IMG/VR virus record: IMGVR_UViG_3300037067_012889
Span: 256,001 to 320,000 of that record
Source: a virus
Lineage: Duplodnaviria > Caudoviricetes
DNA: 64,000 nt
Direction: 5' to 3' (one strand)
Both the position numbers and the translations under genes were made by a program. This document shows positions 1 to 64,000 of this stretch, piece after piece. Numbering within the stretch: the first letter of the stretch is position 1; each line of letters starts with the position of its first letter. The notes below the pieces were generated by a model. It ran no database searches and was not told the DNA's origin. It saw only the letters and a list, made by a program, of their open reading frames with translations.

Positions 1-577
1 CCAACACAGATTGTAGAGAATTATCTTGTTGCACTAATTGTTCTAATGCCGAAATAGCTTTCTTCGTTTCATTCTGATTTTTCTGATTCTCAGTGATATC
101 CGTTTCAGTATCGATCCTGGCCTGTCTGACGACACTCAATTCCCCATTAAGCTTTGTAAATTGTGTTTCGGCAGAATTATTGATCGCAGTAATATCTGCG
201 TCTGATACACCAAGAGAAGACAAATCAAGTATGTTGGTATTATGCTGTATTTCTAATGAATTGGCTACAAGCATGGGTTGTAATGTTGATTCAGCTGCTG
301 TTTCGAATTCTAATATTTGTCCTACTTCAAATTGTTTCTTAGCAGACCCGATAGATGATGCGTTAGATAAAGTATTCGTATAAACACGTTGACCATCTGG
401 TTTGGTCGTATTTATGGCCGACCGCTGTCTATTTTCTATTGCTGCAGGTAACTTAACCTCCATCAATGTACCATACGGTGGAGCTGTATCACTAATAGTA
501 TACGTGACATTACCATTATCCGACGCTTGTTGCGGGATTACTGATAAATACAACGCTGTTGGATAAGTTATAATCAC
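1..577 (-). CDS. hypothetical protein, 3' end outside window (coiled-coil C-terminal part)
   Basis: Read by hand: GTG at 577 after AGGT, open frame (M)IITYPTALYLSVIPQQ...EQLVATDNSLQSVL to the window edge. Lies directly downstream of the spike gene. Absent from the ORF track because it lacks a stop in the window. Confidence 0.7.
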   Translation of the reverse strand, partial: MIITYPTALYLSVIPQQASDNGNVTYTISDTAPPYGTLMEVKLPAAIENRQRSAINTTKPDGQRVYTNTLSNASSIGSAKKQFEVGQILEFETAAESTLQPMLVANSLEIQHNTNILDLSSLGVSDADITAINNSAETQFTKLNGELSVVRQARIDTETDITENQKNQNETKKAISALEQLVQQDNSLQSVL

Positions 578-602
578 TTTAAGTACCTACAATTCAGATA
601 TT

Positions 603-2744
603 CTACTTTATATCTTTGTTGAGTTCAAGCGCCTCATTATACCTAGTGCCACGATTAGTAGGCTTCAATTGTGGCATATCGGCCGCTGTAAGCATCTCTG
701 GCGGCTCTATCATCGGCGTCTCAAGGACATAACTTGGTAAATGTACTTCTTTATTGACTTTAATAGCATCAGAAGTTATTTCAAGCATACCAGCACCACC
801 CATTAGTGTTACTTTGCCATTACCGCGTGCTGAGATATTATGGCCAGCATAGACCTTTGCATCGTTTTGAGCAATTACCTCGACATCACCATCGCATGAT
901 ATCTGGATTTTACCCGATTCAGCATTTCTTATAATTATCTCTTTTTTATGCTCGTCGAACCACCAGCATATTTTGATGGCATCTGGTTGTTGCCTTGCAC
1001 GACATACAGTCAATTTCTCCTTACCAGAAAACCATAGACCACGATCGTCGAGATCGACAAGTTCAGTCCAAGGATCGTCACCATTACTTCCATCTCTACA
1101 TTCTAGACCCTGCTGAACACCCTGGCGTGCTGGCGGATTAACTACATCTCCCCATGGTACGTCATCCGGTGCATTGCCACCTGCAGTCTTAAATCTGATA
1201 TATTCATTATGAAAGTCTAACTTGATGTGATGAGAACTTAACTCTGTGTCGTCGGCAACTAATGGTTCTTCAAGAAATTCGTTATCCTTAATACCGGCCC
1301 ACGGCATTGGATATAACGGCTTCGAACCAACCATGAAATATTGTAATTTGTCGCTAAGTTGGGCTGTTATTCCAAGAGGACTTCCCCAGGTAGTCTGGTT
1401 AAGTTGATCGTGCTCATTGAATTCCCAGTAGAATCCCTTCGGATCTCCTGAAACTTCGGTTCCTTGGGCACCTGGAGTTCGTCGGCCCTTCAACAATATT
1501 CCATAGCCACGTGGATTCTCTTCTGTATCTGCGTTTTTCTTATCTGAACCACGATCATCTAATACGAGCTTTATTCCGTATCTAGTTACATAACGTATCC
1601 AACGTGCATCGTCTTTCCAATATTCGTCTTCTTTTTCAGTCTTAGTTCCTGTCTCATCTAACAGTTTTCGTTTAACGAAAGTATCATCAACGGGATCAAA
1701 TCCGATATCGGACATTTGGAACAGCATTCCACCTTTTGTACGCAATTTTATCCAACGTTCATCATTATCGGTGTCAGATATTTTACATGGTTTACCATAT
1801 TCATCTTCACGAGTTCTATTCCACCCGACATCACGCATCTCGAATTTATGGCCATACCTAGTTAATGACATCATCCTGCGTTGGTCGGCATCTTTTGCGG
1901 CGTCTTCGTTTATTAGCTTCTGAAGATATTGCCAGCGTGCTATCTCCCAATCTTCGTCTTTTTCGACATCACCATAAAATTCGCCATTTTCAGATGTACT
2001 ACCGGGTGAATCGTCCGGCTTTTGCCACAGATATCCCTGATCACCCATCAGTAATATATGGCCATACTTACTGAGTCGCACCATAAATTTACAATCAGGC
2101 TTGTTGACCTCCGGTGGTAAGCTTGTTTGCTTATATGGTGTCTTTTCACCAGTTGTTTTATCTGTGCTGGTTTGCGATTGTAATGCATCGTTGTCAGCAC
2201 CGGGTGGCTTAGCTTTATGTTCTACTGGAAAGAATCCAACAGAACTAATAATGTCTAGGCTTCCATATCGATCTGCAAAACCACTGCTCATCGGCCTCGA
2301 ATCTTTAGGCAGATAATCCTTATTGTAATCATTTGGCGGATCTATCGCGGTCCCGTTCGAGTCAACGGGCAACGGAGTTACACCATATATAGATGGATAA
2401 GGATAAAACTTTCTTCTTGTCGGAGTACAAAAGCCGGTCCATATCGGACCATATGGATGTTGCTTCTCAAACGTTATCCAAACCCAATCACCAATACACG
2501 GGCATACCCAAGAACCAGCGCGTTTGCCACCAAGATGAAACTGCGAAACCGCCCACGGGCATTCTTCTGGCTTCAAATCCCAATCGTGCATCTCGGGGCA
2601 TTTAAATCTGACCCTATGCATATTCAGAGGATCATTTGTCTCTACAACTAGTGCGCGATATGAGCCAGGGAAACGCTGATTTAGTGGGCGCTCTCGATTT
2701 GATATTAGATGATCTAATCCAACAGTTGCATTATCTTCACTCAT
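603..2744 (-). CDS. baseplate central spike, gp5/VgrG/GpV-like with N-terminal OB fold
   Basis: YRALVVETNDP...RVRFKCP...CPWA...PCIGDWVWITFE..HPYGPIWTG matches the gp5 OB-fold pattern; beta-rich C-terminal repeats (IQISCDGDVEVIAQNDAKVYAGHNIS); baseplate context. Confidence 0.8.
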   Translation of the reverse strand: MSEDNATVGLDHLISNRERPLNQRFPGSYRALVVETNDPLNMHRVRFKCPEMHDWDLKPEECPWAVSQFHLGGKRAGSWVCPCIGDWVWITFEKQHPYGPIWTGFCTPTRRKFYPYPSIYGVTPLPVDSNGTAIDPPNDYNKDYLPKDSRPMSSGFADRYGSLDIISSVGFFPVEHKAKPPGADNDALQSQTSTDKTTGEKTPYKQTSLPPEVNKPDCKFMVRLSKYGHILLMGDQGYLWQKPDDSPGSTSENGEFYGDVEKDEDWEIARWQYLQKLINEDAAKDADQRRMMSLTRYGHKFEMRDVGWNRTREDEYGKPCKISDTDNDERWIKLRTKGGMLFQMSDIGFDPVDDTFVKRKLLDETGTKTEKEDEYWKDDARWIRYVTRYGIKLVLDDRGSDKKNADTEENPRGYGILLKGRRTPGAQGTEVSGDPKGFYWEFNEHDQLNQTTWGSPLGITAQLSDKLQYFMVGSKPLYPMPWAGIKDNEFLEEPLVADDTELSSHHIKLDFHNEYIRFKTAGGNAPDDVPWGDVVNPPARQGVQQGLECRDGSNGDDPWTELVDLDDRGLWFSGKEKLTVCRARQQPDAIKICWWFDEHKKEIIIRNAESGKIQISCDGDVEVIAQNDAKVYAGHNISARGNGKVTLMGGAGMLEITSDAIKVNKEVHLPSYVLETPMIEPPEMLTAADMPQLKPTNRGTRYNEALELNKDIK

Positions 2745-3070
2745 ATTAATTCACTTGCGACTAATGATCTCAGTGGGACAGTGATTGTAGTACCAGCTCT
2801 TGGCCAGTTGAGTGATTCTGTTGCATTGTTCATAGCTATCAATAGCCAATCAAGCGATGCGTTCCCATATAATTCATATGCGATAAGATCTGGCCTGCCT
2901 TCATGCGCATTGTTTACTACATATATACTAGTGTTATTAGTCAACGTATCTGTTATAGGGCTTTTCCATCTACCATATGTCTCGTTATTGTCATATAGCA
3001 CTCTATCAGTGTTGTTGAATCTTGAGTACGCATATTGTGTTGTTGTATCCATGCTAATCCTCATTGCCAC
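2741..3070 (-). CDS. baseplate wedge protein, gp53/LysM (tail X)-like
   Basis: EGRPDLIAYELYGNASLDWLLIAMNN...AGTTITVP motif. Confidence 0.75.
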   Translation of the reverse strand: MAMRISMDTTTQYAYSRFNNTDRVLYDNNETYGRWKSPITDTLTNNTSIYVVNNAHEGRPDLIAYELYGNASLDWLLIAMNNATESLNWPRAGTTITVPLRSLVASELI

Positions 3071-3696
3071 TCTGTAGGAACTGCACCCAGTAGACCTTTA
3101 ATATCAATTTTATCACTAGTAGTAGTTTTCCCAGATGCATCTGTACGTTTATTAGTCTCGGCCTCTGTGGCGTTCCCTCTAGTCCACAATTGCATATCGA
3201 CCTTTATGTTAGTCACAACTGGGTGTGCTCGATCTAGCTGATCGTTGGTGGGTTCTGAACCATCATTTGGTATATATAATGCTTTGCCATGCGAAACATT
3301 TATTGCACCGAGTCGGCAAGTCATCTCTTTATCGCCGCCGAACTTCCACATCTTAAAAAACACGATTAAATCATCAGCAGTAGCCGTTGGGCCTTTTCTA
3401 GTATAATAATTACGCAATTTTATAATCTCGCCTCTAACTTTCTCAGTAGACCAGTTATTCACACCGATTATATAAGTCCATTCTAATACAAACTTCCTAG
3501 CACCAGATGTTTTCCATATCTGGACCGGCTGATCTCCGGGGATCTCCGCCTCAATCCAAGTTCCAGACCGATTATCGGATAAAATTTTCGGTGGAAATTG
3601 GAATTTAATTGTATTAGCATCACCAGCATCGGTACCGATCTTGAATACGACTCTGTTTGCAAGATTAGTGTCGGTCGACAATAAGTTTGCTGCCAT
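3061..3696 (-). CDS. contractile-tail tube initiator (CIS tube-like domain)
   Basis: IKFQFPPKILSDNRSGTWIE..IPG..P.QIW..SGARKF.LE pattern; lies between the tape measure and the LysM gene. Confidence 0.6.
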   Translation of the reverse strand: MAANLLSTDTNLANRVVFKIGTDAGDANTIKFQFPPKILSDNRSGTWIEAEIPGDQPVQIWKTSGARKFVLEWTYIIGVNNWSTEKVRGEIIKLRNYYTRKGPTATADDLIVFFKMWKFGGDKEMTCRLGAINVSHGKALYIPNDGSEPTNDQLDRAHPVVTNIKVDMQLWTRGNATEAETNKRTDASGKTTTSDKIDIKGLLGAVPTEWQ

Positions 3697-3697
3697 G

Positions 3698-6600
3698 TTA
3701 CGACCAATTATTCATTCTAGTACCTAGCTTGGATGGCGATTCACCAAGTTTCGGTAAGTGTTCTTCCAACAAGCCCCTGATTACACCAACATCCTCAACA
3801 TTACCTTTTGTCAACGAAGTGACAGCACCAGCAATCACACTCATCAAGTCAATTTGCTGCTTCTGCATATCCTCTTGTTGCCAACGTGCTGATAAAACGC
3901 TCCCACTGGTCTCTGTTTTAACTTGAATCGTCGATATTGTCTCAGCTGCTACTCTCTTTTTATCTGTTGCTTCGGTCGATCCGATTGGAACATCGAACTT
4001 AGATGATATTGATTCCAATGCTGCAAAAGAAATTTTCAACTCATCAATTTGCGATTTAATCTTCTCCTGCCCCGACTGGATCGCAGAAGCTATGAGGCCA
4101 GTAATATACTCTATTACTGGAATTGATGGTATTAAACTATAGAACGCACCAACAATATCGTCAATCCTTAATTCAGGTATTCTACCAACCGATTGCATAA
4201 GTACTGATAATGCGTAGCTCACAGACAATAATGCCGCAGCATCAATTGCAGACAAACGTTCTAAACCGGCCGCCAATCCGCCCATCCCCTTAGCGAACAT
4301 AATACCGAAACCAGCAGCTGCAGTAAATGCCATGATGCCCGGTGCGACAGCTGCTAATGCGTAGCCGAAATTAGCTAAAGTACCATCACTAAGTGTTTTC
4401 ATTTTAGCAACAGCGCTATCGCTAAGCAAAAACATCGCAACACTTAGCCCGCCCATGCCGAGCCCCAATGCAATAGAAGCAGCGAGCATGGCTGCACCAC
4501 CTATACCTATGGTTATTGCTGCGACAATCAACTCACCTCCAAATATTATCAATGCACCTCCAAGAAGCAAGAGATCTGCACCAGAAATTTCAGATATTCT
4601 TAAAAGACTGTCTGTAGCCTTCTCAAATGCTAATGAAAGAACATATGCGGCACCGGCCGCAAGCATCGCCGCACCAGCAATAACTACCAAAACAGCGGCT
4701 AACGCGACAGCAGCTAAAGCACCAACGCCGGTTGACATGCCCAGTACAGCCAATGCCAATATACCAAATACTACAGCAAGTGCACCTACTGCACTCCAAA
4801 GTTTTCCATAATCAAGATCTGCTAGCATCTTAATCGCATATGCGATGGCGAGAATTCCGGCACCAACAGACAATGCCGCTGCGGCAATAGCGAATAATTT
4901 CGGTGCGTTTGTAACTCTCATGAACACATACCACAAACCAATAACTGCTGCAGCGCCAGCAAATGCTAAAAATATTGCACCAATGCCAGCAGCAACAAGT
5001 GTTAATCCTTTTTCTAAAGGACCACAATGTGACCATATGGTCGACAATATATTCCCTAGCCAGCCAAGACCAGTAACTGCAGGTTTAGCTGCTTTGTTCA
5101 GTTCATCTATAGCACCAGCCGCCGCTTTTGCTGGTGGTACAGTTCCAGATAAAACACTCATAAACCAAGCAACATTTTCGATGATAGGCGTTAAAACACT
5201 ATCAAGAAACCACCTCATAGTTGGTTCTATTGCGATAAATATATCTTGCCACGCAGCTTGCATTTTGCCCCATAATACTTCAAATGTTTTCGATAATGAA
5301 TTGATCGAAGAGCCGTAAAGATAATTCCGTTTAGCATCGCCGGTCAGTTGTTCAGCAGCTGCATCTTCTGCATCTTTTACCAGTTTTAACGCCTTTACCA
5401 AATCGCCACTAGAGGCTGTGAATACGTTGATTGGCTTGTCGCCAGCTTTCAAAGTCTCATTAATACGCATCTGTGCTCTGATAAACCCATCAGCAGCTTC
5501 CCCAGACATATGTGTAGCTTCTTTGAAAGCATCTAACATTACTGTATATGCAACACCGCGCCCACCAGTTTTCTTATATGTTTCTGCTAATTGGTTGACT
5601 TGCTTATTAAGACCGTCAGTGGCTCTAGCCATATCGGTCGCAGCCTTTTGTTGCGTTATATCTAATTTAGCGATACGTGCTGCGGCCTCTTCTGAAACCT
5701 TACCCATCCCAACAAAATAGCTCGAAGCATATGGATCTGTAAATATCTCATTTAGTGATTTCTGCATGTCAGAAACTTGATTAGCGGGTAAATTTAACGC
5801 ATTACCCAATCCAGCCATATTTGTCTGCATTTCATTTATAGCACTGGTCCCTTCTTTGCCCCATAACATATTAAGTCGTGCCGCTTTATTAGCTTGATCA
5901 CCAAGAATACCGGCTACCTGTTGGGCTGATAGTCCTAATCTTTTCATAGACTCTGATTGTCTCAACAATAAAGAGTCTGCTTCCTTACTAGTCAGGCCGA
6001 CTCCCATCATAGCACGCTGCCAAGCAGCAAGGTCTTTTTGATTCACACCGAGCATATTAGAATACATCGCATTGGTGGCGACCATTTTGCTCAAATCATC
6101 TTTATTTGTGCGTACAATGGCCGCAAGCTCGGTATATCCAATCATACTCTCTTTAAACATCAACTTATTTGCGGTAGTCGTCTTTCCAACTTGTCTCAAT
6201 ATGTCAGATTGTGTACCATAGATACGATAATTCAAAGTATTAAATCTATTTTGGCTATCTACAAAGCCAGTAAAACCCACTTTGAACGCTTCTATGCCTA
6301 TGAGCATGGAGGCAAAACCAGCGACAGTGTCTACTATGGCTTTTTTAGTACTTGTCCACGCAGCAGCTACTTGGTTGCCAGCGGCACCAAGTAAGCTAGA
6401 TTGTCCAGCGGCACCACCAATAGCATTATTAACATTAGTCCATGCGGCAGCAACTTGGTTGCCGGTCGTTACGTGTTTTCCTCCTTGGGCAGAGACCGCA
6501 TTGCTCGATTTACCAATATCATGCCATACTGCATTAATCTCTTCACCAGTATCGACTTGCTGTGTGATACTATCTATCAGCGCATCGCTATCAATATTTC

Positions 6601-6958
6601 GACTTTTTACTACTTGATTCAAAAGCTTTTGTTGCTTTAATTGTTTTTCCAGCTCTGTCGTTATAGTATGATAATTTTTAGATGTTAGAGATATTGTTTT
6701 ACTTGCCTTGGTAAAATCGGTATTGAGTTGTGTTGTCGTGTCGGAAATCTTTTCAGTCGAAATAGATATTTGTTCGAATTGGTCTTGGATCGTAGTTAGC
6801 GTTTTAGTGACTTTGTCGGATAGAATCTGCCCAACTTTTTCTATCCCATTTCGGATATTTGTGATAGCATCAAGCACATCACCAAAACCAGCGATAGCTG
6901 GTTTAGTTTGTACGTTGAACGCCAGGTTCAAGGCATAACTATTAATGTCGTCTGCCAT
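3698..6958 (-). CDS. tail tape measure protein
   Basis: 1086 aa, Ala/Gly-rich helical sequence with long hydrophobic C-terminal stretches; tail operon position. Confidence 0.8.
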   Translation of the reverse strand: MADDINSYALNLAFNVQTKPAIAGFGDVLDAITNIRNGIEKVGQILSDKVTKTLTTIQDQFEQISISTEKISDTTTQLNTDFTKASKTISLTSKNYHTITTELEKQLKQQKLLNQVVKSRNIDSDALIDSITQQVDTGEEINAVWHDIGKSSNAVSAQGGKHVTTGNQVAAAWTNVNNAIGGAAGQSSLLGAAGNQVAAAWTSTKKAIVDTVAGFASMLIGIEAFKVGFTGFVDSQNRFNTLNYRIYGTQSDILRQVGKTTTANKLMFKESMIGYTELAAIVRTNKDDLSKMVATNAMYSNMLGVNQKDLAAWQRAMMGVGLTSKEADSLLLRQSESMKRLGLSAQQVAGILGDQANKAARLNMLWGKEGTSAINEMQTNMAGLGNALNLPANQVSDMQKSLNEIFTDPYASSYFVGMGKVSEEAAARIAKLDITQQKAATDMARATDGLNKQVNQLAETYKKTGGRGVAYTVMLDAFKEATHMSGEAADGFIRAQMRINETLKAGDKPINVFTASSGDLVKALKLVKDAEDAAAEQLTGDAKRNYLYGSSINSLSKTFEVLWGKMQAAWQDIFIAIEPTMRWFLDSVLTPIIENVAWFMSVLSGTVPPAKAAAGAIDELNKAAKPAVTGLGWLGNILSTIWSHCGPLEKGLTLVAAGIGAIFLAFAGAAAVIGLWYVFMRVTNAPKLFAIAAAALSVGAGILAIAYAIKMLADLDYGKLWSAVGALAVVFGILALAVLGMSTGVGALAAVALAAVLVVIAGAAMLAAGAAYVLSLAFEKATDSLLRISEISGADLLLLGGALIIFGGELIVAAITIGIGGAAMLAASIALGLGMGGLSVAMFLLSDSAVAKMKTLSDGTLANFGYALAAVAPGIMAFTAAAGFGIMFAKGMGGLAAGLERLSAIDAAALLSVSYALSVLMQSVGRIPELRIDDIVGAFYSLIPSIPVIEYITGLIASAIQSGQEKIKSQIDELKISFAALESISSKFDVPIGSTEATDKKRVAAETISTIQVKTETSGSVLSARWQQEDMQKQQIDLMSVIAGAVTSLTKGNVEDVGVIRGLLEEHLPKLGESPSKLGTRMNNWS

Positions 6959-8331
6959 TATATTCCCTTACCAACATCTTTTGCTGAAGCATTCCTGTCA
7001 AGCCTATAGCAATATAAGTCCGTGATCCAGCTACCAGGTTTATAGATATGATGAAATCCATAAACAATCCAGTTACCTGCAACAAAATATGGCGGGCCAC
7101 CATCGACAGACGATGATAATGTAATATTTATAGTATCGGCACCAAGACCCTCAGAACCAGACCATATATAATGGCCCATAACACGAAATCGTATACGTAA
7201 CAGTGTCGAGCTGGACGACAGATAGATACCACGCGCTATGCCATCGATATATTCATGATATCTCAGCCCCATATCACCAGCAGAAAATTCTGGTATCGAT
7301 GCAACATCGCTCCAACCTACACATCCATCATCAGTTGGATCAGCATTAGCATTTGGCTTTATATATGATCTCTTAAGTATGTTGTTAGAAACATCGACTT
7401 TTGGTTTGAATTTATTACTAGTCTGATTATCTCCAACAAATACTACGTCTTTATTCTTTTTATATTGTGATTGATCAAAATATGCACCAGACACAGCCGA
7501 TATGCCGCTTGTAACCAATTGATGCTGTATCATTTGCAATGCATTATCGCCAATAAATTCCCAATCGATTATGTCACCGGTTCTAGCATCTTGTGTTCCT
7601 GAATAACCTCTCCATTCATAAGTTGCTCTATATTGCGATTCCATAGAAGCTTGTTCTTTGATTATCAGCTTATCGCCATCTGGATATAGCAACCATCTCG
7701 TTTTGTTCTCTGATAACGAAGTAGACCATTCTAACAAAGACATTATGAATGTCTTTGGATCCATCCTCATTTGCCACCATCTATTGAATTTGTTGTCTTG
7801 TGTCTCGCTATCAAAAACCACCTCACATCTACTTTTACTATATTTAGTGACAACTTGTTGTATGACAGAAGATATATTTCCTTGATAACTCGCACCGCCA
7901 GCATCACCACCAGCAAGAATATATGATGGATAGTCAACAGCTAGAAATTCTATCTCTGAAGCATTCGTATTTCCACTTGGTGCCATTGTAACAAGTGCAT
8001 GGCTTTGCGTTTCTGTCTTAACATTAGAACTAGTATTCCATTTTATGAGACTTTGGATCTCTACTGGTGCCATTACTTCTGAACGACTATAATCAAAATA
8101 TTCATTACCAACAAAATTTTTGTAGATCGTAAAATATGGATCTAGAAATTTGGCACGTACCTGCTCGCCACCATTAAGCATTGCCATGAATTCATATTTA
8201 ACACAACTACCTCCGACATCTACACCAACAGATGACGGCATAGAAGGCGTGCGTATTTTCACAACAACGATTGGCGATGCGCCTACTTGTGCGATACTAT
8301 CGTCAATTAAGCGCTTACTACTAGTAGCCAC
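6958..8331 (-). CDS. putative baseplate hub protein (gp27/GpD-like)
   Basis: 457 aa; C-terminal FVAGNWIVYGFHHIYKPGSWITDL pattern typical of hub proteins; GTG start with AGGAG SD; stop overlaps the tape measure start. Confidence 0.55.
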   Translation of the reverse strand: MATSSKRLIDDSIAQVGASPIVVVKIRTPSMPSSVGVDVGGSCVKYEFMAMLNGGEQVRAKFLDPYFTIYKNFVGNEYFDYSRSEVMAPVEIQSLIKWNTSSNVKTETQSHALVTMAPSGNTNASEIEFLAVDYPSYILAGGDAGGASYQGNISSVIQQVVTKYSKSRCEVVFDSETQDNKFNRWWQMRMDPKTFIMSLLEWSTSLSENKTRWLLYPDGDKLIIKEQASMESQYRATYEWRGYSGTQDARTGDIIDWEFIGDNALQMIQHQLVTSGISAVSGAYFDQSQYKKNKDVVFVGDNQTSNKFKPKVDVSNNILKRSYIKPNANADPTDDGCVGWSDVASIPEFSAGDMGLRYHEYIDGIARGIYLSSSSTLLRIRFRVMGHYIWSGSEGLGADTINITLSSSVDGGPPYFVAGNWIVYGFHHIYKPGSWITDLYCYRLDRNASAKDVGKGI

Positions 8332-8601
8332 ATGAAACTCCTCTTTATCAAGTTTGACCCCGTCAAGAAACCGGCATTATTCCTCCTAATGGATGACGAT
8401 GGCAAGAGACTGGCACTGTTAAAACACCAGGCAATGGATAAATCGGAAATACCGATAATCCGAGCAGCGTTTCCGAAGTTAAAGAGAATGTCGCTGCCTG
8501 AAAAAATGGCATGGTTTCGGAGGCTACGTTCGTGGAAGATTGCATATAGACAATTCACTAAAGCAAAAGTTACCATTCTCTCGGAGTATACACCAAAGTA
8601 A
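8332..8601 (+). CDS. hypothetical protein (basic)
   Basis: 89-aa ORF with protein-like composition; head-to-head with the hub gene with no gap. Confidence 0.5.
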   Translation: MKLLFIKFDPVKKPALFLLMDDDGKRLALLKHQAMDKSEIPIIRAAFPKLKRMSLPEKMAWFRRLRSWKIAYRQFTKAKVTILSEYTPK

Positions 8602-8660
8602 TACTATATCTACCGACTTCACAAAATTTAGCTGGTGCCGTCGTCGTGCTATAATAAGAT

Positions 8661-9017
8661 ATGATGAAATATAAACAGCTTAGACAGAGATATATAGATT
8701 ATCTCTCTGTAACCACAGAATGTCGTGATCTCAAAAGTAGAGTTCGCAATGGTGAGTTGTCTAGCGCCCGCTTGACTGCTTGCGAATCAGAAATAGCACG
8801 ACTATCAAAAGAAATAGATGATTACGAGGCATTTTTCACACACCTCGAAAAGATTGGCGATCCGGTATGGATTAAAATGGCAAAAGAATTAGATATGGAA
8901 TTCGAGAACGATAATCCGAGCCCGATAAGTTTCTGGCAAATAATGAAAAAATTCATCGGGACAGTATCTATGCTGATTGTTGGTATGTGGGTGATTGATC
9001 GCCTACGAAGAAAATAA
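8661..9017 (+). CDS. hypothetical coiled-coil protein with C-terminal transmembrane segment
   Basis: 118 aa; hydrophobic FIGTVSMLIVGMWVI followed by basic RLRRK. Confidence 0.6.
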   Translation: MMKYKQLRQRYIDYLSVTTECRDLKSRVRNGELSSARLTACESEIARLSKEIDDYEAFFTHLEKIGDPVWIKMAKELDMEFENDNPSPISFWQIMKKFIGTVSMLIVGMWVIDRLRRK

Positions 9018-10103
9018 TCATACCAACAATTTAGGCTTCGGCGCGGCCGTAAGCTGCTTCAACCTGTTTTCTAGATATAGTCGTTGTTGCAGGTTGTACG
9101 GCTTAACACTTTTCTCAAAAATGCTCCTAATTGCCGCGTCGTCTTCCACTTTAGTTAGATCATTCCAATCGTTACTCATTTTGCCATCTGGAAGTTTAAT
9201 AATCGGTGGCAACGCATAATAAAGCTTATACTTGAGCGGCTGCAACATTAAAGCGTTGTGGAATATGCTCTCGATTCCAGCTTTATCGTGATCAGGGGCT
9301 AAAATTATCCCATCTTTAGGACCAAGTAACCGTATTTTCTTGGCCTGAGTATCCGTAAGTGATGCACCGCCTGTTGCTAAACATTGGTCCTCTAATGTCA
9401 AGCAATTAAAGATAGATTCAGTGATGATTATAAAACTAGCTGGCTCTATTTGGTCAAAAGCATAAAAGAATTGACCCTTTGTCACTCCGACGCTTTCAGG
9501 CGGAAAACGAAAAATCTTGTTTATTCGCGATCTGCTTTGCCAGTAAACAAGATCGTCATATTCATAATATGGCCACACAACATTCAAACCATTGTACATT
9601 ATCCTATATTTCTCGATTTTTCTCTTACCGACACCTCTACTTTCTAACCAAGTAATCAAACCAGCAACCAGTTTTGGTTGCGATTTACCGAACTCTGTCG
9701 TACCGCTTGGGAGTTCAAGAGATGCAGTTTCTTTTGATTCTGATAAAAGACGTGTTCTGTGCCATTTTAATAGCGACAAAGCACCAGAAGACACTCCCAA
9801 AACGTCTTGTAATGCTTCAGAAAACGAGCATCGGCCTCGTTGTTGTATTAAATATTGCTGGACGAATCTTATGAACGTCCTACTATTCATACCACCGGTA
9901 TTTAGACTATAGCCAGACCAAGCAGAATCACCTCTCCAATCATGGACGCAACCCTTGGTTATACTTATATTGAAATGATAACCAGAGTCGCCATTAAACG
10001 GATTGTTAATCCTTAATTCTTCACCATCTTTCCTTGGTTTACAATCAGGAAAATTCTTATAGACCCAAGCTGCTATCTTATCTGGTGGTAGTGGTATTCG
10101 CAT
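9018..10103 (-). CDS. DNA primase (Toprim, T4 gp61-like)
   Basis: WLESRGV, YWQSR, IIITESIFN, LATGGASL, IILAPDHDKAG and NDWND Toprim motifs. Confidence 0.85.
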   Translation of the reverse strand: MRIPLPPDKIAAWVYKNFPDCKPRKDGEELRINNPFNGDSGYHFNISITKGCVHDWRGDSAWSGYSLNTGGMNSRTFIRFVQQYLIQQRGRCSFSEALQDVLGVSSGALSLLKWHRTRLLSESKETASLELPSGTTEFGKSQPKLVAGLITWLESRGVGKRKIEKYRIMYNGLNVVWPYYEYDDLVYWQSRSRINKIFRFPPESVGVTKGQFFYAFDQIEPASFIIITESIFNCLTLEDQCLATGGASLTDTQAKKIRLLGPKDGIILAPDHDKAGIESIFHNALMLQPLKYKLYYALPPIIKLPDGKMSNDWNDLTKVEDDAAIRSIFEKSVKPYNLQQRLYLENRLKQLTAAPKPKLLV

Positions 10104-10124
10104 ATGCCGTGAAATACCGCAATA

Positions 10125-13100
10125 CTACGTTATCTTAAATGTCGTACTGGCGTGTGAGTAATATGTAGTACTAGTGTCCTCGTTAAAGATATATCCCATC
10201 ATATAATAAGTACCGGCCGCTACTGGTGTCGTGTCCCAGTCAAACGTCCAAGAGCCATTAGCCCCAGAAATCAAGCCAAACGACGCCCAGCCGGCTGCCG
10301 TATAGCCTGTTTTACTAGTAGTGTAACCGAGATTCACTTTATATGTAATACCTGGCTGAAGACCGGAAGCAGTCCATGTAACCGTGATATGTGTGCCTCT
10401 AGCATAACTTCCAGATAGCGGAGCTGTGATTGTGAATGTTACGGTCGGCAATGGCGTCCCTATTACTTGCGAATGCCATATTCCCACTATACCGCCAGAT
10501 GGGGCAACTCCTTGATAACCGCACCATGCCGCAACCCATTTTCCAGTACTATTATTACGTGCAACGTCGGGCCAATATTGATTGTCAATACCACGATGTG
10601 CTAGATTTGGATTATTAACAATATATTCATCTGTTGTCGCCACACCAGCAGCAGTAAAGCTTCTAGCAAGAATACCATATTTAGAAATGTTAGCAATCGG
10701 ATCGTCTGGAATATATGGATTATCCCATATGACTGTAAAATTGCCATCACGATCACACGCGATGCGATTGACATTCTGACCATAGTCACGTTTAGCTGTG
10801 TTAGCTAAAAATGGTACAGCCAATGCTGTGCCAGAACTATTATAACACCGGGTCCAAGTAGAATAACCACTTATTGTGCTACTATAGGCAGACCATATAA
10901 CAGTGAAAGCGCCAGATGCAGCCACTGCAACGTCAACACTAGCATTACTGCTACCTATCACTTCGTTTACAGTGTTAGTGTTAAATTCTGCTGCATATGG
11001 AACACCAGTAGATTTATATCTTCGGCACCAAGTAGAAGCATTGGCAGTAGTTGTTTGGTATGACCAAACAATAACAAAATCACCAGTCTCAGCAACACCC
11101 ACAGAAGGAAGTGTGCAATACCAATCACTTCCAGATGCATCGGATGTAGGAGTATTAACCTCGAAGTTGCTAGCAACCATGGTGCCAGCACCATCATAGC
11201 GCTGGCATTCGATATCTTGATACCAATTACCCGGAAATCCTGGTTTATTTGTAAGCCATAACCTTTCCCATACAACAATAAAGCTCTTATCAACTTGGTT
11301 CATCGAGATAGCTGGATTATAAAACCACGAATATGAAATAGCATTAACGCGGAATTGATTTCCAAGAGGTGTGCCGTTAGCACTATACATTCTTGCTTGA
11401 ATACCGCTACGTACAACAGCATCCGCTGTGTAATCAATATCCGGACCCGCCCACACAATCACAAAGGTGCCGTCTGGTGCCATAGCGATATCGGGAAACG
11501 AACTTGTTTGATCGCTGTACGACGGCACCACAAATTGTGGCGTCGTAGGATTGCCATTAGCATTAAAACATTGTGCCATTACGACTGGAACATTGTTGTT
11601 ATCATAATTGGCCCAAGTTATAGCAAACCGGCCATCATCGGCTGCATCTGAAACACGTGGATAAAGGTCATTGTGTGTTACTGGTTCTGGCGAAATCGGC
11701 TCTTGCGATTGTGATGGCGACGGTGATATTGAAGGCGATCTTGAAAGCGACGGCGATATTGAAGGCGATCTTGAAGGCGACGGCAATGATGGTGATGTAG
11801 AAGGCGACGGCAGCGATGGCGAAGGTAATGGCGAAGGTACTGACAATGAAGGTGTTGGCGACGGTGCTGATGGTGATACAGAAAGAGACGGAAGAGAAGG
11901 AGATACTGAAAATGAAGCCGACATCAGAGGAGAAAACGACAACGATGGCGACAACAAAGATGCAGAAGGAGATGGCGATGGTGATGGCGTTGGCGACAAT
12001 GATTGTGATGCGTATGAAGAAAGAGATAAGCTAAGAGATGGAGATGGCGGTGGTGGTAGTGGTGTAGGTGTTGGCGGCGGTGGAGGAGAAGGAGGCGGTA
12101 GTGAGGGTTTACAATCTTCTATAAATTCACCAAAATATGTCAATTTTCTCGGACATGTAGCAACAGCACTAAACCACATTTGTGATATTACATCGCCAGA
12201 ACTATCTAATCCTTTAATAAGCCATAATCTCTGAGTCCCCTTGGGGTGTCCTTCAACTTCAAGTGATCCAGATGCAGCGAAACTACCATAATAAACGCCT
12301 TCACAACCAGAGCAACACAAATCTCTACAATATAGCTTCGTACTGACAATATCGGTAGAGTCAGAAAACCATTCTAAAGTATATGGTGTACTTGCTCTTA
12401 CATATGGCGTATTGTATCCAGATGCACGCAAGTATTGGTAACCAGGAACTGAAAATGCAACAGTAAGCTTCTCGATATAAGTAGGGACAAAAGGATTGCT
12501 ATTGCCAAACATCACATCGTGCGTAAAATATTCTCCAAGATTTATTGTTGTTCCTGTCGATCCTAAAACCAACCCACCACTCCAAACATCACCTTTTTCT
12601 GGAACATTAAGCCCGGAATATTCTAATTGATGTGTGTACCAAGTTGCATATTGTGTCGTAAAGATAGTATGATCTATATCTGCGATTTCTATCGGCTGTG
12701 ACACCCATTGATTTGTTTCAAGATCGGTAACAGTGCAAGGATATAATATTGAAGCTTCATCCAAGAAAGCTGTGTAAGGTATTATATTTGGCCATCGGCA
12801 AATACGTAAGAGTGCCAAAACTGAATTCAATGTAGCTTCGTCATATGCGACTGAAATGTTGTCCTGATTGAGGCTCTGTAATTCTCTATTGATTCTCGTT
12901 ATCACGCCTTTGGTATCTGTTGATAACAAGCTAGCTATAGTGACGTTACCCCACATGTTCACGAACGGCGTGCCGGGCATCAGACTAGCATTTACAAAAC
13001 CAGTCAACATATATCTATTATCAAATGATATTGTATATTCTGGCGTTCCTGTTGACGAGGCCGTCGATAAGCTTATCTTGTTTGTTGGCACAAATTCCAT
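10125..13100 (-). CDS. large adhesin-like virion protein: N-terminal domain, Pro/Ser linker, ~60-aa beta-propeller-like repeats, C-terminal Ig-like domain
   Basis: Repeats such as GNQFRVN, ASNFEVNT and AAEFNTNT followed by P.VA...G.F.VVW. Start moved to ATG 13100, which lies just after the upstream stop. Confidence 0.65.
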   Translation of the reverse strand: MEFVPTNKISLSTASSTGTPEYTISFDNRYMLTGFVNASLMPGTPFVNMWGNVTIASLLSTDTKGVITRINRELQSLNQDNISVAYDEATLNSVLALLRICRWPNIIPYTAFLDEASILYPCTVTDLETNQWVSQPIEIADIDHTIFTTQYATWYTHQLEYSGLNVPEKGDVWSGGLVLGSTGTTINLGEYFTHDVMFGNSNPFVPTYIEKLTVAFSVPGYQYLRASGYNTPYVRASTPYTLEWFSDSTDIVSTKLYCRDLCCSGCEGVYYGSFAASGSLEVEGHPKGTQRLWLIKGLDSSGDVISQMWFSAVATCPRKLTYFGEFIEDCKPSLPPPSPPPPPTPTPLPPPPSPSLSLSLSSYASQSLSPTPSPSPSPSASLLSPSLSFSPLMSASFSVSPSLPSLSVSPSAPSPTPSLSVPSPLPSPSLPSPSTSPSLPSPSRSPSISPSLSRSPSISPSPSQSQEPISPEPVTHNDLYPRVSDAADDGRFAITWANYDNNNVPVVMAQCFNANGNPTTPQFVVPSYSDQTSSFPDIAMAPDGTFVIVWAGPDIDYTADAVVRSGIQARMYSANGTPLGNQFRVNAISYSWFYNPAISMNQVDKSFIVVWERLWLTNKPGFPGNWYQDIECQRYDGAGTMVASNFEVNTPTSDASGSDWYCTLPSVGVAETGDFVIVWSYQTTTANASTWCRRYKSTGVPYAAEFNTNTVNEVIGSSNASVDVAVAASGAFTVIWSAYSSTISGYSTWTRCYNSSGTALAVPFLANTAKRDYGQNVNRIACDRDGNFTVIWDNPYIPDDPIANISKYGILARSFTAAGVATTDEYIVNNPNLAHRGIDNQYWPDVARNNSTGKWVAAWCGYQGVAPSGGIVGIWHSQVIGTPLPTVTFTITAPLSGSYARGTHITVTWTASGLQPGITYKVNLGYTTSKTGYTAAGWASFGLISGANGSWTFDWDTTPVAAGTYYMMGYIFNEDTSTTYYSHASTTFKIT
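11700..12105 (-). repeat. low-complexity Pro/Ser-coding repeat (SPSPSLS...)
   Basis: Degenerate tandem units such as gaaggcgacggc / gatggcga on the plus strand, encoding a PS-rich linker on the minus strand. Confidence 0.85.
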
Positions 13101-13101
13101 A

Positions 13102-15408
13102 TTACGCTCCGCCTTGTAACACAGTGAACCAACAAGCATATTGAGGCGACGTCAAAACACCCTCGCTATTTATAGCAATGATAGCATAATTGTGTAATCC
13201 AGCAGTGCATTTTCCTATCGATACTGTGAAATCCATGCCACCAATAGTTGTGTTAGCGATCGGCCCAGTTGTTATCGCTAATTTCACACCATCAAGCCAC
13301 AACGACGCAGCATAAACACCTTTAGCATCATATGCATTAAAAGTGATTAAAAGATCTTGATTTGAATATAGGGTTGTCTGTGACTGACCAGCTGTTTTGA
13401 ATACTGCTGTCGTTCTTTCATCGGAATTGTATTGTGTAATGATGACATTGCGTATTGTCGAATTTGTACTATCAGTTATTACGCAATCAGATGTCGCAGT
13501 CGTCTCTTCCGTTACCGGCATCGGCAAGAACCCATTTACCGCAGTAATGTTAATCTTGTAATATCGATATGAGACGCCGTTAGAGAACGTAAACCATTCT
13601 GACCAGTTATCCATACCCGGTGGATCGATGTTGACTCTCGAATCTAACAAAGTCCAATTACTACCATCGTTAGATCCCAATAGCACGAAATCTTTAGGAA
13701 AGCCGTTTCCACTATCGTAATTCTGCTCATAGATGATTTCATTATTCGCAACGGTTGTACCATTATAATTCTGCTCTTGTATAGCATATTTATTTAATGG
13801 TACCGCATATCCTTCACCAAAATCATAAATAATATACCATGGCGGTACCGACGATGAACTTATCCATCTATCTGATTCACCACTATTAGTACTACTAAAT
13901 GCTTTCCATGCTGAATAGTTCGTAGCACGATAACTTGAATAATATTCGCCACTTGCAGTAACTACATTTGGAACCGGAACATTATCAGATGCCATCGTTG
14001 CGGCGCACGTTGTTGTATTTGTGTTATCTGCACCATCTATCGACGCACAAACTAACTTAAGTTCTGCGATGCTAACATATGTGACACTACCAACTACAGC
14101 AGTCACATTCAATCTATAATAACGATATGCTATACCGTTATCGAAAGTAAAGTATGAAGACCAAAGAGCAGGTCCTGGTGCATTAACACTTGTTCTTGTG
14201 TCTAATATCGTCCAAGTGCTATTGTCATTAGAACCTTGCAACGTAAAATCTTTCGGGAATCCAAGATAATTTGGTGAATTCCGTTCTTGTATTGCATACT
14301 TATTCACAATTACTGCAGTATTAAAATCATACTGCAAATAATGTGGAAGAGCCGTAGCCGCACTTAACCACCGATCATTTTCATCAGTGCATGTACCATT
14401 AAATGCCAGCCATGCCCCGGCTTGTTCACTATCCGCACTAGCTATATATGGAGACGGTGTTACGTCGGACGTCATAATAGTAGTACAAGTCGTGGTTGAT
14501 GCATTATTGGAACCATTCGTTTGTGTGCGAACGAATTTTATCTCACCAATAATTGCACAAGTAGATGGAAATGGATCTAATATAACTGTAGCGGGTGACG
14601 ATACTTCAACTGTAGTCGTTTGTTCAGCGTAAACTGTGGTGGTCGTTGTCTCAGCTATTACTTGTTGAACTGGCAATTCGCTCGTATCCATGCCGGGCAT
14701 CGGGAGTCCTGCACCAGCGACAGAAATAGCACCAGTAGCACCGGCAACCTTGTTAAATCTGATTGGTAATATTTCGCTCTGTGATATTCTCGATTTTATT
14801 ATGTTAAAAATGCACGAGTCATTATAACATCCTGGTGTATATGGATGTACTGGCATAATTACATCCTTGTTGACAAACACTATACTACTGCGAGATGCCA
14901 CAGCCGTGCTATATGTTATTTCCGTCAATTCATTCGTCGACAAATTCCGCGAATAGACCAAATAATCGTTTGTTGGAAATATGTTTTTACAAGAAGCAAC
15001 ATCTTTAACTGTCGATACCGCACTCGGATTTATTAAATCACGTTCGATTTTAATATCTGAGACGTCATATGATGTAGTTGCTGTTGTATCTATTACTTTT
15101 TTACTCTGCAAATATGCCAATAATTGATTGGCGTCCTGCATAGTAACGCTACCATCACCATTCACATCAACATATGGTGAACTTGTTGGTTTGTTCCTGG
15201 GTAATGTACCACTACCATGAGCAGATATGTAGTTAAGTATAGCATTGTAATCATCTATATCGACTACGCCGTCAGACAATACATCAAAACGATTTCCAGG
15301 GTTTTGCCATCTAGATACTCCAAGTATAACATTGCTAGTACTGAAGCTACTTATCAACGGCGTAATCTGGATTACTTCTACATAGGTTGTTAGTCCAATT
15401 TGTGCCAT
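13102..15408 (-). CDS. virion-associated protein with N-terminal dockerin-like domain and two F5/8 type C (discoidin) domains
   Basis: WQNPGNRFDVLSDGVVD..D...ILNYI...YVDVNGDGSVT..DA..LL paired EF-hand-like dockerin; two copies of AW.AF...RW.S.....P..L.YDF...FPKDF.L.GSND...WT.LD.R...YRYY. Confidence 0.75.
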   Translation of the reverse strand: MAQIGLTTYVEVIQITPLISSFSTSNVILGVSRWQNPGNRFDVLSDGVVDIDDYNAILNYISAHGSGTLPRNKPTSSPYVDVNGDGSVTMQDANQLLAYLQSKKVIDTTATTSYDVSDIKIERDLINPSAVSTVKDVASCKNIFPTNDYLVYSRNLSTNELTEITYSTAVASRSSIVFVNKDVIMPVHPYTPGCYNDSCIFNIIKSRISQSEILPIRFNKVAGATGAISVAGAGLPMPGMDTSELPVQQVIAETTTTTVYAEQTTTVEVSSPATVILDPFPSTCAIIGEIKFVRTQTNGSNNASTTTCTTIMTSDVTPSPYIASADSEQAGAWLAFNGTCTDENDRWLSAATALPHYLQYDFNTAVIVNKYAIQERNSPNYLGFPKDFTLQGSNDNSTWTILDTRTSVNAPGPALWSSYFTFDNGIAYRYYRLNVTAVVGSVTYVSIAELKLVCASIDGADNTNTTTCAATMASDNVPVPNVVTASGEYYSSYRATNYSAWKAFSSTNSGESDRWISSSSVPPWYIIYDFGEGYAVPLNKYAIQEQNYNGTTVANNEIIYEQNYDSGNGFPKDFVLLGSNDGSNWTLLDSRVNIDPPGMDNWSEWFTFSNGVSYRYYKINITAVNGFLPMPVTEETTATSDCVITDSTNSTIRNVIITQYNSDERTTAVFKTAGQSQTTLYSNQDLLITFNAYDAKGVYAASLWLDGVKLAITTGPIANTTIGGMDFTVSIGKCTAGLHNYAIIAINSEGVLTSPQYACWFTVLQGGA

Positions 15409-15412
15409 CGTT

Positions 15413-16288
15413 TTATGATATTGTTAGACTAAATTTTGGACTGCACCGCGTTGTTCCATCTGGCAAAATTGCCGTGATCCTATATTGATACGTGCCTTTC
15501 AAAAACTTCGATGTATCGACCATATATCTAAAGACATACGGATTAGAACGATATGAACCCTGCCGTAAACCAATTGTCAATGGCTCCTCGTCTACTAAAA
15601 TTTCATTGTTTTCAGTAGAAACCATAATAGTGCCAGTCAAGTATGGCAATATTGGTGCGACTAAATTAAAATCATAATCATATAACGGTAACGGCATAAT
15701 CCCAATTTCAAGCGGCCTAATCTCTGGTTGATTGTATTTCTGATCGAGAGGCTCAAAACCAAGCCTAATTGCTGTAAGTGAATCTTGTACATCCCAATTG
15801 TCTGAATAGACCCAGAATTTATTACAAGATTGTAATATTAGACCGCTAATTTCCGGATCATCTAAATCCTGATATTGAGTGCAGCCAGAAGTATCAGTTA
15901 CACATTTACCAGCATATTCTTCCATCTCACATGGATTTGTCGGTATGTAACTCCAAACGTCAAAATAAACATCTGGAACTGACGCATCGGGTGGTATATC
16001 AAGCAATAATCTATATTCCCCTGGAACTATAACACCTTCTTGGCCTTCTGTACCGCATGGACCACATTCGGTATTAGTTCTGATATATTCAACAGGGGAA
16101 GGATAATTTGGATCGCATGGATCTACAACAACAAAGGAGGCAATCAGATTAGATGGTAATATCTGAGTTTTATAAATATCAACTTTGCGGATTGCGTATG
16201 GTGCGGTCGCCACACCACCACGCATAAATCGTGTATCCAATTGCACGATATTTCCAGCTCTAGCAGATATTCGCTGATATGTAGCCAT
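15413..16288 (-). CDS. hypothetical virion structural protein (Cys-rich, Ig-like C-terminus)
   Basis: 291 aa, GAGGTG SD, structural-operon context. Confidence 0.55.
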   Translation of the reverse strand: MATYQRISARAGNIVQLDTRFMRGGVATAPYAIRKVDIYKTQILPSNLIASFVVVDPCDPNYPSPVEYIRTNTECGPCGTEGQEGVIVPGEYRLLLDIPPDASVPDVYFDVWSYIPTNPCEMEEYAGKCVTDTSGCTQYQDLDDPEISGLILQSCNKFWVYSDNWDVQDSLTAIRLGFEPLDQKYNQPEIRPLEIGIMPLPLYDYDFNLVAPILPYLTGTIMVSTENNEILVDEEPLTIGLRQGSYRSNPYVFRYMVDTSKFLKGTYQYRITAILPDGTTRCSPKFSLTIS

Positions 16289-16330
16289 ACATTCACCTCG
16301 GTTTCCATATCTTTGCTAGGCAAGAGATTA

Positions 16331-16513
16331 TTATCGTTGTAGATTAGATGGCATTGAACTGGATTCTTTTTTCCTGCGTTCTTCTGCGACCTTTTCTAAT
16401 TTTCTATACCACCAAGCACGCTCTTCACCAGTCATTGAATTCTGTTCAAAAAGCGTAATTTCTCCGGTGCCACCAACACCACATCGTAATGCAAATTGCT
16501 GTTCCATTTGCAT
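16331..16513 (-). CDS. gp51-like small baseplate/tail chaperone, possibly a frameshift extension of the upstream gene
   Basis: FEQNSMTGEERAWW resembles the E..M...ER..Y/W pattern of gp51/gpT-type chaperones; the frame is open back across the upstream stop to a T6 run. Confidence 0.6.
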   Translation of the reverse strand: MQMEQQFALRCGVGGTGEITLFEQNSMTGEERAWWYRKLEKVAEERRKKESSSMPSNLQR

Positions 16514-16526
16514 TTCCCATTCTTTC

Positions 16527-17549
16527 TCACAGTTCTCGTGAGACCTGTGGACGAAAAAATGATTCTGTTATTGGGAGCATCGCACGATATGTCTCATTAC
16601 AAGCACCGCATTGGATCTCGATCATCGTCTCAATGCTTGGTGTATTATCAGATAACCATTCCCTAATCACAGCAATATCGGTTGACTGCATTTTGTTGAC
16701 TATATTCCTGATCTTCATTCTATCAGTGCAGCCCATAATATCGACGATTACGGTCTCAATATTTTGAGTTACCAAGTCATCTATAACTATTTCGTCGTGG
16801 CTGTGATCTATAATCTGTTGTGCACGTTCACGCGGCTTTATCTTGGCTCTAGATCCGCCAACTAGCATATTCTTAGCCTTCTTGGCTCTCTGTATACCGT
16901 TCACGTCACGAACACGCAGAAACCTAATACCAGCCGCAATATTCCTACCGGCTTCTTTGCTTAGATATGGTAAAGTAATCTTAAATGGCTCAATACCTAG
17001 CGACTCATCGGCCCATACTATAGTTCCAACAAGTTCATTAAGGTCAATCGTATGTGTTGCGACATTTTGACATTGCTGATTTGGACAAGTCGATGCAAAC
17101 TCATATATGTTTCCGTGGGTAATACCGCGAAGATAATATAATAGATAAACCTGATCGCCAACCAATAAATCTTGAATATCAAAACCGCTTGGGAAGCGAC
17201 AACACTCTTTGAGCATATAATCAATTGACTGTCCTGTTTGTGCCAGCCTAGCGGTAGCTAAAATCTTGTCAATCTTTGCCGACCACGCTCTTACCTCTAC
17301 TACACCAGAGGTCCATCCGTAATAGAGGCCCTTGCTTGGTAAGGTGGTCTCTTCCCATGGAATTAATTGGTCTTGTGATGCCCTCGATATGATGTCTACG
17401 ATATCGAGGTCCGACGTGGCATCACTAATGAGTTTAGATAATTCAGAAGTCTGTCCTTTATCTAATTTCTTCGCTTGCGGTTGCGATTGTGGTGCATGAC
17501 TGCGATTGTCACCAGAAAGATTAACTTCTTCTTCTATGTGATCTGACAT
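16527..17549 (-). CDS. baseplate hub assembly / tail chaperone, T4 gp26-like
   Basis: LPSKGLYY, DLLVGDQVYLLYYLRGIT.G, CPN..C and terminal C..C....MLPITESFFRP. Start placed at the second Met (AAGGA SD). Confidence 0.75.
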   Translation of the reverse strand: MSDHIEEEVNLSGDNRSHAPQSQPQAKKLDKGQTSELSKLISDATSDLDIVDIISRASQDQLIPWEETTLPSKGLYYGWTSGVVEVRAWSAKIDKILATARLAQTGQSIDYMLKECCRFPSGFDIQDLLVGDQVYLLYYLRGITHGNIYEFASTCPNQQCQNVATHTIDLNELVGTIVWADESLGIEPFKITLPYLSKEAGRNIAAGIRFLRVRDVNGIQRAKKAKNMLVGGSRAKIKPRERAQQIIDHSHDEIVIDDLVTQNIETVIVDIMGCTDRMKIRNIVNKMQSTDIAVIREWLSDNTPSIETMIEIQCGACNETYRAMLPITESFFRPQVSREL

Positions 17550-17666
17550 AATGTTATCCTTGATCATGAAATATGGCCTAGAATATATCTACTAAATGAC
17601 AATTCTTCCTATGTGCAATGATGGATATATTTGAGGATCCCATATAGGATCCAAGGTAATTATAGG

Positions 17667-18269
17667 CTAATATATATATGAACTAGATCTTCCGACGTTT
17701 TCGCTTTGGCTAGTCTGACTTGTAGTCTGCCCTTGCGTCTCGTCGTCTTGTAATGCCCAATCATATGCGATAATCACATCAATAACTTTAATTTCTGTCG
17801 CAGTATATGTCAAATCGCCTTCCTTGACTGATTGGGGCCAGCTACCACACAATGTCCATTTTGTAAAAGTTTCAAAATCCAAATCATATACTTTTATTAC
17901 TGAATCTTTCTTATAGTCGGTTGGACTTCTTAGACCGGTCTTCGCACTCCATACTCTATCACGCCAATCCTTAATGATTTGTGATGCCTTATATGAGCTA
18001 ATCACAACATCGTAGAAAGTGATCCGTACGTCTTCCCAGATCACCATCCCGGCATATTTATAAGTAAGAGATGCACCATCTGTAGTCTCTTTCGTGATAG
18101 TGAATGTTGGTAATGTAGCCTCTTTCGCCAATAATTTAGTCGGAAACAGATTGCGCGAATCTTCAAATAGATTAACTATTTCCCATGTGTACGAATATAC
18201 AGGTTTCAGGCTACCATCTGTGGCAGCTACACCGGCACCGACATTATTAGCGACGATGAAACCAGGTAT
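17667..18269 (-). CDS. tail tube protein paralogue 3 (gp19/gp54-like), probable ATA start
   Basis: W.DV.ITFYD, WTLCGSWP.SV..GDL.Y and YDWA tube motifs. The frame extends 46 codons upstream of the annotated TTG to ATA CCT GGT TTC (=MPGF, as in both paralogues), behind AAGGAG. Confidence 0.75.
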   Translation of the reverse strand: MPGFIVANNVGAGVAATDGSLKPVYSYTWEIVNLFEDSRNLFPTKLLAKEATLPTFTITKETTDGASLTYKYAGMVIWEDVRITFYDVVISSYKASQIIKDWRDRVWSAKTGLRSPTDYKKDSVIKVYDLDFETFTKWTLCGSWPQSVKEGDLTYTATEIKVIDVIIAYDWALQDDETQGQTTSQTSQSENVGRSSSYIY

Positions 18270-18280
18270 GATATTTCTCC

Positions 18281-18793
18281 TTAAGTCACCGCAACTGCTT
18301 CTTCTGTCGATTTGTCCATTTCAAGCGTAAACGTAACTTCACTTATTCTGGTCGATACATAATCTAACTCATCCGGTGTTATTTGCGACGGCCAACACCC
18401 ATACATTGTATATCTATAAACTGCGGCACCCCTGCCATTCAACATTTCAAGAGTGCACGTATATTTGGTTAGATTGATTACAGACGTAGCAATGTTGACG
18501 ACATTTACTGACCACCATTTACGAATAGTACCGGCTACATCATTATCGATAGACTGATAGAAACTTATATCTATTGGCGACCATTTCTCCTTACCTGGAA
18601 AATAAACACAATCTTGTTGATGGTGCAACGTAGCCTTGTCGATCGTTACCTTTGGCCTACCAGATTTATGTGCATATATTAGTATGTCCTTCAATGGATC
18701 GAGAGTAGCAAATTTCCAACGATGCTGGCGTGCTACTTCTATCTTAGCACTAGGCTGCGTCGTCTGATTATTATTGATATTAAATCCTGGCAC
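18281..18793 (-). CDS. tail tube protein paralogue 2 (gp19-like)
   Basis: MPGFNI..., YFPGKEKWSPI.ISFY, YGCWPS.I..DELDY; clearly paralogous to 18913-19419. Confidence 0.8.
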   Translation of the reverse strand: MPGFNINNNQTTQPSAKIEVARQHRWKFATLDPLKDILIYAHKSGRPKVTIDKATLHHQQDCVYFPGKEKWSPIDISFYQSIDNDVAGTIRKWWSVNVVNIATSVINLTKYTCTLEMLNGRGAAVYRYTMYGCWPSQITPDELDYVSTRISEVTFTLEMDKSTEEAVAVT

Positions 18794-18857
18794 TACTGCA
18801 CCATTGTTAAGAGTTATATTGTAAGTTTGATACAGACCAATTATATACTATAAGCCA

Positions 18858-18890
18858 CGACCCCTACCAATCTTGAATTGGTAGGGGTCG
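18858..18890 (-). terminator. stem-loop after the major tail tube gene
   Basis: Perfect 14-bp inverted repeat cgacccctaccaat / attggtaggggtcg with a 5-nt loop; weak U-tract. Confidence 0.6.
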
Positions 18891-18912
18891 GTATGTCTGT
18901 GAACTTTTGAAA

Positions 18913-19419
18913 CTAACTCTTCATGGCACGGTCATATCGTAACGTCGCCTCGATCGTTGCGATGTCTGTCGCCGTATAATCGAGGTCACCCCAGTTCACT
19001 TCCTTGGGCCACGCATTGCACATGGTCCAAGTCTCTGTTGTGTTACCAGCAGCACCAATCATTTCGAGTGTCGCTTGCTGCTTATAAACAGACGGAGCAT
19101 ATACTATTGCTGTTGGGATGTCAACAACAGTATTCAGCCAAGCATATATCGTAGCAGAAATGTCTGGATCTTGCTCGACATCATACCACTTCATGCTGAC
19201 CGGTTCCCAAGTCTGCTTACCGGCAAAGTAAGCAACTTCCTGGTCATGGTGCATTTCTGGTTCTGCGAACTTGAAATTTGGTCGTGATGCCGACTGCAAC
19301 ACAAGCAATGCAGCAGAACTAATATCGCCTAGGGTCCTAAAGACCCAACGATGTTTTCTGCGGGTTTCTAGATTGGCGGCTGGGCCATTACCTGATCCAC
19401 AAATATTAAATCCTGGCAC
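18913..19419 (-). CDS. major tail tube protein (T4 gp19-like)
   Basis: YFAGKQTWEPVSMKWYD, YKQQATLEM, W...NAWP.EVNWGDLDY and LRYDRA motifs; strong AAGGAGG SD with GTG start. Confidence 0.85.
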   Translation of the reverse strand: MPGFNICGSGNGPAANLETRRKHRWVFRTLGDISSAALLVLQSASRPNFKFAEPEMHHDQEVAYFAGKQTWEPVSMKWYDVEQDPDISATIYAWLNTVVDIPTAIVYAPSVYKQQATLEMIGAAGNTTETWTMCNAWPKEVNWGDLDYTATDIATIEATLRYDRAMKS

Positions 19420-19536
19420 TAAACCCTCCTTCGAGGCTCATCGGACCACCAAATTGATGGGTATCCTCGGTATAATTTTAATGTTTGTGGAAATGTATTT
19501 CACCATTGGACATCCATTTTCACCATCAGGTGCATT

Positions 19537-20544
19537 ATGAAAGATCGCAAAGTCGAATATCATCTCCAGCGCCGACATCGTATCTCCAATAACTTATGTT
19601 TGATGTGTGGCGGTCCCCGCGATTCAGAAAAGTCATCCTGCTCTAAATGTCTTACTAGAAGAAGCGAACGCCGCAAGGCTGCTCGTAAAGCCAGACAAGC
19701 TATTGGCATTTGCTTGTGTGGCCGAACAATTTCAAAAGGGAAGATGTGCGACAGATGCAAAGAAAAGGGCAAAAAGGAAAGAGTGACACACGATAAACGC
19801 CGGATTGCTAAAGGGCTTTGCCCGAGATGTGGTAAAGCTCCGCTTCCTGGTAAGATTTATTGTGCTGCTCACGTTACTTATCAGACGTCGGCTGTCATGA
19901 AACGCTATAATTATCGCAGACTAAATAATCAATGCACTGTTTGTGGTAACAATTTGGTTATTGGAGAATCAGTACGTTGCAAATCTTGCAACGATATCCA
20001 TGTGGAGGCTAGCAGGCGCAAATGGCACAGAGATCGAAAGAAAGTTTTAGACCATTATGGCGCAAGGTGTATGTGCTGCGGCGAAACAACTTATGAATTC
20101 TTGGAGGTAGACCACATTAATGGCGACGGTAAGCAACATCGTCAAATAGTTGGTAGCCATATGATGAGCTGGATTGTAAGACATAAATTCCCAGCAGATT
20201 TTAGGATATTATGTGCTAATTGTAATCGTGGTGTTGCGCATTATAAAGTATGTCCACATAACAAAGCAGTTATACCATATAGTAAAAAACATAAGACGCG
20301 GCTAAAAGTTATTTCCCACTACGGTAGCAAATGCGTTTGTTGTGGTGAATCGAATTGGGCTTTTCTAGAATTCGATCATATCAACAATGATGGTAATATC
20401 CATAGAAGAGACGTGAAAATTAATGCTGCGTGGATTATCGCAAATGACTATCCAGACTACTTACAGTTGTTATGTGCAAATTGTAATAAAGCTAAAGGGC
20501 TTTATGGTAAATGTCCACATAACAATCTCACAAGCAATCAATAG
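19537..20544 (+). CDS. free-standing HNH endonuclease with four zinc ribbons and two tandem HNH domains
   Basis: Two copies of HYG.C.CCGE....FLE.DHIN.DG..HR...LCANCN; N-terminal CxxC repeats; inserted on the opposite strand between the sheath and tube genes. Confidence 0.85.
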   Translation: MKDRKVEYHLQRRHRISNNLCLMCGGPRDSEKSSCSKCLTRRSERRKAARKARQAIGICLCGRTISKGKMCDRCKEKGKKERVTHDKRRIAKGLCPRCGKAPLPGKIYCAAHVTYQTSAVMKRYNYRRLNNQCTVCGNNLVIGESVRCKSCNDIHVEASRRKWHRDRKKVLDHYGARCMCCGETTYEFLEVDHINGDGKQHRQIVGSHMMSWIVRHKFPADFRILCANCNRGVAHYKVCPHNKAVIPYSKKHKTRLKVISHYGSKCVCCGESNWAFLEFDHINNDGNIHRRDVKINAAWIIANDYPDYLQLLCANCNKAKGLYGKCPHNNLTSNQ

Positions 20545-20547
20545 ATT

Positions 20548-20586
20548 ATCGATATTTTTGGTGAGCCGGTCGTAGAGAGCCATCTG
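20548..20586 (+). pseudogene. inverted remnant of a tail sheath gene 5' segment
   Basis: Encodes IDIFGEPVVESHL versus sheath residues 52-64 IDIFGEPFVESYL (23783-23821, minus strand); 11/13 aa and 30/39 nt identical. Confidence 0.75.
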
Positions 20587-20649
20587 ACAAGTATTTTAAG
20601 AAAGGTTAAATTAACCTTCACGAAATCTTCACGAGCAAGGAGAAGAATT

Positions 20650-21048
20650 ATGGAACGTGAACCCATCTATTGGAGTCCAAAATACAAAGCATTCCTGGAA
20701 TCTTTTGTTGAGTCTAGCAGCTTTCCAAAGATGACTAAAGCCGCAGCAGTTTTCAACGTGATGACAACAACACCACGCCCAAGTGATCCGGAGATGACGA
20801 TGTTAGATCAGGCTATTGTTTGCGACAAACTGCATGATGGCGAGCCAGCCGTCATCTACCACGAATTAGAGAAGCGCTGGCCTGATTTCTTTGCTGGTAT
20901 ACCAATTAAGCAGGGCGGTAGGCTTACAGATACCATAAAAGGTCAATTTATCAGTCGGTTCATAACTATCTATTTATATGGCGGCATATCTAGATATATA
21001 AAGGAAAAGCGTCGCAAACATCAAGCTGATGTTATGGCTATATCCTAA
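20650..21048 (+). CDS. hypothetical protein
   Basis: 132 aa, AGGAGA SD, followed by a strong hairpin. Confidence 0.65.
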   Translation: MEREPIYWSPKYKAFLESFVESSSFPKMTKAAAVFNVMTTTPRPSDPEMTMLDQAIVCDKLHDGEPAVIYHELEKRWPDFFAGIPIKQGGRLTDTIKGQFISRFITIYLYGGISRYIKEKRRKHQADVMAIS

Positions 21049-21086
21049 ATATGACAGAGGCCAGCTTTCGCTGGCCTCTGTCATAT
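21049..21086. terminator. stem-loop between convergent genes (sheath and 132-aa ORF)
   Basis: Perfect 17-bp stem atatgacagaggccagc / gctggcctctgtcatat; loop reads GAAA on the minus strand. Confidence 0.75.
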
Positions 21087-21100
21087 AACTGATAATAGAA

Positions 21101-23974
21101 CTATCTACCGCTAGTCACAACGCCACCAGCAGCCAAGATTTCCTCAGAACTAAAGGAAGCCGAAGACTGCATCACGACGAGGTTAAGTACGATGAACTCA
21201 ATCGTCCGAGTTGGCTTGATGAAAATCGACACCCACAATTGATTGAGATCTCGTCTTGCAGCTGTATTATTCGTCTCATCGCAAATCACATTGTAAGCAT
21301 CAATTCCGCGTCGTGCTTGGATATCTGCCATGAATGGATTAATGAGAGTTCGAACCTGAGCCCATGTCGTAGAATCATTTGGTTCAAAAACAAATGATCG
21401 AAGTGTCTCGACCAAGTTCTTTTTAAGGTAAATGAGCAACATACGTACATTGACTCTATCGAGTGCCGTGTCCGTGCGCTGTAATGTACGCTGGCCGAAG
21501 ACCACAATACCATCCTTCGGGAATGATACTAGTGGATTGACGGCATTGCCACTACCATACAACAAGTCACGTTCACCCTGGCTAGGATTATATTCTACAG
21601 CCAACGGTGTTGTCAAAACACCACGGTTGATGCCAGCCGGAGCATACCATTGCTCTGCAACGTTTGCAGTCTTGGCGAAAACACCGGCAACATAACCAGA
21701 AGGCGGAACCCAAATGTTCTGCTTGCTGAACTGATCATAAATTTCGAGCCAGCTCCAGTACAAAGCACCATAGCTGCTGTTAATCGCGTGCGACAAGTCG
21801 GAAAGCAACATCCCATTATGCCAATCAACCACTTGCTGCGGCCTAAGACCGAATGGAGGATCGACTATGAACAGTGCATCACCGCGACTCTCACACAATT
21901 GCAATCCCTGACCAATAACAGCACCAGATGTCATGCCAGGAATAACCAGCAGGTTGATATCGTATGTCTCGGAATTCTGTACACCATACATGCCGCTCGA
22001 TTCTTCCGCATTGCCGATGATGGCGGCATCTAGTTCGCTAGAATATGCCGGATCAGTCGGAATGCCGTTAGCACCACCGCTGAATGCGTGTTTCGAGAGT
22101 TGGGCTGGTTGACGAACCTCGTAAGTGCTTACATCCGATTCATCATTATTAAGGAATGCTGGACGATCTTCCCAGTTGATGAAGTCGTTTCCGTTCGTCC
22201 CACCATATGTTGTACCTGGATTCAAGACATTACCGATATATCGAGCATCAGTCTTATCAAAACTGATGTTTTGAATATTATCGGCAGTAGCACCGTCTGG
22301 ATCTGTGATGACTATTTGATATCGCGCGGCAGCATTACCTGCGATCTGCGTCTGCAACGACAGCGTCAACGTGTAATCATCAAGCCATGTTCCGGCACTC
22401 GTAGCCACAAACCACCCAACAATGCCTTGGAAATATGCAGTGTCCAATGCACAATCGGGACCACTCGGATCTGTCTCGCATGACAGTGGGACAGACGGAG
22501 TTATTTCGCCAGTAGCGGGCAACGACACGCGGCTGTCATAGAACCCGCGATAGGCTTTGGTATAAGGAGAGAGGATTCCAACCTCCTCGGCAAACGTCAA
22601 CGTCTTTAGATTGGAGTAATTAGCCTTTAAATATAGCTGATCTAATTTATGCGATGCAGACGTCGTGCTACCGGCTACAATAACAATATGCGGGATGCCG
22701 CCAGGAGCTGTTATTGCAAACGATGTGAAATATGTGTCGCCAGCATAGATCCCGTTGCCATTGATTGCGGCTGCGAGTGTTGCAGCTGTCAAATTCGTTC
22801 CAGTTGGTATAGTGAAATTGAAGCTCACCGTATCACTTCTATCTGCCGGAATGACATCGATCGCAACACGGTTGCTCTGGCTGTTAATAAAGAATGGTTC
22901 TGCGTCAGACCCGTACAGATAACTGCGTGGAATATCGTACGAGTACTGTGGTAGCGTACCACCTCCGACTTCCTCAGCAAAAGCACATGTTCCAACAAGT
23001 TGGATACGATCACCAGCTACTTTTGTGCGGAATTCTGGATAATCTACACCATTCGTCGTTATGACCACGGCGGCATAATCTTCGACTGCAATGAGTGCGT
23101 TAATCGCAACAATGAGATCGTCGGCCGAAGTATATGTCGCAGCGGCCATCGTATATGTGCCGCCGACACCATTGACCTGGACTTCAAACTCTCTGTTGTT
23201 CGGTCTGGCTGTGAAAGAGAACATGTCGTTCGTATCTAACCGGCCATCAGTAACAAGAATGTTACAAACGAGACCGTCACCGATATCGATATTATCGCTC
23301 GTACCAGCAATTTTCTCGGTCAATGTACCGCTAACCATCATCGCGTTATCAGATGCGCGATATAGCTTAAAAGTCGCACCTTCGATAGCAAATCCGTCAT
23401 CAGACTTACCAGTGATAAACAACGAGTAAACGTCATCCGAACAACCGGTATAGTCGTCGCTCAAATCGGTTTGGCCAGTGAACTGCAACGTCGCAGCAGT
23501 TGGGCCATCAGTGATCGACACACTAACATCGGTATATGTGATATCTTCAACACCGGCGTCGTGAAATACGACTGGCGAAGTTGAAGATACAGCTCGCATA
23601 ACCAACTCACCATAATCAATACCGGTGAAAATCGGTATGCGGTTCCAGCCATTGATTCGATCCCCAGAGGTATCGATACAAACAGCACTTAGCTCGTCCG
23701 CCTGCCCGTCCTGGCATTCAATGCCAACACGAATGACATATGCTTGGTTGCTTTCCTCTAAGTAGGCAAGCACGGCATACATCAAATAGCTCTCAACAAA
23801 CGGCTCGCCAAATATGTCAATTGCTTGCTGGGCACCACTCACAAAAATCGGAGTGTTCATAGGCCCTTTTTTGGCCGTGCCAACAAATGCCGCACGTAGC
23901 GGCCCGGTATTGCCGGTGACTGCACTAAGGTCTATTTCCCTTGGATAAACACCAGGGCTCAGATATGTGGGCAT
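21101..23974 (-). CDS. contractile tail sheath protein (gp18-like) with large insertion domains
   Basis: YLSPGVYPREIDLS, FVGTAKKGP, SSYGALYWSW, VPPSG.VAG, WYAPAGINRG, GQRTLQ..TALDRVNVR, FVFEPND and IKPTRTIEFI motifs. Confidence 0.95.
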   Translation of the reverse strand: MPTYLSPGVYPREIDLSAVTGNTGPLRAAFVGTAKKGPMNTPIFVSGAQQAIDIFGEPFVESYLMYAVLAYLEESNQAYVIRVGIECQDGQADELSAVCIDTSGDRINGWNRIPIFTGIDYGELVMRAVSSTSPVVFHDAGVEDITYTDVSVSITDGPTAATLQFTGQTDLSDDYTGCSDDVYSLFITGKSDDGFAIEGATFKLYRASDNAMMVSGTLTEKIAGTSDNIDIGDGLVCNILVTDGRLDTNDMFSFTARPNNREFEVQVNGVGGTYTMAAATYTSADDLIVAINALIAVEDYAAVVITTNGVDYPEFRTKVAGDRIQLVGTCAFAEEVGGGTLPQYSYDIPRSYLYGSDAEPFFINSQSNRVAIDVIPADRSDTVSFNFTIPTGTNLTAATLAAAINGNGIYAGDTYFTSFAITAPGGIPHIVIVAGSTTSASHKLDQLYLKANYSNLKTLTFAEEVGILSPYTKAYRGFYDSRVSLPATGEITPSVPLSCETDPSGPDCALDTAYFQGIVGWFVATSAGTWLDDYTLTLSLQTQIAGNAAARYQIVITDPDGATADNIQNISFDKTDARYIGNVLNPGTTYGGTNGNDFINWEDRPAFLNNDESDVSTYEVRQPAQLSKHAFSGGANGIPTDPAYSSELDAAIIGNAEESSGMYGVQNSETYDINLLVIPGMTSGAVIGQGLQLCESRGDALFIVDPPFGLRPQQVVDWHNGMLLSDLSHAINSSYGALYWSWLEIYDQFSKQNIWVPPSGYVAGVFAKTANVAEQWYAPAGINRGVLTTPLAVEYNPSQGERDLLYGSGNAVNPLVSFPKDGIVVFGQRTLQRTDTALDRVNVRMLLIYLKKNLVETLRSFVFEPNDSTTWAQVRTLINPFMADIQARRGIDAYNVICDETNNTAARRDLNQLWVSIFIKPTRTIEFIVLNLVVMQSSASFSSEEILAAGGVVTSGR

Positions 23975-24128
23975 TGTTGATCTCCGTTGTCTAATAACCG
24001 AACTATGATAAATTTGCCGACAACCGCAAGAAACGCGGCAAATCTCAATTTCTCTTTATCGATTATGCATTACAAAACCGATAGGTATTCTTCTATATAT
24101 TTAGTTCGATATATATGGCGACCAACAA

Positions 24129-24392
24129 TTATACTATATTGTTATTATTAGAGTTATCAGATTTCTCACTATCATGCAAGATCTTTATGATTCGCTTCGA
24201 TGTCAAGTTAGAGATCTGCGATTCATTTAAGAAGCTCTTAGGTAAACGGACAGTCTTTCCTGGATTCAGATAGATAGTTTGCTCGTGTAGAAAAAAGTCG
24301 CCAGCAGGTGGCCTGACAGAAATAGGAACCATTTGCTTACTACAATTGTAAATCTGTACAACATAATTGTGCTCTTTAATATTCTGTTTCAT
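24129..24392 (-). CDS. hypothetical small structural protein
   Basis: 87 aa, AAGGTGG SD, between the tail terminator and sheath genes. Confidence 0.6.
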   Translation of the reverse strand: MKQNIKEHNYVVQIYNCSKQMVPISVRPPAGDFFLHEQTIYLNPGKTVRLPKSFLNESQISNLTSKRIIKILHDSEKSDNSNNNNIV

Positions 24393-24450
24393 AAACCACC
24401 TTAATCGCTAGATGTTAATATTAGCCATAGAGGTATTTACTTCTCAAATA

Positions 24451-25299
24451 TCACGATTCAATAAACAATCTAGTTGTATCGCCACGTCCAACTGCCAGTG
24501 TGTTATTCGAAATAGATTCCTTTATAGCTGTGACGTGGCCAAGTATTGTAGGTACTATTAATTCGGGTAACGGCAGCCAAGCTTCGGCTGTCATCGAAAA
24601 TTCATATCGCGTTTTAGCCTTTTGATCGAAACCGGCTTCTTTTTCACTGGCATCGGTCGATCCATCATATCTAAGCTGCACACTACCTCGTAAATGTTGA
24701 TCGCACATAACAAATTCAGCTAACGGATTAAATCGCGGCAAAATCTGTTCAAGAGCATAATCAGCATCTCTCTTCCAAGAAGCCCATACTGTTAAAGTAT
24801 ACTTAACCAAGAATGGAACCGGCCTTCTGACCAAAGCGACACGGTCCATTCTACTACTTGTATATCTTCTAGCCATTGGTAGCATCGGTGTACTAAACTT
24901 CTGCGGGTTAAATTCATGGCTAATTCTACTAATAGCCGCGACAGGTAATTTTACTCTGCCATCTTTCAGTTGATCGCGCCATATGAGGATGCTCTTATCA
25001 CCACCAGCTATCTTAACTCTCATGAACCGATATGCATCTTTTGTTGGTATCCTGATCCCGGACCAATAAGTTTTCATGGCTTCGTCAAGGGCACGAAAGC
25101 CTGGCATTATAAATTCTTGAATAAACTCGGGCTGCGTCCCGAGAGGATCACCAAGCTTAGAACGACCTCCTTGAACATCGCTACTCTGTGCTACACCTGT
25201 CGGTATTCGATCGATATGTGGGTTAAGCTCAGGACCTGGAACAGGGCGAGATGTGCGGGCTTGTTCTAATACATCATCTTTAAATTCATGGATAGCCAT
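24451..25299 (-). CDS. tail terminator / sheath stabiliser (T4 gp15-like)
   Basis: LPVAAISRIS.EFNP.K, PVPF..KY.L.VW and EQILPRFNP motifs. Confidence 0.75.
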   Translation of the reverse strand: MAIHEFKDDVLEQARTSRPVPGPELNPHIDRIPTGVAQSSDVQGGRSKLGDPLGTQPEFIQEFIMPGFRALDEAMKTYWSGIRIPTKDAYRFMRVKIAGGDKSILIWRDQLKDGRVKLPVAAISRISHEFNPQKFSTPMLPMARRYTSSRMDRVALVRRPVPFLVKYTLTVWASWKRDADYALEQILPRFNPLAEFVMCDQHLRGSVQLRYDGSTDASEKEAGFDQKAKTRYEFSMTAEAWLPLPELIVPTILGHVTAIKESISNNTLAVGRGDTTRLFIES

Positions 25300-25652
25300 T
25301 ATGTGCCCTGATTCAGTAGTGATACTAAATTATTAGGAATAGAACCACTACAAATTCCTGTTGTGGTGGCACCAATACGATCCATTAAATCTTTGAATTC
25401 CTCTTCTATTCTCGTCCGTTCCAATTTATCAACCCATTCCTCAATCTTCAAAGATATCGACGATCCATTCGGTGTCTGTTTTATTGATACGCTTACAGTA
25501 TCCTTGCTACCCAATTTTTCTAATTCTTTACGAATAGCAGTACGAAAGATATTGCCTACTCTACCAGCCTTAGCTTCTAAGTCGAGGCTAATTTGACCTA
25601 ACAACTCTCGTGGGTCTGAGAACGTCTTCATGACTTCAATCGTTTCATCCAT
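25299..25652 (-). CDS. hypothetical protein
   Basis: 117-aa ORF translationally coupled to both neighbours. Confidence 0.6.
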   Translation of the reverse strand: MDETIEVMKTFSDPRELLGQISLDLEAKAGRVGNIFRTAIRKELEKLGSKDTVSVSIKQTPNGSSISLKIEEWVDKLERTRIEEEFKDLMDRIGATTTGICSGSIPNNLVSLLNQGT

Positions 25653-26250
25653 TCACCTCGTCAGTATAATCATCGATAGTGTGTATCATATCTTGCGCTG
25701 GTCGTATGTTAACATCACCAACTATTAATGTCGTATCACATCTAAGATACAACCATGTATATCTAAAATTACCAACTTCTGATGCATTGTCAATCATGAA
25801 GTACTTAGGGTTCTGTTGCGATTTTGAATCCATCGGAAGTTCTATAAGATCACCTGGGCGGAATAATCTCCTAGGCGAAACACTGACTACTTGCTCAAGT
25901 GCAAATGTGATAACTTGTTTATTAGCACAATCGACACCCCATTGCATTAACTCATATTCCATTGGATTAGGAACAAAAAATCCTTTAAGATGCAATGGAC
26001 TCCAATATGTCGGGTCTGCATCTTCATCGAAAACTTTATCGTGATCCATATTATTTGTGCGGCGGTGTATCACTACAGCCGCACCATCTACTTGGATCAT
26101 CTCCAATGCTACTTTCTTAGCTAATGCTATGTCTGGTGAATCTACATCATATACTTGATATAATGGATTACTTTGTTCGACATCACTGCGGAAGTCTGCT
26201 AAGCCAGGTGTTGCTGGTGTTCCATCGAGAGTACTAAAATTATAAATCAT
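25645..26250 (-). CDS. neck protein (T4 gp14-like head closure)
   Basis: D.VFDED.DP.Y, EL..WG.D and RPGDLIELP motifs; neck-module context. Confidence 0.65.
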   Translation of the reverse strand: MIYNFSTLDGTPATPGLADFRSDVEQSNPLYQVYDVDSPDIALAKKVALEMIQVDGAAVVIHRRTNNMDHDKVFDEDADPTYWSPLHLKGFFVPNPMEYELMQWGVDCANKQVITFALEQVVSVSPRRLFRPGDLIELPMDSKSQQNPKYFMIDNASEVGNFRYTWLYLRCDTTLIVGDVNIRPAQDMIHTIDDYTDEVNG

Positions 26251-26257
26251 AAGTTAC

Positions 26258-26782
26258 TCACATTGATAAAGGAATATCATCGACAGGACTGTCTCGTGGA
26301 TCATTACCATAATAGTATGGACCAAACAATAATGATGGAGTGATTCCAAAAATTTCACCTTCTGGAACATATCGTTTTACAGGCGGAGGCATTTGTTCTT
26401 GGAAATTCTTCGTCGATGGGCACCAACCTTGATTCAAAACGGCGCAATCCGGTGGCTGCCGTGGCATTTCTTCATTTCCGCCAAGACTACGAAGAATACT
26501 ATAATAATCGGGCATTGGCGTACATGGGCAATTTATATAATATGGGGGCAGTACGAACCATTTCTTACTAGATCCATTTGATTGCCCATTATTTATTTGC
26601 CATTCTATGGTAGAACCGGGAATGGCAGCCAACGCAACGGATAATTTTACATATGTGCTCTTGCAATTACGGAGAAAAGAAAGACTTGAAGTAGTAAAGG
26701 ATGCCTCTGGTTCGCATCCCGGAATAGCTACACTATCTTGCCCGACCACTTCAAGCTTATTAGCTATGTAGATCTGTCGCAT
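26258..26782 (-). CDS. hypothetical protein (Cys/Pro-rich, probably structural)
   Basis: 174-aa ORF overlapping the end of the endonuclease gene. Confidence 0.55.
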   Translation of the reverse strand: MRQIYIANKLEVVGQDSVAIPGCEPEASFTTSSLSFLRNCKSTYVKLSVALAAIPGSTIEWQINNGQSNGSSKKWFVLPPYYINCPCTPMPDYYSILRSLGGNEEMPRQPPDCAVLNQGWCPSTKNFQEQMPPPVKRYVPEGEIFGITPSLLFGPYYYGNDPRDSPVDDIPLSM

Positions 26783-28089
26783 TTGTAAATAAACCTATGT
26801 TTTGGACCACCATATATTTTAATGTAGCCATATTTCGCAGCATACTCTGCTTCGCCTAATCCCATTTTACATGCGTGGTCCCATAAAGTCTTTTTATGCA
26901 TTACATATCCTGCATCAGACACATACCAGTATGACGGTTTAGTATTGCCATCATACCGCCAATTTGATGCCTTGTAAATTGTACCGGTATGATTATATGA
27001 ACTATCGGAGAACGCAATGATAGTAGTTACTAATGGTTTATCAGACCGAAGCATCTTAACACACCGTGCAAGAAACCAGCTGGCAAAATTCTTTTTATGA
27101 TAAGATGGATGAATACAAAATCTTGTCAATTCAATCAATTTACCTTTTGGTAGCCCTAATCTTGTTGATGATTCATTTCTAGTGGGCGAGTCGAAAACAC
27201 ATACCGCGATCACGTCATCTCCTAACATAGCGGCATATCTAATACCAGACTTATTAATTCTACCAGCGTAATGATACTTCCCTAAAAACAATTCAGATTC
27301 TAACCTATCTATTGATACCAATTTCAATTCATGTAATTCAAATTGGACAATGTCCAGTGTTTTGCCAGTCCAATATGCCAATAAATCAAGTATTCGTTGT
27401 TTACATAGGAATTCATGTTCCCATAGATATTTAAGAGTATATTGTGGAAAGTTTTTTAAGTACGTAGCCTTCTGTTGGTCTTTGATTATCGCCTGCGGAC
27501 GCTGGTGCCAATAATCGCCCTGGCATTCTATTATTATATTATGATCTGGCAAAAAACAATCATATGACCAGAATCCAATTAATTTTTCTGGTTCATAGGC
27601 GATATTTAAATCGTCGAGAAATGAATAAAGAGTCTTCTGTATGTTCGATATTCTACCGAGCTGGTTTGCGGCCAAACACGCCATTTTCTCTTTAATAGAA
27701 GCATAATTGCCACACATTTTTTGCCGATATTTAGCATCAGACCATTGTCTATGCATTTGCTCTGAAATTTTAGCTGATCTAATTAGCCCAGCTTGACTAT
27801 AACTACGTACTTTAATATCAAACTTTTTTAGCAATTTCCCTATAGATGGTCTGTCCAAACCAATAACTTTCGATATCTCTTCTGTAGACAAGCTCTGTTT
27901 ACAATATAAATCATATAATTGTTCTTTAGTGACTAGAGATGTACGACTTTTTCTACGTATAACATTAAACTCTTTTAGCAACTTACAAACCATAGCGGCA
28001 GAACAGTTAAATCGCCTAGCAAGATCACATACCCTAGATCCAGCATTATATTGCTCAACGATTAACTCTACGTTATTTGTAATGTTCAT
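26764..28089 (-). CDS. HTH + Vsr/DUF559-like endonuclease + Mom-like GNAT domain fusion
   Basis: YDCFLPDHNIIIECQGDYWH...KD..K...LWEHE (Vsr-like); FLGKYHY, ELTRFCI, NFASWFLAR and AFSD...HTGTIYKASNW.Y.G (Mom-like). Confidence 0.75.
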   Translation of the reverse strand: MNITNNVELIVEQYNAGSRVCDLARRFNCSAAMVCKLLKEFNVIRRKSRTSLVTKEQLYDLYCKQSLSTEEISKVIGLDRPSIGKLLKKFDIKVRSYSQAGLIRSAKISEQMHRQWSDAKYRQKMCGNYASIKEKMACLAANQLGRISNIQKTLYSFLDDLNIAYEPEKLIGFWSYDCFLPDHNIIIECQGDYWHQRPQAIIKDQQKATYLKNFPQYTLKYLWEHEFLCKQRILDLLAYWTGKTLDIVQFELHELKLVSIDRLESELFLGKYHYAGRINKSGIRYAAMLGDDVIAVCVFDSPTRNESSTRLGLPKGKLIELTRFCIHPSYHKKNFASWFLARCVKMLRSDKPLVTTIIAFSDSSYNHTGTIYKASNWRYDGNTKPSYWYVSDAGYVMHKKTLWDHACKMGLGEAEYAAKYGYIKIYGGPKHRFIYKCDRST

Positions 28090-28109
28090 ACGTTATTTAC
28101 TGTATGAAC
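28084..28109 (-). promoter_or_regulatory. hairpin covering the start codon, with AGTAAATA in the loop
   Basis: Minus strand GTTCATAC-AGTAAATAAC-GTATGAAC; the ATG of 26764-28089 lies in the 3' arm. Confidence 0.65.
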
Positions 28110-28124
28110 TAGTGGCGACTTTCA

Positions 28125-28580
28125 CTAATCAAGATTTTCACTTTCACCTATATGGCCAGCAGACATAGATCCACGTAATTCTTTGCGTGACATCAATTGA
28201 TCTGCTTTCTTTTTAATATTCTTTAATCTGGCGATAGCCTCACCTACTGAACTAGTAATAAAGAAATCATCTATACCAAGGATATCTGCTAAACTCTTTT
28301 TCCCAGACTGACTAATATCACTGGGAATTTGAATTCTTACACGATCATCATCCTCAATCGTGACCATAATTGTCTGCGACTGAGGCGTCAATGCGTTTTG
28401 TCCCGCTTCTATATAAACAATAGCATCATCTGTTGGATCTTCTGCTGGCTTCATACTTGGCTTGCGAAAACCAATTCGTCCCAAAACACCTACTAATTGA
28501 TCTGCAAGAGAATTCTTTAATCTAGTAATATCTCCAAGTTCTGAAGAGGCGGTACCTTCTGACAATAATTGTAATCGCAT
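28125..28580 (-). CDS. hypothetical protein with N-terminal LLSE motif (possible internal head protein)
   Basis: Starts MRLQLLSEG; 151 aa. Confidence 0.6.
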   Translation of the reverse strand: MRLQLLSEGTASSELGDITRLKNSLADQLVGVLGRIGFRKPSMKPAEDPTDDAIVYIEAGQNALTPQSQTIMVTIEDDDRVRIQIPSDISQSGKKSLADILGIDDFFITSSVGEAIARLKNIKKKADQLMSRKELRGSMSAGHIGESENLD

Positions 28581-28582
28581 GA

Positions 28583-28846
28583 TTAACTCGATGGTTCGAC
28601 AACATCAAAAAATTTCTTTATCGCACCAGATAAAGTTTTGGCCGACTGATAGCAACGATGTGTGTTACAATAATAGTATGTTTCACCACGTATAACGGAC
28701 TTCTTAATAGCCGGAGATGATTTGCGACTTTGCCAAACTGCTTTGGCTTTCACGACTCGATCACGTTCTTCGTCGGTCAGCTTAACCTTGTTTTTCTCCA
28801 AGGTATCAAAATGCGGACCAGATTCATTAAGAAGACATAATTGCAT
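28583..28846 (-). CDS. hypothetical protein with N-terminal LLNE motif
   Basis: Starts MQLCLLNES; 87 aa, basic. Confidence 0.6.
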   Translation of the reverse strand: MQLCLLNESGPHFDTLEKNKVKLTDEERDRVVKAKAVWQSRKSSPAIKKSVIRGETYYYCNTHRCYQSAKTLSGAIKKFFDVVEPSS

Positions 28847-28854
28847 ATTTTAAG

Positions 28855-29244
28855 CTATCTTTGATACGATAAAGGAACAAGAAAAAGAACATGTGTCGGT
28901 TCACCAGATAAGAATGTATTATCCGGATGCGGATCAAACACATAATCAAATCCATTCCTTGAAGTCTTAGCTATAACGCTATGCAATCGTCCCATTTTTC
29001 TTGGGCTTTTACCTGTCAATATGCAAATACATCCATTTGACCAAATTAAACATTTAGGTTCTAATCGAACCTCGATTGCACATAATCCCCTTTTCATCAG
29101 CCAGTTCTGAAAACCTTCCCACCAATCTGGCGATAGACTACAAAAATCGGGTATATTATTCAATGGTAATTCAAATATGGACGCTACACAAGCAGCAAAA
29201 CAATTACCACGATCGCCAAACGTGGTTTGTTTGGTCTCGATCAT
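28855..29244 (-). CDS. hypothetical protein, possible papain-like (C39-type) Cys-His-Asp fold
   Basis: GNCFAACVASIFE...HSVI...FDPHP. Confidence 0.5.
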   Translation of the reverse strand: MIETKQTTFGDRGNCFAACVASIFELPLNNIPDFCSLSPDWWEGFQNWLMKRGLCAIEVRLEPKCLIWSNGCICILTGKSPRKMGRLHSVIAKTSRNGFDYVFDPHPDNTFLSGEPTHVLFLVPLSYQR

Positions 29245-30251
29245 CTAAAATATCCATCTATAGTTGATAAATCAACACCTTTGCGATCACCACCAACTAC
29301 GAAATAATCCCAACCAAGCTTATCACAAAACACCTTCAATGCATTTATCTTAGCAATGTTCTGCGGATGTTGTTGTAATTTAGTCGGCTTTACTTCTACA
29401 ACAGCGGTCTTTGATAATGTCCGAATTACGAAATCTGGGAAATACATATGATAATTCCCAAGATAGATGTAATCAACTTTAATACCTTCTTTGCTGAATG
29501 AAATTACAGCGTCCAGTGAATCTAATCTCAATGCCACCGCCAATTCCCAACTAGAATGGCAAAACACCTTACCCGCCTTTCTAGTATCGATCCACTCGCC
29601 ATGTCTGGATCGCATCCATTTCCTACACATCTCTTCGCACCCAATCTCACAGCCATATTTTGCGAAGAAACCAGCTCGAACAGCAGCAAGTTTTGATACT
29701 TTGGACTTTAATAGCTTATGCTTCTTAGTCCAACAATGAACACAATGTTGAGAGACACCACATATCCCGGCTATCTGTAATTTACTAAGATTCTTGGTGA
29801 TATAGTGTTCATACATCCAATCGTAATTGTCTAGCTTACCGACAGCATTAGTAGGCACATTCTGTAAGAAGCCGCGCCTAATTTGCGCCTCTTTGTTTTT
29901 GTTGACTCCAGATTGAATTGGTACCTTATATCGGCGTAGTGCTGTGGTAACAGCCTTCTTACCGCAACTAATTTCAGATGCTATTTGTCTAGTCGACTTG
30001 TTCTGGATAATATACTGGTCTCGAAGCCACGTTTCATCATTGAGTAAAGAAAACGCCTTCGTCCCTATTTGTGATTCCAAATTCGTAGCTTTTGAAAATG
30101 AAAAACCACTACTTTTTAGCTTATACTTCCTGGCACGTCCCACAACAACAGCACGAGAGCACCCAAGAATCCGTGCTATTTCACTGAAGGAATGGTTCGG
30201 ATGAAGTCGAAGAACATCTTCGTCCTTGATATTAGATTTGTTGTGTTGCAT
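29241..30251 (-). CDS. free-standing endonuclease: repeated HTH domains plus TnsA-like PD-(D/E)xK domain
   Basis: HSSWE...YFPDFVI....VVEVKP...KINA...FC...GWDY; repeated L.D..W....Y...N.S..QIA...G.S HTH units. Confidence 0.75.
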   Translation of the reverse strand: MQHNKSNIKDEDVLRLHPNHSFSEIARILGCSRAVVVGRARKYKLKSSGFSFSKATNLESQIGTKAFSLLNDETWLRDQYIIQNKSTRQIASEISCGKKAVTTALRRYKVPIQSGVNKNKEAQIRRGFLQNVPTNAVGKLDNYDWMYEHYITKNLSKLQIAGICGVSQHCVHCWTKKHKLLKSKVSKLAAVRAGFFAKYGCEIGCEEMCRKWMRSRHGEWIDTRKAGKVFCHSSWELAVALRLDSLDAVISFSKEGIKVDYIYLGNYHMYFPDFVIRTLSKTAVVEVKPTKLQQHPQNIAKINALKVFCDKLGWDYFVVGGDRKGVDLSTIDGYFR

Positions 30252-30279
30252 ATTCTATTTACTTTACAACACAATCTAA
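30232..30279 (-). promoter_or_regulatory. hairpin covering the start codon, with AGTAAATA in the loop
   Basis: Minus strand TTGTGTTGTA-AAGTAAATAGAATA-TGCAACACAA (10 bp including one G-U pair, extendable by a TTAGA/TCTAA pairing); the ATG of 29241-30251 overlaps the 3' arm. Confidence 0.65.
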
Positions 30280-30288
30280 AGAACCGCT

Positions 30289-31053
30289 TTAGCCTGCCTT
30301 AATTATCGGGAGTGGCTCTCCAAGATGTATAGCTTTTTCTATTATGGCTGCTTTTTCTTCTTTGCCTTCACCAACTAATGCTTCGCCATCTAATGCAAGG
30401 CTTCCGCCATCTGGCATTGGCACACCAGCGATCTTTCTGCGTGCGGCTCCGACCATTATTTTGGTCTCTGCCAACAGCATTTCATTGGCCAATAATCGTG
30501 CCTGGGGACTGCGAAAATGGCTGACTGTCGGATAATACAACACAGTAACGGGAAAAGCACCTTTTGGTGTTGGGTATAATCTAATCAACTGGCGCGTTGG
30601 ACCATCTCCACCTTCGTTCAGAACATCCCAATGTCCAATAGTTCCAAGTATCTGCTGTGAAGATCGCCTATATGCCTGCAAAAGGTAATAATCTGTAAGA
30701 ATGTTTTGGATACCAGATATGTTTCCTATGTTGAACAGAAAACTCTCGGCCCCGAACACATCATCTATTCTTGTTGTAACTGGATCCCATTGAACTTCTT
30801 GGATCCAATAGGCATCATCTGGCATTGGATATGTAGCGACCAATGGTTCTGTATAAAACAAGGCAAGTTTTTGTTCTCTTGGAAAATAGCCAGCTATAAA
30901 GTCACCAGTAACTCGTAACGCTATTTCGAACTGTTGCTCAGTTATTTCTACAGCAACACCTGGACTTCCGAGTTCGGCCAAGCAATATGCCTTCATCGGA
31001 TCGGAAGCAACCTTCATGACAACAGGCAAATCGTTTGGGCCAATGATAGCCAT
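30289..31053 (-). CDS. neck protein (T4 gp13-like head-tail adaptor)
   Basis: LAELGSPGVAVEITEQQ, IRLYPTP, LAETK..VG..RRK and PMPDGG...LDGEAL..EG.EE motifs; AGGAG SD. Confidence 0.8.
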   Translation of the reverse strand: MAIIGPNDLPVVMKVASDPMKAYCLAELGSPGVAVEITEQQFEIALRVTGDFIAGYFPREQKLALFYTEPLVATYPMPDDAYWIQEVQWDPVTTRIDDVFGAESFLFNIGNISGIQNILTDYYLLQAYRRSSQQILGTIGHWDVLNEGGDGPTRQLIRLYPTPKGAFPVTVLYYPTVSHFRSPQARLLANEMLLAETKIMVGAARRKIAGVPMPDGGSLALDGEALVGEGKEEKAAIIEKAIHLGEPLPIIKAG

Positions 31054-31090
31054 GTACAGCTCCTAGTTCTTGCAATATATTTGAATTATC

Positions 31091-31642
31091 TTATGGCGGT
31101 TCTTTAGATGCTTTATTCCAGAGCACCAGTGCTGTCCGTTGTTGCATTTTAGATAATATCGGGAAAAGTTCTGTCTCTATATATTCTTTACTTATTTTAC
31201 CACGTTTTATCAACTCAATAAAATCAGCTCTGTCTTTGGCCCTATTCATACCAGCTTCCATCTTCATCTTGAGTAGTATTTTTAGGCTTATCACGTTCAA
31301 GCCATGACTACTTGACGAAGGCTTCGGAAAAATAGTGTCGCCGACTTTCAATCCATCGTAACATATCTGGATTTGATAATTATTAAGCTCGAATCGATTA
31401 TTCTTACCTAGAGAGAACCCGCCAGTATTAATAATCGCATTCGCAAGTACATCGTAATTACTTCTATCAATCAATAAATCTATATCTTCGGTATAACGCT
31501 TATAGCCATAATATTGAAGAGCAACGCCACCTATTAGATCTGCAGCGACCTTAATCTGTTTTAAAATCTTGTCGAGCAGATCAATAATACTTTGGCGTTC
31601 TTCCAAAAGTACAAAATCCCTTGATAATCTCTTTAGATCCAA
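31091..31642 (-). CDS. nucleotidyltransferase (Pol-beta superfamily, AbiEii/DUF6036-like)
   Basis: LIGGVAL..YG..RYTEDIDLLI, L.MK and R.KDRAD motifs. Confidence 0.75.
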   Translation of the reverse strand: MDLKRLSRDFVLLEERQSIIDLLDKILKQIKVAADLIGGVALQYYGYKRYTEDIDLLIDRSNYDVLANAIINTGGFSLGKNNRFELNNYQIQICYDGLKVGDTIFPKPSSSSHGLNVISLKILLKMKMEAGMNRAKDRADFIELIKRGKISKEYIETELFPILSKMQQRTALVLWNKASKEPP

Positions 31643-31660
31643 TTGAGCCTCCGCTCAATT
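31641..31660 (-). promoter_or_regulatory. hairpin covering the SD and start of the nucleotidyltransferase gene
   Basis: Minus strand AATTGAGC-GGAG-GCTCAATT, an 8-bp perfect stem with the SD in the loop and the TTG start at the 3' arm. Confidence 0.55.
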
Positions 31661-31665
31661 ACATA

Positions 31666-32196
31666 CTAAGCTGGAAATGTCTGCCCAGCATCGCCATATA
31701 TTATATTCTTATATGTGAGCCTGAATAATTCCGGCTGCTCACCTGAATCATCGGTAATAGCTGATGCGGCAGTGTTTAAAAGTCCGCGCAGAGTAGACAC
31801 CTCTGCGGTTACTGCAGCAGTAGGATAACCAGTCGCACCGTCCCATAACCGTGGACCTCTCGGACCAGTCAACACTTCATTAGAATGTATCAGTGTCAAT
31901 GGTGGAGCTGGCTGGGCACTAGCATTACTGGTTGCAGTATAAAATCCCTCAATCATAAGAAGTGAGGGATTATTACCAATCTGTGGTCGTACGCCTGCAC
32001 CGTTGGCAATACTGCCAAATTTATCGCTGAGTTGGTTCTGGCTGCCACCAGGTACCGGCAATGTTATTTGCGATACTGACTGCAACTCAGTATATAACAA
32101 TATACCTAATCGCTGTAAGTCTCTAACATAATCCCATTTGCTCTTAGCACGCGCCGGAACTGTTCTGAAATAAGCGGTAAATGGTACTAATGACAT
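31666..32196 (-). CDS. hypothetical protein (probably virion)
   Basis: ATG at 32196 preceded by GGAG is preferred over TTG at 32208. Confidence 0.6.
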   Translation of the reverse strand: MSLVPFTAYFRTVPARAKSKWDYVRDLQRLGILLYTELQSVSQITLPVPGGSQNQLSDKFGSIANGAGVRPQIGNNPSLLMIEGFYTATSNASAQPAPPLTLIHSNEVLTGPRGPRLWDGATGYPTAAVTAEVSTLRGLLNTAASAITDDSGEQPELFRLTYKNIIYGDAGQTFPA

Positions 32197-32229
32197 ACCT
32201 GTCTCCAATCTGTTGGGTCACAATTATTT

Positions 32230-32577
32230 TTGGCGAGCAAATTATCTTTTAGGTGTGTATTTCAAATGAAGACCACTAGAGGTACAGTAATGACACATGA
32301 CGAAATTAGGGTAGATTCGTTTAATAGAATTGTTGAAGCTATTAATGAGGTCTTCCCAGGTATCCGAAACAAATCGGACATCAACACCCTAACTTTCGAT
32401 GACGAGTCAATCAAAGTCGAAATGAAGGGCAGCGACGCCAATGACGGATATTTCGATATTTCAAACTTCGATAATAACAGTTTTGGGACACTATGGTGTG
32501 TTAAGCCAGTCGTCGGCGTATTAGTCAGAGAAATAGCAAGAGTCAGGCGACAGAAGATTATGGATAAGCTAAGATGA
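32230..32577 (+). CDS. hypothetical protein
   Basis: Isolated plus-strand ORF; likely start is MTHDE after GAGG. Confidence 0.55.
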   Translation: MASKLSFRCVFQMKTTRGTVMTHDEIRVDSFNRIVEAINEVFPGIRNKSDINTLTFDDESIKVEMKGSDANDGYFDISNFDNNSFGTLWCVKPVVGVLVREIARVRRQKIMDKLR

Positions 32578-32886
32578 TGCCTTGCTAACAAGATGTCTGA
32601 TCATCCATAATGCCAGATTATCTCCACGGCCAGCTTTTTTCTTCATAGCTTCCTTAAATTTAGCATTATCTTTGTTCTCTATGCATATTTCCATAGCATA
32701 CTTATTCCATTCATCTTCATTATCATCCGTCTTTAAGTTGCGTATTTCGTCGCTAATAATATCTTGTTTATCCCTATCATTCTCTTCACCCCATAATCTA
32801 TACAATCTTTGTATCTCGTTTTTTAACTCGGGACCCGACAGATTTTTATCTAATGCTTCAAACAGCATCTTATCAAAATATTTCAT
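32569..32886 (-). CDS. hypothetical protein with N-terminal LFE motif
   Basis: Starts MKYFDKMLFEA; preceded by a CAAATATAT motif. Confidence 0.6.
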   Translation of the reverse strand: MKYFDKMLFEALDKNLSGPELKNEIQRLYRLWGEENDRDKQDIISDEIRNLKTDDNEDEWNKYAMEICIENKDNAKFKEAMKKKAGRGDNLALWMIRHLVSKASS

Positions 32887-32918
32887 ATCATATGATCCCT
32901 TCGGAATATATTTGGATA

Positions 32919-32952
32919 CAACAACAGCGGCTTTTTAGGGCCGCTGTTGTTG
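32919..32952. terminator. stem-loop downstream of 32985-33395
   Basis: 13-bp stem caacaacagcggc / gccgctgttgttg. Confidence 0.65.
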
Positions 32953-32984
32953 CTTTTATCGCACTCACACCGCTAGTGAGAGCA

Positions 32985-33395
32985 TTAGGCGTCGACTGGA
33001 ACGACATATACGTCGTTCCGGAGGTCGGCCTGCAGGTCTCGGCTAAGCGAAGAGTGGACGTTGGCCAAGAACTTGTCGCTGCCGATTTGGAAAGCGAAGT
33101 CGATTCCAGGCAGACCCTCTTGGGCCGCACCGAACGTCTTGACTTGGTACAGACCGACAACGATCGGGAAACCACGACCAGCGCCAAAACGAGCTTCGCC
33201 GCAATATGGGCTGAAATCCTGCAGTGTGGTATCTCTGGTTAACACACCAACCAAGATTTCCTCACCAGGAACGCTCATGATCAACGGACGGAGCCGCTTG
33301 GTCAAAGCCGCAACTGCCTCGTGACGCAGAGCCTTGCGATAGGCTCGTACATTACGATAGACACTGATGGAAGTATTTGCTGGTTGAGCACTCAT
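32985..33395 (-). CDS. hypothetical protein, likely highly expressed
   Basis: ATG at 33395 with GGAG SD, CAAATACAT upstream, a terminator downstream, and GC-richer codons like the sheath and SSB genes. Confidence 0.65.
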   Translation of the reverse strand: MSAQPANTSISVYRNVRAYRKALRHEAVAALTKRLRPLIMSVPGEEILVGVLTRDTTLQDFSPYCGEARFGAGRGFPIVVGLYQVKTFGAAQEGLPGIDFAFQIGSDKFLANVHSSLSRDLQADLRNDVYVVPVDA

Positions 33396-33497
33396 GTTAA
33401 ATCTCCATTGAAACGTGTGAATGTATTTGATTATTAACTTCTCTGCCCACATATTAGTTTTGCACGAATAAACAATTTCTATTTCTTAGGCTAAATC

Positions 33498-33845
33498 GTG
33501 ATATACTGCATAATCTGCACGCAGCATTATATGACACCGGCGGAATTGAAAAAAGAATGTACTGTCGAAAAGTGGCTACCAATACTCATAATACGAACGG
33601 CTGGTGATGACACCCCTATAATACCATTATTCGATAGAATGGATTTGGCATCGAGATTCGTGGAAAGAAATCTGCCGCCAAAATGGATATGCGGTGTTTT
33701 AAATCTACAGCCAAGTGATGCCGAATTAATAGACTCCAAAGGATGGAAAGCTATTAAATATGATTATCCACGAAAAATAAAAGATGTTGTTAAATTTGAC
33801 GTAGAAATTATTGACCTAAATCATGACGTAACGATAAAAGTTTAA
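33498..33845 (+). CDS. hypothetical protein
   Basis: 115-aa ORF filling the gap, convergent with the glycosyltransferase operon. Confidence 0.6.
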   Translation: MIYCIICTQHYMTPAELKKECTVEKWLPILIIRTAGDDTPIIPLFDRMDLASRFVERNLPPKWICGVLNLQPSDAELIDSKGWKAIKYDYPRKIKDVVKFDVEIIDLNHDVTIKV

Positions 33846-34135
33846 TTGTCAACGACAAGGTCTGGATATTGCATACGAAAATTCTCTAATGTCGCATTGA
33901 GTATGCTTGCACTATCGAAATTAATCGGCACACAGATAATATGCAGTGATTCATTATTATTAATTAAGTATACTTTCCTAGAAACACGTGCATAAAAATA
34001 ATCTTTTGATTCGACTAAATCGAATCCTATTTCATCGCCAGTATTCAGCCAAGCTAGATCATCTGGCTGATTATGTATGTTGAATCTTTGTATCTTCTGC
34101 CCATTAATATCAAACTGAAGAACTATATTTGCCAT
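33842..34135 (-). CDS. hypothetical protein
   Basis: 97 aa at the end of the glycosyltransferase operon. Confidence 0.55.
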   Translation of the reverse strand: MANIVLQFDINGQKIQRFNIHNQPDDLAWLNTGDEIGFDLVESKDYFYARVSRKVYLINNNESLHIICVPINFDSASILNATLENFRMQYPDLVVDN

Positions 34136-35084
34136 TTTTTGCTCTTTGTAAAATCATTCTAAACTGTGCTAATTGTGACCAATGACTTAAATAATCTTTT
34201 GTCGCTTGGTCCGCTATTTTTTGCCATAATGGCAAATCAATTCTAGAATCAATATCGCCCCAGTCATCAACCAAAATTGCGTTGTGTTTATCAATTAACG
34301 GTGGATAATATGGCGATCTTTGTCGTTTCGCTATTATTGTGCGCCCAAAGATTACAGCCTCAATAAATCGCAGGCTTTTATCTCCGGCACCGCGTAAATC
34401 AACACATGCTTTGTAAGAAAGCAAATATTTCAAATACGCATCTGCAGATGCATTTGCTCTAAATGTAAGATTTACCCAGCTTGGCATTCCGCCTGTTTTA
34501 TTGCGCTCACCATAACCGCCACGGCCCATGAAACCAGCCAAACCGACAAGGTCATATTTGAAGGAGTCTCTGATTGCCTGTACGTTGTCGTCGAGAAAAG
34601 CGTAATCTAGATGCTTTCTAGCAAGTAGATCAAACATCTGTGTTGACGTACGATGCGCAACTGGTACGACTTTGTGTCCATAATCTCTCAATAGCTCTGG
34701 TGTACAGTTTACTGGCATGAACAAATCGCAACGATTTTGGACAGAACCGCCTTGGCGTCCCTTCCATTTCATCGTCTTCTCTCTGAAAACTCTATCAGAT
34801 GAGCATAAACAAACTTTAAATGCCGGAAGCCTTTTTATATTGTCCCAATTATCGTCGAAAAAGAATGTGTCCGATTTTGCGATATAGAGATCGACGCCAT
34901 CATAATTGTCAGATATCAAATGCTTAACGCGACACAATATCCATTCTTTTTCTATCTGACCTTTGCGAACAACAACTTTCACCGGCAAACGCATTCTATC
35001 GGCAATCTCGGCCAAATTAGCAAGTTGATATGCGCAACGCGGGAGCCTGTTGTCGCTAAGCATTGAAAAATCGATTACGATCAT
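34110..35084 (-). CDS. putative glycosyltransferase (GT-B-like)
   Basis: GFMGRGGYGER, YLKYLLSYKACVDLRGAGDKSLRFIEAVIFG and KIADQA..DY..H C-terminal GT-B pattern. Confidence 0.55.
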   Translation of the reverse strand: MIVIDFSMLSDNRLPRCAYQLANLAEIADRMRLPVKVVVRKGQIEKEWILCRVKHLISDNYDGVDLYIAKSDTFFFDDNWDNIKRLPAFKVCLCSSDRVFREKTMKWKGRQGGSVQNRCDLFMPVNCTPELLRDYGHKVVPVAHRTSTQMFDLLARKHLDYAFLDDNVQAIRDSFKYDLVGLAGFMGRGGYGERNKTGGMPSWVNLTFRANASADAYLKYLLSYKACVDLRGAGDKSLRFIEAVIFGRTIIAKRQRSPYYPPLIDKHNAILVDDWGDIDSRIDLPLWQKIADQATKDYLSHWSQLAQFRMILQRAKNGKYSSSV

Positions 35085-36040
35085 TTTATTTTCTTAGAAG
35101 ATAGCAGAGCATCTGCGACATCACTGAATCCAAGCGCTGTCATTAATGTCGCCATTCTATGATGATACGTATGTGCCGCCAGGACATCTTGGCGTTGTTG
35201 CTCTGCTATTTTCGGTAGCCAACTATGATCTGATAATAAGCTTTTAATTTCGTAATGAAACACTTTAGGATTGGTAGCGGTTATTGCGTGTGGCAGATAT
35301 CTATCAAGACCAAGAGCTGGGTCGTGAACAATCACAGCACCACTCAAAGCCGCTTTGAAAACTCGTTCCGGCAAGTCGATTCCAGATGTAATTGTATGTG
35401 GTTCGCTAATGCACGGCGCTATTCTACAACTCGCCAACAATATCGCAACTTCATCATTTTCTATTGGGCCATCGCAGAGTTTATCTGGCCAATCTCCCCA
35501 TCCATATACTTTATGCGATATCGTTTTATCTCGCAAAACCGGCAACAGATATGCATCTATATTTCGTGCTTTGTATGGCCATCGACCACCAACATATGCG
35601 ATATCATATTTGGCATGATTGCCGTTACTGGCATTATATATTGTAGCATCACCCGCAGTCGCTAATGGTACCCATAGCATACCAGCTTGATCCCAGAAAG
35701 ACCAAAGATTACGGTCGGTCTCGTGCCCATAACCAAAAACGACATCTGGCTTTATCGATTTCACCCAATTTATCGTAAATTGCGTTTCATTGATCTTGGG
35801 CTCTATTTTAACAGAACCATATGGATTCACGTGTAGTGCAATTTTGCATTTGCGATCTTTCGGTATTGGTTGTTGATGGCCACTACATCCTATATAGATG
35901 TCCGGGGAAAATGTGTCCCATGATTCTCGCCTACCGTCCCAACGATCCACAACACAACCAGCATCACGCAAAGCATTGATCATGCCATCTGTGATATATG
36001 CCCATGCGCCGCCCGGCCTATGACAAAATAAAACTCTCAT
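35081..36040 (-). CDS. glycosyltransferase, CgeB/Glyco_trans_1_2-like
   Basis: YDIAYVG, VYGWGDW, ERVFKAALSG and IAEQQRQDVLAAHTYHHR motifs. Confidence 0.75.
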   Translation of the reverse strand: MRVLFCHRPGGAWAYITDGMINALRDAGCVVDRWDGRRESWDTFSPDIYIGCSGHQQPIPKDRKCKIALHVNPYGSVKIEPKINETQFTINWVKSIKPDVVFGYGHETDRNLWSFWDQAGMLWVPLATAGDATIYNASNGNHAKYDIAYVGGRWPYKARNIDAYLLPVLRDKTISHKVYGWGDWPDKLCDGPIENDEVAILLASCRIAPCISEPHTITSGIDLPERVFKAALSGAVIVHDPALGLDRYLPHAITATNPKVFHYEIKSLLSDHSWLPKIAEQQRQDVLAAHTYHHRMATLMTALGFSDVADALLSSKKIK

Positions 36041-36042
36041 AA

Positions 36043-37881
36043 TTACTCGCTTAAATGTTGACCATACCCGCTCTGAGATAGCAATTGACGCTGTCTAGTT
36101 ATTCTATCACTAACAGACAACAATGACAATTTCGATCCCAGCACTTTATTCTTTTGATGGTACATCGTCCAATTGTCTACTCGATCATGATGTAAGTGTA
36201 ATAAATCAAATTGTCTATTTTCTCTCCAATTTGTCGCTTTAGACAATCTGAAATAAAAATCACAATCTTCGACACCATAACCAACAAATTCTTCAACAAA
36301 CCCGCCGATTTTCCAATACGTTTTTCGTCTACATGCAATAGATCCACCCTCAAAATAATCGACCATATGATTGTACATTGGACGATCTACAATACCATTC
36401 GCATTTATTGCACGCGTCTCTGCTAAACCCATATAGAAAATCTGTTTACAGAGATGGCACGATTCTACTTCCGATAATTCTTTAGCTATTGATTTAAAAT
36501 AGTTACTTGGTGCAAGTGTATCTGCATCATGAAGAACAAGCATATCAGATGTACAAGCCGCAACGCCAACGTTCCAAGCTTTACTCTTATTAAAAGCAGC
36601 ACCTGGCAATCCGGGTGTAAAGATATGCTTAGCTGGAGCACATTCATCATCATTTATCTTCTGAGAAGTATCTTCTTCAGTCATTACTATTTCTATGTCA
36701 GGGAAACGTTGTGCCCTGATGCTTCTCAGCACAGTCAATATCGAATCCTTCCTATCGATTTCTCGATAAGGAATGACACATGATATTCGTGGTACATCAG
36801 CACTTTCACTTGCATTGACATAAGTCGGTCTTGTCGTAATAGTGCTAAGTATTGTCTTCGCACGCTTAAATTTTTCAACTCTATTTTCTACAGATGATTG
36901 CTCTGGATAAACAACGAAGAACGATTCAGAACCATCGACATCATAAAATCCGTGTGGTTGCAGTTTACTATTGGCTAACCTTGTAGACCAATCGACATGT
37001 TCTACACCATACTGTCCAAATTGCTCATCAAAATAACCAACTTTATCAAAGGCAATATGATCAAATGCCATTATTGCGCCGTGCGGTTTATTATCGACGA
37101 CACTAAGTGACACACCATTCACGTTAACGCTATTGCCTTTAACAGCACCATAGACACCTGGCTGACGATAACAAAAATGATGAAATCCGGCCTTATGCAT
37201 AGCCAAAAAATAAAAATTTTCCCAACCTTCGCGTAAAACCTCGACATCATCGTTTAATAAGATCTTCTTTGGGAATCTCGACAGACAATGCATTAAACGA
37301 TTGCTATTGCCTGCAACTCCTAGTTGCCGCTCATTCCTGAGAAGTACTATGTCGCCACGTGCCTCTAGCTCTGACAAATATGTTAACTGATCTTGATTGG
37401 TGCTATTGTCGTCGCTTATGAATATAGTAGTTCTACACGTGTTTGTGTATTTGGTAATAGAATCGACCAATCTACGCAACGAATTTGCCCGATTATATGT
37501 CAAGATTCCTATACCAATATCATTGCTGATAGCGAAAGCACTATTTGTAAAAGCTTTTGCAACGGAAGGATCAACATTCCTTCTCATATGCCCAACGATT
37601 GGTTTCTTTGCTTCTTTGTGAACGTGTTTTGTTACTTGTATTGGTCTTGCTATTTGACGAGATGTTTTAATTTCTCTTTTATGTTTCTGAGGTGCTGGTG
37701 GCATATCATCTATATTTATTAGATATCCTTTAGAATTGCCATTACCATTAACATAACGATTAAAGAATTCTGGAAGTCTTACACGACGTCCTTTACGTAT
37801 GTGGACAGTATCACCATTAGGCCCAACCAGATACAAGTCGTGTGGGTGTGGATTTAGATACTCTGGCACAATGTCTTCCAA
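36043..37881 (-). CDS. two-domain GT-A glycosyltransferase (GT2 + GT2/GT7C-like) with N-terminal extension
   Basis: ILTYNR, ISDDNST, LLNDD and VGYFDEQFGQYGVEHVDW; second domain VIPYR, FNKSKAWNVG, LHDAD and IGGFVEEFVGYGVEDCDF. True start may be the GTG at 37869. Confidence 0.85.
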   Translation of the reverse strand: MEDIVPEYLNPHPHDLYLVGPNGDTVHIRKGRRVRLPEFFNRYVNGNGNSKGYLINIDDMPPAPQKHKREIKTSRQIARPIQVTKHVHKEAKKPIVGHMRRNVDPSVAKAFTNSAFAISNDIGIGILTYNRANSLRRLVDSITKYTNTCRTTIFISDDNSTNQDQLTYLSELEARGDIVLLRNERQLGVAGNSNRLMHCLSRFPKKILLNDDVEVLREGWENFYFLAMHKAGFHHFCYRQPGVYGAVKGNSVNVNGVSLSVVDNKPHGAIMAFDHIAFDKVGYFDEQFGQYGVEHVDWSTRLANSKLQPHGFYDVDGSESFFVVYPEQSSVENRVEKFKRAKTILSTITTRPTYVNASESADVPRISCVIPYREIDRKDSILTVLRSIRAQRFPDIEIVMTEEDTSQKINDDECAPAKHIFTPGLPGAAFNKSKAWNVGVAACTSDMLVLHDADTLAPSNYFKSIAKELSEVESCHLCKQIFYMGLAETRAINANGIVDRPMYNHMVDYFEGGSIACRRKTYWKIGGFVEEFVGYGVEDCDFYFRLSKATNWRENRQFDLLHLHHDRVDNWTMYHQKNKVLGSKLSLLSVSDRITRQRQLLSQSGYGQHLSE

Positions 37882-38387
37882 ATGTCATATAGTTCAGTTT
37901 CAAGTTGCTCAAAAGTGCCGTTGTTCCGTGCTATTAAAAATAAGTCGCAAGACTTCTTATATTGTGGCAGTGAACTTTTAAATCTATCAACATAGTCACA
38001 AAGCAACGCCTCTGATAATTTTGCGTCTCTGGATAAACATAGTTGCATGTTAGATTGCACAAACAACAATACTACTCTATGTAATGCTACTTTTGCATCT
38101 TCGATCAATGTCAAAACTGTGTTATATTTTGAATTACAAGCATCTAGGACTATGATTTCTTTTGGCGACACTTGTGATATTTCTTCCCTGCATTTGTCGA
38201 GTGCGGTAGACCAGCACCCGATATTGTACGCGCGTTGGACTTCTATGTCCAATTCAGACAAATTATCAGGAATCCAATCTGATGGCCTGATTATATGCCA
38301 GTTGTAGCTGGCATGCTTAGACGACATAACGTCTATAGCCTTACTCTTACCCGACTTTGGGAACCCGCATGTAAGAATTAGGATAAT
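37854..38387 (-). CDS. P-loop kinase (AAA_33 / polynucleotide-kinase-like), probable ATT/ATC start
   Basis: ILTCGFPKSGKS Walker A, IVLDACN and CLSR motifs; AAGGAGG SD at 38392-38398 is followed only by ATT ATC. Confidence 0.7.
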   Translation of the reverse strand: MILILTCGFPKSGKSKAIDVMSSKHASYNWHIIRPSDWIPDNLSELDIEVQRAYNIGCWSTALDKCREEISQVSPKEIIVLDACNSKYNTVLTLIEDAKVALHRVVLLFVQSNMQLCLSRDAKLSEALLCDYVDRFKSSLPQYKKSCDLFLIARNNGTFEQLETELYDIWKTLCQSI

Positions 38388-38415
38388 GTCGCCTCCTTCG
38401 GAGATAGACCACAAA

Positions 38416-39006
38416 CTAAGATGAGCATGGAATTCCTATATAAAGTGGCACTGGTGTATTGTCTACATTTGTAAATCTAAATACGCTTGGTTTAATTATG
38501 ACACCGCTTGCGTAATTGCCAACACCAGTATTAATTTGTTCGAGTAGCTGTTCAGATACTACATCAACTTTCAATACGTTTTGTGTGTCAAACGTTTTCC
38601 CAAATACATCTCTAATCATACCTGGACCTAGAAATTTATTAAGGCTTACCCTTATATCAACTAAAACAGGTATACCTGTATCCAGGGCAAAATAATAAAT
38701 AGCTTGTTTCACACCAGCTGCATGAGATATAGCTATTAATCTTTTCGCCTGATTTTGAAGAAAGTCTATAGCCACTAGTGTTAGCGAATCTTTTGTATTG
38801 GCGAGGTCGATAGTTTTACCAGCCCAATCGCCCATAGATACAACAACATTACCATTGTTGTGCACTATCAAACAGCTAAGTCCAATGTTCTGATAGTACT
38901 TAATAATATATGACAATCTTCCAGTTATCATCGATATATCAGATAACGGCTCCGGATGCGGCAGCATTATTGGAAGAATTTTAGACGTACCAGATTGTGT
39001 TGCCAT
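38416..39006 (-). CDS. hypothetical protein with partial RNA-ligase-like motifs
   Basis: LVDIRV and SGVIIKP resemble Rnl2 motifs IIIa and IV; no KxxG motif seen. Confidence 0.5.
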   Translation of the reverse strand: MATQSGTSKILPIMLPHPEPLSDISMITGRLSYIIKYYQNIGLSCLIVHNNGNVVVSMGDWAGKTIDLANTKDSLTLVAIDFLQNQAKRLIAISHAAGVKQAIYYFALDTGIPVLVDIRVSLNKFLGPGMIRDVFGKTFDTQNVLKVDVVSEQLLEQINTGVGNYASGVIIKPSVFRFTNVDNTPVPLYIGIPCSS

Positions 39007-39289
39007 CTATTTTTTGCTGTATATGCCAGCTTCCTCGTCGATTATTACGAATAAAATCGGTGTCGAAAACATATGTATTTTTCTTCATCTCATCTTCTGT
39101 CAGTGTAAGCAGTAATCGCGGTGTCCCTTCAAAAATTATCGACACCTTGTTACTCTTAGCGTCGAAATTATTCACAAACCCAAACCATATACGAAACCAA
39201 CCGACCCAAGTTACATAATCAGAGTATCGTGGCATCCATGTTGTCAATGCTCTAAATGTAGCAAGTGGCGGAAGTTCTATTTCTCTCAT
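38981..39289 (-). CDS. hypothetical protein
   Basis: 102 aa, coupled within the operon. Confidence 0.6.
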   Translation of the reverse strand: MREIELPPLATFRALTTWMPRYSDYVTWVGWFRIWFGFVNNFDAKSNKVSIIFEGTPRLLLTLTEDEMKKNTYVFDTDFIRNNRRGSWHIQQKIDGNTIWYV

Positions 39290-39291
39290 TT

Positions 39292-39828
39292 TTATCCTTG
39301 CCTCTTATGACTTTCAGTCTTAAAACGAGTCAATCGATGGATATAAACATCATATCGATATGTAAAGCCATCAGACAAATCCCATTGAATAAAATGACCA
39401 CTACGATATCCGCCAAGCATCCTGCTTATAACAGGATCGATTGTAGCAAAGCCACTCTCAGATATGACTGGTGGCGACTTCATTGCTTTGCCGTTAACAT
39501 CGACGGATGCCATGTTGTTTGCTATTTTAGCGGCTGCTTCTTCTCGCTGTTTTACGACATCGAGACCCTCAATAAGCATATCACGTGCCGAGCTAGTTTT
39601 CGATTTTGCTGACACATTGAATATCTGCTTATGGTTGTAAGTATCAGTACCAGCCATCTTAGCGGCAAGAGTAACATCGTCTGTTTTAATATTGAGATGA
39701 GAGTTGGGTTCTAGCTGCATTAAGACGCGTTGTATGTCTGATACGGTCTTTATAGTCGGAATCTCAAACCTTTTGCGGTTCGATTCCGCTTGTGTTCTCC
39801 TGGCTAACTCCCTCTCCAAATTCTCCAT
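39292..39828 (-). CDS. hypothetical protein
   Basis: 178 aa, GGAG SD. Confidence 0.6.
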   Translation of the reverse strand: MENLERELARRTQAESNRKRFEIPTIKTVSDIQRVLMQLEPNSHLNIKTDDVTLAAKMAGTDTYNHKQIFNVSAKSKTSSARDMLIEGLDVVKQREEAAAKIANNMASVDVNGKAMKSPPVISESGFATIDPVISRMLGGYRSGHFIQWDLSDGFTYRYDVYIHRLTRFKTESHKRQG

Positions 39829-40258
39829 TAGTATCTCCGTTACTTTCAGAATCTATTATTTTTAAATTAATATCAACTGCTGCAACACGGCCGTTGTGTA
39901 CTAATCTAAATACAGCATGATAAAGATTTGCAAATCCCCAAAGAGCAATCACTTTTACAATTATATTATTACCAGCATCTGACGATATGTATTCTCCGGG
40001 TAGAAAAAACGAGAAAAACAGAGATGTCCATAAACTAGTGCACCACCCACATGATACAAGATCGGAAGCCCATCTCCCAATTAATTTAATTACACTATAA
40101 GCTTTATAGTTATAAACATCACTATCCATTAACGCAGTTCTTGCAAGAAACTGCCTCATCGGCGAAAAGAATACCGATGTGGTTATTGCTTCGGCCGCAC
40201 GTTCTGACGCAATAGTACATATCAACCAAGAGCCAATAATCGATATAATTTCTATCAT
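39764..40258 (-). CDS. DUF1360-like membrane protein
   Basis: ITTS..F.P.R and DLVSCGWCTSLW motif; several hydrophobic segments. Confidence 0.6.
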   Translation of the reverse strand: MIEIISIIGSWLICTIASERAAEAITTSVFFSPMRQFLARTALMDSDVYNYKAYSVIKLIGRWASDLVSCGWCTSLWTSLFFSFFLPGEYISSDAGNNIIVKVIALWGFANLYHAVFRLVHNGRVAAVDINLKIIDSESNGDTNGEFGEGVSQENTSGIEPQKV

Positions 40259-40542
40259 ACAAACGTCCGATTACAACGTGTACATCGTTTACGATTTCTA
40301 GCACCACTACCAGACAAGATTGGTGACAACGCAGCACCACAAAGAGGACAAGATTTCAAACCATGCAGTTGCTCTTTCACCTTGATTGTGCTAGTGGTTG
40401 TCTTAATTACTATTTTAGATGTCGCCGTAGGGCGTAGCCTGGGAGTTTGAGTAGACTTCGGAATTGGTTTTGGTTTAGATTCACTGACAGCTCGACGTTG
40501 CATTGCCTTAGCCGCAGCACCACCGCATGCACCACATGCCAT
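40255..40542 (-). CDS. small basic zinc-ribbon protein (MACGACG...)
   Basis: N-terminal CxxC; C-terminal CPLCG...CTRC. Confidence 0.65.
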   Translation of the reverse strand: MACGACGGAAAKAMQRRAVSESKPKPIPKSTQTPRLRPTATSKIVIKTTTSTIKVKEQLHGLKSCPLCGAALSPILSGSGARNRKRCTRCNRTFV

Positions 40543-40706
40543 TATGACCTAGCCTTTCTAACCCCGATTCTTTGTATGTGTATCTGCTGACGCACTTGTG
40601 CGCTTGGCCGTGATGCTGGCGTTGGCGATTGTCTAATTATAATCGATTTACCTGTGGATCTTGCGACCCTGGTTGGCTTCCTATTTCCGCATCCACCGCA
40701 TGCCAT
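40542..40706 (-). CDS. small basic protein, 54 aa (MACGGCG...), below the ORF-track cutoff
   Basis: Read by hand: MACGGCGNRKPTRVARSTGKSIIIRQSPTPASRPSAQVRQQIHIQRIGVRKARS*; its TAA overlaps the next ATG (TAATG). Confidence 0.65.
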   Translation of the reverse strand: MACGGCGNRKPTRVARSTGKSIIIRQSPTPASRPSAQVRQQIHIQRIGVRKARS

Positions 40707-41362
40707 AATTCACCAAAGAAAAAAGAATCTGGATTAACATTGGCGGCAAAATCATTCCAGCTACAAATAAAACATGGCGTTAATTGTAGCGGTATGATTA
40801 CCCTGTTCTTCCTATTTTTGGTGTGACTTATATTAAATGAAATAGGTCCACAATGTGCATAATGATCAAAGTAAAGATGTGGGAACCATAATCGCTGTTG
40901 TGGTTCATTAGAATCCTTAGGCCGCAAAAATTCGAGGGCAGTAAAATCAAAAGCTATCCAATCCATATTCGGATTTGGTTTAAAAAATACTAATGGTTTA
41001 ATTGGCAACCCTAAAGCTCTTGATACTAGTTGTGCATCATATGAACTCTGGTGATACCACCCACTAAAAATACTGGTAGTATATCCACTTAGAATAGAAG
41101 TTAAGCTAAATCCTTTACCTTTTTTAGCTTCTAGATTGAAACGACACCTATTTTTGGCGTCGGCTGGGACTACATCGCCCGTCAAATCACGCAAGACCGT
41201 GTCAGATTCTCTTCCTTCAACTCGCCGCCGCCGAAATTCCCTGCCAGACCACTCAGTTAATAATCTGGCCACTCTACGTTCATGACATTTCGCGGTCGAG
41301 ACGTTAGACTTTCCCACCTGACTCGCCGTTCTTGTCATCATTGACCTCTGCCGTGGCTGCAA
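40637..41362 (-). CDS. Holliday junction resolvase-like PD-(D/E)xK nuclease
   Basis: K.HERRVARLL...GDVVP...FNLEAKK...W..Q...DA. Confidence 0.65.
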   Translation of the reverse strand: MQPRQRSMMTRTASQVGKSNVSTAKCHERRVARLLTEWSGREFRRRRVEGRESDTVLRDLTGDVVPADAKNRCRFNLEAKKGKGFSLTSILSGYTTSIFSGWYHQSSYDAQLVSRALGLPIKPLVFFKPNPNMDWIAFDFTALEFLRPKDSNEPQQRLWFPHLYFDHYAHCGPISFNISHTKNRKNRVIIPLQLTPCFICSWNDFAANVNPDSFFFGELWHAVDAEIGSQPGSQDPQVNRL

Positions 41363-42203
41363 ATTGTCTAAATTTTGCAGCTAATCTACTATATTCAGTC
41401 ACAAATCCACTAACCTTATATTTACGAGCGAGATCGAATAATTTATTCTTATCGAAGATAGGCTGTGTGTCTAATATCTTCTGGACATATAATTGATTCT
41501 TCAACAATTCAGGGCATAGCGATAAATCTATCAAGAGCATATTTCTAATAAATGGGCTCATACCAACACGTGCTAAGAAAATTGCTCTATCCTTACTAGA
41601 CTTAGCCATGGCAGTACTTTTAACAGGACCTATACCATCATATCCATTTATACGATCCGATGTATCGCCACATAATGCTTTCTGTATAACTGGATCGTAA
41701 TTTGTCTCCTCCATAAATGTTTCTTTCATAGGATCAAAACATTTAACGTGCGACATTCGAAATGCTAGCTGTTTATAATCACTATCGGATGAACATACAA
41801 CTATTGGTGAAGGTGCCAGTACTTTGCAAGTAGCATAAATTAAATCGTCAGCTTCCATGTGATCTTTATTGAATTGTCTGCAACCCATGTAACTGAACAT
41901 GGCCTTAGCAGCAAGCTGAGTACTAATCAGCTCATCCTTAATATCTAAAGTATACTTATCCGGCTTGTCTTTGTATCCGTCAAAAATCTTCATACGCCAT
42001 AACGTAGATCTTTTAGCATCCCAAAATATATTCACACTTTCTGGTTTGAAACGATCGATCCATCCACACATAAACCTAAGCATAATCGTGAATGAATGCT
42101 GGTGTTTATATTGAGACTGCGGCTTTCTATTGGCGAAAATAGCACGATACATCAGGTTCCTAGCATCAACCAACATTATACATTTCTGATCTGTATTGTC
42201 CAT
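41304..42203 (-). CDS. 5'-3' exonuclease / RNase H (FEN-like, T4 rnh-like)
   Basis: LVDARNLMYRA, FWDA, R..IFDGYK, EADDLI, SSDSDYKQL and LCGDTSDRINGYDGIGP motifs. Confidence 0.9.
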   Translation of the reverse strand: MDNTDQKCIMLVDARNLMYRAIFANRKPQSQYKHQHSFTIMLRFMCGWIDRFKPESVNIFWDAKRSTLWRMKIFDGYKDKPDKYTLDIKDELISTQLAAKAMFSYMGCRQFNKDHMEADDLIYATCKVLAPSPIVVCSSDSDYKQLAFRMSHVKCFDPMKETFMEETNYDPVIQKALCGDTSDRINGYDGIGPVKSTAMAKSSKDRAIFLARVGMSPFIRNMLLIDLSLCPELLKNQLYVQKILDTQPIFDKNKLFDLARKYKVSGFVTEYSRLAAKFRQFAATAEVNDDKNGESGGKV

Positions 42204-42226
42204 GTCGCCCGCCTTATAATAAACGA

Positions 42227-42253
42227 GGCGAAGAGGAATTATTCCTCTTCGCC
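42227..42253 (-). terminator. stem-loop after the SSB gene
   Basis: Inverted repeat ggcgaagaggaat / attcctcttcgcc, followed by a T-rich tract on the minus strand. Confidence 0.65.
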
Positions 42254-42279
42254 CCTACTGGCCCTGATACGTACTGTTG

Positions 42280-43557
42280 CTAGCTGTTGAGTTCGTCTAA
42301 AAGACGATCAACCTCGCCATCAGCGTCGTCAACAACCTCTTCAGACGACTCATCCGATTCTTCGGCTGGCACTTCGCCATCTAATATATCGGCCTCGACT
42401 TCAACTTCAGCCTCGACTTCGGCCTCGACTTCGGCCTCGACTTCGGCCTCAGCAACCGGATCATCCTCTAACTCAGGATCCGGTTCGACTTTTTTGGGCT
42501 TTGCCGCCGCTGGCTTAGCTGCTGGCTTGGTTGCTGCCGCCGCTGGCTTGGCCGCTGGCTTAGCTGCTGGCTTGGCTGCTGGCTTAGTTGCTGGCTTGGC
42601 TGCTGGCTTAGCTGCCGCCGCCGCTGGCTTAGCTGCCGCCGCCGCTGGCTTGGCTGCTGGCTTGGCTGCTGGCTTGGCTGCCGGTTCTTCAACATCCTCG
42701 GAAACCGCAGCGTCTTCATCTTGGTCGAATCCACCAGATGCTGCGGCCTTAGTCGCTGCTCGCCCGCTCAGCACTGCAGTGACCTTAGCAACCTCTTCAA
42801 GATCGACGGTCGGCATCTTTTCCCAGAGATTTTGTCGCTTTGCAAGTATCTCCTCGATCCGTTTTGGGTCGGCTTGCTTGGAAACCTTGTCGAGAGCGAG
42901 TGGTCTCTTTGAACCGGGACCGGTCAAGAACTTCGATCTTTTGTAGCTATTCATCTGTCCATCTTTGTAGACTTCAAGCTGAAACATCGAAGCATTATTT
43001 TCATCGAAGAACACACCAAATGGTAGCGGCTCTGCAGGATCGCCGCCATCATCATCACGATAAAGGCATTCAAGCCAAATATCGACAACGGTCTTTGGTG
43101 CGTTCCACCATAAGACCTTGCTACGAAGTTCTTCAGGATTCAGTTCGAGCGGTGGGAAATAGAGATTGACCAAATGATACTGGCCGGGAAGAAGCGCTTT
43201 GCCGATCTCGCCACGTTTTTTCTTACCTTCGACAGTCGTGCCATCGATTTCAGATAAGAGATCGAAGCCATATTGGCAGATCTCACATTCCTCATCATTG
43301 ATAATACGCGGACAACCGATCCGCTTATTATCAATATAATGGGCACCATTCGGAATTGCGAACAATTCCATGGTTCGTTCACACGTCGCTTTGCCCTCGT
43401 TGCAGAGATCGCCTTCTTGCAATGGTGGCAAAACAAAGAACCGAAACTTCGCTACTTTATCGCCATCCATTTTGGGGGCTCGGAATTCTGTTGGATCCCT
43501 GCCCTTCTTCAATTTAGCTCTAACTTGAGCCCTAATAGCTTCAATGTCATATGCCAC
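42280..43557 (-). CDS. single-stranded DNA-binding protein (gp32-like) with AAKP repeats and acidic tail
   Basis: FRFFVLPP, H....GCPR....CEIC zinc site, Y..SKF, and acidic C-terminus ending VDRLLDELNS; located next to the UvsY-like and exonuclease genes. Confidence 0.7.
   Translation of the reverse strand: MAYDIEAIRAQVRAKLKKGRDPTEFRAPKMDGDKVAKFRFFVLPPLQEGDLCNEGKATCERTMELFAIPNGAHYIDNKRIGCPRIINDEECEICQYGFDLLSEIDGTTVEGKKKRGEIGKALLPGQYHLVNLYFPPLELNPEELRSKVLWWNAPKTVVDIWLECLYRDDDGGDPAEPLPFGVFFDENNASMFQLEVYKDGQMNSYKRSKFLTGPGSKRPLALDKVSKQADPKRIEEILAKRQNLWEKMPTVDLEEVAKVTAVLSGRAATKAAASGGFDQDEDAAVSEDVEEPAAKPAAKPAAKPAAAAAKPAAAAAKPAAKPATKPAAKPAAKPAAKPAAAATKPAAKPAAAKPKKVEPDPELEDDPVAEAEVEAEVEAEVEAEVEVEADILDGEVPAEESDESSEEVVDDADGEVDRLLDELNS
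42390..42690 (-). repeat. 12-nt coding tandem repeats (EAEV and AAKP)
   Basis: gcctcgacttcg and gctgctggcttg units on the plus strand. Confidence 0.9.
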
Positions 43558-43568
43558 GCTAGATCTCC

Positions 43569-44090
43569 TTAAGTTTGTCTACTGGATTGTTCTTTGTCTT
43601 GACGCTTAAAACCAGCAAGCGATCTGCTGTGTTCAGATCTCAGCTTTATCGCTTCTACCATGTGATATACTTTCCCACAATTTCTCTGTAATATGGTGAG
43701 TTCTGCCTCTATTTTAACAAGATCTGGATCACCATCGACTATCGCATTAGTTTGCTTATCTGTCGGCGGTTTTGTATTTCGTATGCGGAATTCTTCAATA
43801 GTCTTACGCAATATAGAATGTTTCTTCGACCTAATCTTCAATTCTAATATTGCAACAGCACTCCTGAGTTCGCTATAAATAGCTGCCCAATACATATATT
43901 GGGCTGGGATGCGTTCATGTTGCTCTTCTAATAATTCATAATTTATATCGATATCTTCTGCTAAGTTGATTTCACAGATTGTACCGTTTTGTAATTTGAC
44001 CTTAAATTGAAATAGAGAACTATTGGCAAGATCGAGTGGTACATGTTCTCGAAACCATTGCGGCATCTGTTCTTTTTTATCGTATACCAT
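43569..44090 (-). CDS. recombination mediator, UvsY-like
   Basis: Helical protein with PTDKQ.NAIVDGDPDL motif; adjacent to the SSB gene. Confidence 0.55.
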   Translation of the reverse strand: MVYDKKEQMPQWFREHVPLDLANSSLFQFKVKLQNGTICEINLAEDIDINYELLEEQHERIPAQYMYWAAIYSELRSAVAILELKIRSKKHSILRKTIEEFRIRNTKPPTDKQTNAIVDGDPDLVKIEAELTILQRNCGKVYHMVEAIKLRSEHSRSLAGFKRQDKEQSSRQT

Positions 44091-44105
44091 ATGTTCTCAA
44101 ATACG

Positions 44106-45299
44106 TCATTTTGTTCGAAATTTATTTACATCTAAATATATTCCACACGGTTTCCATTGACACCAGCTTTTACCGATATTAATACGTACCGGAAATACTG
44201 GATCAGAATCTAATATTCCAGAAAACGGCCTACACATAATGTTGGCAACTTCCCGTATTGTCGATTTTAATACATTTTTACTACAAGCAAGTGTTATAGA
44301 GTCGTGTGTTTCAGCCAGCAATCTATAATCTGATTCCCAGACCTTTCTAATAACTATTTGCATCGCGTGTGCTATAGATCCCTGCATTGTCGCATTGAAA
44401 GCAGACCGTGGCTTTTCAGCATTAAAAAATTCCCTACCTAGAATGCTAAAAATTGGCTCTCCATTATCCATCTTCTCTTTCTGAATAATTATCCATTCAC
44501 GCAGCTCTGGGAACATTTGAAGTATCGGATGATCAATGTCAATTGCATTAATAGCACGCAGCAGCATGACCTTACAATCTTTTCTGGGCACTTCAAGTTT
44601 TTCAGATATCTTCATATATGGATCGTGATTTATTGATATATCATTCAATTCTTTATCACCACTCAATATTGCAGCGATACGTATATCTGCCGCTCTCCAA
44701 TCGAAATTAACAAACAAATCAGATTGATCGCCGTGCGGATCTGATATAAAATCACTTGCCGATGTGCCTTGAAGATTAAAACCGGTATTCTTGCTTCTTC
44801 CACTGACTGTTCGATGTGTCCACTTAGGAAATTTGTGCAGACCTCCAACTAATATGCCCTGTCGTTCAAGACTCTCATAAACAACAGAAGCATTAGCAGC
44901 TATATTATGCCATATTTTAATTTTCTGACTTTGCAACTCAGCAAGCATGCTATTGATTACAAGCGACGCCTCCTCTAATGTAGTGGACGTCGTTTTAGGA
45001 AATGGTAAGAAGACGTCGCATATATTTAATCGCTCCTTAGGAAGCGAAAAGTTGAAGCCAGTCAATACAGATTTAAAGTCGTTTGTAACGATCGTTTTAT
45101 CGCACAACAACGACCGTTCAATCCATTGGCATATCTTACCAGATGATCGGTGGATATCATATATTGACTTGCCGGTACCAGAGATATAAAGTGGTATTAT
45201 TACGTCTTTACCCGATGTCCTAATACCGGCTACTAATGGTCTTAGTTTCTTATCAAATAATGCACAAAAATAGCTGATAGAATCATTAACTAAGACCAT
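44106..45299 (-). CDS. truncated family A DNA polymerase-like protein
   Basis: TVSGRS...GFNLQ, motif A NFDWRAADIR.AA.LSGD, DPY, R.DCK, AFNA.MQGSIA and motif C ETHDSI; only 397 aa. Confidence 0.75.
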   Translation of the reverse strand: MVLVNDSISYFCALFDKKLRPLVAGIRTSGKDVIIPLYISGTGKSIYDIHRSSGKICQWIERSLLCDKTIVTNDFKSVLTGFNFSLPKERLNICDVFLPFPKTTSTTLEEASLVINSMLAELQSQKIKIWHNIAANASVVYESLERQGILVGGLHKFPKWTHRTVSGRSKNTGFNLQGTSASDFISDPHGDQSDLFVNFDWRAADIRIAAILSGDKELNDISINHDPYMKISEKLEVPRKDCKVMLLRAINAIDIDHPILQMFPELREWIIIQKEKMDNGEPIFSILGREFFNAEKPRSAFNATMQGSIAHAMQIVIRKVWESDYRLLAETHDSITLACSKNVLKSTIREVANIMCRPFSGILDSDPVFPVRINIGKSWCQWKPCGIYLDVNKFRTK

Positions 45300-45301
45300 T
45301 A

Positions 45302-45709
45302 TTATGTTAAGAAATGCTTCTGCTTTGATGGTTTCTTACTACCTGCACGAAGCTTGTCAACCAACTCTGCTTTTTCTCCGGCTGGTCGCATATATCCGTA
45401 TGGATCATTATTCTGCAACTGGTGCAATGCCATATCACGTTGTAGTGCGCCGGCATTCTTCTTCTTAAATTCGCGCCAGTCACCACCACGAATAAATGTA
45501 CTCTGCGTCGTTTCTAACAGAGTAATCTTCGTGTTGTACCCTTCACACAGAGGACATTGTGTTGCTTGCTTCAATTCTTCTTCAGTTGGAAACATACTGT
45601 GTGAAGTTTCAAACAGCAACACGGTTTGCTCTTCGTCGGTCAAAGACCTACCAAGCTTCACTTCACCAGCAGATATACAGTCCGTGCAGATATAGTTATA
45701 TCGCGGCAT
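45302..45709 (-). CDS. FmdB-like zinc-ribbon protein
   Basis: MPRYNYICTDC...FE...CPLCEG. Confidence 0.65.
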   Translation of the reverse strand: MPRYNYICTDCISAGEVKLGRSLTDEEQTVLLFETSHSMFPTEEELKQATQCPLCEGYNTKITLLETTQSTFIRGGDWREFKKKNAGALQRDMALHQLQNNDPYGYMRPAGEKAELVDKLRAGSKKPSKQKHFLT

Positions 45710-45717
45710 TATCGCAC

Positions 45718-46128
45718 TTATTCCTTGGCTTTATCAACACCTACGATATAAACAACATCACCAGCATCACCAGGTACTCCAGCCTGTATGTTGCTATATC
45801 GAACCAAAACAATACGTACGCTGCCGTATGTCGGATACAAATTATCCAAGTTACACATCGCTGGTTTCGTCGCAAATTTGACGATAGAACCAATTGGGAA
45901 TGCATTGCTCATCTCTTCATCGACGAGTGGCCCAATACCAACGATGATGCCAATAGTTGGTTCTTCTTCTATAGTGATGATTGCTGACGTTTTCTGCGAC
46001 AAAATCGGAGCGATTGCCACATAATCGTTTGCAACACGGATCGGCGTCACCTGATAGACACCATTTTTAGGTTTGATGAATTCGACTGTATTCTCAAACG
46101 ATCTTCCCAATAAAGCATTTTCAGACAT
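45718..46128 (-). CDS. co-chaperonin GroES/Cpn10-like (gp31-like)
   Basis: IRVANDYVAI...GIIVGIGP...IGSIVKF...LVRYSNI matches the Cpn10 pattern. Confidence 0.6.
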   Translation of the reverse strand: MSENALLGRSFENTVEFIKPKNGVYQVTPIRVANDYVAIAPILSQKTSAIITIEEEPTIGIIVGIGPLVDEEMSNAFPIGSIVKFATKPAMCNLDNLYPTYGSVRIVLVRYSNIQAGVPGDAGDVVYIVGVDKAKE

Positions 46129-46147
46129 GATGTTCTCTAATTAAAGG

Positions 46148-47560
46148 TTATTCTATCTCAGCCATGCCCATTCTACCATAAAATACATTGGCTGTGACGG
46201 AGACAAATTTTGGTCCATTACGATTCTTAGCTATCCAAAATCTAATTATAGACGGGATGTCTTTCTCAGCATCACCTATTTTATACTCATCCTCAGTTTG
46301 ATTTAAACTTACCACATAATCAACTGGCATAGCCTTGCCGAAACTCTCTGCCGCTTTATCTAAGTCGATATGCGCCTGCACGGCCTGTGCACCAGGCGCA
46401 GCATTACCGGCATTGCCATTTTTCACACCACCACGATTCGTCTGTGTCGCAGAATAAACAAGCACATTTTCATTCTTCGCCAAACCACGCATTTCAGTAG
46501 CTACACTTTTTTGTCTTGTGTAATCACCATCATTATTATAACTATGGCGGCTTTGCATCAATTCCAAATAATCAAGAACAACTACCTTAGGTATCCAGCC
46601 TTTAATTTTTCGGTTTGTCTCGATAATGCCATAAATGTTATTAACACTACATTCATCTGGCGGTAACTCATAAATAACGAAATCACCGACTTTACCTTTG
46701 TCGGCCTTGATAATACCTCGTACAGCAGACTGTGTACTACGAATCGATTCTTGATCAGCTTCTGATAACTTATCAATATTGGCTCGTGCGAATTTTCGAA
46801 TAGCTTTTTTAGACATACAACTCGCTAAGCGTATCGCCGTCTTATATGCAGAAAGCTCAAACGTCACAAACAAGACATTATGACCTTGCAACATAGCAGC
46901 ATGTGCCATGTTAATTAATGTCAACGTCTTACCAACACCTGTCGGGGCTAAGACTATAAGAACTTCTCCGGGTGATGGGCCACCTTCATTTAATGGAGCA
47001 TCAAGACCTGGAAATCCGGTGCTAATATGCTCTATCGCAGTATCGGCGAAGATCTCATCTATCTGATCGAAAAACCAAAACCCTTGATTACCAATCGTAT
47101 TGATGCTAGAAGCAGAATCAACAATCTTACGTAAAAACTCATGATCACCTCGTTGATGTGCTGCGATAGCATCGTCAGAATACAATTGTGCATATGATTG
47201 ATGCTCTACCCAATCGCGTAACGTTTGCCGTAATATCGGCGCTTCTCTAGGATTCGATTGTCTATCGACAACACTCAATATTTCTTCATATGGATCGTCA
47301 ACAGTCAGTTGTTTCGCAAGACGATCATGCAGCAATGGGCGAGATGGTATCACACCGAATTTGTCAAAATCTTGTTTTAATGCCGCTACGACATACTTTA
47401 CTTCTGGCCTTGTAAATAAATCTGCAGTAATAAATTTCGATGTAGGAATATATAATTCTGGAAAATCTAGAATTAACGATATGATACCAGCTTCCATATT
47501 TGGGCCAAATGGCGAATCGACAGAACTAGATTCTTGTTCTGTCTGCAGAGCCTCGATCAT
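46148..47560 (-). CDS. replicative DNA helicase (DnaB / T4 gp41-like)
   Basis: ISTGFPGLD, LAPTGVGKT, VTFELS, VVLDYLELM, SATQTNR and AKNRNGP motifs. Confidence 0.9.
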   Translation of the reverse strand: MIEALQTEQESSSVDSPFGPNMEAGIISLILDFPELYIPTSKFITADLFTRPEVKYVVAALKQDFDKFGVIPSRPLLHDRLAKQLTVDDPYEEILSVVDRQSNPREAPILRQTLRDWVEHQSYAQLYSDDAIAAHQRGDHEFLRKIVDSASSINTIGNQGFWFFDQIDEIFADTAIEHISTGFPGLDAPLNEGGPSPGEVLIVLAPTGVGKTLTLINMAHAAMLQGHNVLFVTFELSAYKTAIRLASCMSKKAIRKFARANIDKLSEADQESIRSTQSAVRGIIKADKGKVGDFVIYELPPDECSVNNIYGIIETNRKIKGWIPKVVVLDYLELMQSRHSYNNDGDYTRQKSVATEMRGLAKNENVLVYSATQTNRGGVKNGNAGNAAPGAQAVQAHIDLDKAAESFGKAMPVDYVVSLNQTEDEYKIGDAEKDIPSIIRFWIAKNRNGPKFVSVTANVFYGRMGMAEIE

Positions 47561-47877
47561 TAGGTCAATCCTTGGTATAAACGCTGTAGAGCGGCTAGCT
47601 GGTTTTGTAAGCTTGCAATACAGATCGCTATTGCTGTTCTGTAATCGATCAAATCGTCCTCATAGAATTTAATCGGTAGAACTCGTTGACCTGTTATCCT
47701 ATCACCTATAGTCTGGACAGTCGATGGTTGCTTAAGATGCATAGCCAACGTATATTCTAGCTTTCCCGTTGGCTGATAGCTCATACTTTTAATATTATAA
47801 GCTTCCAGAAACCCAAGAGCCGCAGATTCTCTTAAATATACTGCCTGACCAATATCATAAAGCGGTGCTTTAGCCAT
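47560..47877 (-). CDS. hypothetical protein
   Basis: 105 aa, coupled between recA and the helicase. Confidence 0.65.
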   Translation of the reverse strand: MAKAPLYDIGQAVYLRESAALGFLEAYNIKSMSYQPTGKLEYTLAMHLKQPSTVQTIGDRITGQRVLPIKFYEDDLIDYRTAIAICIASLQNQLAALQRLYQGLT

Positions 47878-49007
47878 TACTCTACCTCATCGAATGTTTC
47901 TTCTTCTTCCGTATCTTTGGTAGAGCTATCAGCGGGCGCAAGATCGGAAATTTGACCAACTTCCATCAATTTATAGGTCTCATCGGAGATAAGACCAAAT
48001 AACTCTGGATCGGCCCCTAATGTCGTAATCAATTTTTCTTTTCCTATCGCAATCTTACGATCACCGAAATAATAATTAGAGCCCTTTTGCGTTATCACCT
48101 TCATATCAATGGCACAATCGATCAATGACGACATCTTGTTAAATCCATATATGCCAGTAGTACCAAAATGGATTTCAAGTGCTACAGAGCGAAATGGCGG
48201 TGCTACTTTATTCTTAGCAATCTTTATTTTAGTCTTTACGCCATAAGGCCGATCTTTCTCGCGTAATGTCTCGGCTCTACGAATTTCCAATCTGACAGAG
48301 GAATAGAACTTCAGTGCTCTGCCACCGGGAGTGGTCTCAGGATGCACATAACTTGGTCCTAGTTGGCCAATCTTATCTCGCAGCTGATTGATAAATAGTA
48401 CAGTAGTGCCAGTCCTGAGACATTTGCCCGCTATCTTGCGCAGGCCCTTTGACATCAACCTGGCCTGTGCACCTATTTGTTTATCACCTATATCTCCGTC
48501 CAACTCTTCCTGTGGTACTAGTGCTGCAACACTATCGACTACAACAAGACCGATTATCCCGGAATTTACAAGTGCTTGAACAATGTCAAAGGCTTGTTCA
48601 CCACTGTCTGGCTGCGACAATAACCATTTCTTGACATCGACACCAATACGCGTGGCCCAATCATAATCCAATGAATGCTCAGCATCTACATAAGCAACCA
48701 ATTTGCCGTTCTGCTGAAAGCTCGCTACTATTTGTAGGGCGAGTGTAGTCTTTCCACTAGATTCCGCACCATATGCTTCTATAATTCTACCCTCTGGCAA
48801 GCCACGGCAACCGAGGGCGAAATCTAGACTTACCAAGCCAGTAGACGTCGATTTTGTTGGTTTGATAGTTTCTTCGCCGCCCCAGTGAATAGAATCACCG
48901 AATTTTTTCTCCAAATCTGACATCATGTCATCGAAACTAATCATTTGGCCAGATTCATCTGCTGCGACTTGGGCGTCCGACTTCACAGTTGGTCTCTTCT
49001 TCGCCAT
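47877..49007 (-). CDS. recA: recombinase RecA
   Basis: STG..SLD.ALG..GLP.GRIIE.YG.ESSGKTT, DAEH, SQPDSGEQA, VVDSVAALVP, QARLMSKGLRK, FINQLR, ETTPGGRALKFYSSVR and KNKVAPPFR motifs. Confidence 0.97.
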   Translation of the reverse strand: MAKKRPTVKSDAQVAADESGQMISFDDMMSDLEKKFGDSIHWGGEETIKPTKSTSTGLVSLDFALGCRGLPEGRIIEAYGAESSGKTTLALQIVASFQQNGKLVAYVDAEHSLDYDWATRIGVDVKKWLLSQPDSGEQAFDIVQALVNSGIIGLVVVDSVAALVPQEELDGDIGDKQIGAQARLMSKGLRKIAGKCLRTGTTVLFINQLRDKIGQLGPSYVHPETTPGGRALKFYSSVRLEIRRAETLREKDRPYGVKTKIKIAKNKVAPPFRSVALEIHFGTTGIYGFNKMSSLIDCAIDMKVITQKGSNYYFGDRKIAIGKEKLITTLGADPELFGLISDETYKLMEVGQISDLAPADSSTKDTEEEETFDEVE

Positions 49008-49300
49008 TATTTCTTTTTGCCTTTATAACAGATGTTCGTCAAGCAATCTATTACTTGTTGACGGTCGTTTGTGCAAACCTTTCGAATATCACCCAATGGA
49101 ATACGGATAAGAGTTTCGTCTTTGGCCAGTAGAGCATCACCATCGATCATACCCACTACACTCCATCTACCGTGAGGACTTGGCGCAAAACCAGGCTTGG
49201 TAGATAAATATTTCACTCTTTTGACAGTCAATAATTCTACTTGATCAAGCTGTCGAATTATTGGCCTTGGTTCTTCTGGTATGTAATTGGGACTATACAT
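49007..49300 (-). CDS. hypothetical protein
   Basis: 97 aa, coupled to recA. Confidence 0.6.
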   Translation of the reverse strand: MYSPNYIPEEPRPIIRQLDQVELLTVKRVKYLSTKPGFAPSPHGRWSVVGMIDGDALLAKDETLIRIPLGDIRKVCTNDRQQVIDCLTNICYKGKKK

Positions 49301-49336
49301 TTGTCATCCGAGCAAAGATTTATATAGGAGAATGTC

Positions 49337-49780
49337 ATGAACAACAATGAAATGCTGTTGACTGAAGCCGTCCAAACATATTTACAGCACAAAGTCAAAC
49401 TAGGGCTGCAAGATCCACCGAAGGAATTGGCAGATGCCGATGCCAAATCCTTGCAATTCATGCACGAGCAGATAAATGATCTGTTCGAAGTCAAAGCAGT
49501 TGATCTGGTATGTTTTGAAGGTGCATGTAGGGCATTTCGAAAAGTTCATAACTACAAATATATTACCGATCCATTGTTCGAAAAAGCCTTGACACAAGAA
49601 ATGATCAGTCAGGGTGTGTTAGGTGCAGAACAAGAAAAGGTAATAGGCATCATTGATACTATAAAAGAAGAAGTTAGTGTTGGTGACGGATGGTGTGAAC
49701 AAGATGCCGGATATCATCCAGATCTAAAGGGAATTATTGCTGTTAGCAAGCCAGGGCAATCTCCGGGCAGTATAGAATGA
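49337..49780 (+). CDS. hypothetical protein with N-terminal LLTE motif
   Basis: AGGAG SD; starts MNNNEMLLTEA. Confidence 0.65.
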   Translation: MNNNEMLLTEAVQTYLQHKVKLGLQDPPKELADADAKSLQFMHEQINDLFEVKAVDLVCFEGACRAFRKVHNYKYITDPLFEKALTQEMISQGVLGAEQEKVIGIIDTIKEEVSVGDGWCEQDAGYHPDLKGIIAVSKPGQSPGSIE

Positions 49781-50031
49781 AATTATTGACATTAAGTGAA
49801 GGCGATCTTCTTAAAGCCCTGACACACGCCACCGGTGCCCAATATAGTCGTAAATCATTGCTAAGCATGAGCGCGGACGATATTAAAACAAGAGCAGATA
49901 ATGGCCAAGACGCTGGCTCAAGGGTTTCTGGTTTCACATCTCAAGCGACAGGTGTACCAATAAAGCCAAGGCATCGTAAGTTCTTGGGTGTCTCGACACG
50001 ACAATTTAGCTTATCGCCGCCCGGTCTATAA
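49777..50031 (+). CDS. hypothetical protein with N-terminal LSE motif
   Basis: Starts MKLLTLSEG; ATGA overlap with the upstream gene. Confidence 0.6.
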   Translation: MKLLTLSEGDLLKALTHATGAQYSRKSLLSMSADDIKTRADNGQDAGSRVSGFTSQATGVPIKPRHRKFLGVSTRQFSLSPPGL

Positions 50032-50157
50032 CTACCATTTTATGAATGTTATAGTTCCGATTCTAAATAAACGCCTAGGTGGATTTGCGGTAGCATACTG
50101 AAAATATGCGTCGTTTGTAATATTCCATCCAAATAACGAATAATAGAATGTTTTCAT
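50032..50157 (-). CDS. possible 41-aa peptide (MKTFYYSLFGW...)
   Basis: Read by hand; exactly fills the gap and starts one nt after the upstream stop. Confidence 0.35.
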   Translation of the reverse strand: MKTFYYSLFGWNITNDAYFQYATANPPRRLFRIGTITFIKW

Positions 50158-50158
50158 A

Positions 50159-50968
50159 TTAAGCTAGGCCAGAGCCTCCACATTTAGGACATGCGATTGT
50201 TTCCGTCTGGCTCTTCTTAATTTGCCCTTCACCATTACACATAACACAACGATGTAAGTCGTATCCATCTACAAAAGAATGATCCTCAGATGCTTGCCGC
50301 TTAAACCTACGCTGCAAGTCGGCATCAGTCATAGTTTTTGCAATTCTGACTCTAGTAGTACCGAGACCATCCTGTCTAATCGATGGAATTGCTAATGGAG
50401 TACCATGTCTACCCTCAGCAAGCTCCATCTTAACTAGGCCATCTCGTGCACCATCGGGTAATTTGTCGCTGAGATCATTTGGATTGTAAGCATCATGCCC
50501 CTCGACACCGCGTCCGTCAACTGATCCAGATAAACCAGAAACACGCCTCTGCATGACATTATCAACTTCGGATGCGGGTAATATACCCTCGGCTCTACCA
50601 CCACGCAATTCTGCGATTTGCGATTCAACGATTGGCTTGGTAGTCGTCGCAGTTGGTTGTTGTTGTGCTTTCGCAACCATGATACTACCCTGTGGCGCAA
50701 CTACCATACCAAGTTCAGCTGCTTGCTTTAGAAATTCCGCCATCCTAGCATCATAATCAGTCTTCCACTTTAAATAAGCTACTTTAGCCGCCTTAGGAGT
50801 TATGTCATCTGCGTGTTCAGAACAAACCTTCACAGTAATTTTTTGATCATCTATCGTTATTGTAAGTTCTGTTTCCAAATCCTTATCAGATCCACATATA
50901 ATACAATTGTTGTTTTGCATTGTCTTGTCTCTGTCATCTTCCCACGAATGCGGTCTGTGCATAGTCAT
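50159..50968 (-). CDS. hypothetical protein with N-terminal zinc site and C-terminal DnaJ-type CxxCxGxG zinc finger
   Basis: CIICG...VCSEH; CVMCNGEG...CPKCGGSG. Confidence 0.65.
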   Translation of the reverse strand: MTMHRPHSWEDDRDKTMQNNNCIICGSDKDLETELTITIDDQKITVKVCSEHADDITPKAAKVAYLKWKTDYDARMAEFLKQAAELGMVVAPQGSIMVAKAQQQPTATTTKPIVESQIAELRGGRAEGILPASEVDNVMQRRVSGLSGSVDGRGVEGHDAYNPNDLSDKLPDGARDGLVKMELAEGRHGTPLAIPSIRQDGLGTTRVRIAKTMTDADLQRRFKRQASEDHSFVDGYDLHRCVMCNGEGQIKKSQTETIACPKCGGSGLA

Positions 50969-51019
50969 ACTCGTATTTAAATCCTATAATTAAATACACA
51001 ACAGAATGGAAAAATTATT

Positions 51020-51439
51020 ATGGCAAAAATTAACGTCATATCTGTAGATCTCGGAGACCCAGTAGAGCAAATTATTTCTGAGGACGTTCGGCAGCTCAGC
51101 GAAGAAACCATAGAAAACATCAAAGTCGCTGCACAGGAAAAAGCCAGAGGTCCGATAAGAAGCGATCCCGAATCACTAGCGACACAAGCAGCCTATGATC
51201 TGCTCTTCGCAGCAATACCAACTGGTGAACCTGTCGAGATTAATAAGTTATTAGAAGCATCTAGCCCAGCTGTCACAAATCCATCGTCATTGATGATGAG
51301 GATGAAAGGTTTACTGCGGCAAAAAGGTAATGAATATGTACTAAGAAAAAGCATGCGCGATAAGAAACCAGTTTATCGCTTAATACCATATAATCTAGAG
51401 AATATCAAGGACGATCAATTGCAGCAAGACGCTTCATAA
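51020..51439 (+). CDS. hypothetical protein (possible winged-helix C-terminus)
   Basis: 139 aa; TAAATACAC upstream. Confidence 0.6.
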   Translation: MAKINVISVDLGDPVEQIISEDVRQLSEETIENIKVAAQEKARGPIRSDPESLATQAAYDLLFAAIPTGEPVEINKLLEASSPAVTNPSSLMMRMKGLLRQKGNEYVLRKSMRDKKPVYRLIPYNLENIKDDQLQQDAS

Positions 51440-52124
51440 GTTTGGCCAATATCTCTATCTGACGTTCATATGCAGATCTTCTAATTTGTTGTGTTAGATT
51501 TAATGGTGACGGATGCAATATAGCAAATACTTTAACGCCATATATATCGCTAGTAGTGATATTGCCCAAAGCCTGATCATAAGAATGTCCTGGGCATAGA
51601 CATCCAAAAGCTACAGCCCCCAATGTTACAATCAATTGTGGATTCATCAAGCCGATTTCCATCATCAAAAATGGCCGACATTTATCAATCGATAGCTGCG
51701 TAGGTTTTGTGTTATCTGTGGTATAACATCGCACAGCATTAGTAATATAGAAATCTTTTCTAGAAAGCCCATGCTTTTCTATCTCTTTGTCGAAATTCTT
51801 ACCGGAAGCACCGATAAATGGAGTTCCTTTAGTTATTTCGTCCCATCCAGGATTTTGTCCGACCACAAAAATCCTTGACGGAGTCATGGATGACAATACG
51901 TGTGGATCACGCGCGACATTATTTCTTTCAGCTTCCTTCCTACCGAGCTCGCATATGGTACAAGCTAAACATGTGTGATTGAGCTGGTTAAGCATCCGCA
52001 TTTTACGTTCAATTTGTGTTTCTTTTCCACCCATCATAGTACCAACATCCCAAGACGATATAATTTCTCGTTTTATAAATTTATTGTTCGATCCGCATCG
52101 CCAATCAAATGTGTTGCAATCCAT
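51405..52124 (-). CDS. uracil-DNA glycosylase, family 4
   Basis: C..C..C Fe-S Cys, VVGQNPG..E...GTPFIGASG, YITNAVRC, IVTLGAVA and ILHPSP motifs. Confidence 0.9.
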   Translation of the reverse strand: MDCNTFDWRCGSNNKFIKREIISSWDVGTMMGGKETQIERKMRMLNQLNHTCLACTICELGRKEAERNNVARDPHVLSSMTPSRIFVVGQNPGWDEITKGTPFIGASGKNFDKEIEKHGLSRKDFYITNAVRCYTTDNTKPTQLSIDKCRPFLMMEIGLMNPQLIVTLGAVAFGCLCPGHSYDQALGNITTSDIYGVKVFAILHPSPLNLTQQIRRSAYERQIEILAKLMKRLAAIDRP

Positions 52125-52151
52125 AGGTAAATAGAATACAAAGGATGTATT

Positions 52152-52628
52152 ATGCTGACTAAAGACAAACGAGGAATTCGGTGCGATCGATGCGGCTTAG
52201 ATATTGTAGAGAAGTTTTCATATTTTTCATTCGATATCCAAGAAGCCAATGTCATAAATAATACAATAACACTTAAACCATCGACAACATCTTTTGATAT
52301 TTGTCCTCGTTGTCTTGAAGAATTAAAAGCCGTCATAATTAAATCTTACAAGCCATATAGAATAATTAATAACAAATCGTGTCCGGGTGGAATATTTTGC
52401 GATCTAAGTGGTACGCATATGATCGGTACTTTCATATGCTATTACATATGTGTGTCGTCCGTAAATGTCGATATCAAAGCAAAACCGTCTACGCAGATTA
52501 CAGATGATAAATATGTAGAATTATGGGTTTGCACTAGTATGTTCATACAGTTAAAAAATCGAGCCGAAGAAATCCAAAATAGTAAGGAAAGCCAAGAATG
52601 GTCATCGCAAGCAATTCAAACAAAATAA
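52152..52628 (+). CDS. hypothetical zinc-binding protein
   Basis: CDRCG...DICPRC and a second CDLSG repeat. Confidence 0.6.
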   Translation: MLTKDKRGIRCDRCGLDIVEKFSYFSFDIQEANVINNTITLKPSTTSFDICPRCLEELKAVIIKSYKPYRIINNKSCPGGIFCDLSGTHMIGTFICYYICVSSVNVDIKAKPSTQITDDKYVELWVCTSMFIQLKNRAEEIQNSKESQEWSSQAIQTK

Positions 52629-53047
52629 TCCTATTACCAACTGAACATTCAACACAATTTCAACTGATTGACTTATTCGTCGCATTACCGACTCAAAAGC
52701 CGAACCCTATTTCTCACATGCAAGCGAGGCCGTTTGAATTCACATTAGATATGCCATCAAAATTCTCTGCTATGTGTCCTTTTTGCTGCGCTGGTTTTTA
52801 TGTTTCTGCGTGTGATATTATAGATAAATATGGGTATAAATTTGTCTGGTGCCCAGAATGTGGAGCAGGAAAAGAAGAGATGCCGGCACCACTCCCAATG
52901 TTTGTCGATCCCTTTGTCAATCCTTTCGATAGCAAACAACTAACTCGTTGCGAATTAGATGAAACCGTAACATCGATAGATAATGTAATCAACGATAATT
53001 CATTAACCGTCGCCCAAAAAATGTCGAGAAAAGAATGCGCGGAGTAA
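52598..53047 (+). CDS. hypothetical zinc-ribbon protein
   Basis: CPFC...CPECG. Confidence 0.6.
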   Translation: MVIASNSNKIILLPTEHSTQFQLIDLFVALPTQKPNPISHMQARPFEFTLDMPSKFSAMCPFCCAGFYVSACDIIDKYGYKFVWCPECGAGKEEMPAPLPMFVDPFVNPFDSKQLTRCELDETVTSIDNVINDNSLTVAQKMSRKECAE

Positions 53048-53952
53048 TTCTCGGTAGCGGAATTATTGGACTTCTTGCAAGAGAAATCCTAGGCGATGAA
53101 TGGTTAGTCATTCCATTTTCGCGATCTAGATTTTATAGTTTCCGCCCAGCTCTGGCCGATAATTTTATTATACGAGATGATCGTATAGATGATCTTATTG
53201 GACATTTTGGCGGCAAGATATCATTCATCTATAAAACGCTCTATTCAGTCGGAGGCAGTTTACTTCCACCAGATGATTGCCTTATTAATGCCTGGCTAAA
53301 TAAGACATTTGGACAAAACGTACCATCACAAGCATTGCCATGCATTAAATCGAGAGGCGATCATTTCATTTATGATATCAGAGTTAATCGCCTATATCAA
53401 GAATTACAAAATAAATATAACCAACGCTTAGTAGACAACAGCAAAAGAGGTTCAGTGTCAGAAATAGGCAACCATTATTTGATATGGGGAGGCCAAAGAA
53501 TTGATTTCGACCATATGGTTAGCACTATCCAACTATCTAAATTATTCGAGCTAACTAAATTACCACATGACAGGCTACCAACATCGCAGGTATGGTATTA
53601 CCACATCGAAACAAATAATTTGAACTTCGAAGGAGCAAATCAGGCGTTGGTTGTAGACGATTCAATTGATTTTTTTAAAGTAAGCAATATAGCAAAAAAT
53701 CGATATCTATTTTATTTCTTACGCGACATGCCAGTTCCAGGTCCATATTTTATGCAGTTTATGCAGCAGTTCGATTTAATCGATGGGACAACTATAGCAG
53801 AAGCAATACCAACTGGCAATAAACCAGATTTAACACAATTAGACAAGCTAGGCATTGAATGTATAGGTTCTATGGCTGAGCACGATTATTTCATGGATTT
53901 GGGTAGCTGTCTTGTTAAATTGCTGCGTAGAAAAACCATATTAACGTCCTAA
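53035..53952 (+). CDS. putative FAD/NAD-dependent oxidoreductase-fold protein
   Basis: N-terminal VILGSGIIGLLA Rossmann motif, FDHMVSTI.L, and C-terminal IGSMAEH.YFMD. Confidence 0.55.
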   Translation: MRGVILGSGIIGLLAREILGDEWLVIPFSRSRFYSFRPALADNFIIRDDRIDDLIGHFGGKISFIYKTLYSVGGSLLPPDDCLINAWLNKTFGQNVPSQALPCIKSRGDHFIYDIRVNRLYQELQNKYNQRLVDNSKRGSVSEIGNHYLIWGGQRIDFDHMVSTIQLSKLFELTKLPHDRLPTSQVWYYHIETNNLNFEGANQALVVDDSIDFFKVSNIAKNRYLFYFLRDMPVPGPYFMQFMQQFDLIDGTTIAEAIPTGNKPDLTQLDKLGIECIGSMAEHDYFMDLGSCLVKLLRRKTILTS

Positions 53953-54413
53953 CATTTTCTTACTACTGTCGGCGATTGGCATGGACCATAAATGACTCGC
54001 TGTGGCTTGATTACGAGACCATCTAATGCACGTTTCAGATCACATGGATCGATATTTATTTCGAGTTGTGCTATAGCTTCAGTAACAGCTTTAATAAGTG
54101 TCGATTGACATGATGGTGGAACAAACCCATATAATGGATCGCTCACAGATGGCGGCGTGCCGGTATCGTATATTGAAATCCATAGCCCATCATTGGCATT
54201 TATAATGTCCAGAGATGTCGGCAACTCCGCTTTATAATTTCCAGTTCCAACCGTACCAACTAAGACTTCTGGCATATCTACGAACACCGGAACAGCAGTG
54301 CTAACATCTTCAAGATTAGTACCATTCCACACTTGTGATAAATCATAATTATATGGAAGAAACTTGACATTCGTAAGACCAGAAATGCCAAGATTTATGA
54401 TGATTGTGGCCAT
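53949..54413 (-). CDS. hypothetical structural protein
   Basis: 154 aa, coupled to the collagen fibre operon. Confidence 0.6.
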   Translation of the reverse strand: MATIIINLGISGLTNVKFLPYNYDLSQVWNGTNLEDVSTAVPVFVDMPEVLVGTVGTGNYKAELPTSLDIINANDGLWISIYDTGTPPSVSDPLYGFVPPSCQSTLIKAVTEAIAQLEINIDPCDLKRALDGLVIKPQRVIYGPCQSPTVVRKC

Positions 54414-56048
54414 TTATAATTCTGCCTCTGCGGTCCAATGACAATTGCACCAACAACTAGCCAACAACGGCCCAACTGACGGAAGTTGGAAGCTCCTAAA
54501 AGCAGGAGATGCAGCTCCCGTTGCGTAATCGCCCTTGGCTACCCCTGAGTAATTCCATAAAGAAAACATCCAAATCGTACCAAGAGATTGAGAATATGTC
54601 GTGACGGTAGGTATCTTAAATTTCACCGCAGTGAAATCTTTCACGTTCGGAACAATAACATTCGTTGTTAGTGAACTTACTGAAAAAACTCCCGAAGAAG
54701 GACCCGCTGTCCCAGGCATCACATCGAGATCATAACTCTTCTCATAATATCTCTGACATAACGCCAACTCTTCCCCTATTGGTCTAGGATTCCAAGCACG
54801 TGCAGGACCGACATGGCAATCGACCTGTGTCAAACCAAACGAGTAACCTGTTATTGGAGATTCTGTCCAAAAGAAAACGATTAGATTGTTGCAGGCACTA
54901 CTTATTGTCGCTGATAAGCTAATTGGAGTAAGACTGCTTGTTACTACCGAAGAACCAACAGCGGCCACAACCAAATTGCTTGCTAAAAAGAAATTGTTTG
55001 GTGTGTAAGATGTACTAGTCCAATCTTTCACTACATCGCTTGTCACTGTATCTGCCACACCTGTCCATTCTAATATAGCATAACGTAAAACAAACGCTGG
55101 TGGAGCAGTAGTTGTCGCTTCGGCCTGCAAAATCACAGTTTGCCCACGTAATGGGAATGAATTAGCACCTTCAACAATTTGCAACAAACCCATTCTTTGT
55201 GCTGTGGCATTGTTCTGTACTGCTAATCCTTCAAACGGCCCAGGTTGTGCTGGTGTACCAGTTGCTAAATTCCAACGCGTAGTTTCGATAGTTGTGGTTT
55301 GTGTTAAAGCTACCCAACGATCGAAACAATATGTATCGTCGACCGATGTGTAGTAATATCCGTATTCATTACGATTTCGTTGAAAGAAATCAAATCCGCC
55401 ATTGATGATTACATTATCAATACCACTCGGACCAGTAGCACCAGAAAGACCAGTTAGGCCGGTCGAACCAATAGAACCCTGAGTACCAACAGGGCCTGTA
55501 GCACCAGTTAATCCAGCCCCTGTAGCACCAATTAATCCAGTAGATCCACGCGGGCCTGTAGCACCAGTTAAACCAGTGCCCGTGGCTCCATTTGGTCCTG
55601 CAACTCCGGTGCTCCCCGTGGCTCCCGTTGGGCCTCCTAAAGGTCCCGTTGCACCTACCGGCCCAGTAGAGCCCGTCGCACCTGTCGGCCCACCGGCTGG
55701 CCCCGTCGCACCAGAAGCACCATCTACACCAGTTGCACCAACACTACCAGTCGCACCAGTCAAGCCAGTAGCACCAAGACCGGTAGCACCAAGACCGGTA
55801 GCACCAGTAGCACCGGTAGGACCACCCAATGGACCTGTGGCACCAGTATAGCCTGTCGCACCAGTAGCGCCTATTGAACCAGATCCACCAGAAACAGTCT
55901 TTTCAGAGCCATCAGAAAATCTCATATTAATAACTACTGTAGTATCACTACCTGTAGTTAGCCATTGATAGACAATATTTTCTGGCGGATTATCACCAAA
56001 AACAGGCGCTGATGTTAATTGTACTACTCTGAATTCTTTAAATTTCAT
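54414..56048 (-). CDS. collagen-like fibre protein with carbohydrate-binding-like C-terminal domain
   Basis: G-A-T repeats, then [13 protein letters not shown]...FDRW and [18 protein letters not shown], motifs common in phage fibres. Confidence 0.8.
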
Positions 56049-56050
56049 AG

Positions 56051-58627
<2,577 letters not shown>

Positions 58628-58684
58628 AATATACCTATACAGCTCGATGTATCGCTATCCTTATTATGTTTGGTTGTATAAAAT

Positions 58685-64000
<5,316 letters not shown>

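Follow-up and report, generated by a model that had tools for sequence, protein, structure and literature searches.

The 124-nt region that spans and follows the end of a double-HNH nuclease gene in a tailed phage (20527-20650 of the 64,000-nt stretch of DNA analysed, hereafter the window) is probably the remnant of a C-terminal extension, derived from the tail sheath gene, that a free-standing HNH gene had captured and that is now decaying in this genome. Two relatives, L081 and P0155, carried the same HNH gene with Gln in place of the terminal TAG of the window, and in both the gene continued in frame into a tail similar to sheath residues about 43-74.

The nuclease gene (19537-20544, + strand) encodes 335 amino acids and ends in the stop codon TAG at 20542-20544. 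N-terminal Cys-pair zinc-ribbon repeats are followed by two HNH domains, and in the family alignment invariant Cys, Asp-His and Asn columns were found across both domains. The protein matched PHROG phrog_2255 'HNH endonuclease' in two stretches (E=1.9e-19). Foldseek matches were weak, the majority being HNH domains; no Pfam HNH model scored above the cut-off, and a PDB sequence search with the HNH profile gave no match. The gene is intergenic, on the strand opposite to the sheath gene, and not inside an intron or intein; a domain search at the gene detected no Hint domain or intein blocks, and an Rfam search of 19000-24200 yielded no match and no group I intron. By domain content and location, the gene is a putative free-standing homing endonuclease. 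A genome-wide search found only one copy in the 364-kb genome.

The HNH gene is an optional, sporadically present cassette that lies between the sheath and tube genes and is read from the other strand. It was present in the window, in L001, L003, L004 and L082 and in the distant loci L021, L029, L030 and L085, and absent, with the same flanks, from L002, L005-L008 and L010-L013. In an HNH-less relative from the same groundwater sample, 19418 was joined to 21114 via a 38-nt spacer. The left flank of the insertion site is a tail tube paralogue, tube1 (gp19-like; 18913-19419, - strand; Pfam PF06841, E=1.3e-8), which was 89-92% identical in close relatives whether or not the HNH gene was present. 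The divergent intergenic region from the tube1 start to the HNH start (19420-19536) was approximately 80% identical by eye to that of L003 and could not be aligned to HNH-less junctions except for the tube1 ribosome-binding site. At the right edge, directly after the sheath stop, lies a hairpin with a perfect 17-bp stem (21049-21086), likely a bidirectional terminator, which most close relatives have kept, whether they carry the HNH gene or not. The sheath gene itself (21101-23974, - strand; Pfam PF04984 and PF17482) encodes 957 amino acids; 161 sheath relatives were found in IMG/VR, and 80 sheath loci were kept for locus comparison. HNH orthologues with readable flanks, down to 43% identity, were nearly all located at the sheath-tube junction on the strand opposite to the sheath, so this junction was taken as the ancestral home of the gene. 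The exception was L088, in which the orthologue lies between two tube paralogues. Sliding identity along sheath and tube1 revealed no co-conversion tract, a comparison of low power because all the genomes are approximately 75-80% identical at the nucleotide level.

In the frame of the HNH ORF, positions 20527-20586 (+) read LTSNQ*IIDIFGEPVVESHL and gave an ungapped alignment with residues 45-64 of the sheath, encoded about 3.2 kb away on the minus strand (23842-23783). Within the core, sheath residues 52-64, 11 of 13 amino acids and 30 of 39 nucleotides were identical, and six of the nine nucleotide differences were synonymous. The last five HNH codons, LTSNQ (20527-20541, +), are the still-translated start of the tail and correspond to sheath residues 45-49, as judged from L081 and P0155 (ITSNQQ) and from the sheath profile. 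The TAG (20542-20544, +) occupies the position of sheath Gln50, and the untranslated rest of the sheath-derived tail, IIDIFGEPVVESHLT (20545-20589, +), corresponds to residues 51-65. Re-alignment and recalculation thus returned what the original prediction had described, namely the in-frame match after the stop, the identities of the core, the TAG at a sheath Gln and the 35 open codons that lead into a 132-aa ORF. The homologous stretch of the sheath gene, codons 43-74 (23753-23848, - strand), holds the conserved family motif QQ-x-ID-x-FGEP.

With the position after the HNH stop taken as given, the ungapped BLOSUM62 score of the piece was 56. This score was reached by none of 2000 shuffles (maximum 37 against the sheath and 45 against the other 89 ORFs of the window) and by none of 2845 random real 60-mers (maximum 41), so the shuffle test proposed with the original prediction left the homology standing. 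A chance resemblance of so short a stretch to the sheath would have in its favour that an all-against-all comparison within the window was not significant (tblastn 26.2 bits, E=0.27 against the sheath alone; sheath profile 7.6 bits) and that the 8-residue core IID-x-FGEP arises by chance in many unrelated metagenomic proteins. The relatives speak against chance. The match in L081 spans sheath residues 42-74 in frame with the HNH gene. In a search of 49,287 six-frame pieces with the sheath N-terminal HMM, this tail scored 21.5 bits (E=1.8e-4), as against 7.7 bits for the next non-sheath piece. In the reciprocal phmmer search with the 33-aa L081 tail, the top 60 matches were sheath ORFs and the piece of the window, and nothing else. 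Since L081 and P0155 carry a longer in-frame sheath-like tail, the question is settled where the window alone was borderline: judged from these alignments the homology is real, and the probability of chance resemblance is negligible.

A word-index protein search with the tail alone and a GenBank phage megablast of the region gave no match, and two stricter IMG/VR patterns for the tail matched the L081 contig only. The degenerate pattern x-I-I-D-x-F-G-E-P proved unselective and retrieved 120 metagenomic stretches besides the L081 contig, all of them unrelated; many of these were the bacterial motif EIIDRFGEPP, presumably from Mfd. Across the 364-kb genome, no other gene fragments were detected at E<0.05 besides repeat families and a contig-end overlap.

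The tail was limited to one small clade, in which approximately 32 sheath-homologous codons continue the frame beyond the normal family end (Cys-Pro-His and a few residues). It was missing from all of the other approximately 200 HNH family members inspected. Outside this clade, no downstream fragment was found in the six representatives with the longest matches among the top 150 or in the other orthologues in the loci, and among the 50 closest HNH relatives P0155 alone had one. The expectation that every HNH homologue would be followed by a fragment of a neighbouring gene was therefore not borne out, as most homologues had none. L082, the closest sister of L081, lacked the tail and kept the nuclease, with a 3' end like that of L084 and a 248-aa ORF; L084 was likewise tailless. 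Given the identities of the HNH proteins (L081/L082 96%, window/L081 81%, window/L084 65%) and the loss in L082, the tail is older than the split between the window and L081 and has been lost at least once. In L081 the unit was tandemly duplicated, the copies being 79% identical and the second one frameshifted. A direct-repeat match of 60% between the HNH 3' coding region and the tail of L081 was judged to be chance; it lies in another frame, and no such repeat was detected in the window.

Since L081 has CAG and P0155 Gln at this position, the TAG of the window is the derived state. A single C-to-T change converts CAG to TAG and truncates the tail after five codons. The TAG was covered without differences by metagenome contigs from runs of three studies, and it is fixed and not an assembly error. 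Recoding of TAG as Gln, or readthrough, was rejected, because no CTA-anticodon suppressor tRNA was present among the seven tRNAs of the genome and TAG usage was normal, with 74 of 297 long ORFs (25%) terminated by TAG.

Beyond the stop codon the window sequence soon departs from that of its relatives. The spacer at 20590-20649 (+) could no longer be aligned to their tails (divergence 0.58/0.74 versus L081); within it lie a small hairpin rich in A and T (20602-20618) and the ribosome-binding site AAGGAG that precedes the 132-aa ORF. Past codon 66 the sequence has been replaced, with no match to the relatives' tails and an orphan gene next. This ORF (20650-21048, +) lies in the frame of HNH and tail, the frame being open for 35 codons beyond the TAG up to its ATG at 20650. 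It was found in this genome only and was missing from all related loci; it had no Pfam or PHROG match, and its sole database match was itself. The continuity of frame from HNH gene through tail to ORF may be due to chance, by a rough estimate of about 1 in 10.

The tail was constrained where it is translated. P0155 and L081 shared 23 of 32 tail residues (72%), compared to 78% identity over the whole aligned protein. Between the window and L081, divergence at codon positions 1+2 was 0.125 over the first 20 tail codons (20521-20580, a range that takes in the untranslated part as far as codon 62) and 0.13 over the HNH body; at position 3 it was 0.30 and 0.46, respectively. The remaining tail was unalignable. 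Being approximately as conserved as the enzyme body, the tail is regarded as a constrained C-terminal extension in the relatives. Its conservation in translated form points to a function there, and for this reason the term relic is limited to the genome of the window, in which the piece would now be decaying and without a function of its own.

The same conservation, in two translating lineages, would be expected if the tail were a selected module, either a peptide that mimics the sheath or a kept DNA copy of a recognition sequence, with the window as its knocked-out version. At codons 54 and 61, the tail and the resident sheath have changed in parallel, which is consistent with such a module and would not be predicted for a dead relic: Ile54 and Glu61 occurred in the window, and Thr54 and Asp61 in L081/L003, a pattern seen in two genomes only and noticed after the fact. 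A sequence resembling the homing site is also used as an operator by I-TevI (PMC2988022). However, the tail is dispensable: L082 lost it, L084 and all other family members examined have none, and the present strain, which occurs in three habitats, carries it truncated. AlphaFold predicted it to be disordered and of low confidence (pLDDT 32-50), not packed against the enzyme. The conserved sheath residue Gly56 was Val in the P0155 tail, and the tail is acidic in sequence, unlike a DNA-binding arm. We consider a selected module unlikely. That selection keeps the tail in step with the resident sheath allele, as a sheath mimic linking the nuclease to tail assembly or to a binder of this sheath segment, or as a copy of the enzyme's distant recognition site in the sheath gene, with the window as a version knocked out recently, is rather unlikely.

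Under the preferred reading of a captured and now decaying extension, the tail would have been acquired once, before the lineages of the window, L081 and P0155 diverged. An inverted copy of about 100 nt of the sheath coding sequence would have been joined to the cassette's 3' boundary, and the HNH stop codon would have been lost in the event. The likeliest source would be the lineage's own sheath about 3 kb away or the sheath of a co-infecting relative, and the copy would most likely have reached this boundary through illegitimate repair of a double-strand break or through template switching during replication. We infer this mechanism, no microhomology having been identified at the junction; illegitimate, microhomology-mediated break repair is documented for T4 homing (PMC2988022).

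The original prediction had assigned the piece to a different sheath allele and not to a recent copy of the resident one. The second part of this stood, since nucleotide identity to sheath alleles ranged from 29 to 37 of 48 and the resident allele, at 33 of 48, was not favoured; recent gene conversion from the resident sheath was ruled out on the same figures. No sampled donor allele exceeded 37/48 (77%). A foreign donor, on the other hand, is not needed, because the piece would predate the split of the three lineages and sheath alleles within the clade of the window differ by approximately 25% of nucleotides, mostly at wobble sites, so that the lineage's own sheath, if copied long ago, would look no different. 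Val60, present in all three tails, is typical of the close sheath clade of the window and of a few other sheaths, most others having Pro.

The piece had been explained most simply as the scar of a nuclease that once inserted in frame into a relative's sheath gene, marking its homing site. Spelled out, the nuclease would have lain in frame within the 5' part of such a sheath gene, or beside it, and on moving would have carried off the downstream flank, the fragment then pointing to a homing or cleavage site at the conserved ID-x-FGEP motif. The fragment is indeed in frame and begins exactly at the usual family end of the HNH protein, and homing endonucleases typically target conserved motifs in essential genes. 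Free-standing enzymes are known to cut hundreds to thousands of bp from their own gene (PMC2988022), so a sheath site 2.8-3.2 kb away is within the known range. The locus comparison fits this origin poorly. The orthologues sit almost without exception at the sheath-tube junction and antiparallel to the sheath, L088 lying between tube paralogues; sheath codons 1-42 were not found upstream of the HNH gene, and 80 of 80 kept sheath loci were uninterrupted. Over sheath codons 45-76, HNH-plus and HNH-minus genomes did not differ consistently, and no target-site signature was seen. The tail begins Asn-Asn-Leu/Ile, and His-Asn is followed by Asn and not by Cys, Ser or Thr. An intein-borne or group I intron-borne origin was accordingly rejected, there being no Hint domain, no intron model, no +1 nucleophile and contiguous sheath loci. 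We therefore hold a scar of this kind to be quite unlikely.

A more speculative proposal was that the gene's 3' end encodes a guide or decoy RNA, by analogy to TnpB, aimed at the sheath alleles of competitors. All that favours it is the location, at the 3' end of a gene for a nuclease, and the mismatches with the resident allele at wobble positions, and it did not hold up. The protein consists of zinc ribbons and HNH domains alone, and no RuvC, TnpB or IscB features were found in it. The downstream fragment is confined to one small clade, most homologues having none and L082 having lost it. Rfam gave no match, and folding z-scores were ordinary, at 0.25 and -2.08, with structures that differed between the two genomes, so that no RNA fold was conserved. 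The piece is translated as protein in the relatives. It also has the same sense as the sheath mRNA, and the HNH transcript is therefore unable to pair with that mRNA. A guide or decoy role is very improbable.

Among the closest known systems are homing endonuclease ORFs, free-standing or in frame, in the organelle genomes of fungi and algae, where partial duplications of host genes adjoin them. There, as here, the endonuclease ORF directly borders, in its own reading frame, on part of a conserved neighbour gene. In the organelle cases it is the gene end pushed aside by the insertion that is duplicated, in unchanged orientation, whereas the piece in the window is inverted, displaces nothing and comes from the 5' region of the sheath; codons 43-74 are not a displaced gene end and lie about 2.8 kb away from the insertion site, which is at the sheath 3' end.

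The cassette resembles the free-standing HNH endonucleases of T-even phages (mob genes such as MobE; Hef) and their 'intronless homing'. As with these, a lone gene sits between essential genes, it is sporadic in close relatives, an HNH-minus genome co-occurs in the sample, and neighbouring insertions vary. Unlike the T-even genes, it encodes two HNH domains and four zinc-ribbon-like repeats, its homing role is predicted from sequence, and one clade has a C-terminal extension from a neighbouring structural gene. A literature search found no description of a structural-gene-derived C-terminal extension in phage free-standing endonucleases. A short inverted copy of nearby sequence at a break-prone junction is also what illegitimate break repair or template-switch fold-backs produce, and in L083 the same HNH 3' end was replaced by a classic fold-back, a 38-nt inverted repeat of 97% identity. 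T4 homing yields microhomology junctions (PMC2988022); none is shown here, where the event would be old and its edges eroded. The I-TevI autorepression operator is alike in placing a sequence that resembles the presumed target near the endonuclease gene. That operator is upstream, in the promoter and untranslated, whereas the putative target copy described here is at the 3' end and coding in relatives.

If correct, the capture is a clean natural case of a mobile nuclease gene rearranging its own surroundings, in which a piece of an essential structural gene became the end of a nuclease gene and then part of a protein, long kept in some lineages and being lost in others. It would document exon-like capture by a phage homing endonuclease. 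Were the tail to mirror the cleavage site or a binding partner, homing endonuclease targets could be found from sequence alone; were it a selected module, the 3' end of the enzyme's own gene would reveal its target or its partner. As it stands, the tail is a modest evolutionary curiosity and no new targeting mechanism. The sheath-tube junction of this jumbo-phage group is flagged as a hot spot of insertion and rearrangement, and in L009 an unrelated 533-aa nuclease-like gene occupies the same junction site.

The record, a 363,885-bp jumbo phage genome of which the window covers bases 256001-320000, carries a 957-aa tail sheath gene (21101-23974, minus strand, Pfam PF04984 and PF17482), and three gp19-like tube paralogues lie on the minus strand of the window. 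Two plus-strand ORFs were found between the sheath stop and the start of the adjoining tube paralogue, tube1: the double-HNH gene of 335 aa (19537-20544) and an ORF of 132 aa (20650-21048). The latter has a strong ribosome-binding site of its own (AAGGAG) and is an orphan, with zero relatives in any database searched. The HNH gene, the sheath-derived tail that follows it and the 132-aa ORF are in the same frame, thus forming an open frame of 503 codons split by a single TAG. The tube1-HNH intergenic region (19420-19536) is non-coding, about 80% identical by eye to that of the related locus L003, and likely to hold divergent promoters.

All the features described in the original prediction were present. 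Twenty codons from 20527 gave an ungapped alignment with sheath residues 45-64, in which the core was identical at 30 of 39 nt and 11 of 13 aa, with six of the nine differences synonymous. The TAG takes the position of sheath Gln50; beyond it, 35 codons follow with no further stop until the 132-aa ORF begins at its ATG. The homology survived a shuffled-sequence check: the ungapped score of 56 was reached by none of 2000 shuffles of the fragment and none of 2845 random real 60-mers, whether these were compared with the sheath or with all the remaining ORFs of the window. A blind all-against-all comparison gave E = 0.27 for the sheath alone, and a sheath profile gave 7.6 bits. The all-against-all match alone would not stand.

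In L081, a locus on the same contig as L003 with an HNH protein 81% identical to that of the window, CAG was found in place of TAG; the ORF runs on through the tail, and the sheath match extends to residues 42-74. With a profile of 67 sheath N-termini, the L081 tail scored 21.5 bits (E = 1.8e-4 for 49,287 six-frame pieces from all loci) and the next non-sheath piece 7.7 bits; the full-length sheath profile gave the same single outlier. When the 33-aa L081 tail was used as a phmmer query, the top 60 hits comprised sheath ORFs and the window's own piece and nothing else. The database protein P0155, encoded on a 1454-bp JGI contig and 84% identical to the window HNH, has Gln-Gln at the stop site, and its frame continues. 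The evidence from L081 and P0155 indicated that the homology is real, that the open Gln codon is ancestral and that the TAG of the window is derived. Since the TAG was covered without differences in contigs of groundwater (possibly the source), wastewater and landfill runs, it is not an error. Recoding of TAG was rejected, as none of the seven tRNAs of the genome is a CTA suppressor and a quarter of the long ORFs end in TAG.

The tails of P0155 and L081 were identical at 23 of 32 aa (72%), and the whole aligned protein at 78%. Over the first 20 tail codons, divergence between the window and L081 was 0.125 at positions 1 and 2 and 0.30 at position 3, compared with 0.13 and 0.46 in the HNH body; after codon 66 the two were unalignable (0.58 and 0.74). 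At this level of third-position change, affecting nearly half of the sites, a neutral peptide would be expected to have about one residue in four left unaltered. The identity lies above this expectation, suggesting that the translated tail is under constraint in the relatives, where it would be no dead scar. The nonsense mutation of the window appears fairly recent, judging by how well the first 20 codons are preserved; the rest of the tail is now replaced by the leader of the orphan ORF, and what is left is a truncated, decaying remnant. AlphaFold placed the tail as a detached, low-confidence segment (pLDDT 32-50), covered by only two sequences in the alignment. A guide or decoy RNA, the more speculative of the readings first proposed, was not borne out: no conserved fold or RNA family was found, the stretch is protein-coding in relatives, and most HNH homologues lack a downstream fragment.

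The 335-aa ORF matched PHROG HNH endonuclease families over two stretches (best phrog_2255, E = 1.9e-19), and its two repeated domains align with invariant Cys pairs, Asp-His and Asn columns. None of the Pfam HNH models passed for this ORF, and Foldseek matches of its AlphaFold model were weak, mostly to HNH domains. Searches of the locus for intron models, Hint domains and other RNA families were negative. By its anatomy, which resembles that of the free-standing homing endonucleases of T-even phages (PMC2988022), the gene encodes a putative enzyme of this kind, and it sits at a hot spot for insertions.

Searching IMG/VR with the sheath yielded 161 relatives, from which the top 80 were retained, and the HNH search gave nine loci. 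L001, L003, L004 and L082 have the HNH gene at the same site and with unchanged orientation, as do the distant relatives L021, L029, L030 and L085 (HNH about 43% identical), while in L088 it is flanked by two tube paralogues. L002, L005-L008 and L010-L013 are without it, the sheath to tube1 gap there being 30-215 nt. Sheath similarity interleaves the two kinds of genome, L003 being nearest L002, and L004 nearest L007 and L010. Groundwater run X1, the probable source, includes a contig in which 19418 and 21114 are separated by just a 38-nt spacer of the L011 type, indicating that an HNH-less relative co-occurs with the HNH-carrying phage, the depths being similar (16.3 against 12.6). The sheath-tube junction is a hot spot at which mobile genes of more than one type insert. 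A former in-frame home of the nuclease inside a sheath gene, the simplest reading in the original prediction, would be unparsimonious: the orthologue group as a whole resides at the junction, no sheath codons lie upstream of the HNH gene, and no interrupted sheath was present among the 80 kept loci.

With the HNH protein, a HMMER search of 1.84 billion representatives returned 23,294 relatives. For nearly all of the 150 best ones, the alignment stops at the Cys-Pro-His closing the second HNH domain, and the few longer alignments contain unrelated C-terminal domains. Of the 50 closest proteins in the database, P0155 alone carries the tail, and two pattern scans of IMG/VR found it only in the L081 contig. 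The mosaic cassette of L082 (3302-5064), with an HNH 96% identical to L081, ends in Cys-Pro-His-His-Lys with L084-like last codons, and the L084 HNH ends right at the sheath terminator hairpin. In L083 (5936-6019, on the contig of L004), the HNH 3' end after Lys-Ala-Lys-Gly-Leu-Tyr-Gly is replaced by a fold-back of its own upstream coding sequence, a 38-nt inverted repeat (97% complementary, 8-nt loop) that removed the final Cys-Pro-His; this looks like a template-switch rearrangement, or is possibly an assembly artefact. The clade distribution and these three ends suggest a single gain of the tail, in a small clade, followed by repeated loss or truncation. The tail appears to be older than the split between the window and L081.

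Against all sampled sheath alleles the best identity of the tail was 37 of 48 nt, and the resident allele was not favoured. The piece is thus no recent copy of the resident allele, as had been predicted, and recent gene conversion from the resident sheath was excluded. The predicted origin from a different allele held to that extent; a foreign donor is not required, because the capture predates lineages whose sheaths now differ by about 25% in nucleotides. Val60, present in all three tails, is typical of the window's close sheath clade, most other sheaths having Pro. The piece runs opposite to the sheath gene, about 3 kb away, and starts exactly at the cassette 3' boundary where the L083 fold-back and the L082 mosaic replacement also lie, which favours copying of the sheath piece by an illegitimate break repair or template switch at that boundary. 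Illegitimate break repair is documented in T4 homing (PMC2988022); no junction microhomology for the capture could be shown. The feature is real. It probably arose by an ordinary mechanism and with an unusual outcome, in that a putative homing endonuclease made a piece of a neighbour gene part of its own protein.

Codons 54 and 61 are the two positions in the compared stretch that distinguish the window sheath from that of L003, and at both each tail has the residue of its own sheath, with Ile and Glu in the window (20548-20586 and 23783-23821) and Thr and Asp in L081/L003. A rough, post hoc estimate from two genomes puts the probability of such a match arising by chance on the order of one in a thousand. 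Mismatches between tail and resident sheath at the flanking wobble positions argue against simple conversion tracts. This covariation is the main reason for retaining the reading, which we consider improbable, that the tail is kept by selection and tracks the resident sheath allele as a mimic peptide or a kept site copy. Since the cleavage sites of free-standing endonucleases lie hundreds to thousands of base pairs away from the endonuclease gene (PMC2988022), the piece could, as a weaker idea, mirror such a distant site within the conserved ID-x-FGEP motif; sheath alleles of HNH-plus and HNH-minus genomes showed no consistent difference in that region.

Several minor observations were made. 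The L081 tail unit (about 76-78 nt) is in tandem duplicate (6005-6164), the second copy being 79% identical, frameshifted and bearing the stop codon. L082 has an extra 248-aa ORF between HNH and sheath. At the sheath-tube junction of L009 (12915-14516), an unrelated 533-aa nuclease-like ORF lies on the sheath strand and by eye has several short motifs in common with the 441-aa ORF of the window (26764-28089). Very large ORFs of Gly-Ala-Thr-Gly- and Pro-Val-Ala-Pro-type repeats (54000-64000, 10125-13139 and 42287-42946) cross-match one another and a second genome region at about 116-123 kb. The ends of the record (284-1633 and 363830-363883) share an exact 18-codon stretch, suggesting terminal redundancy or a circularly permuted assembly.
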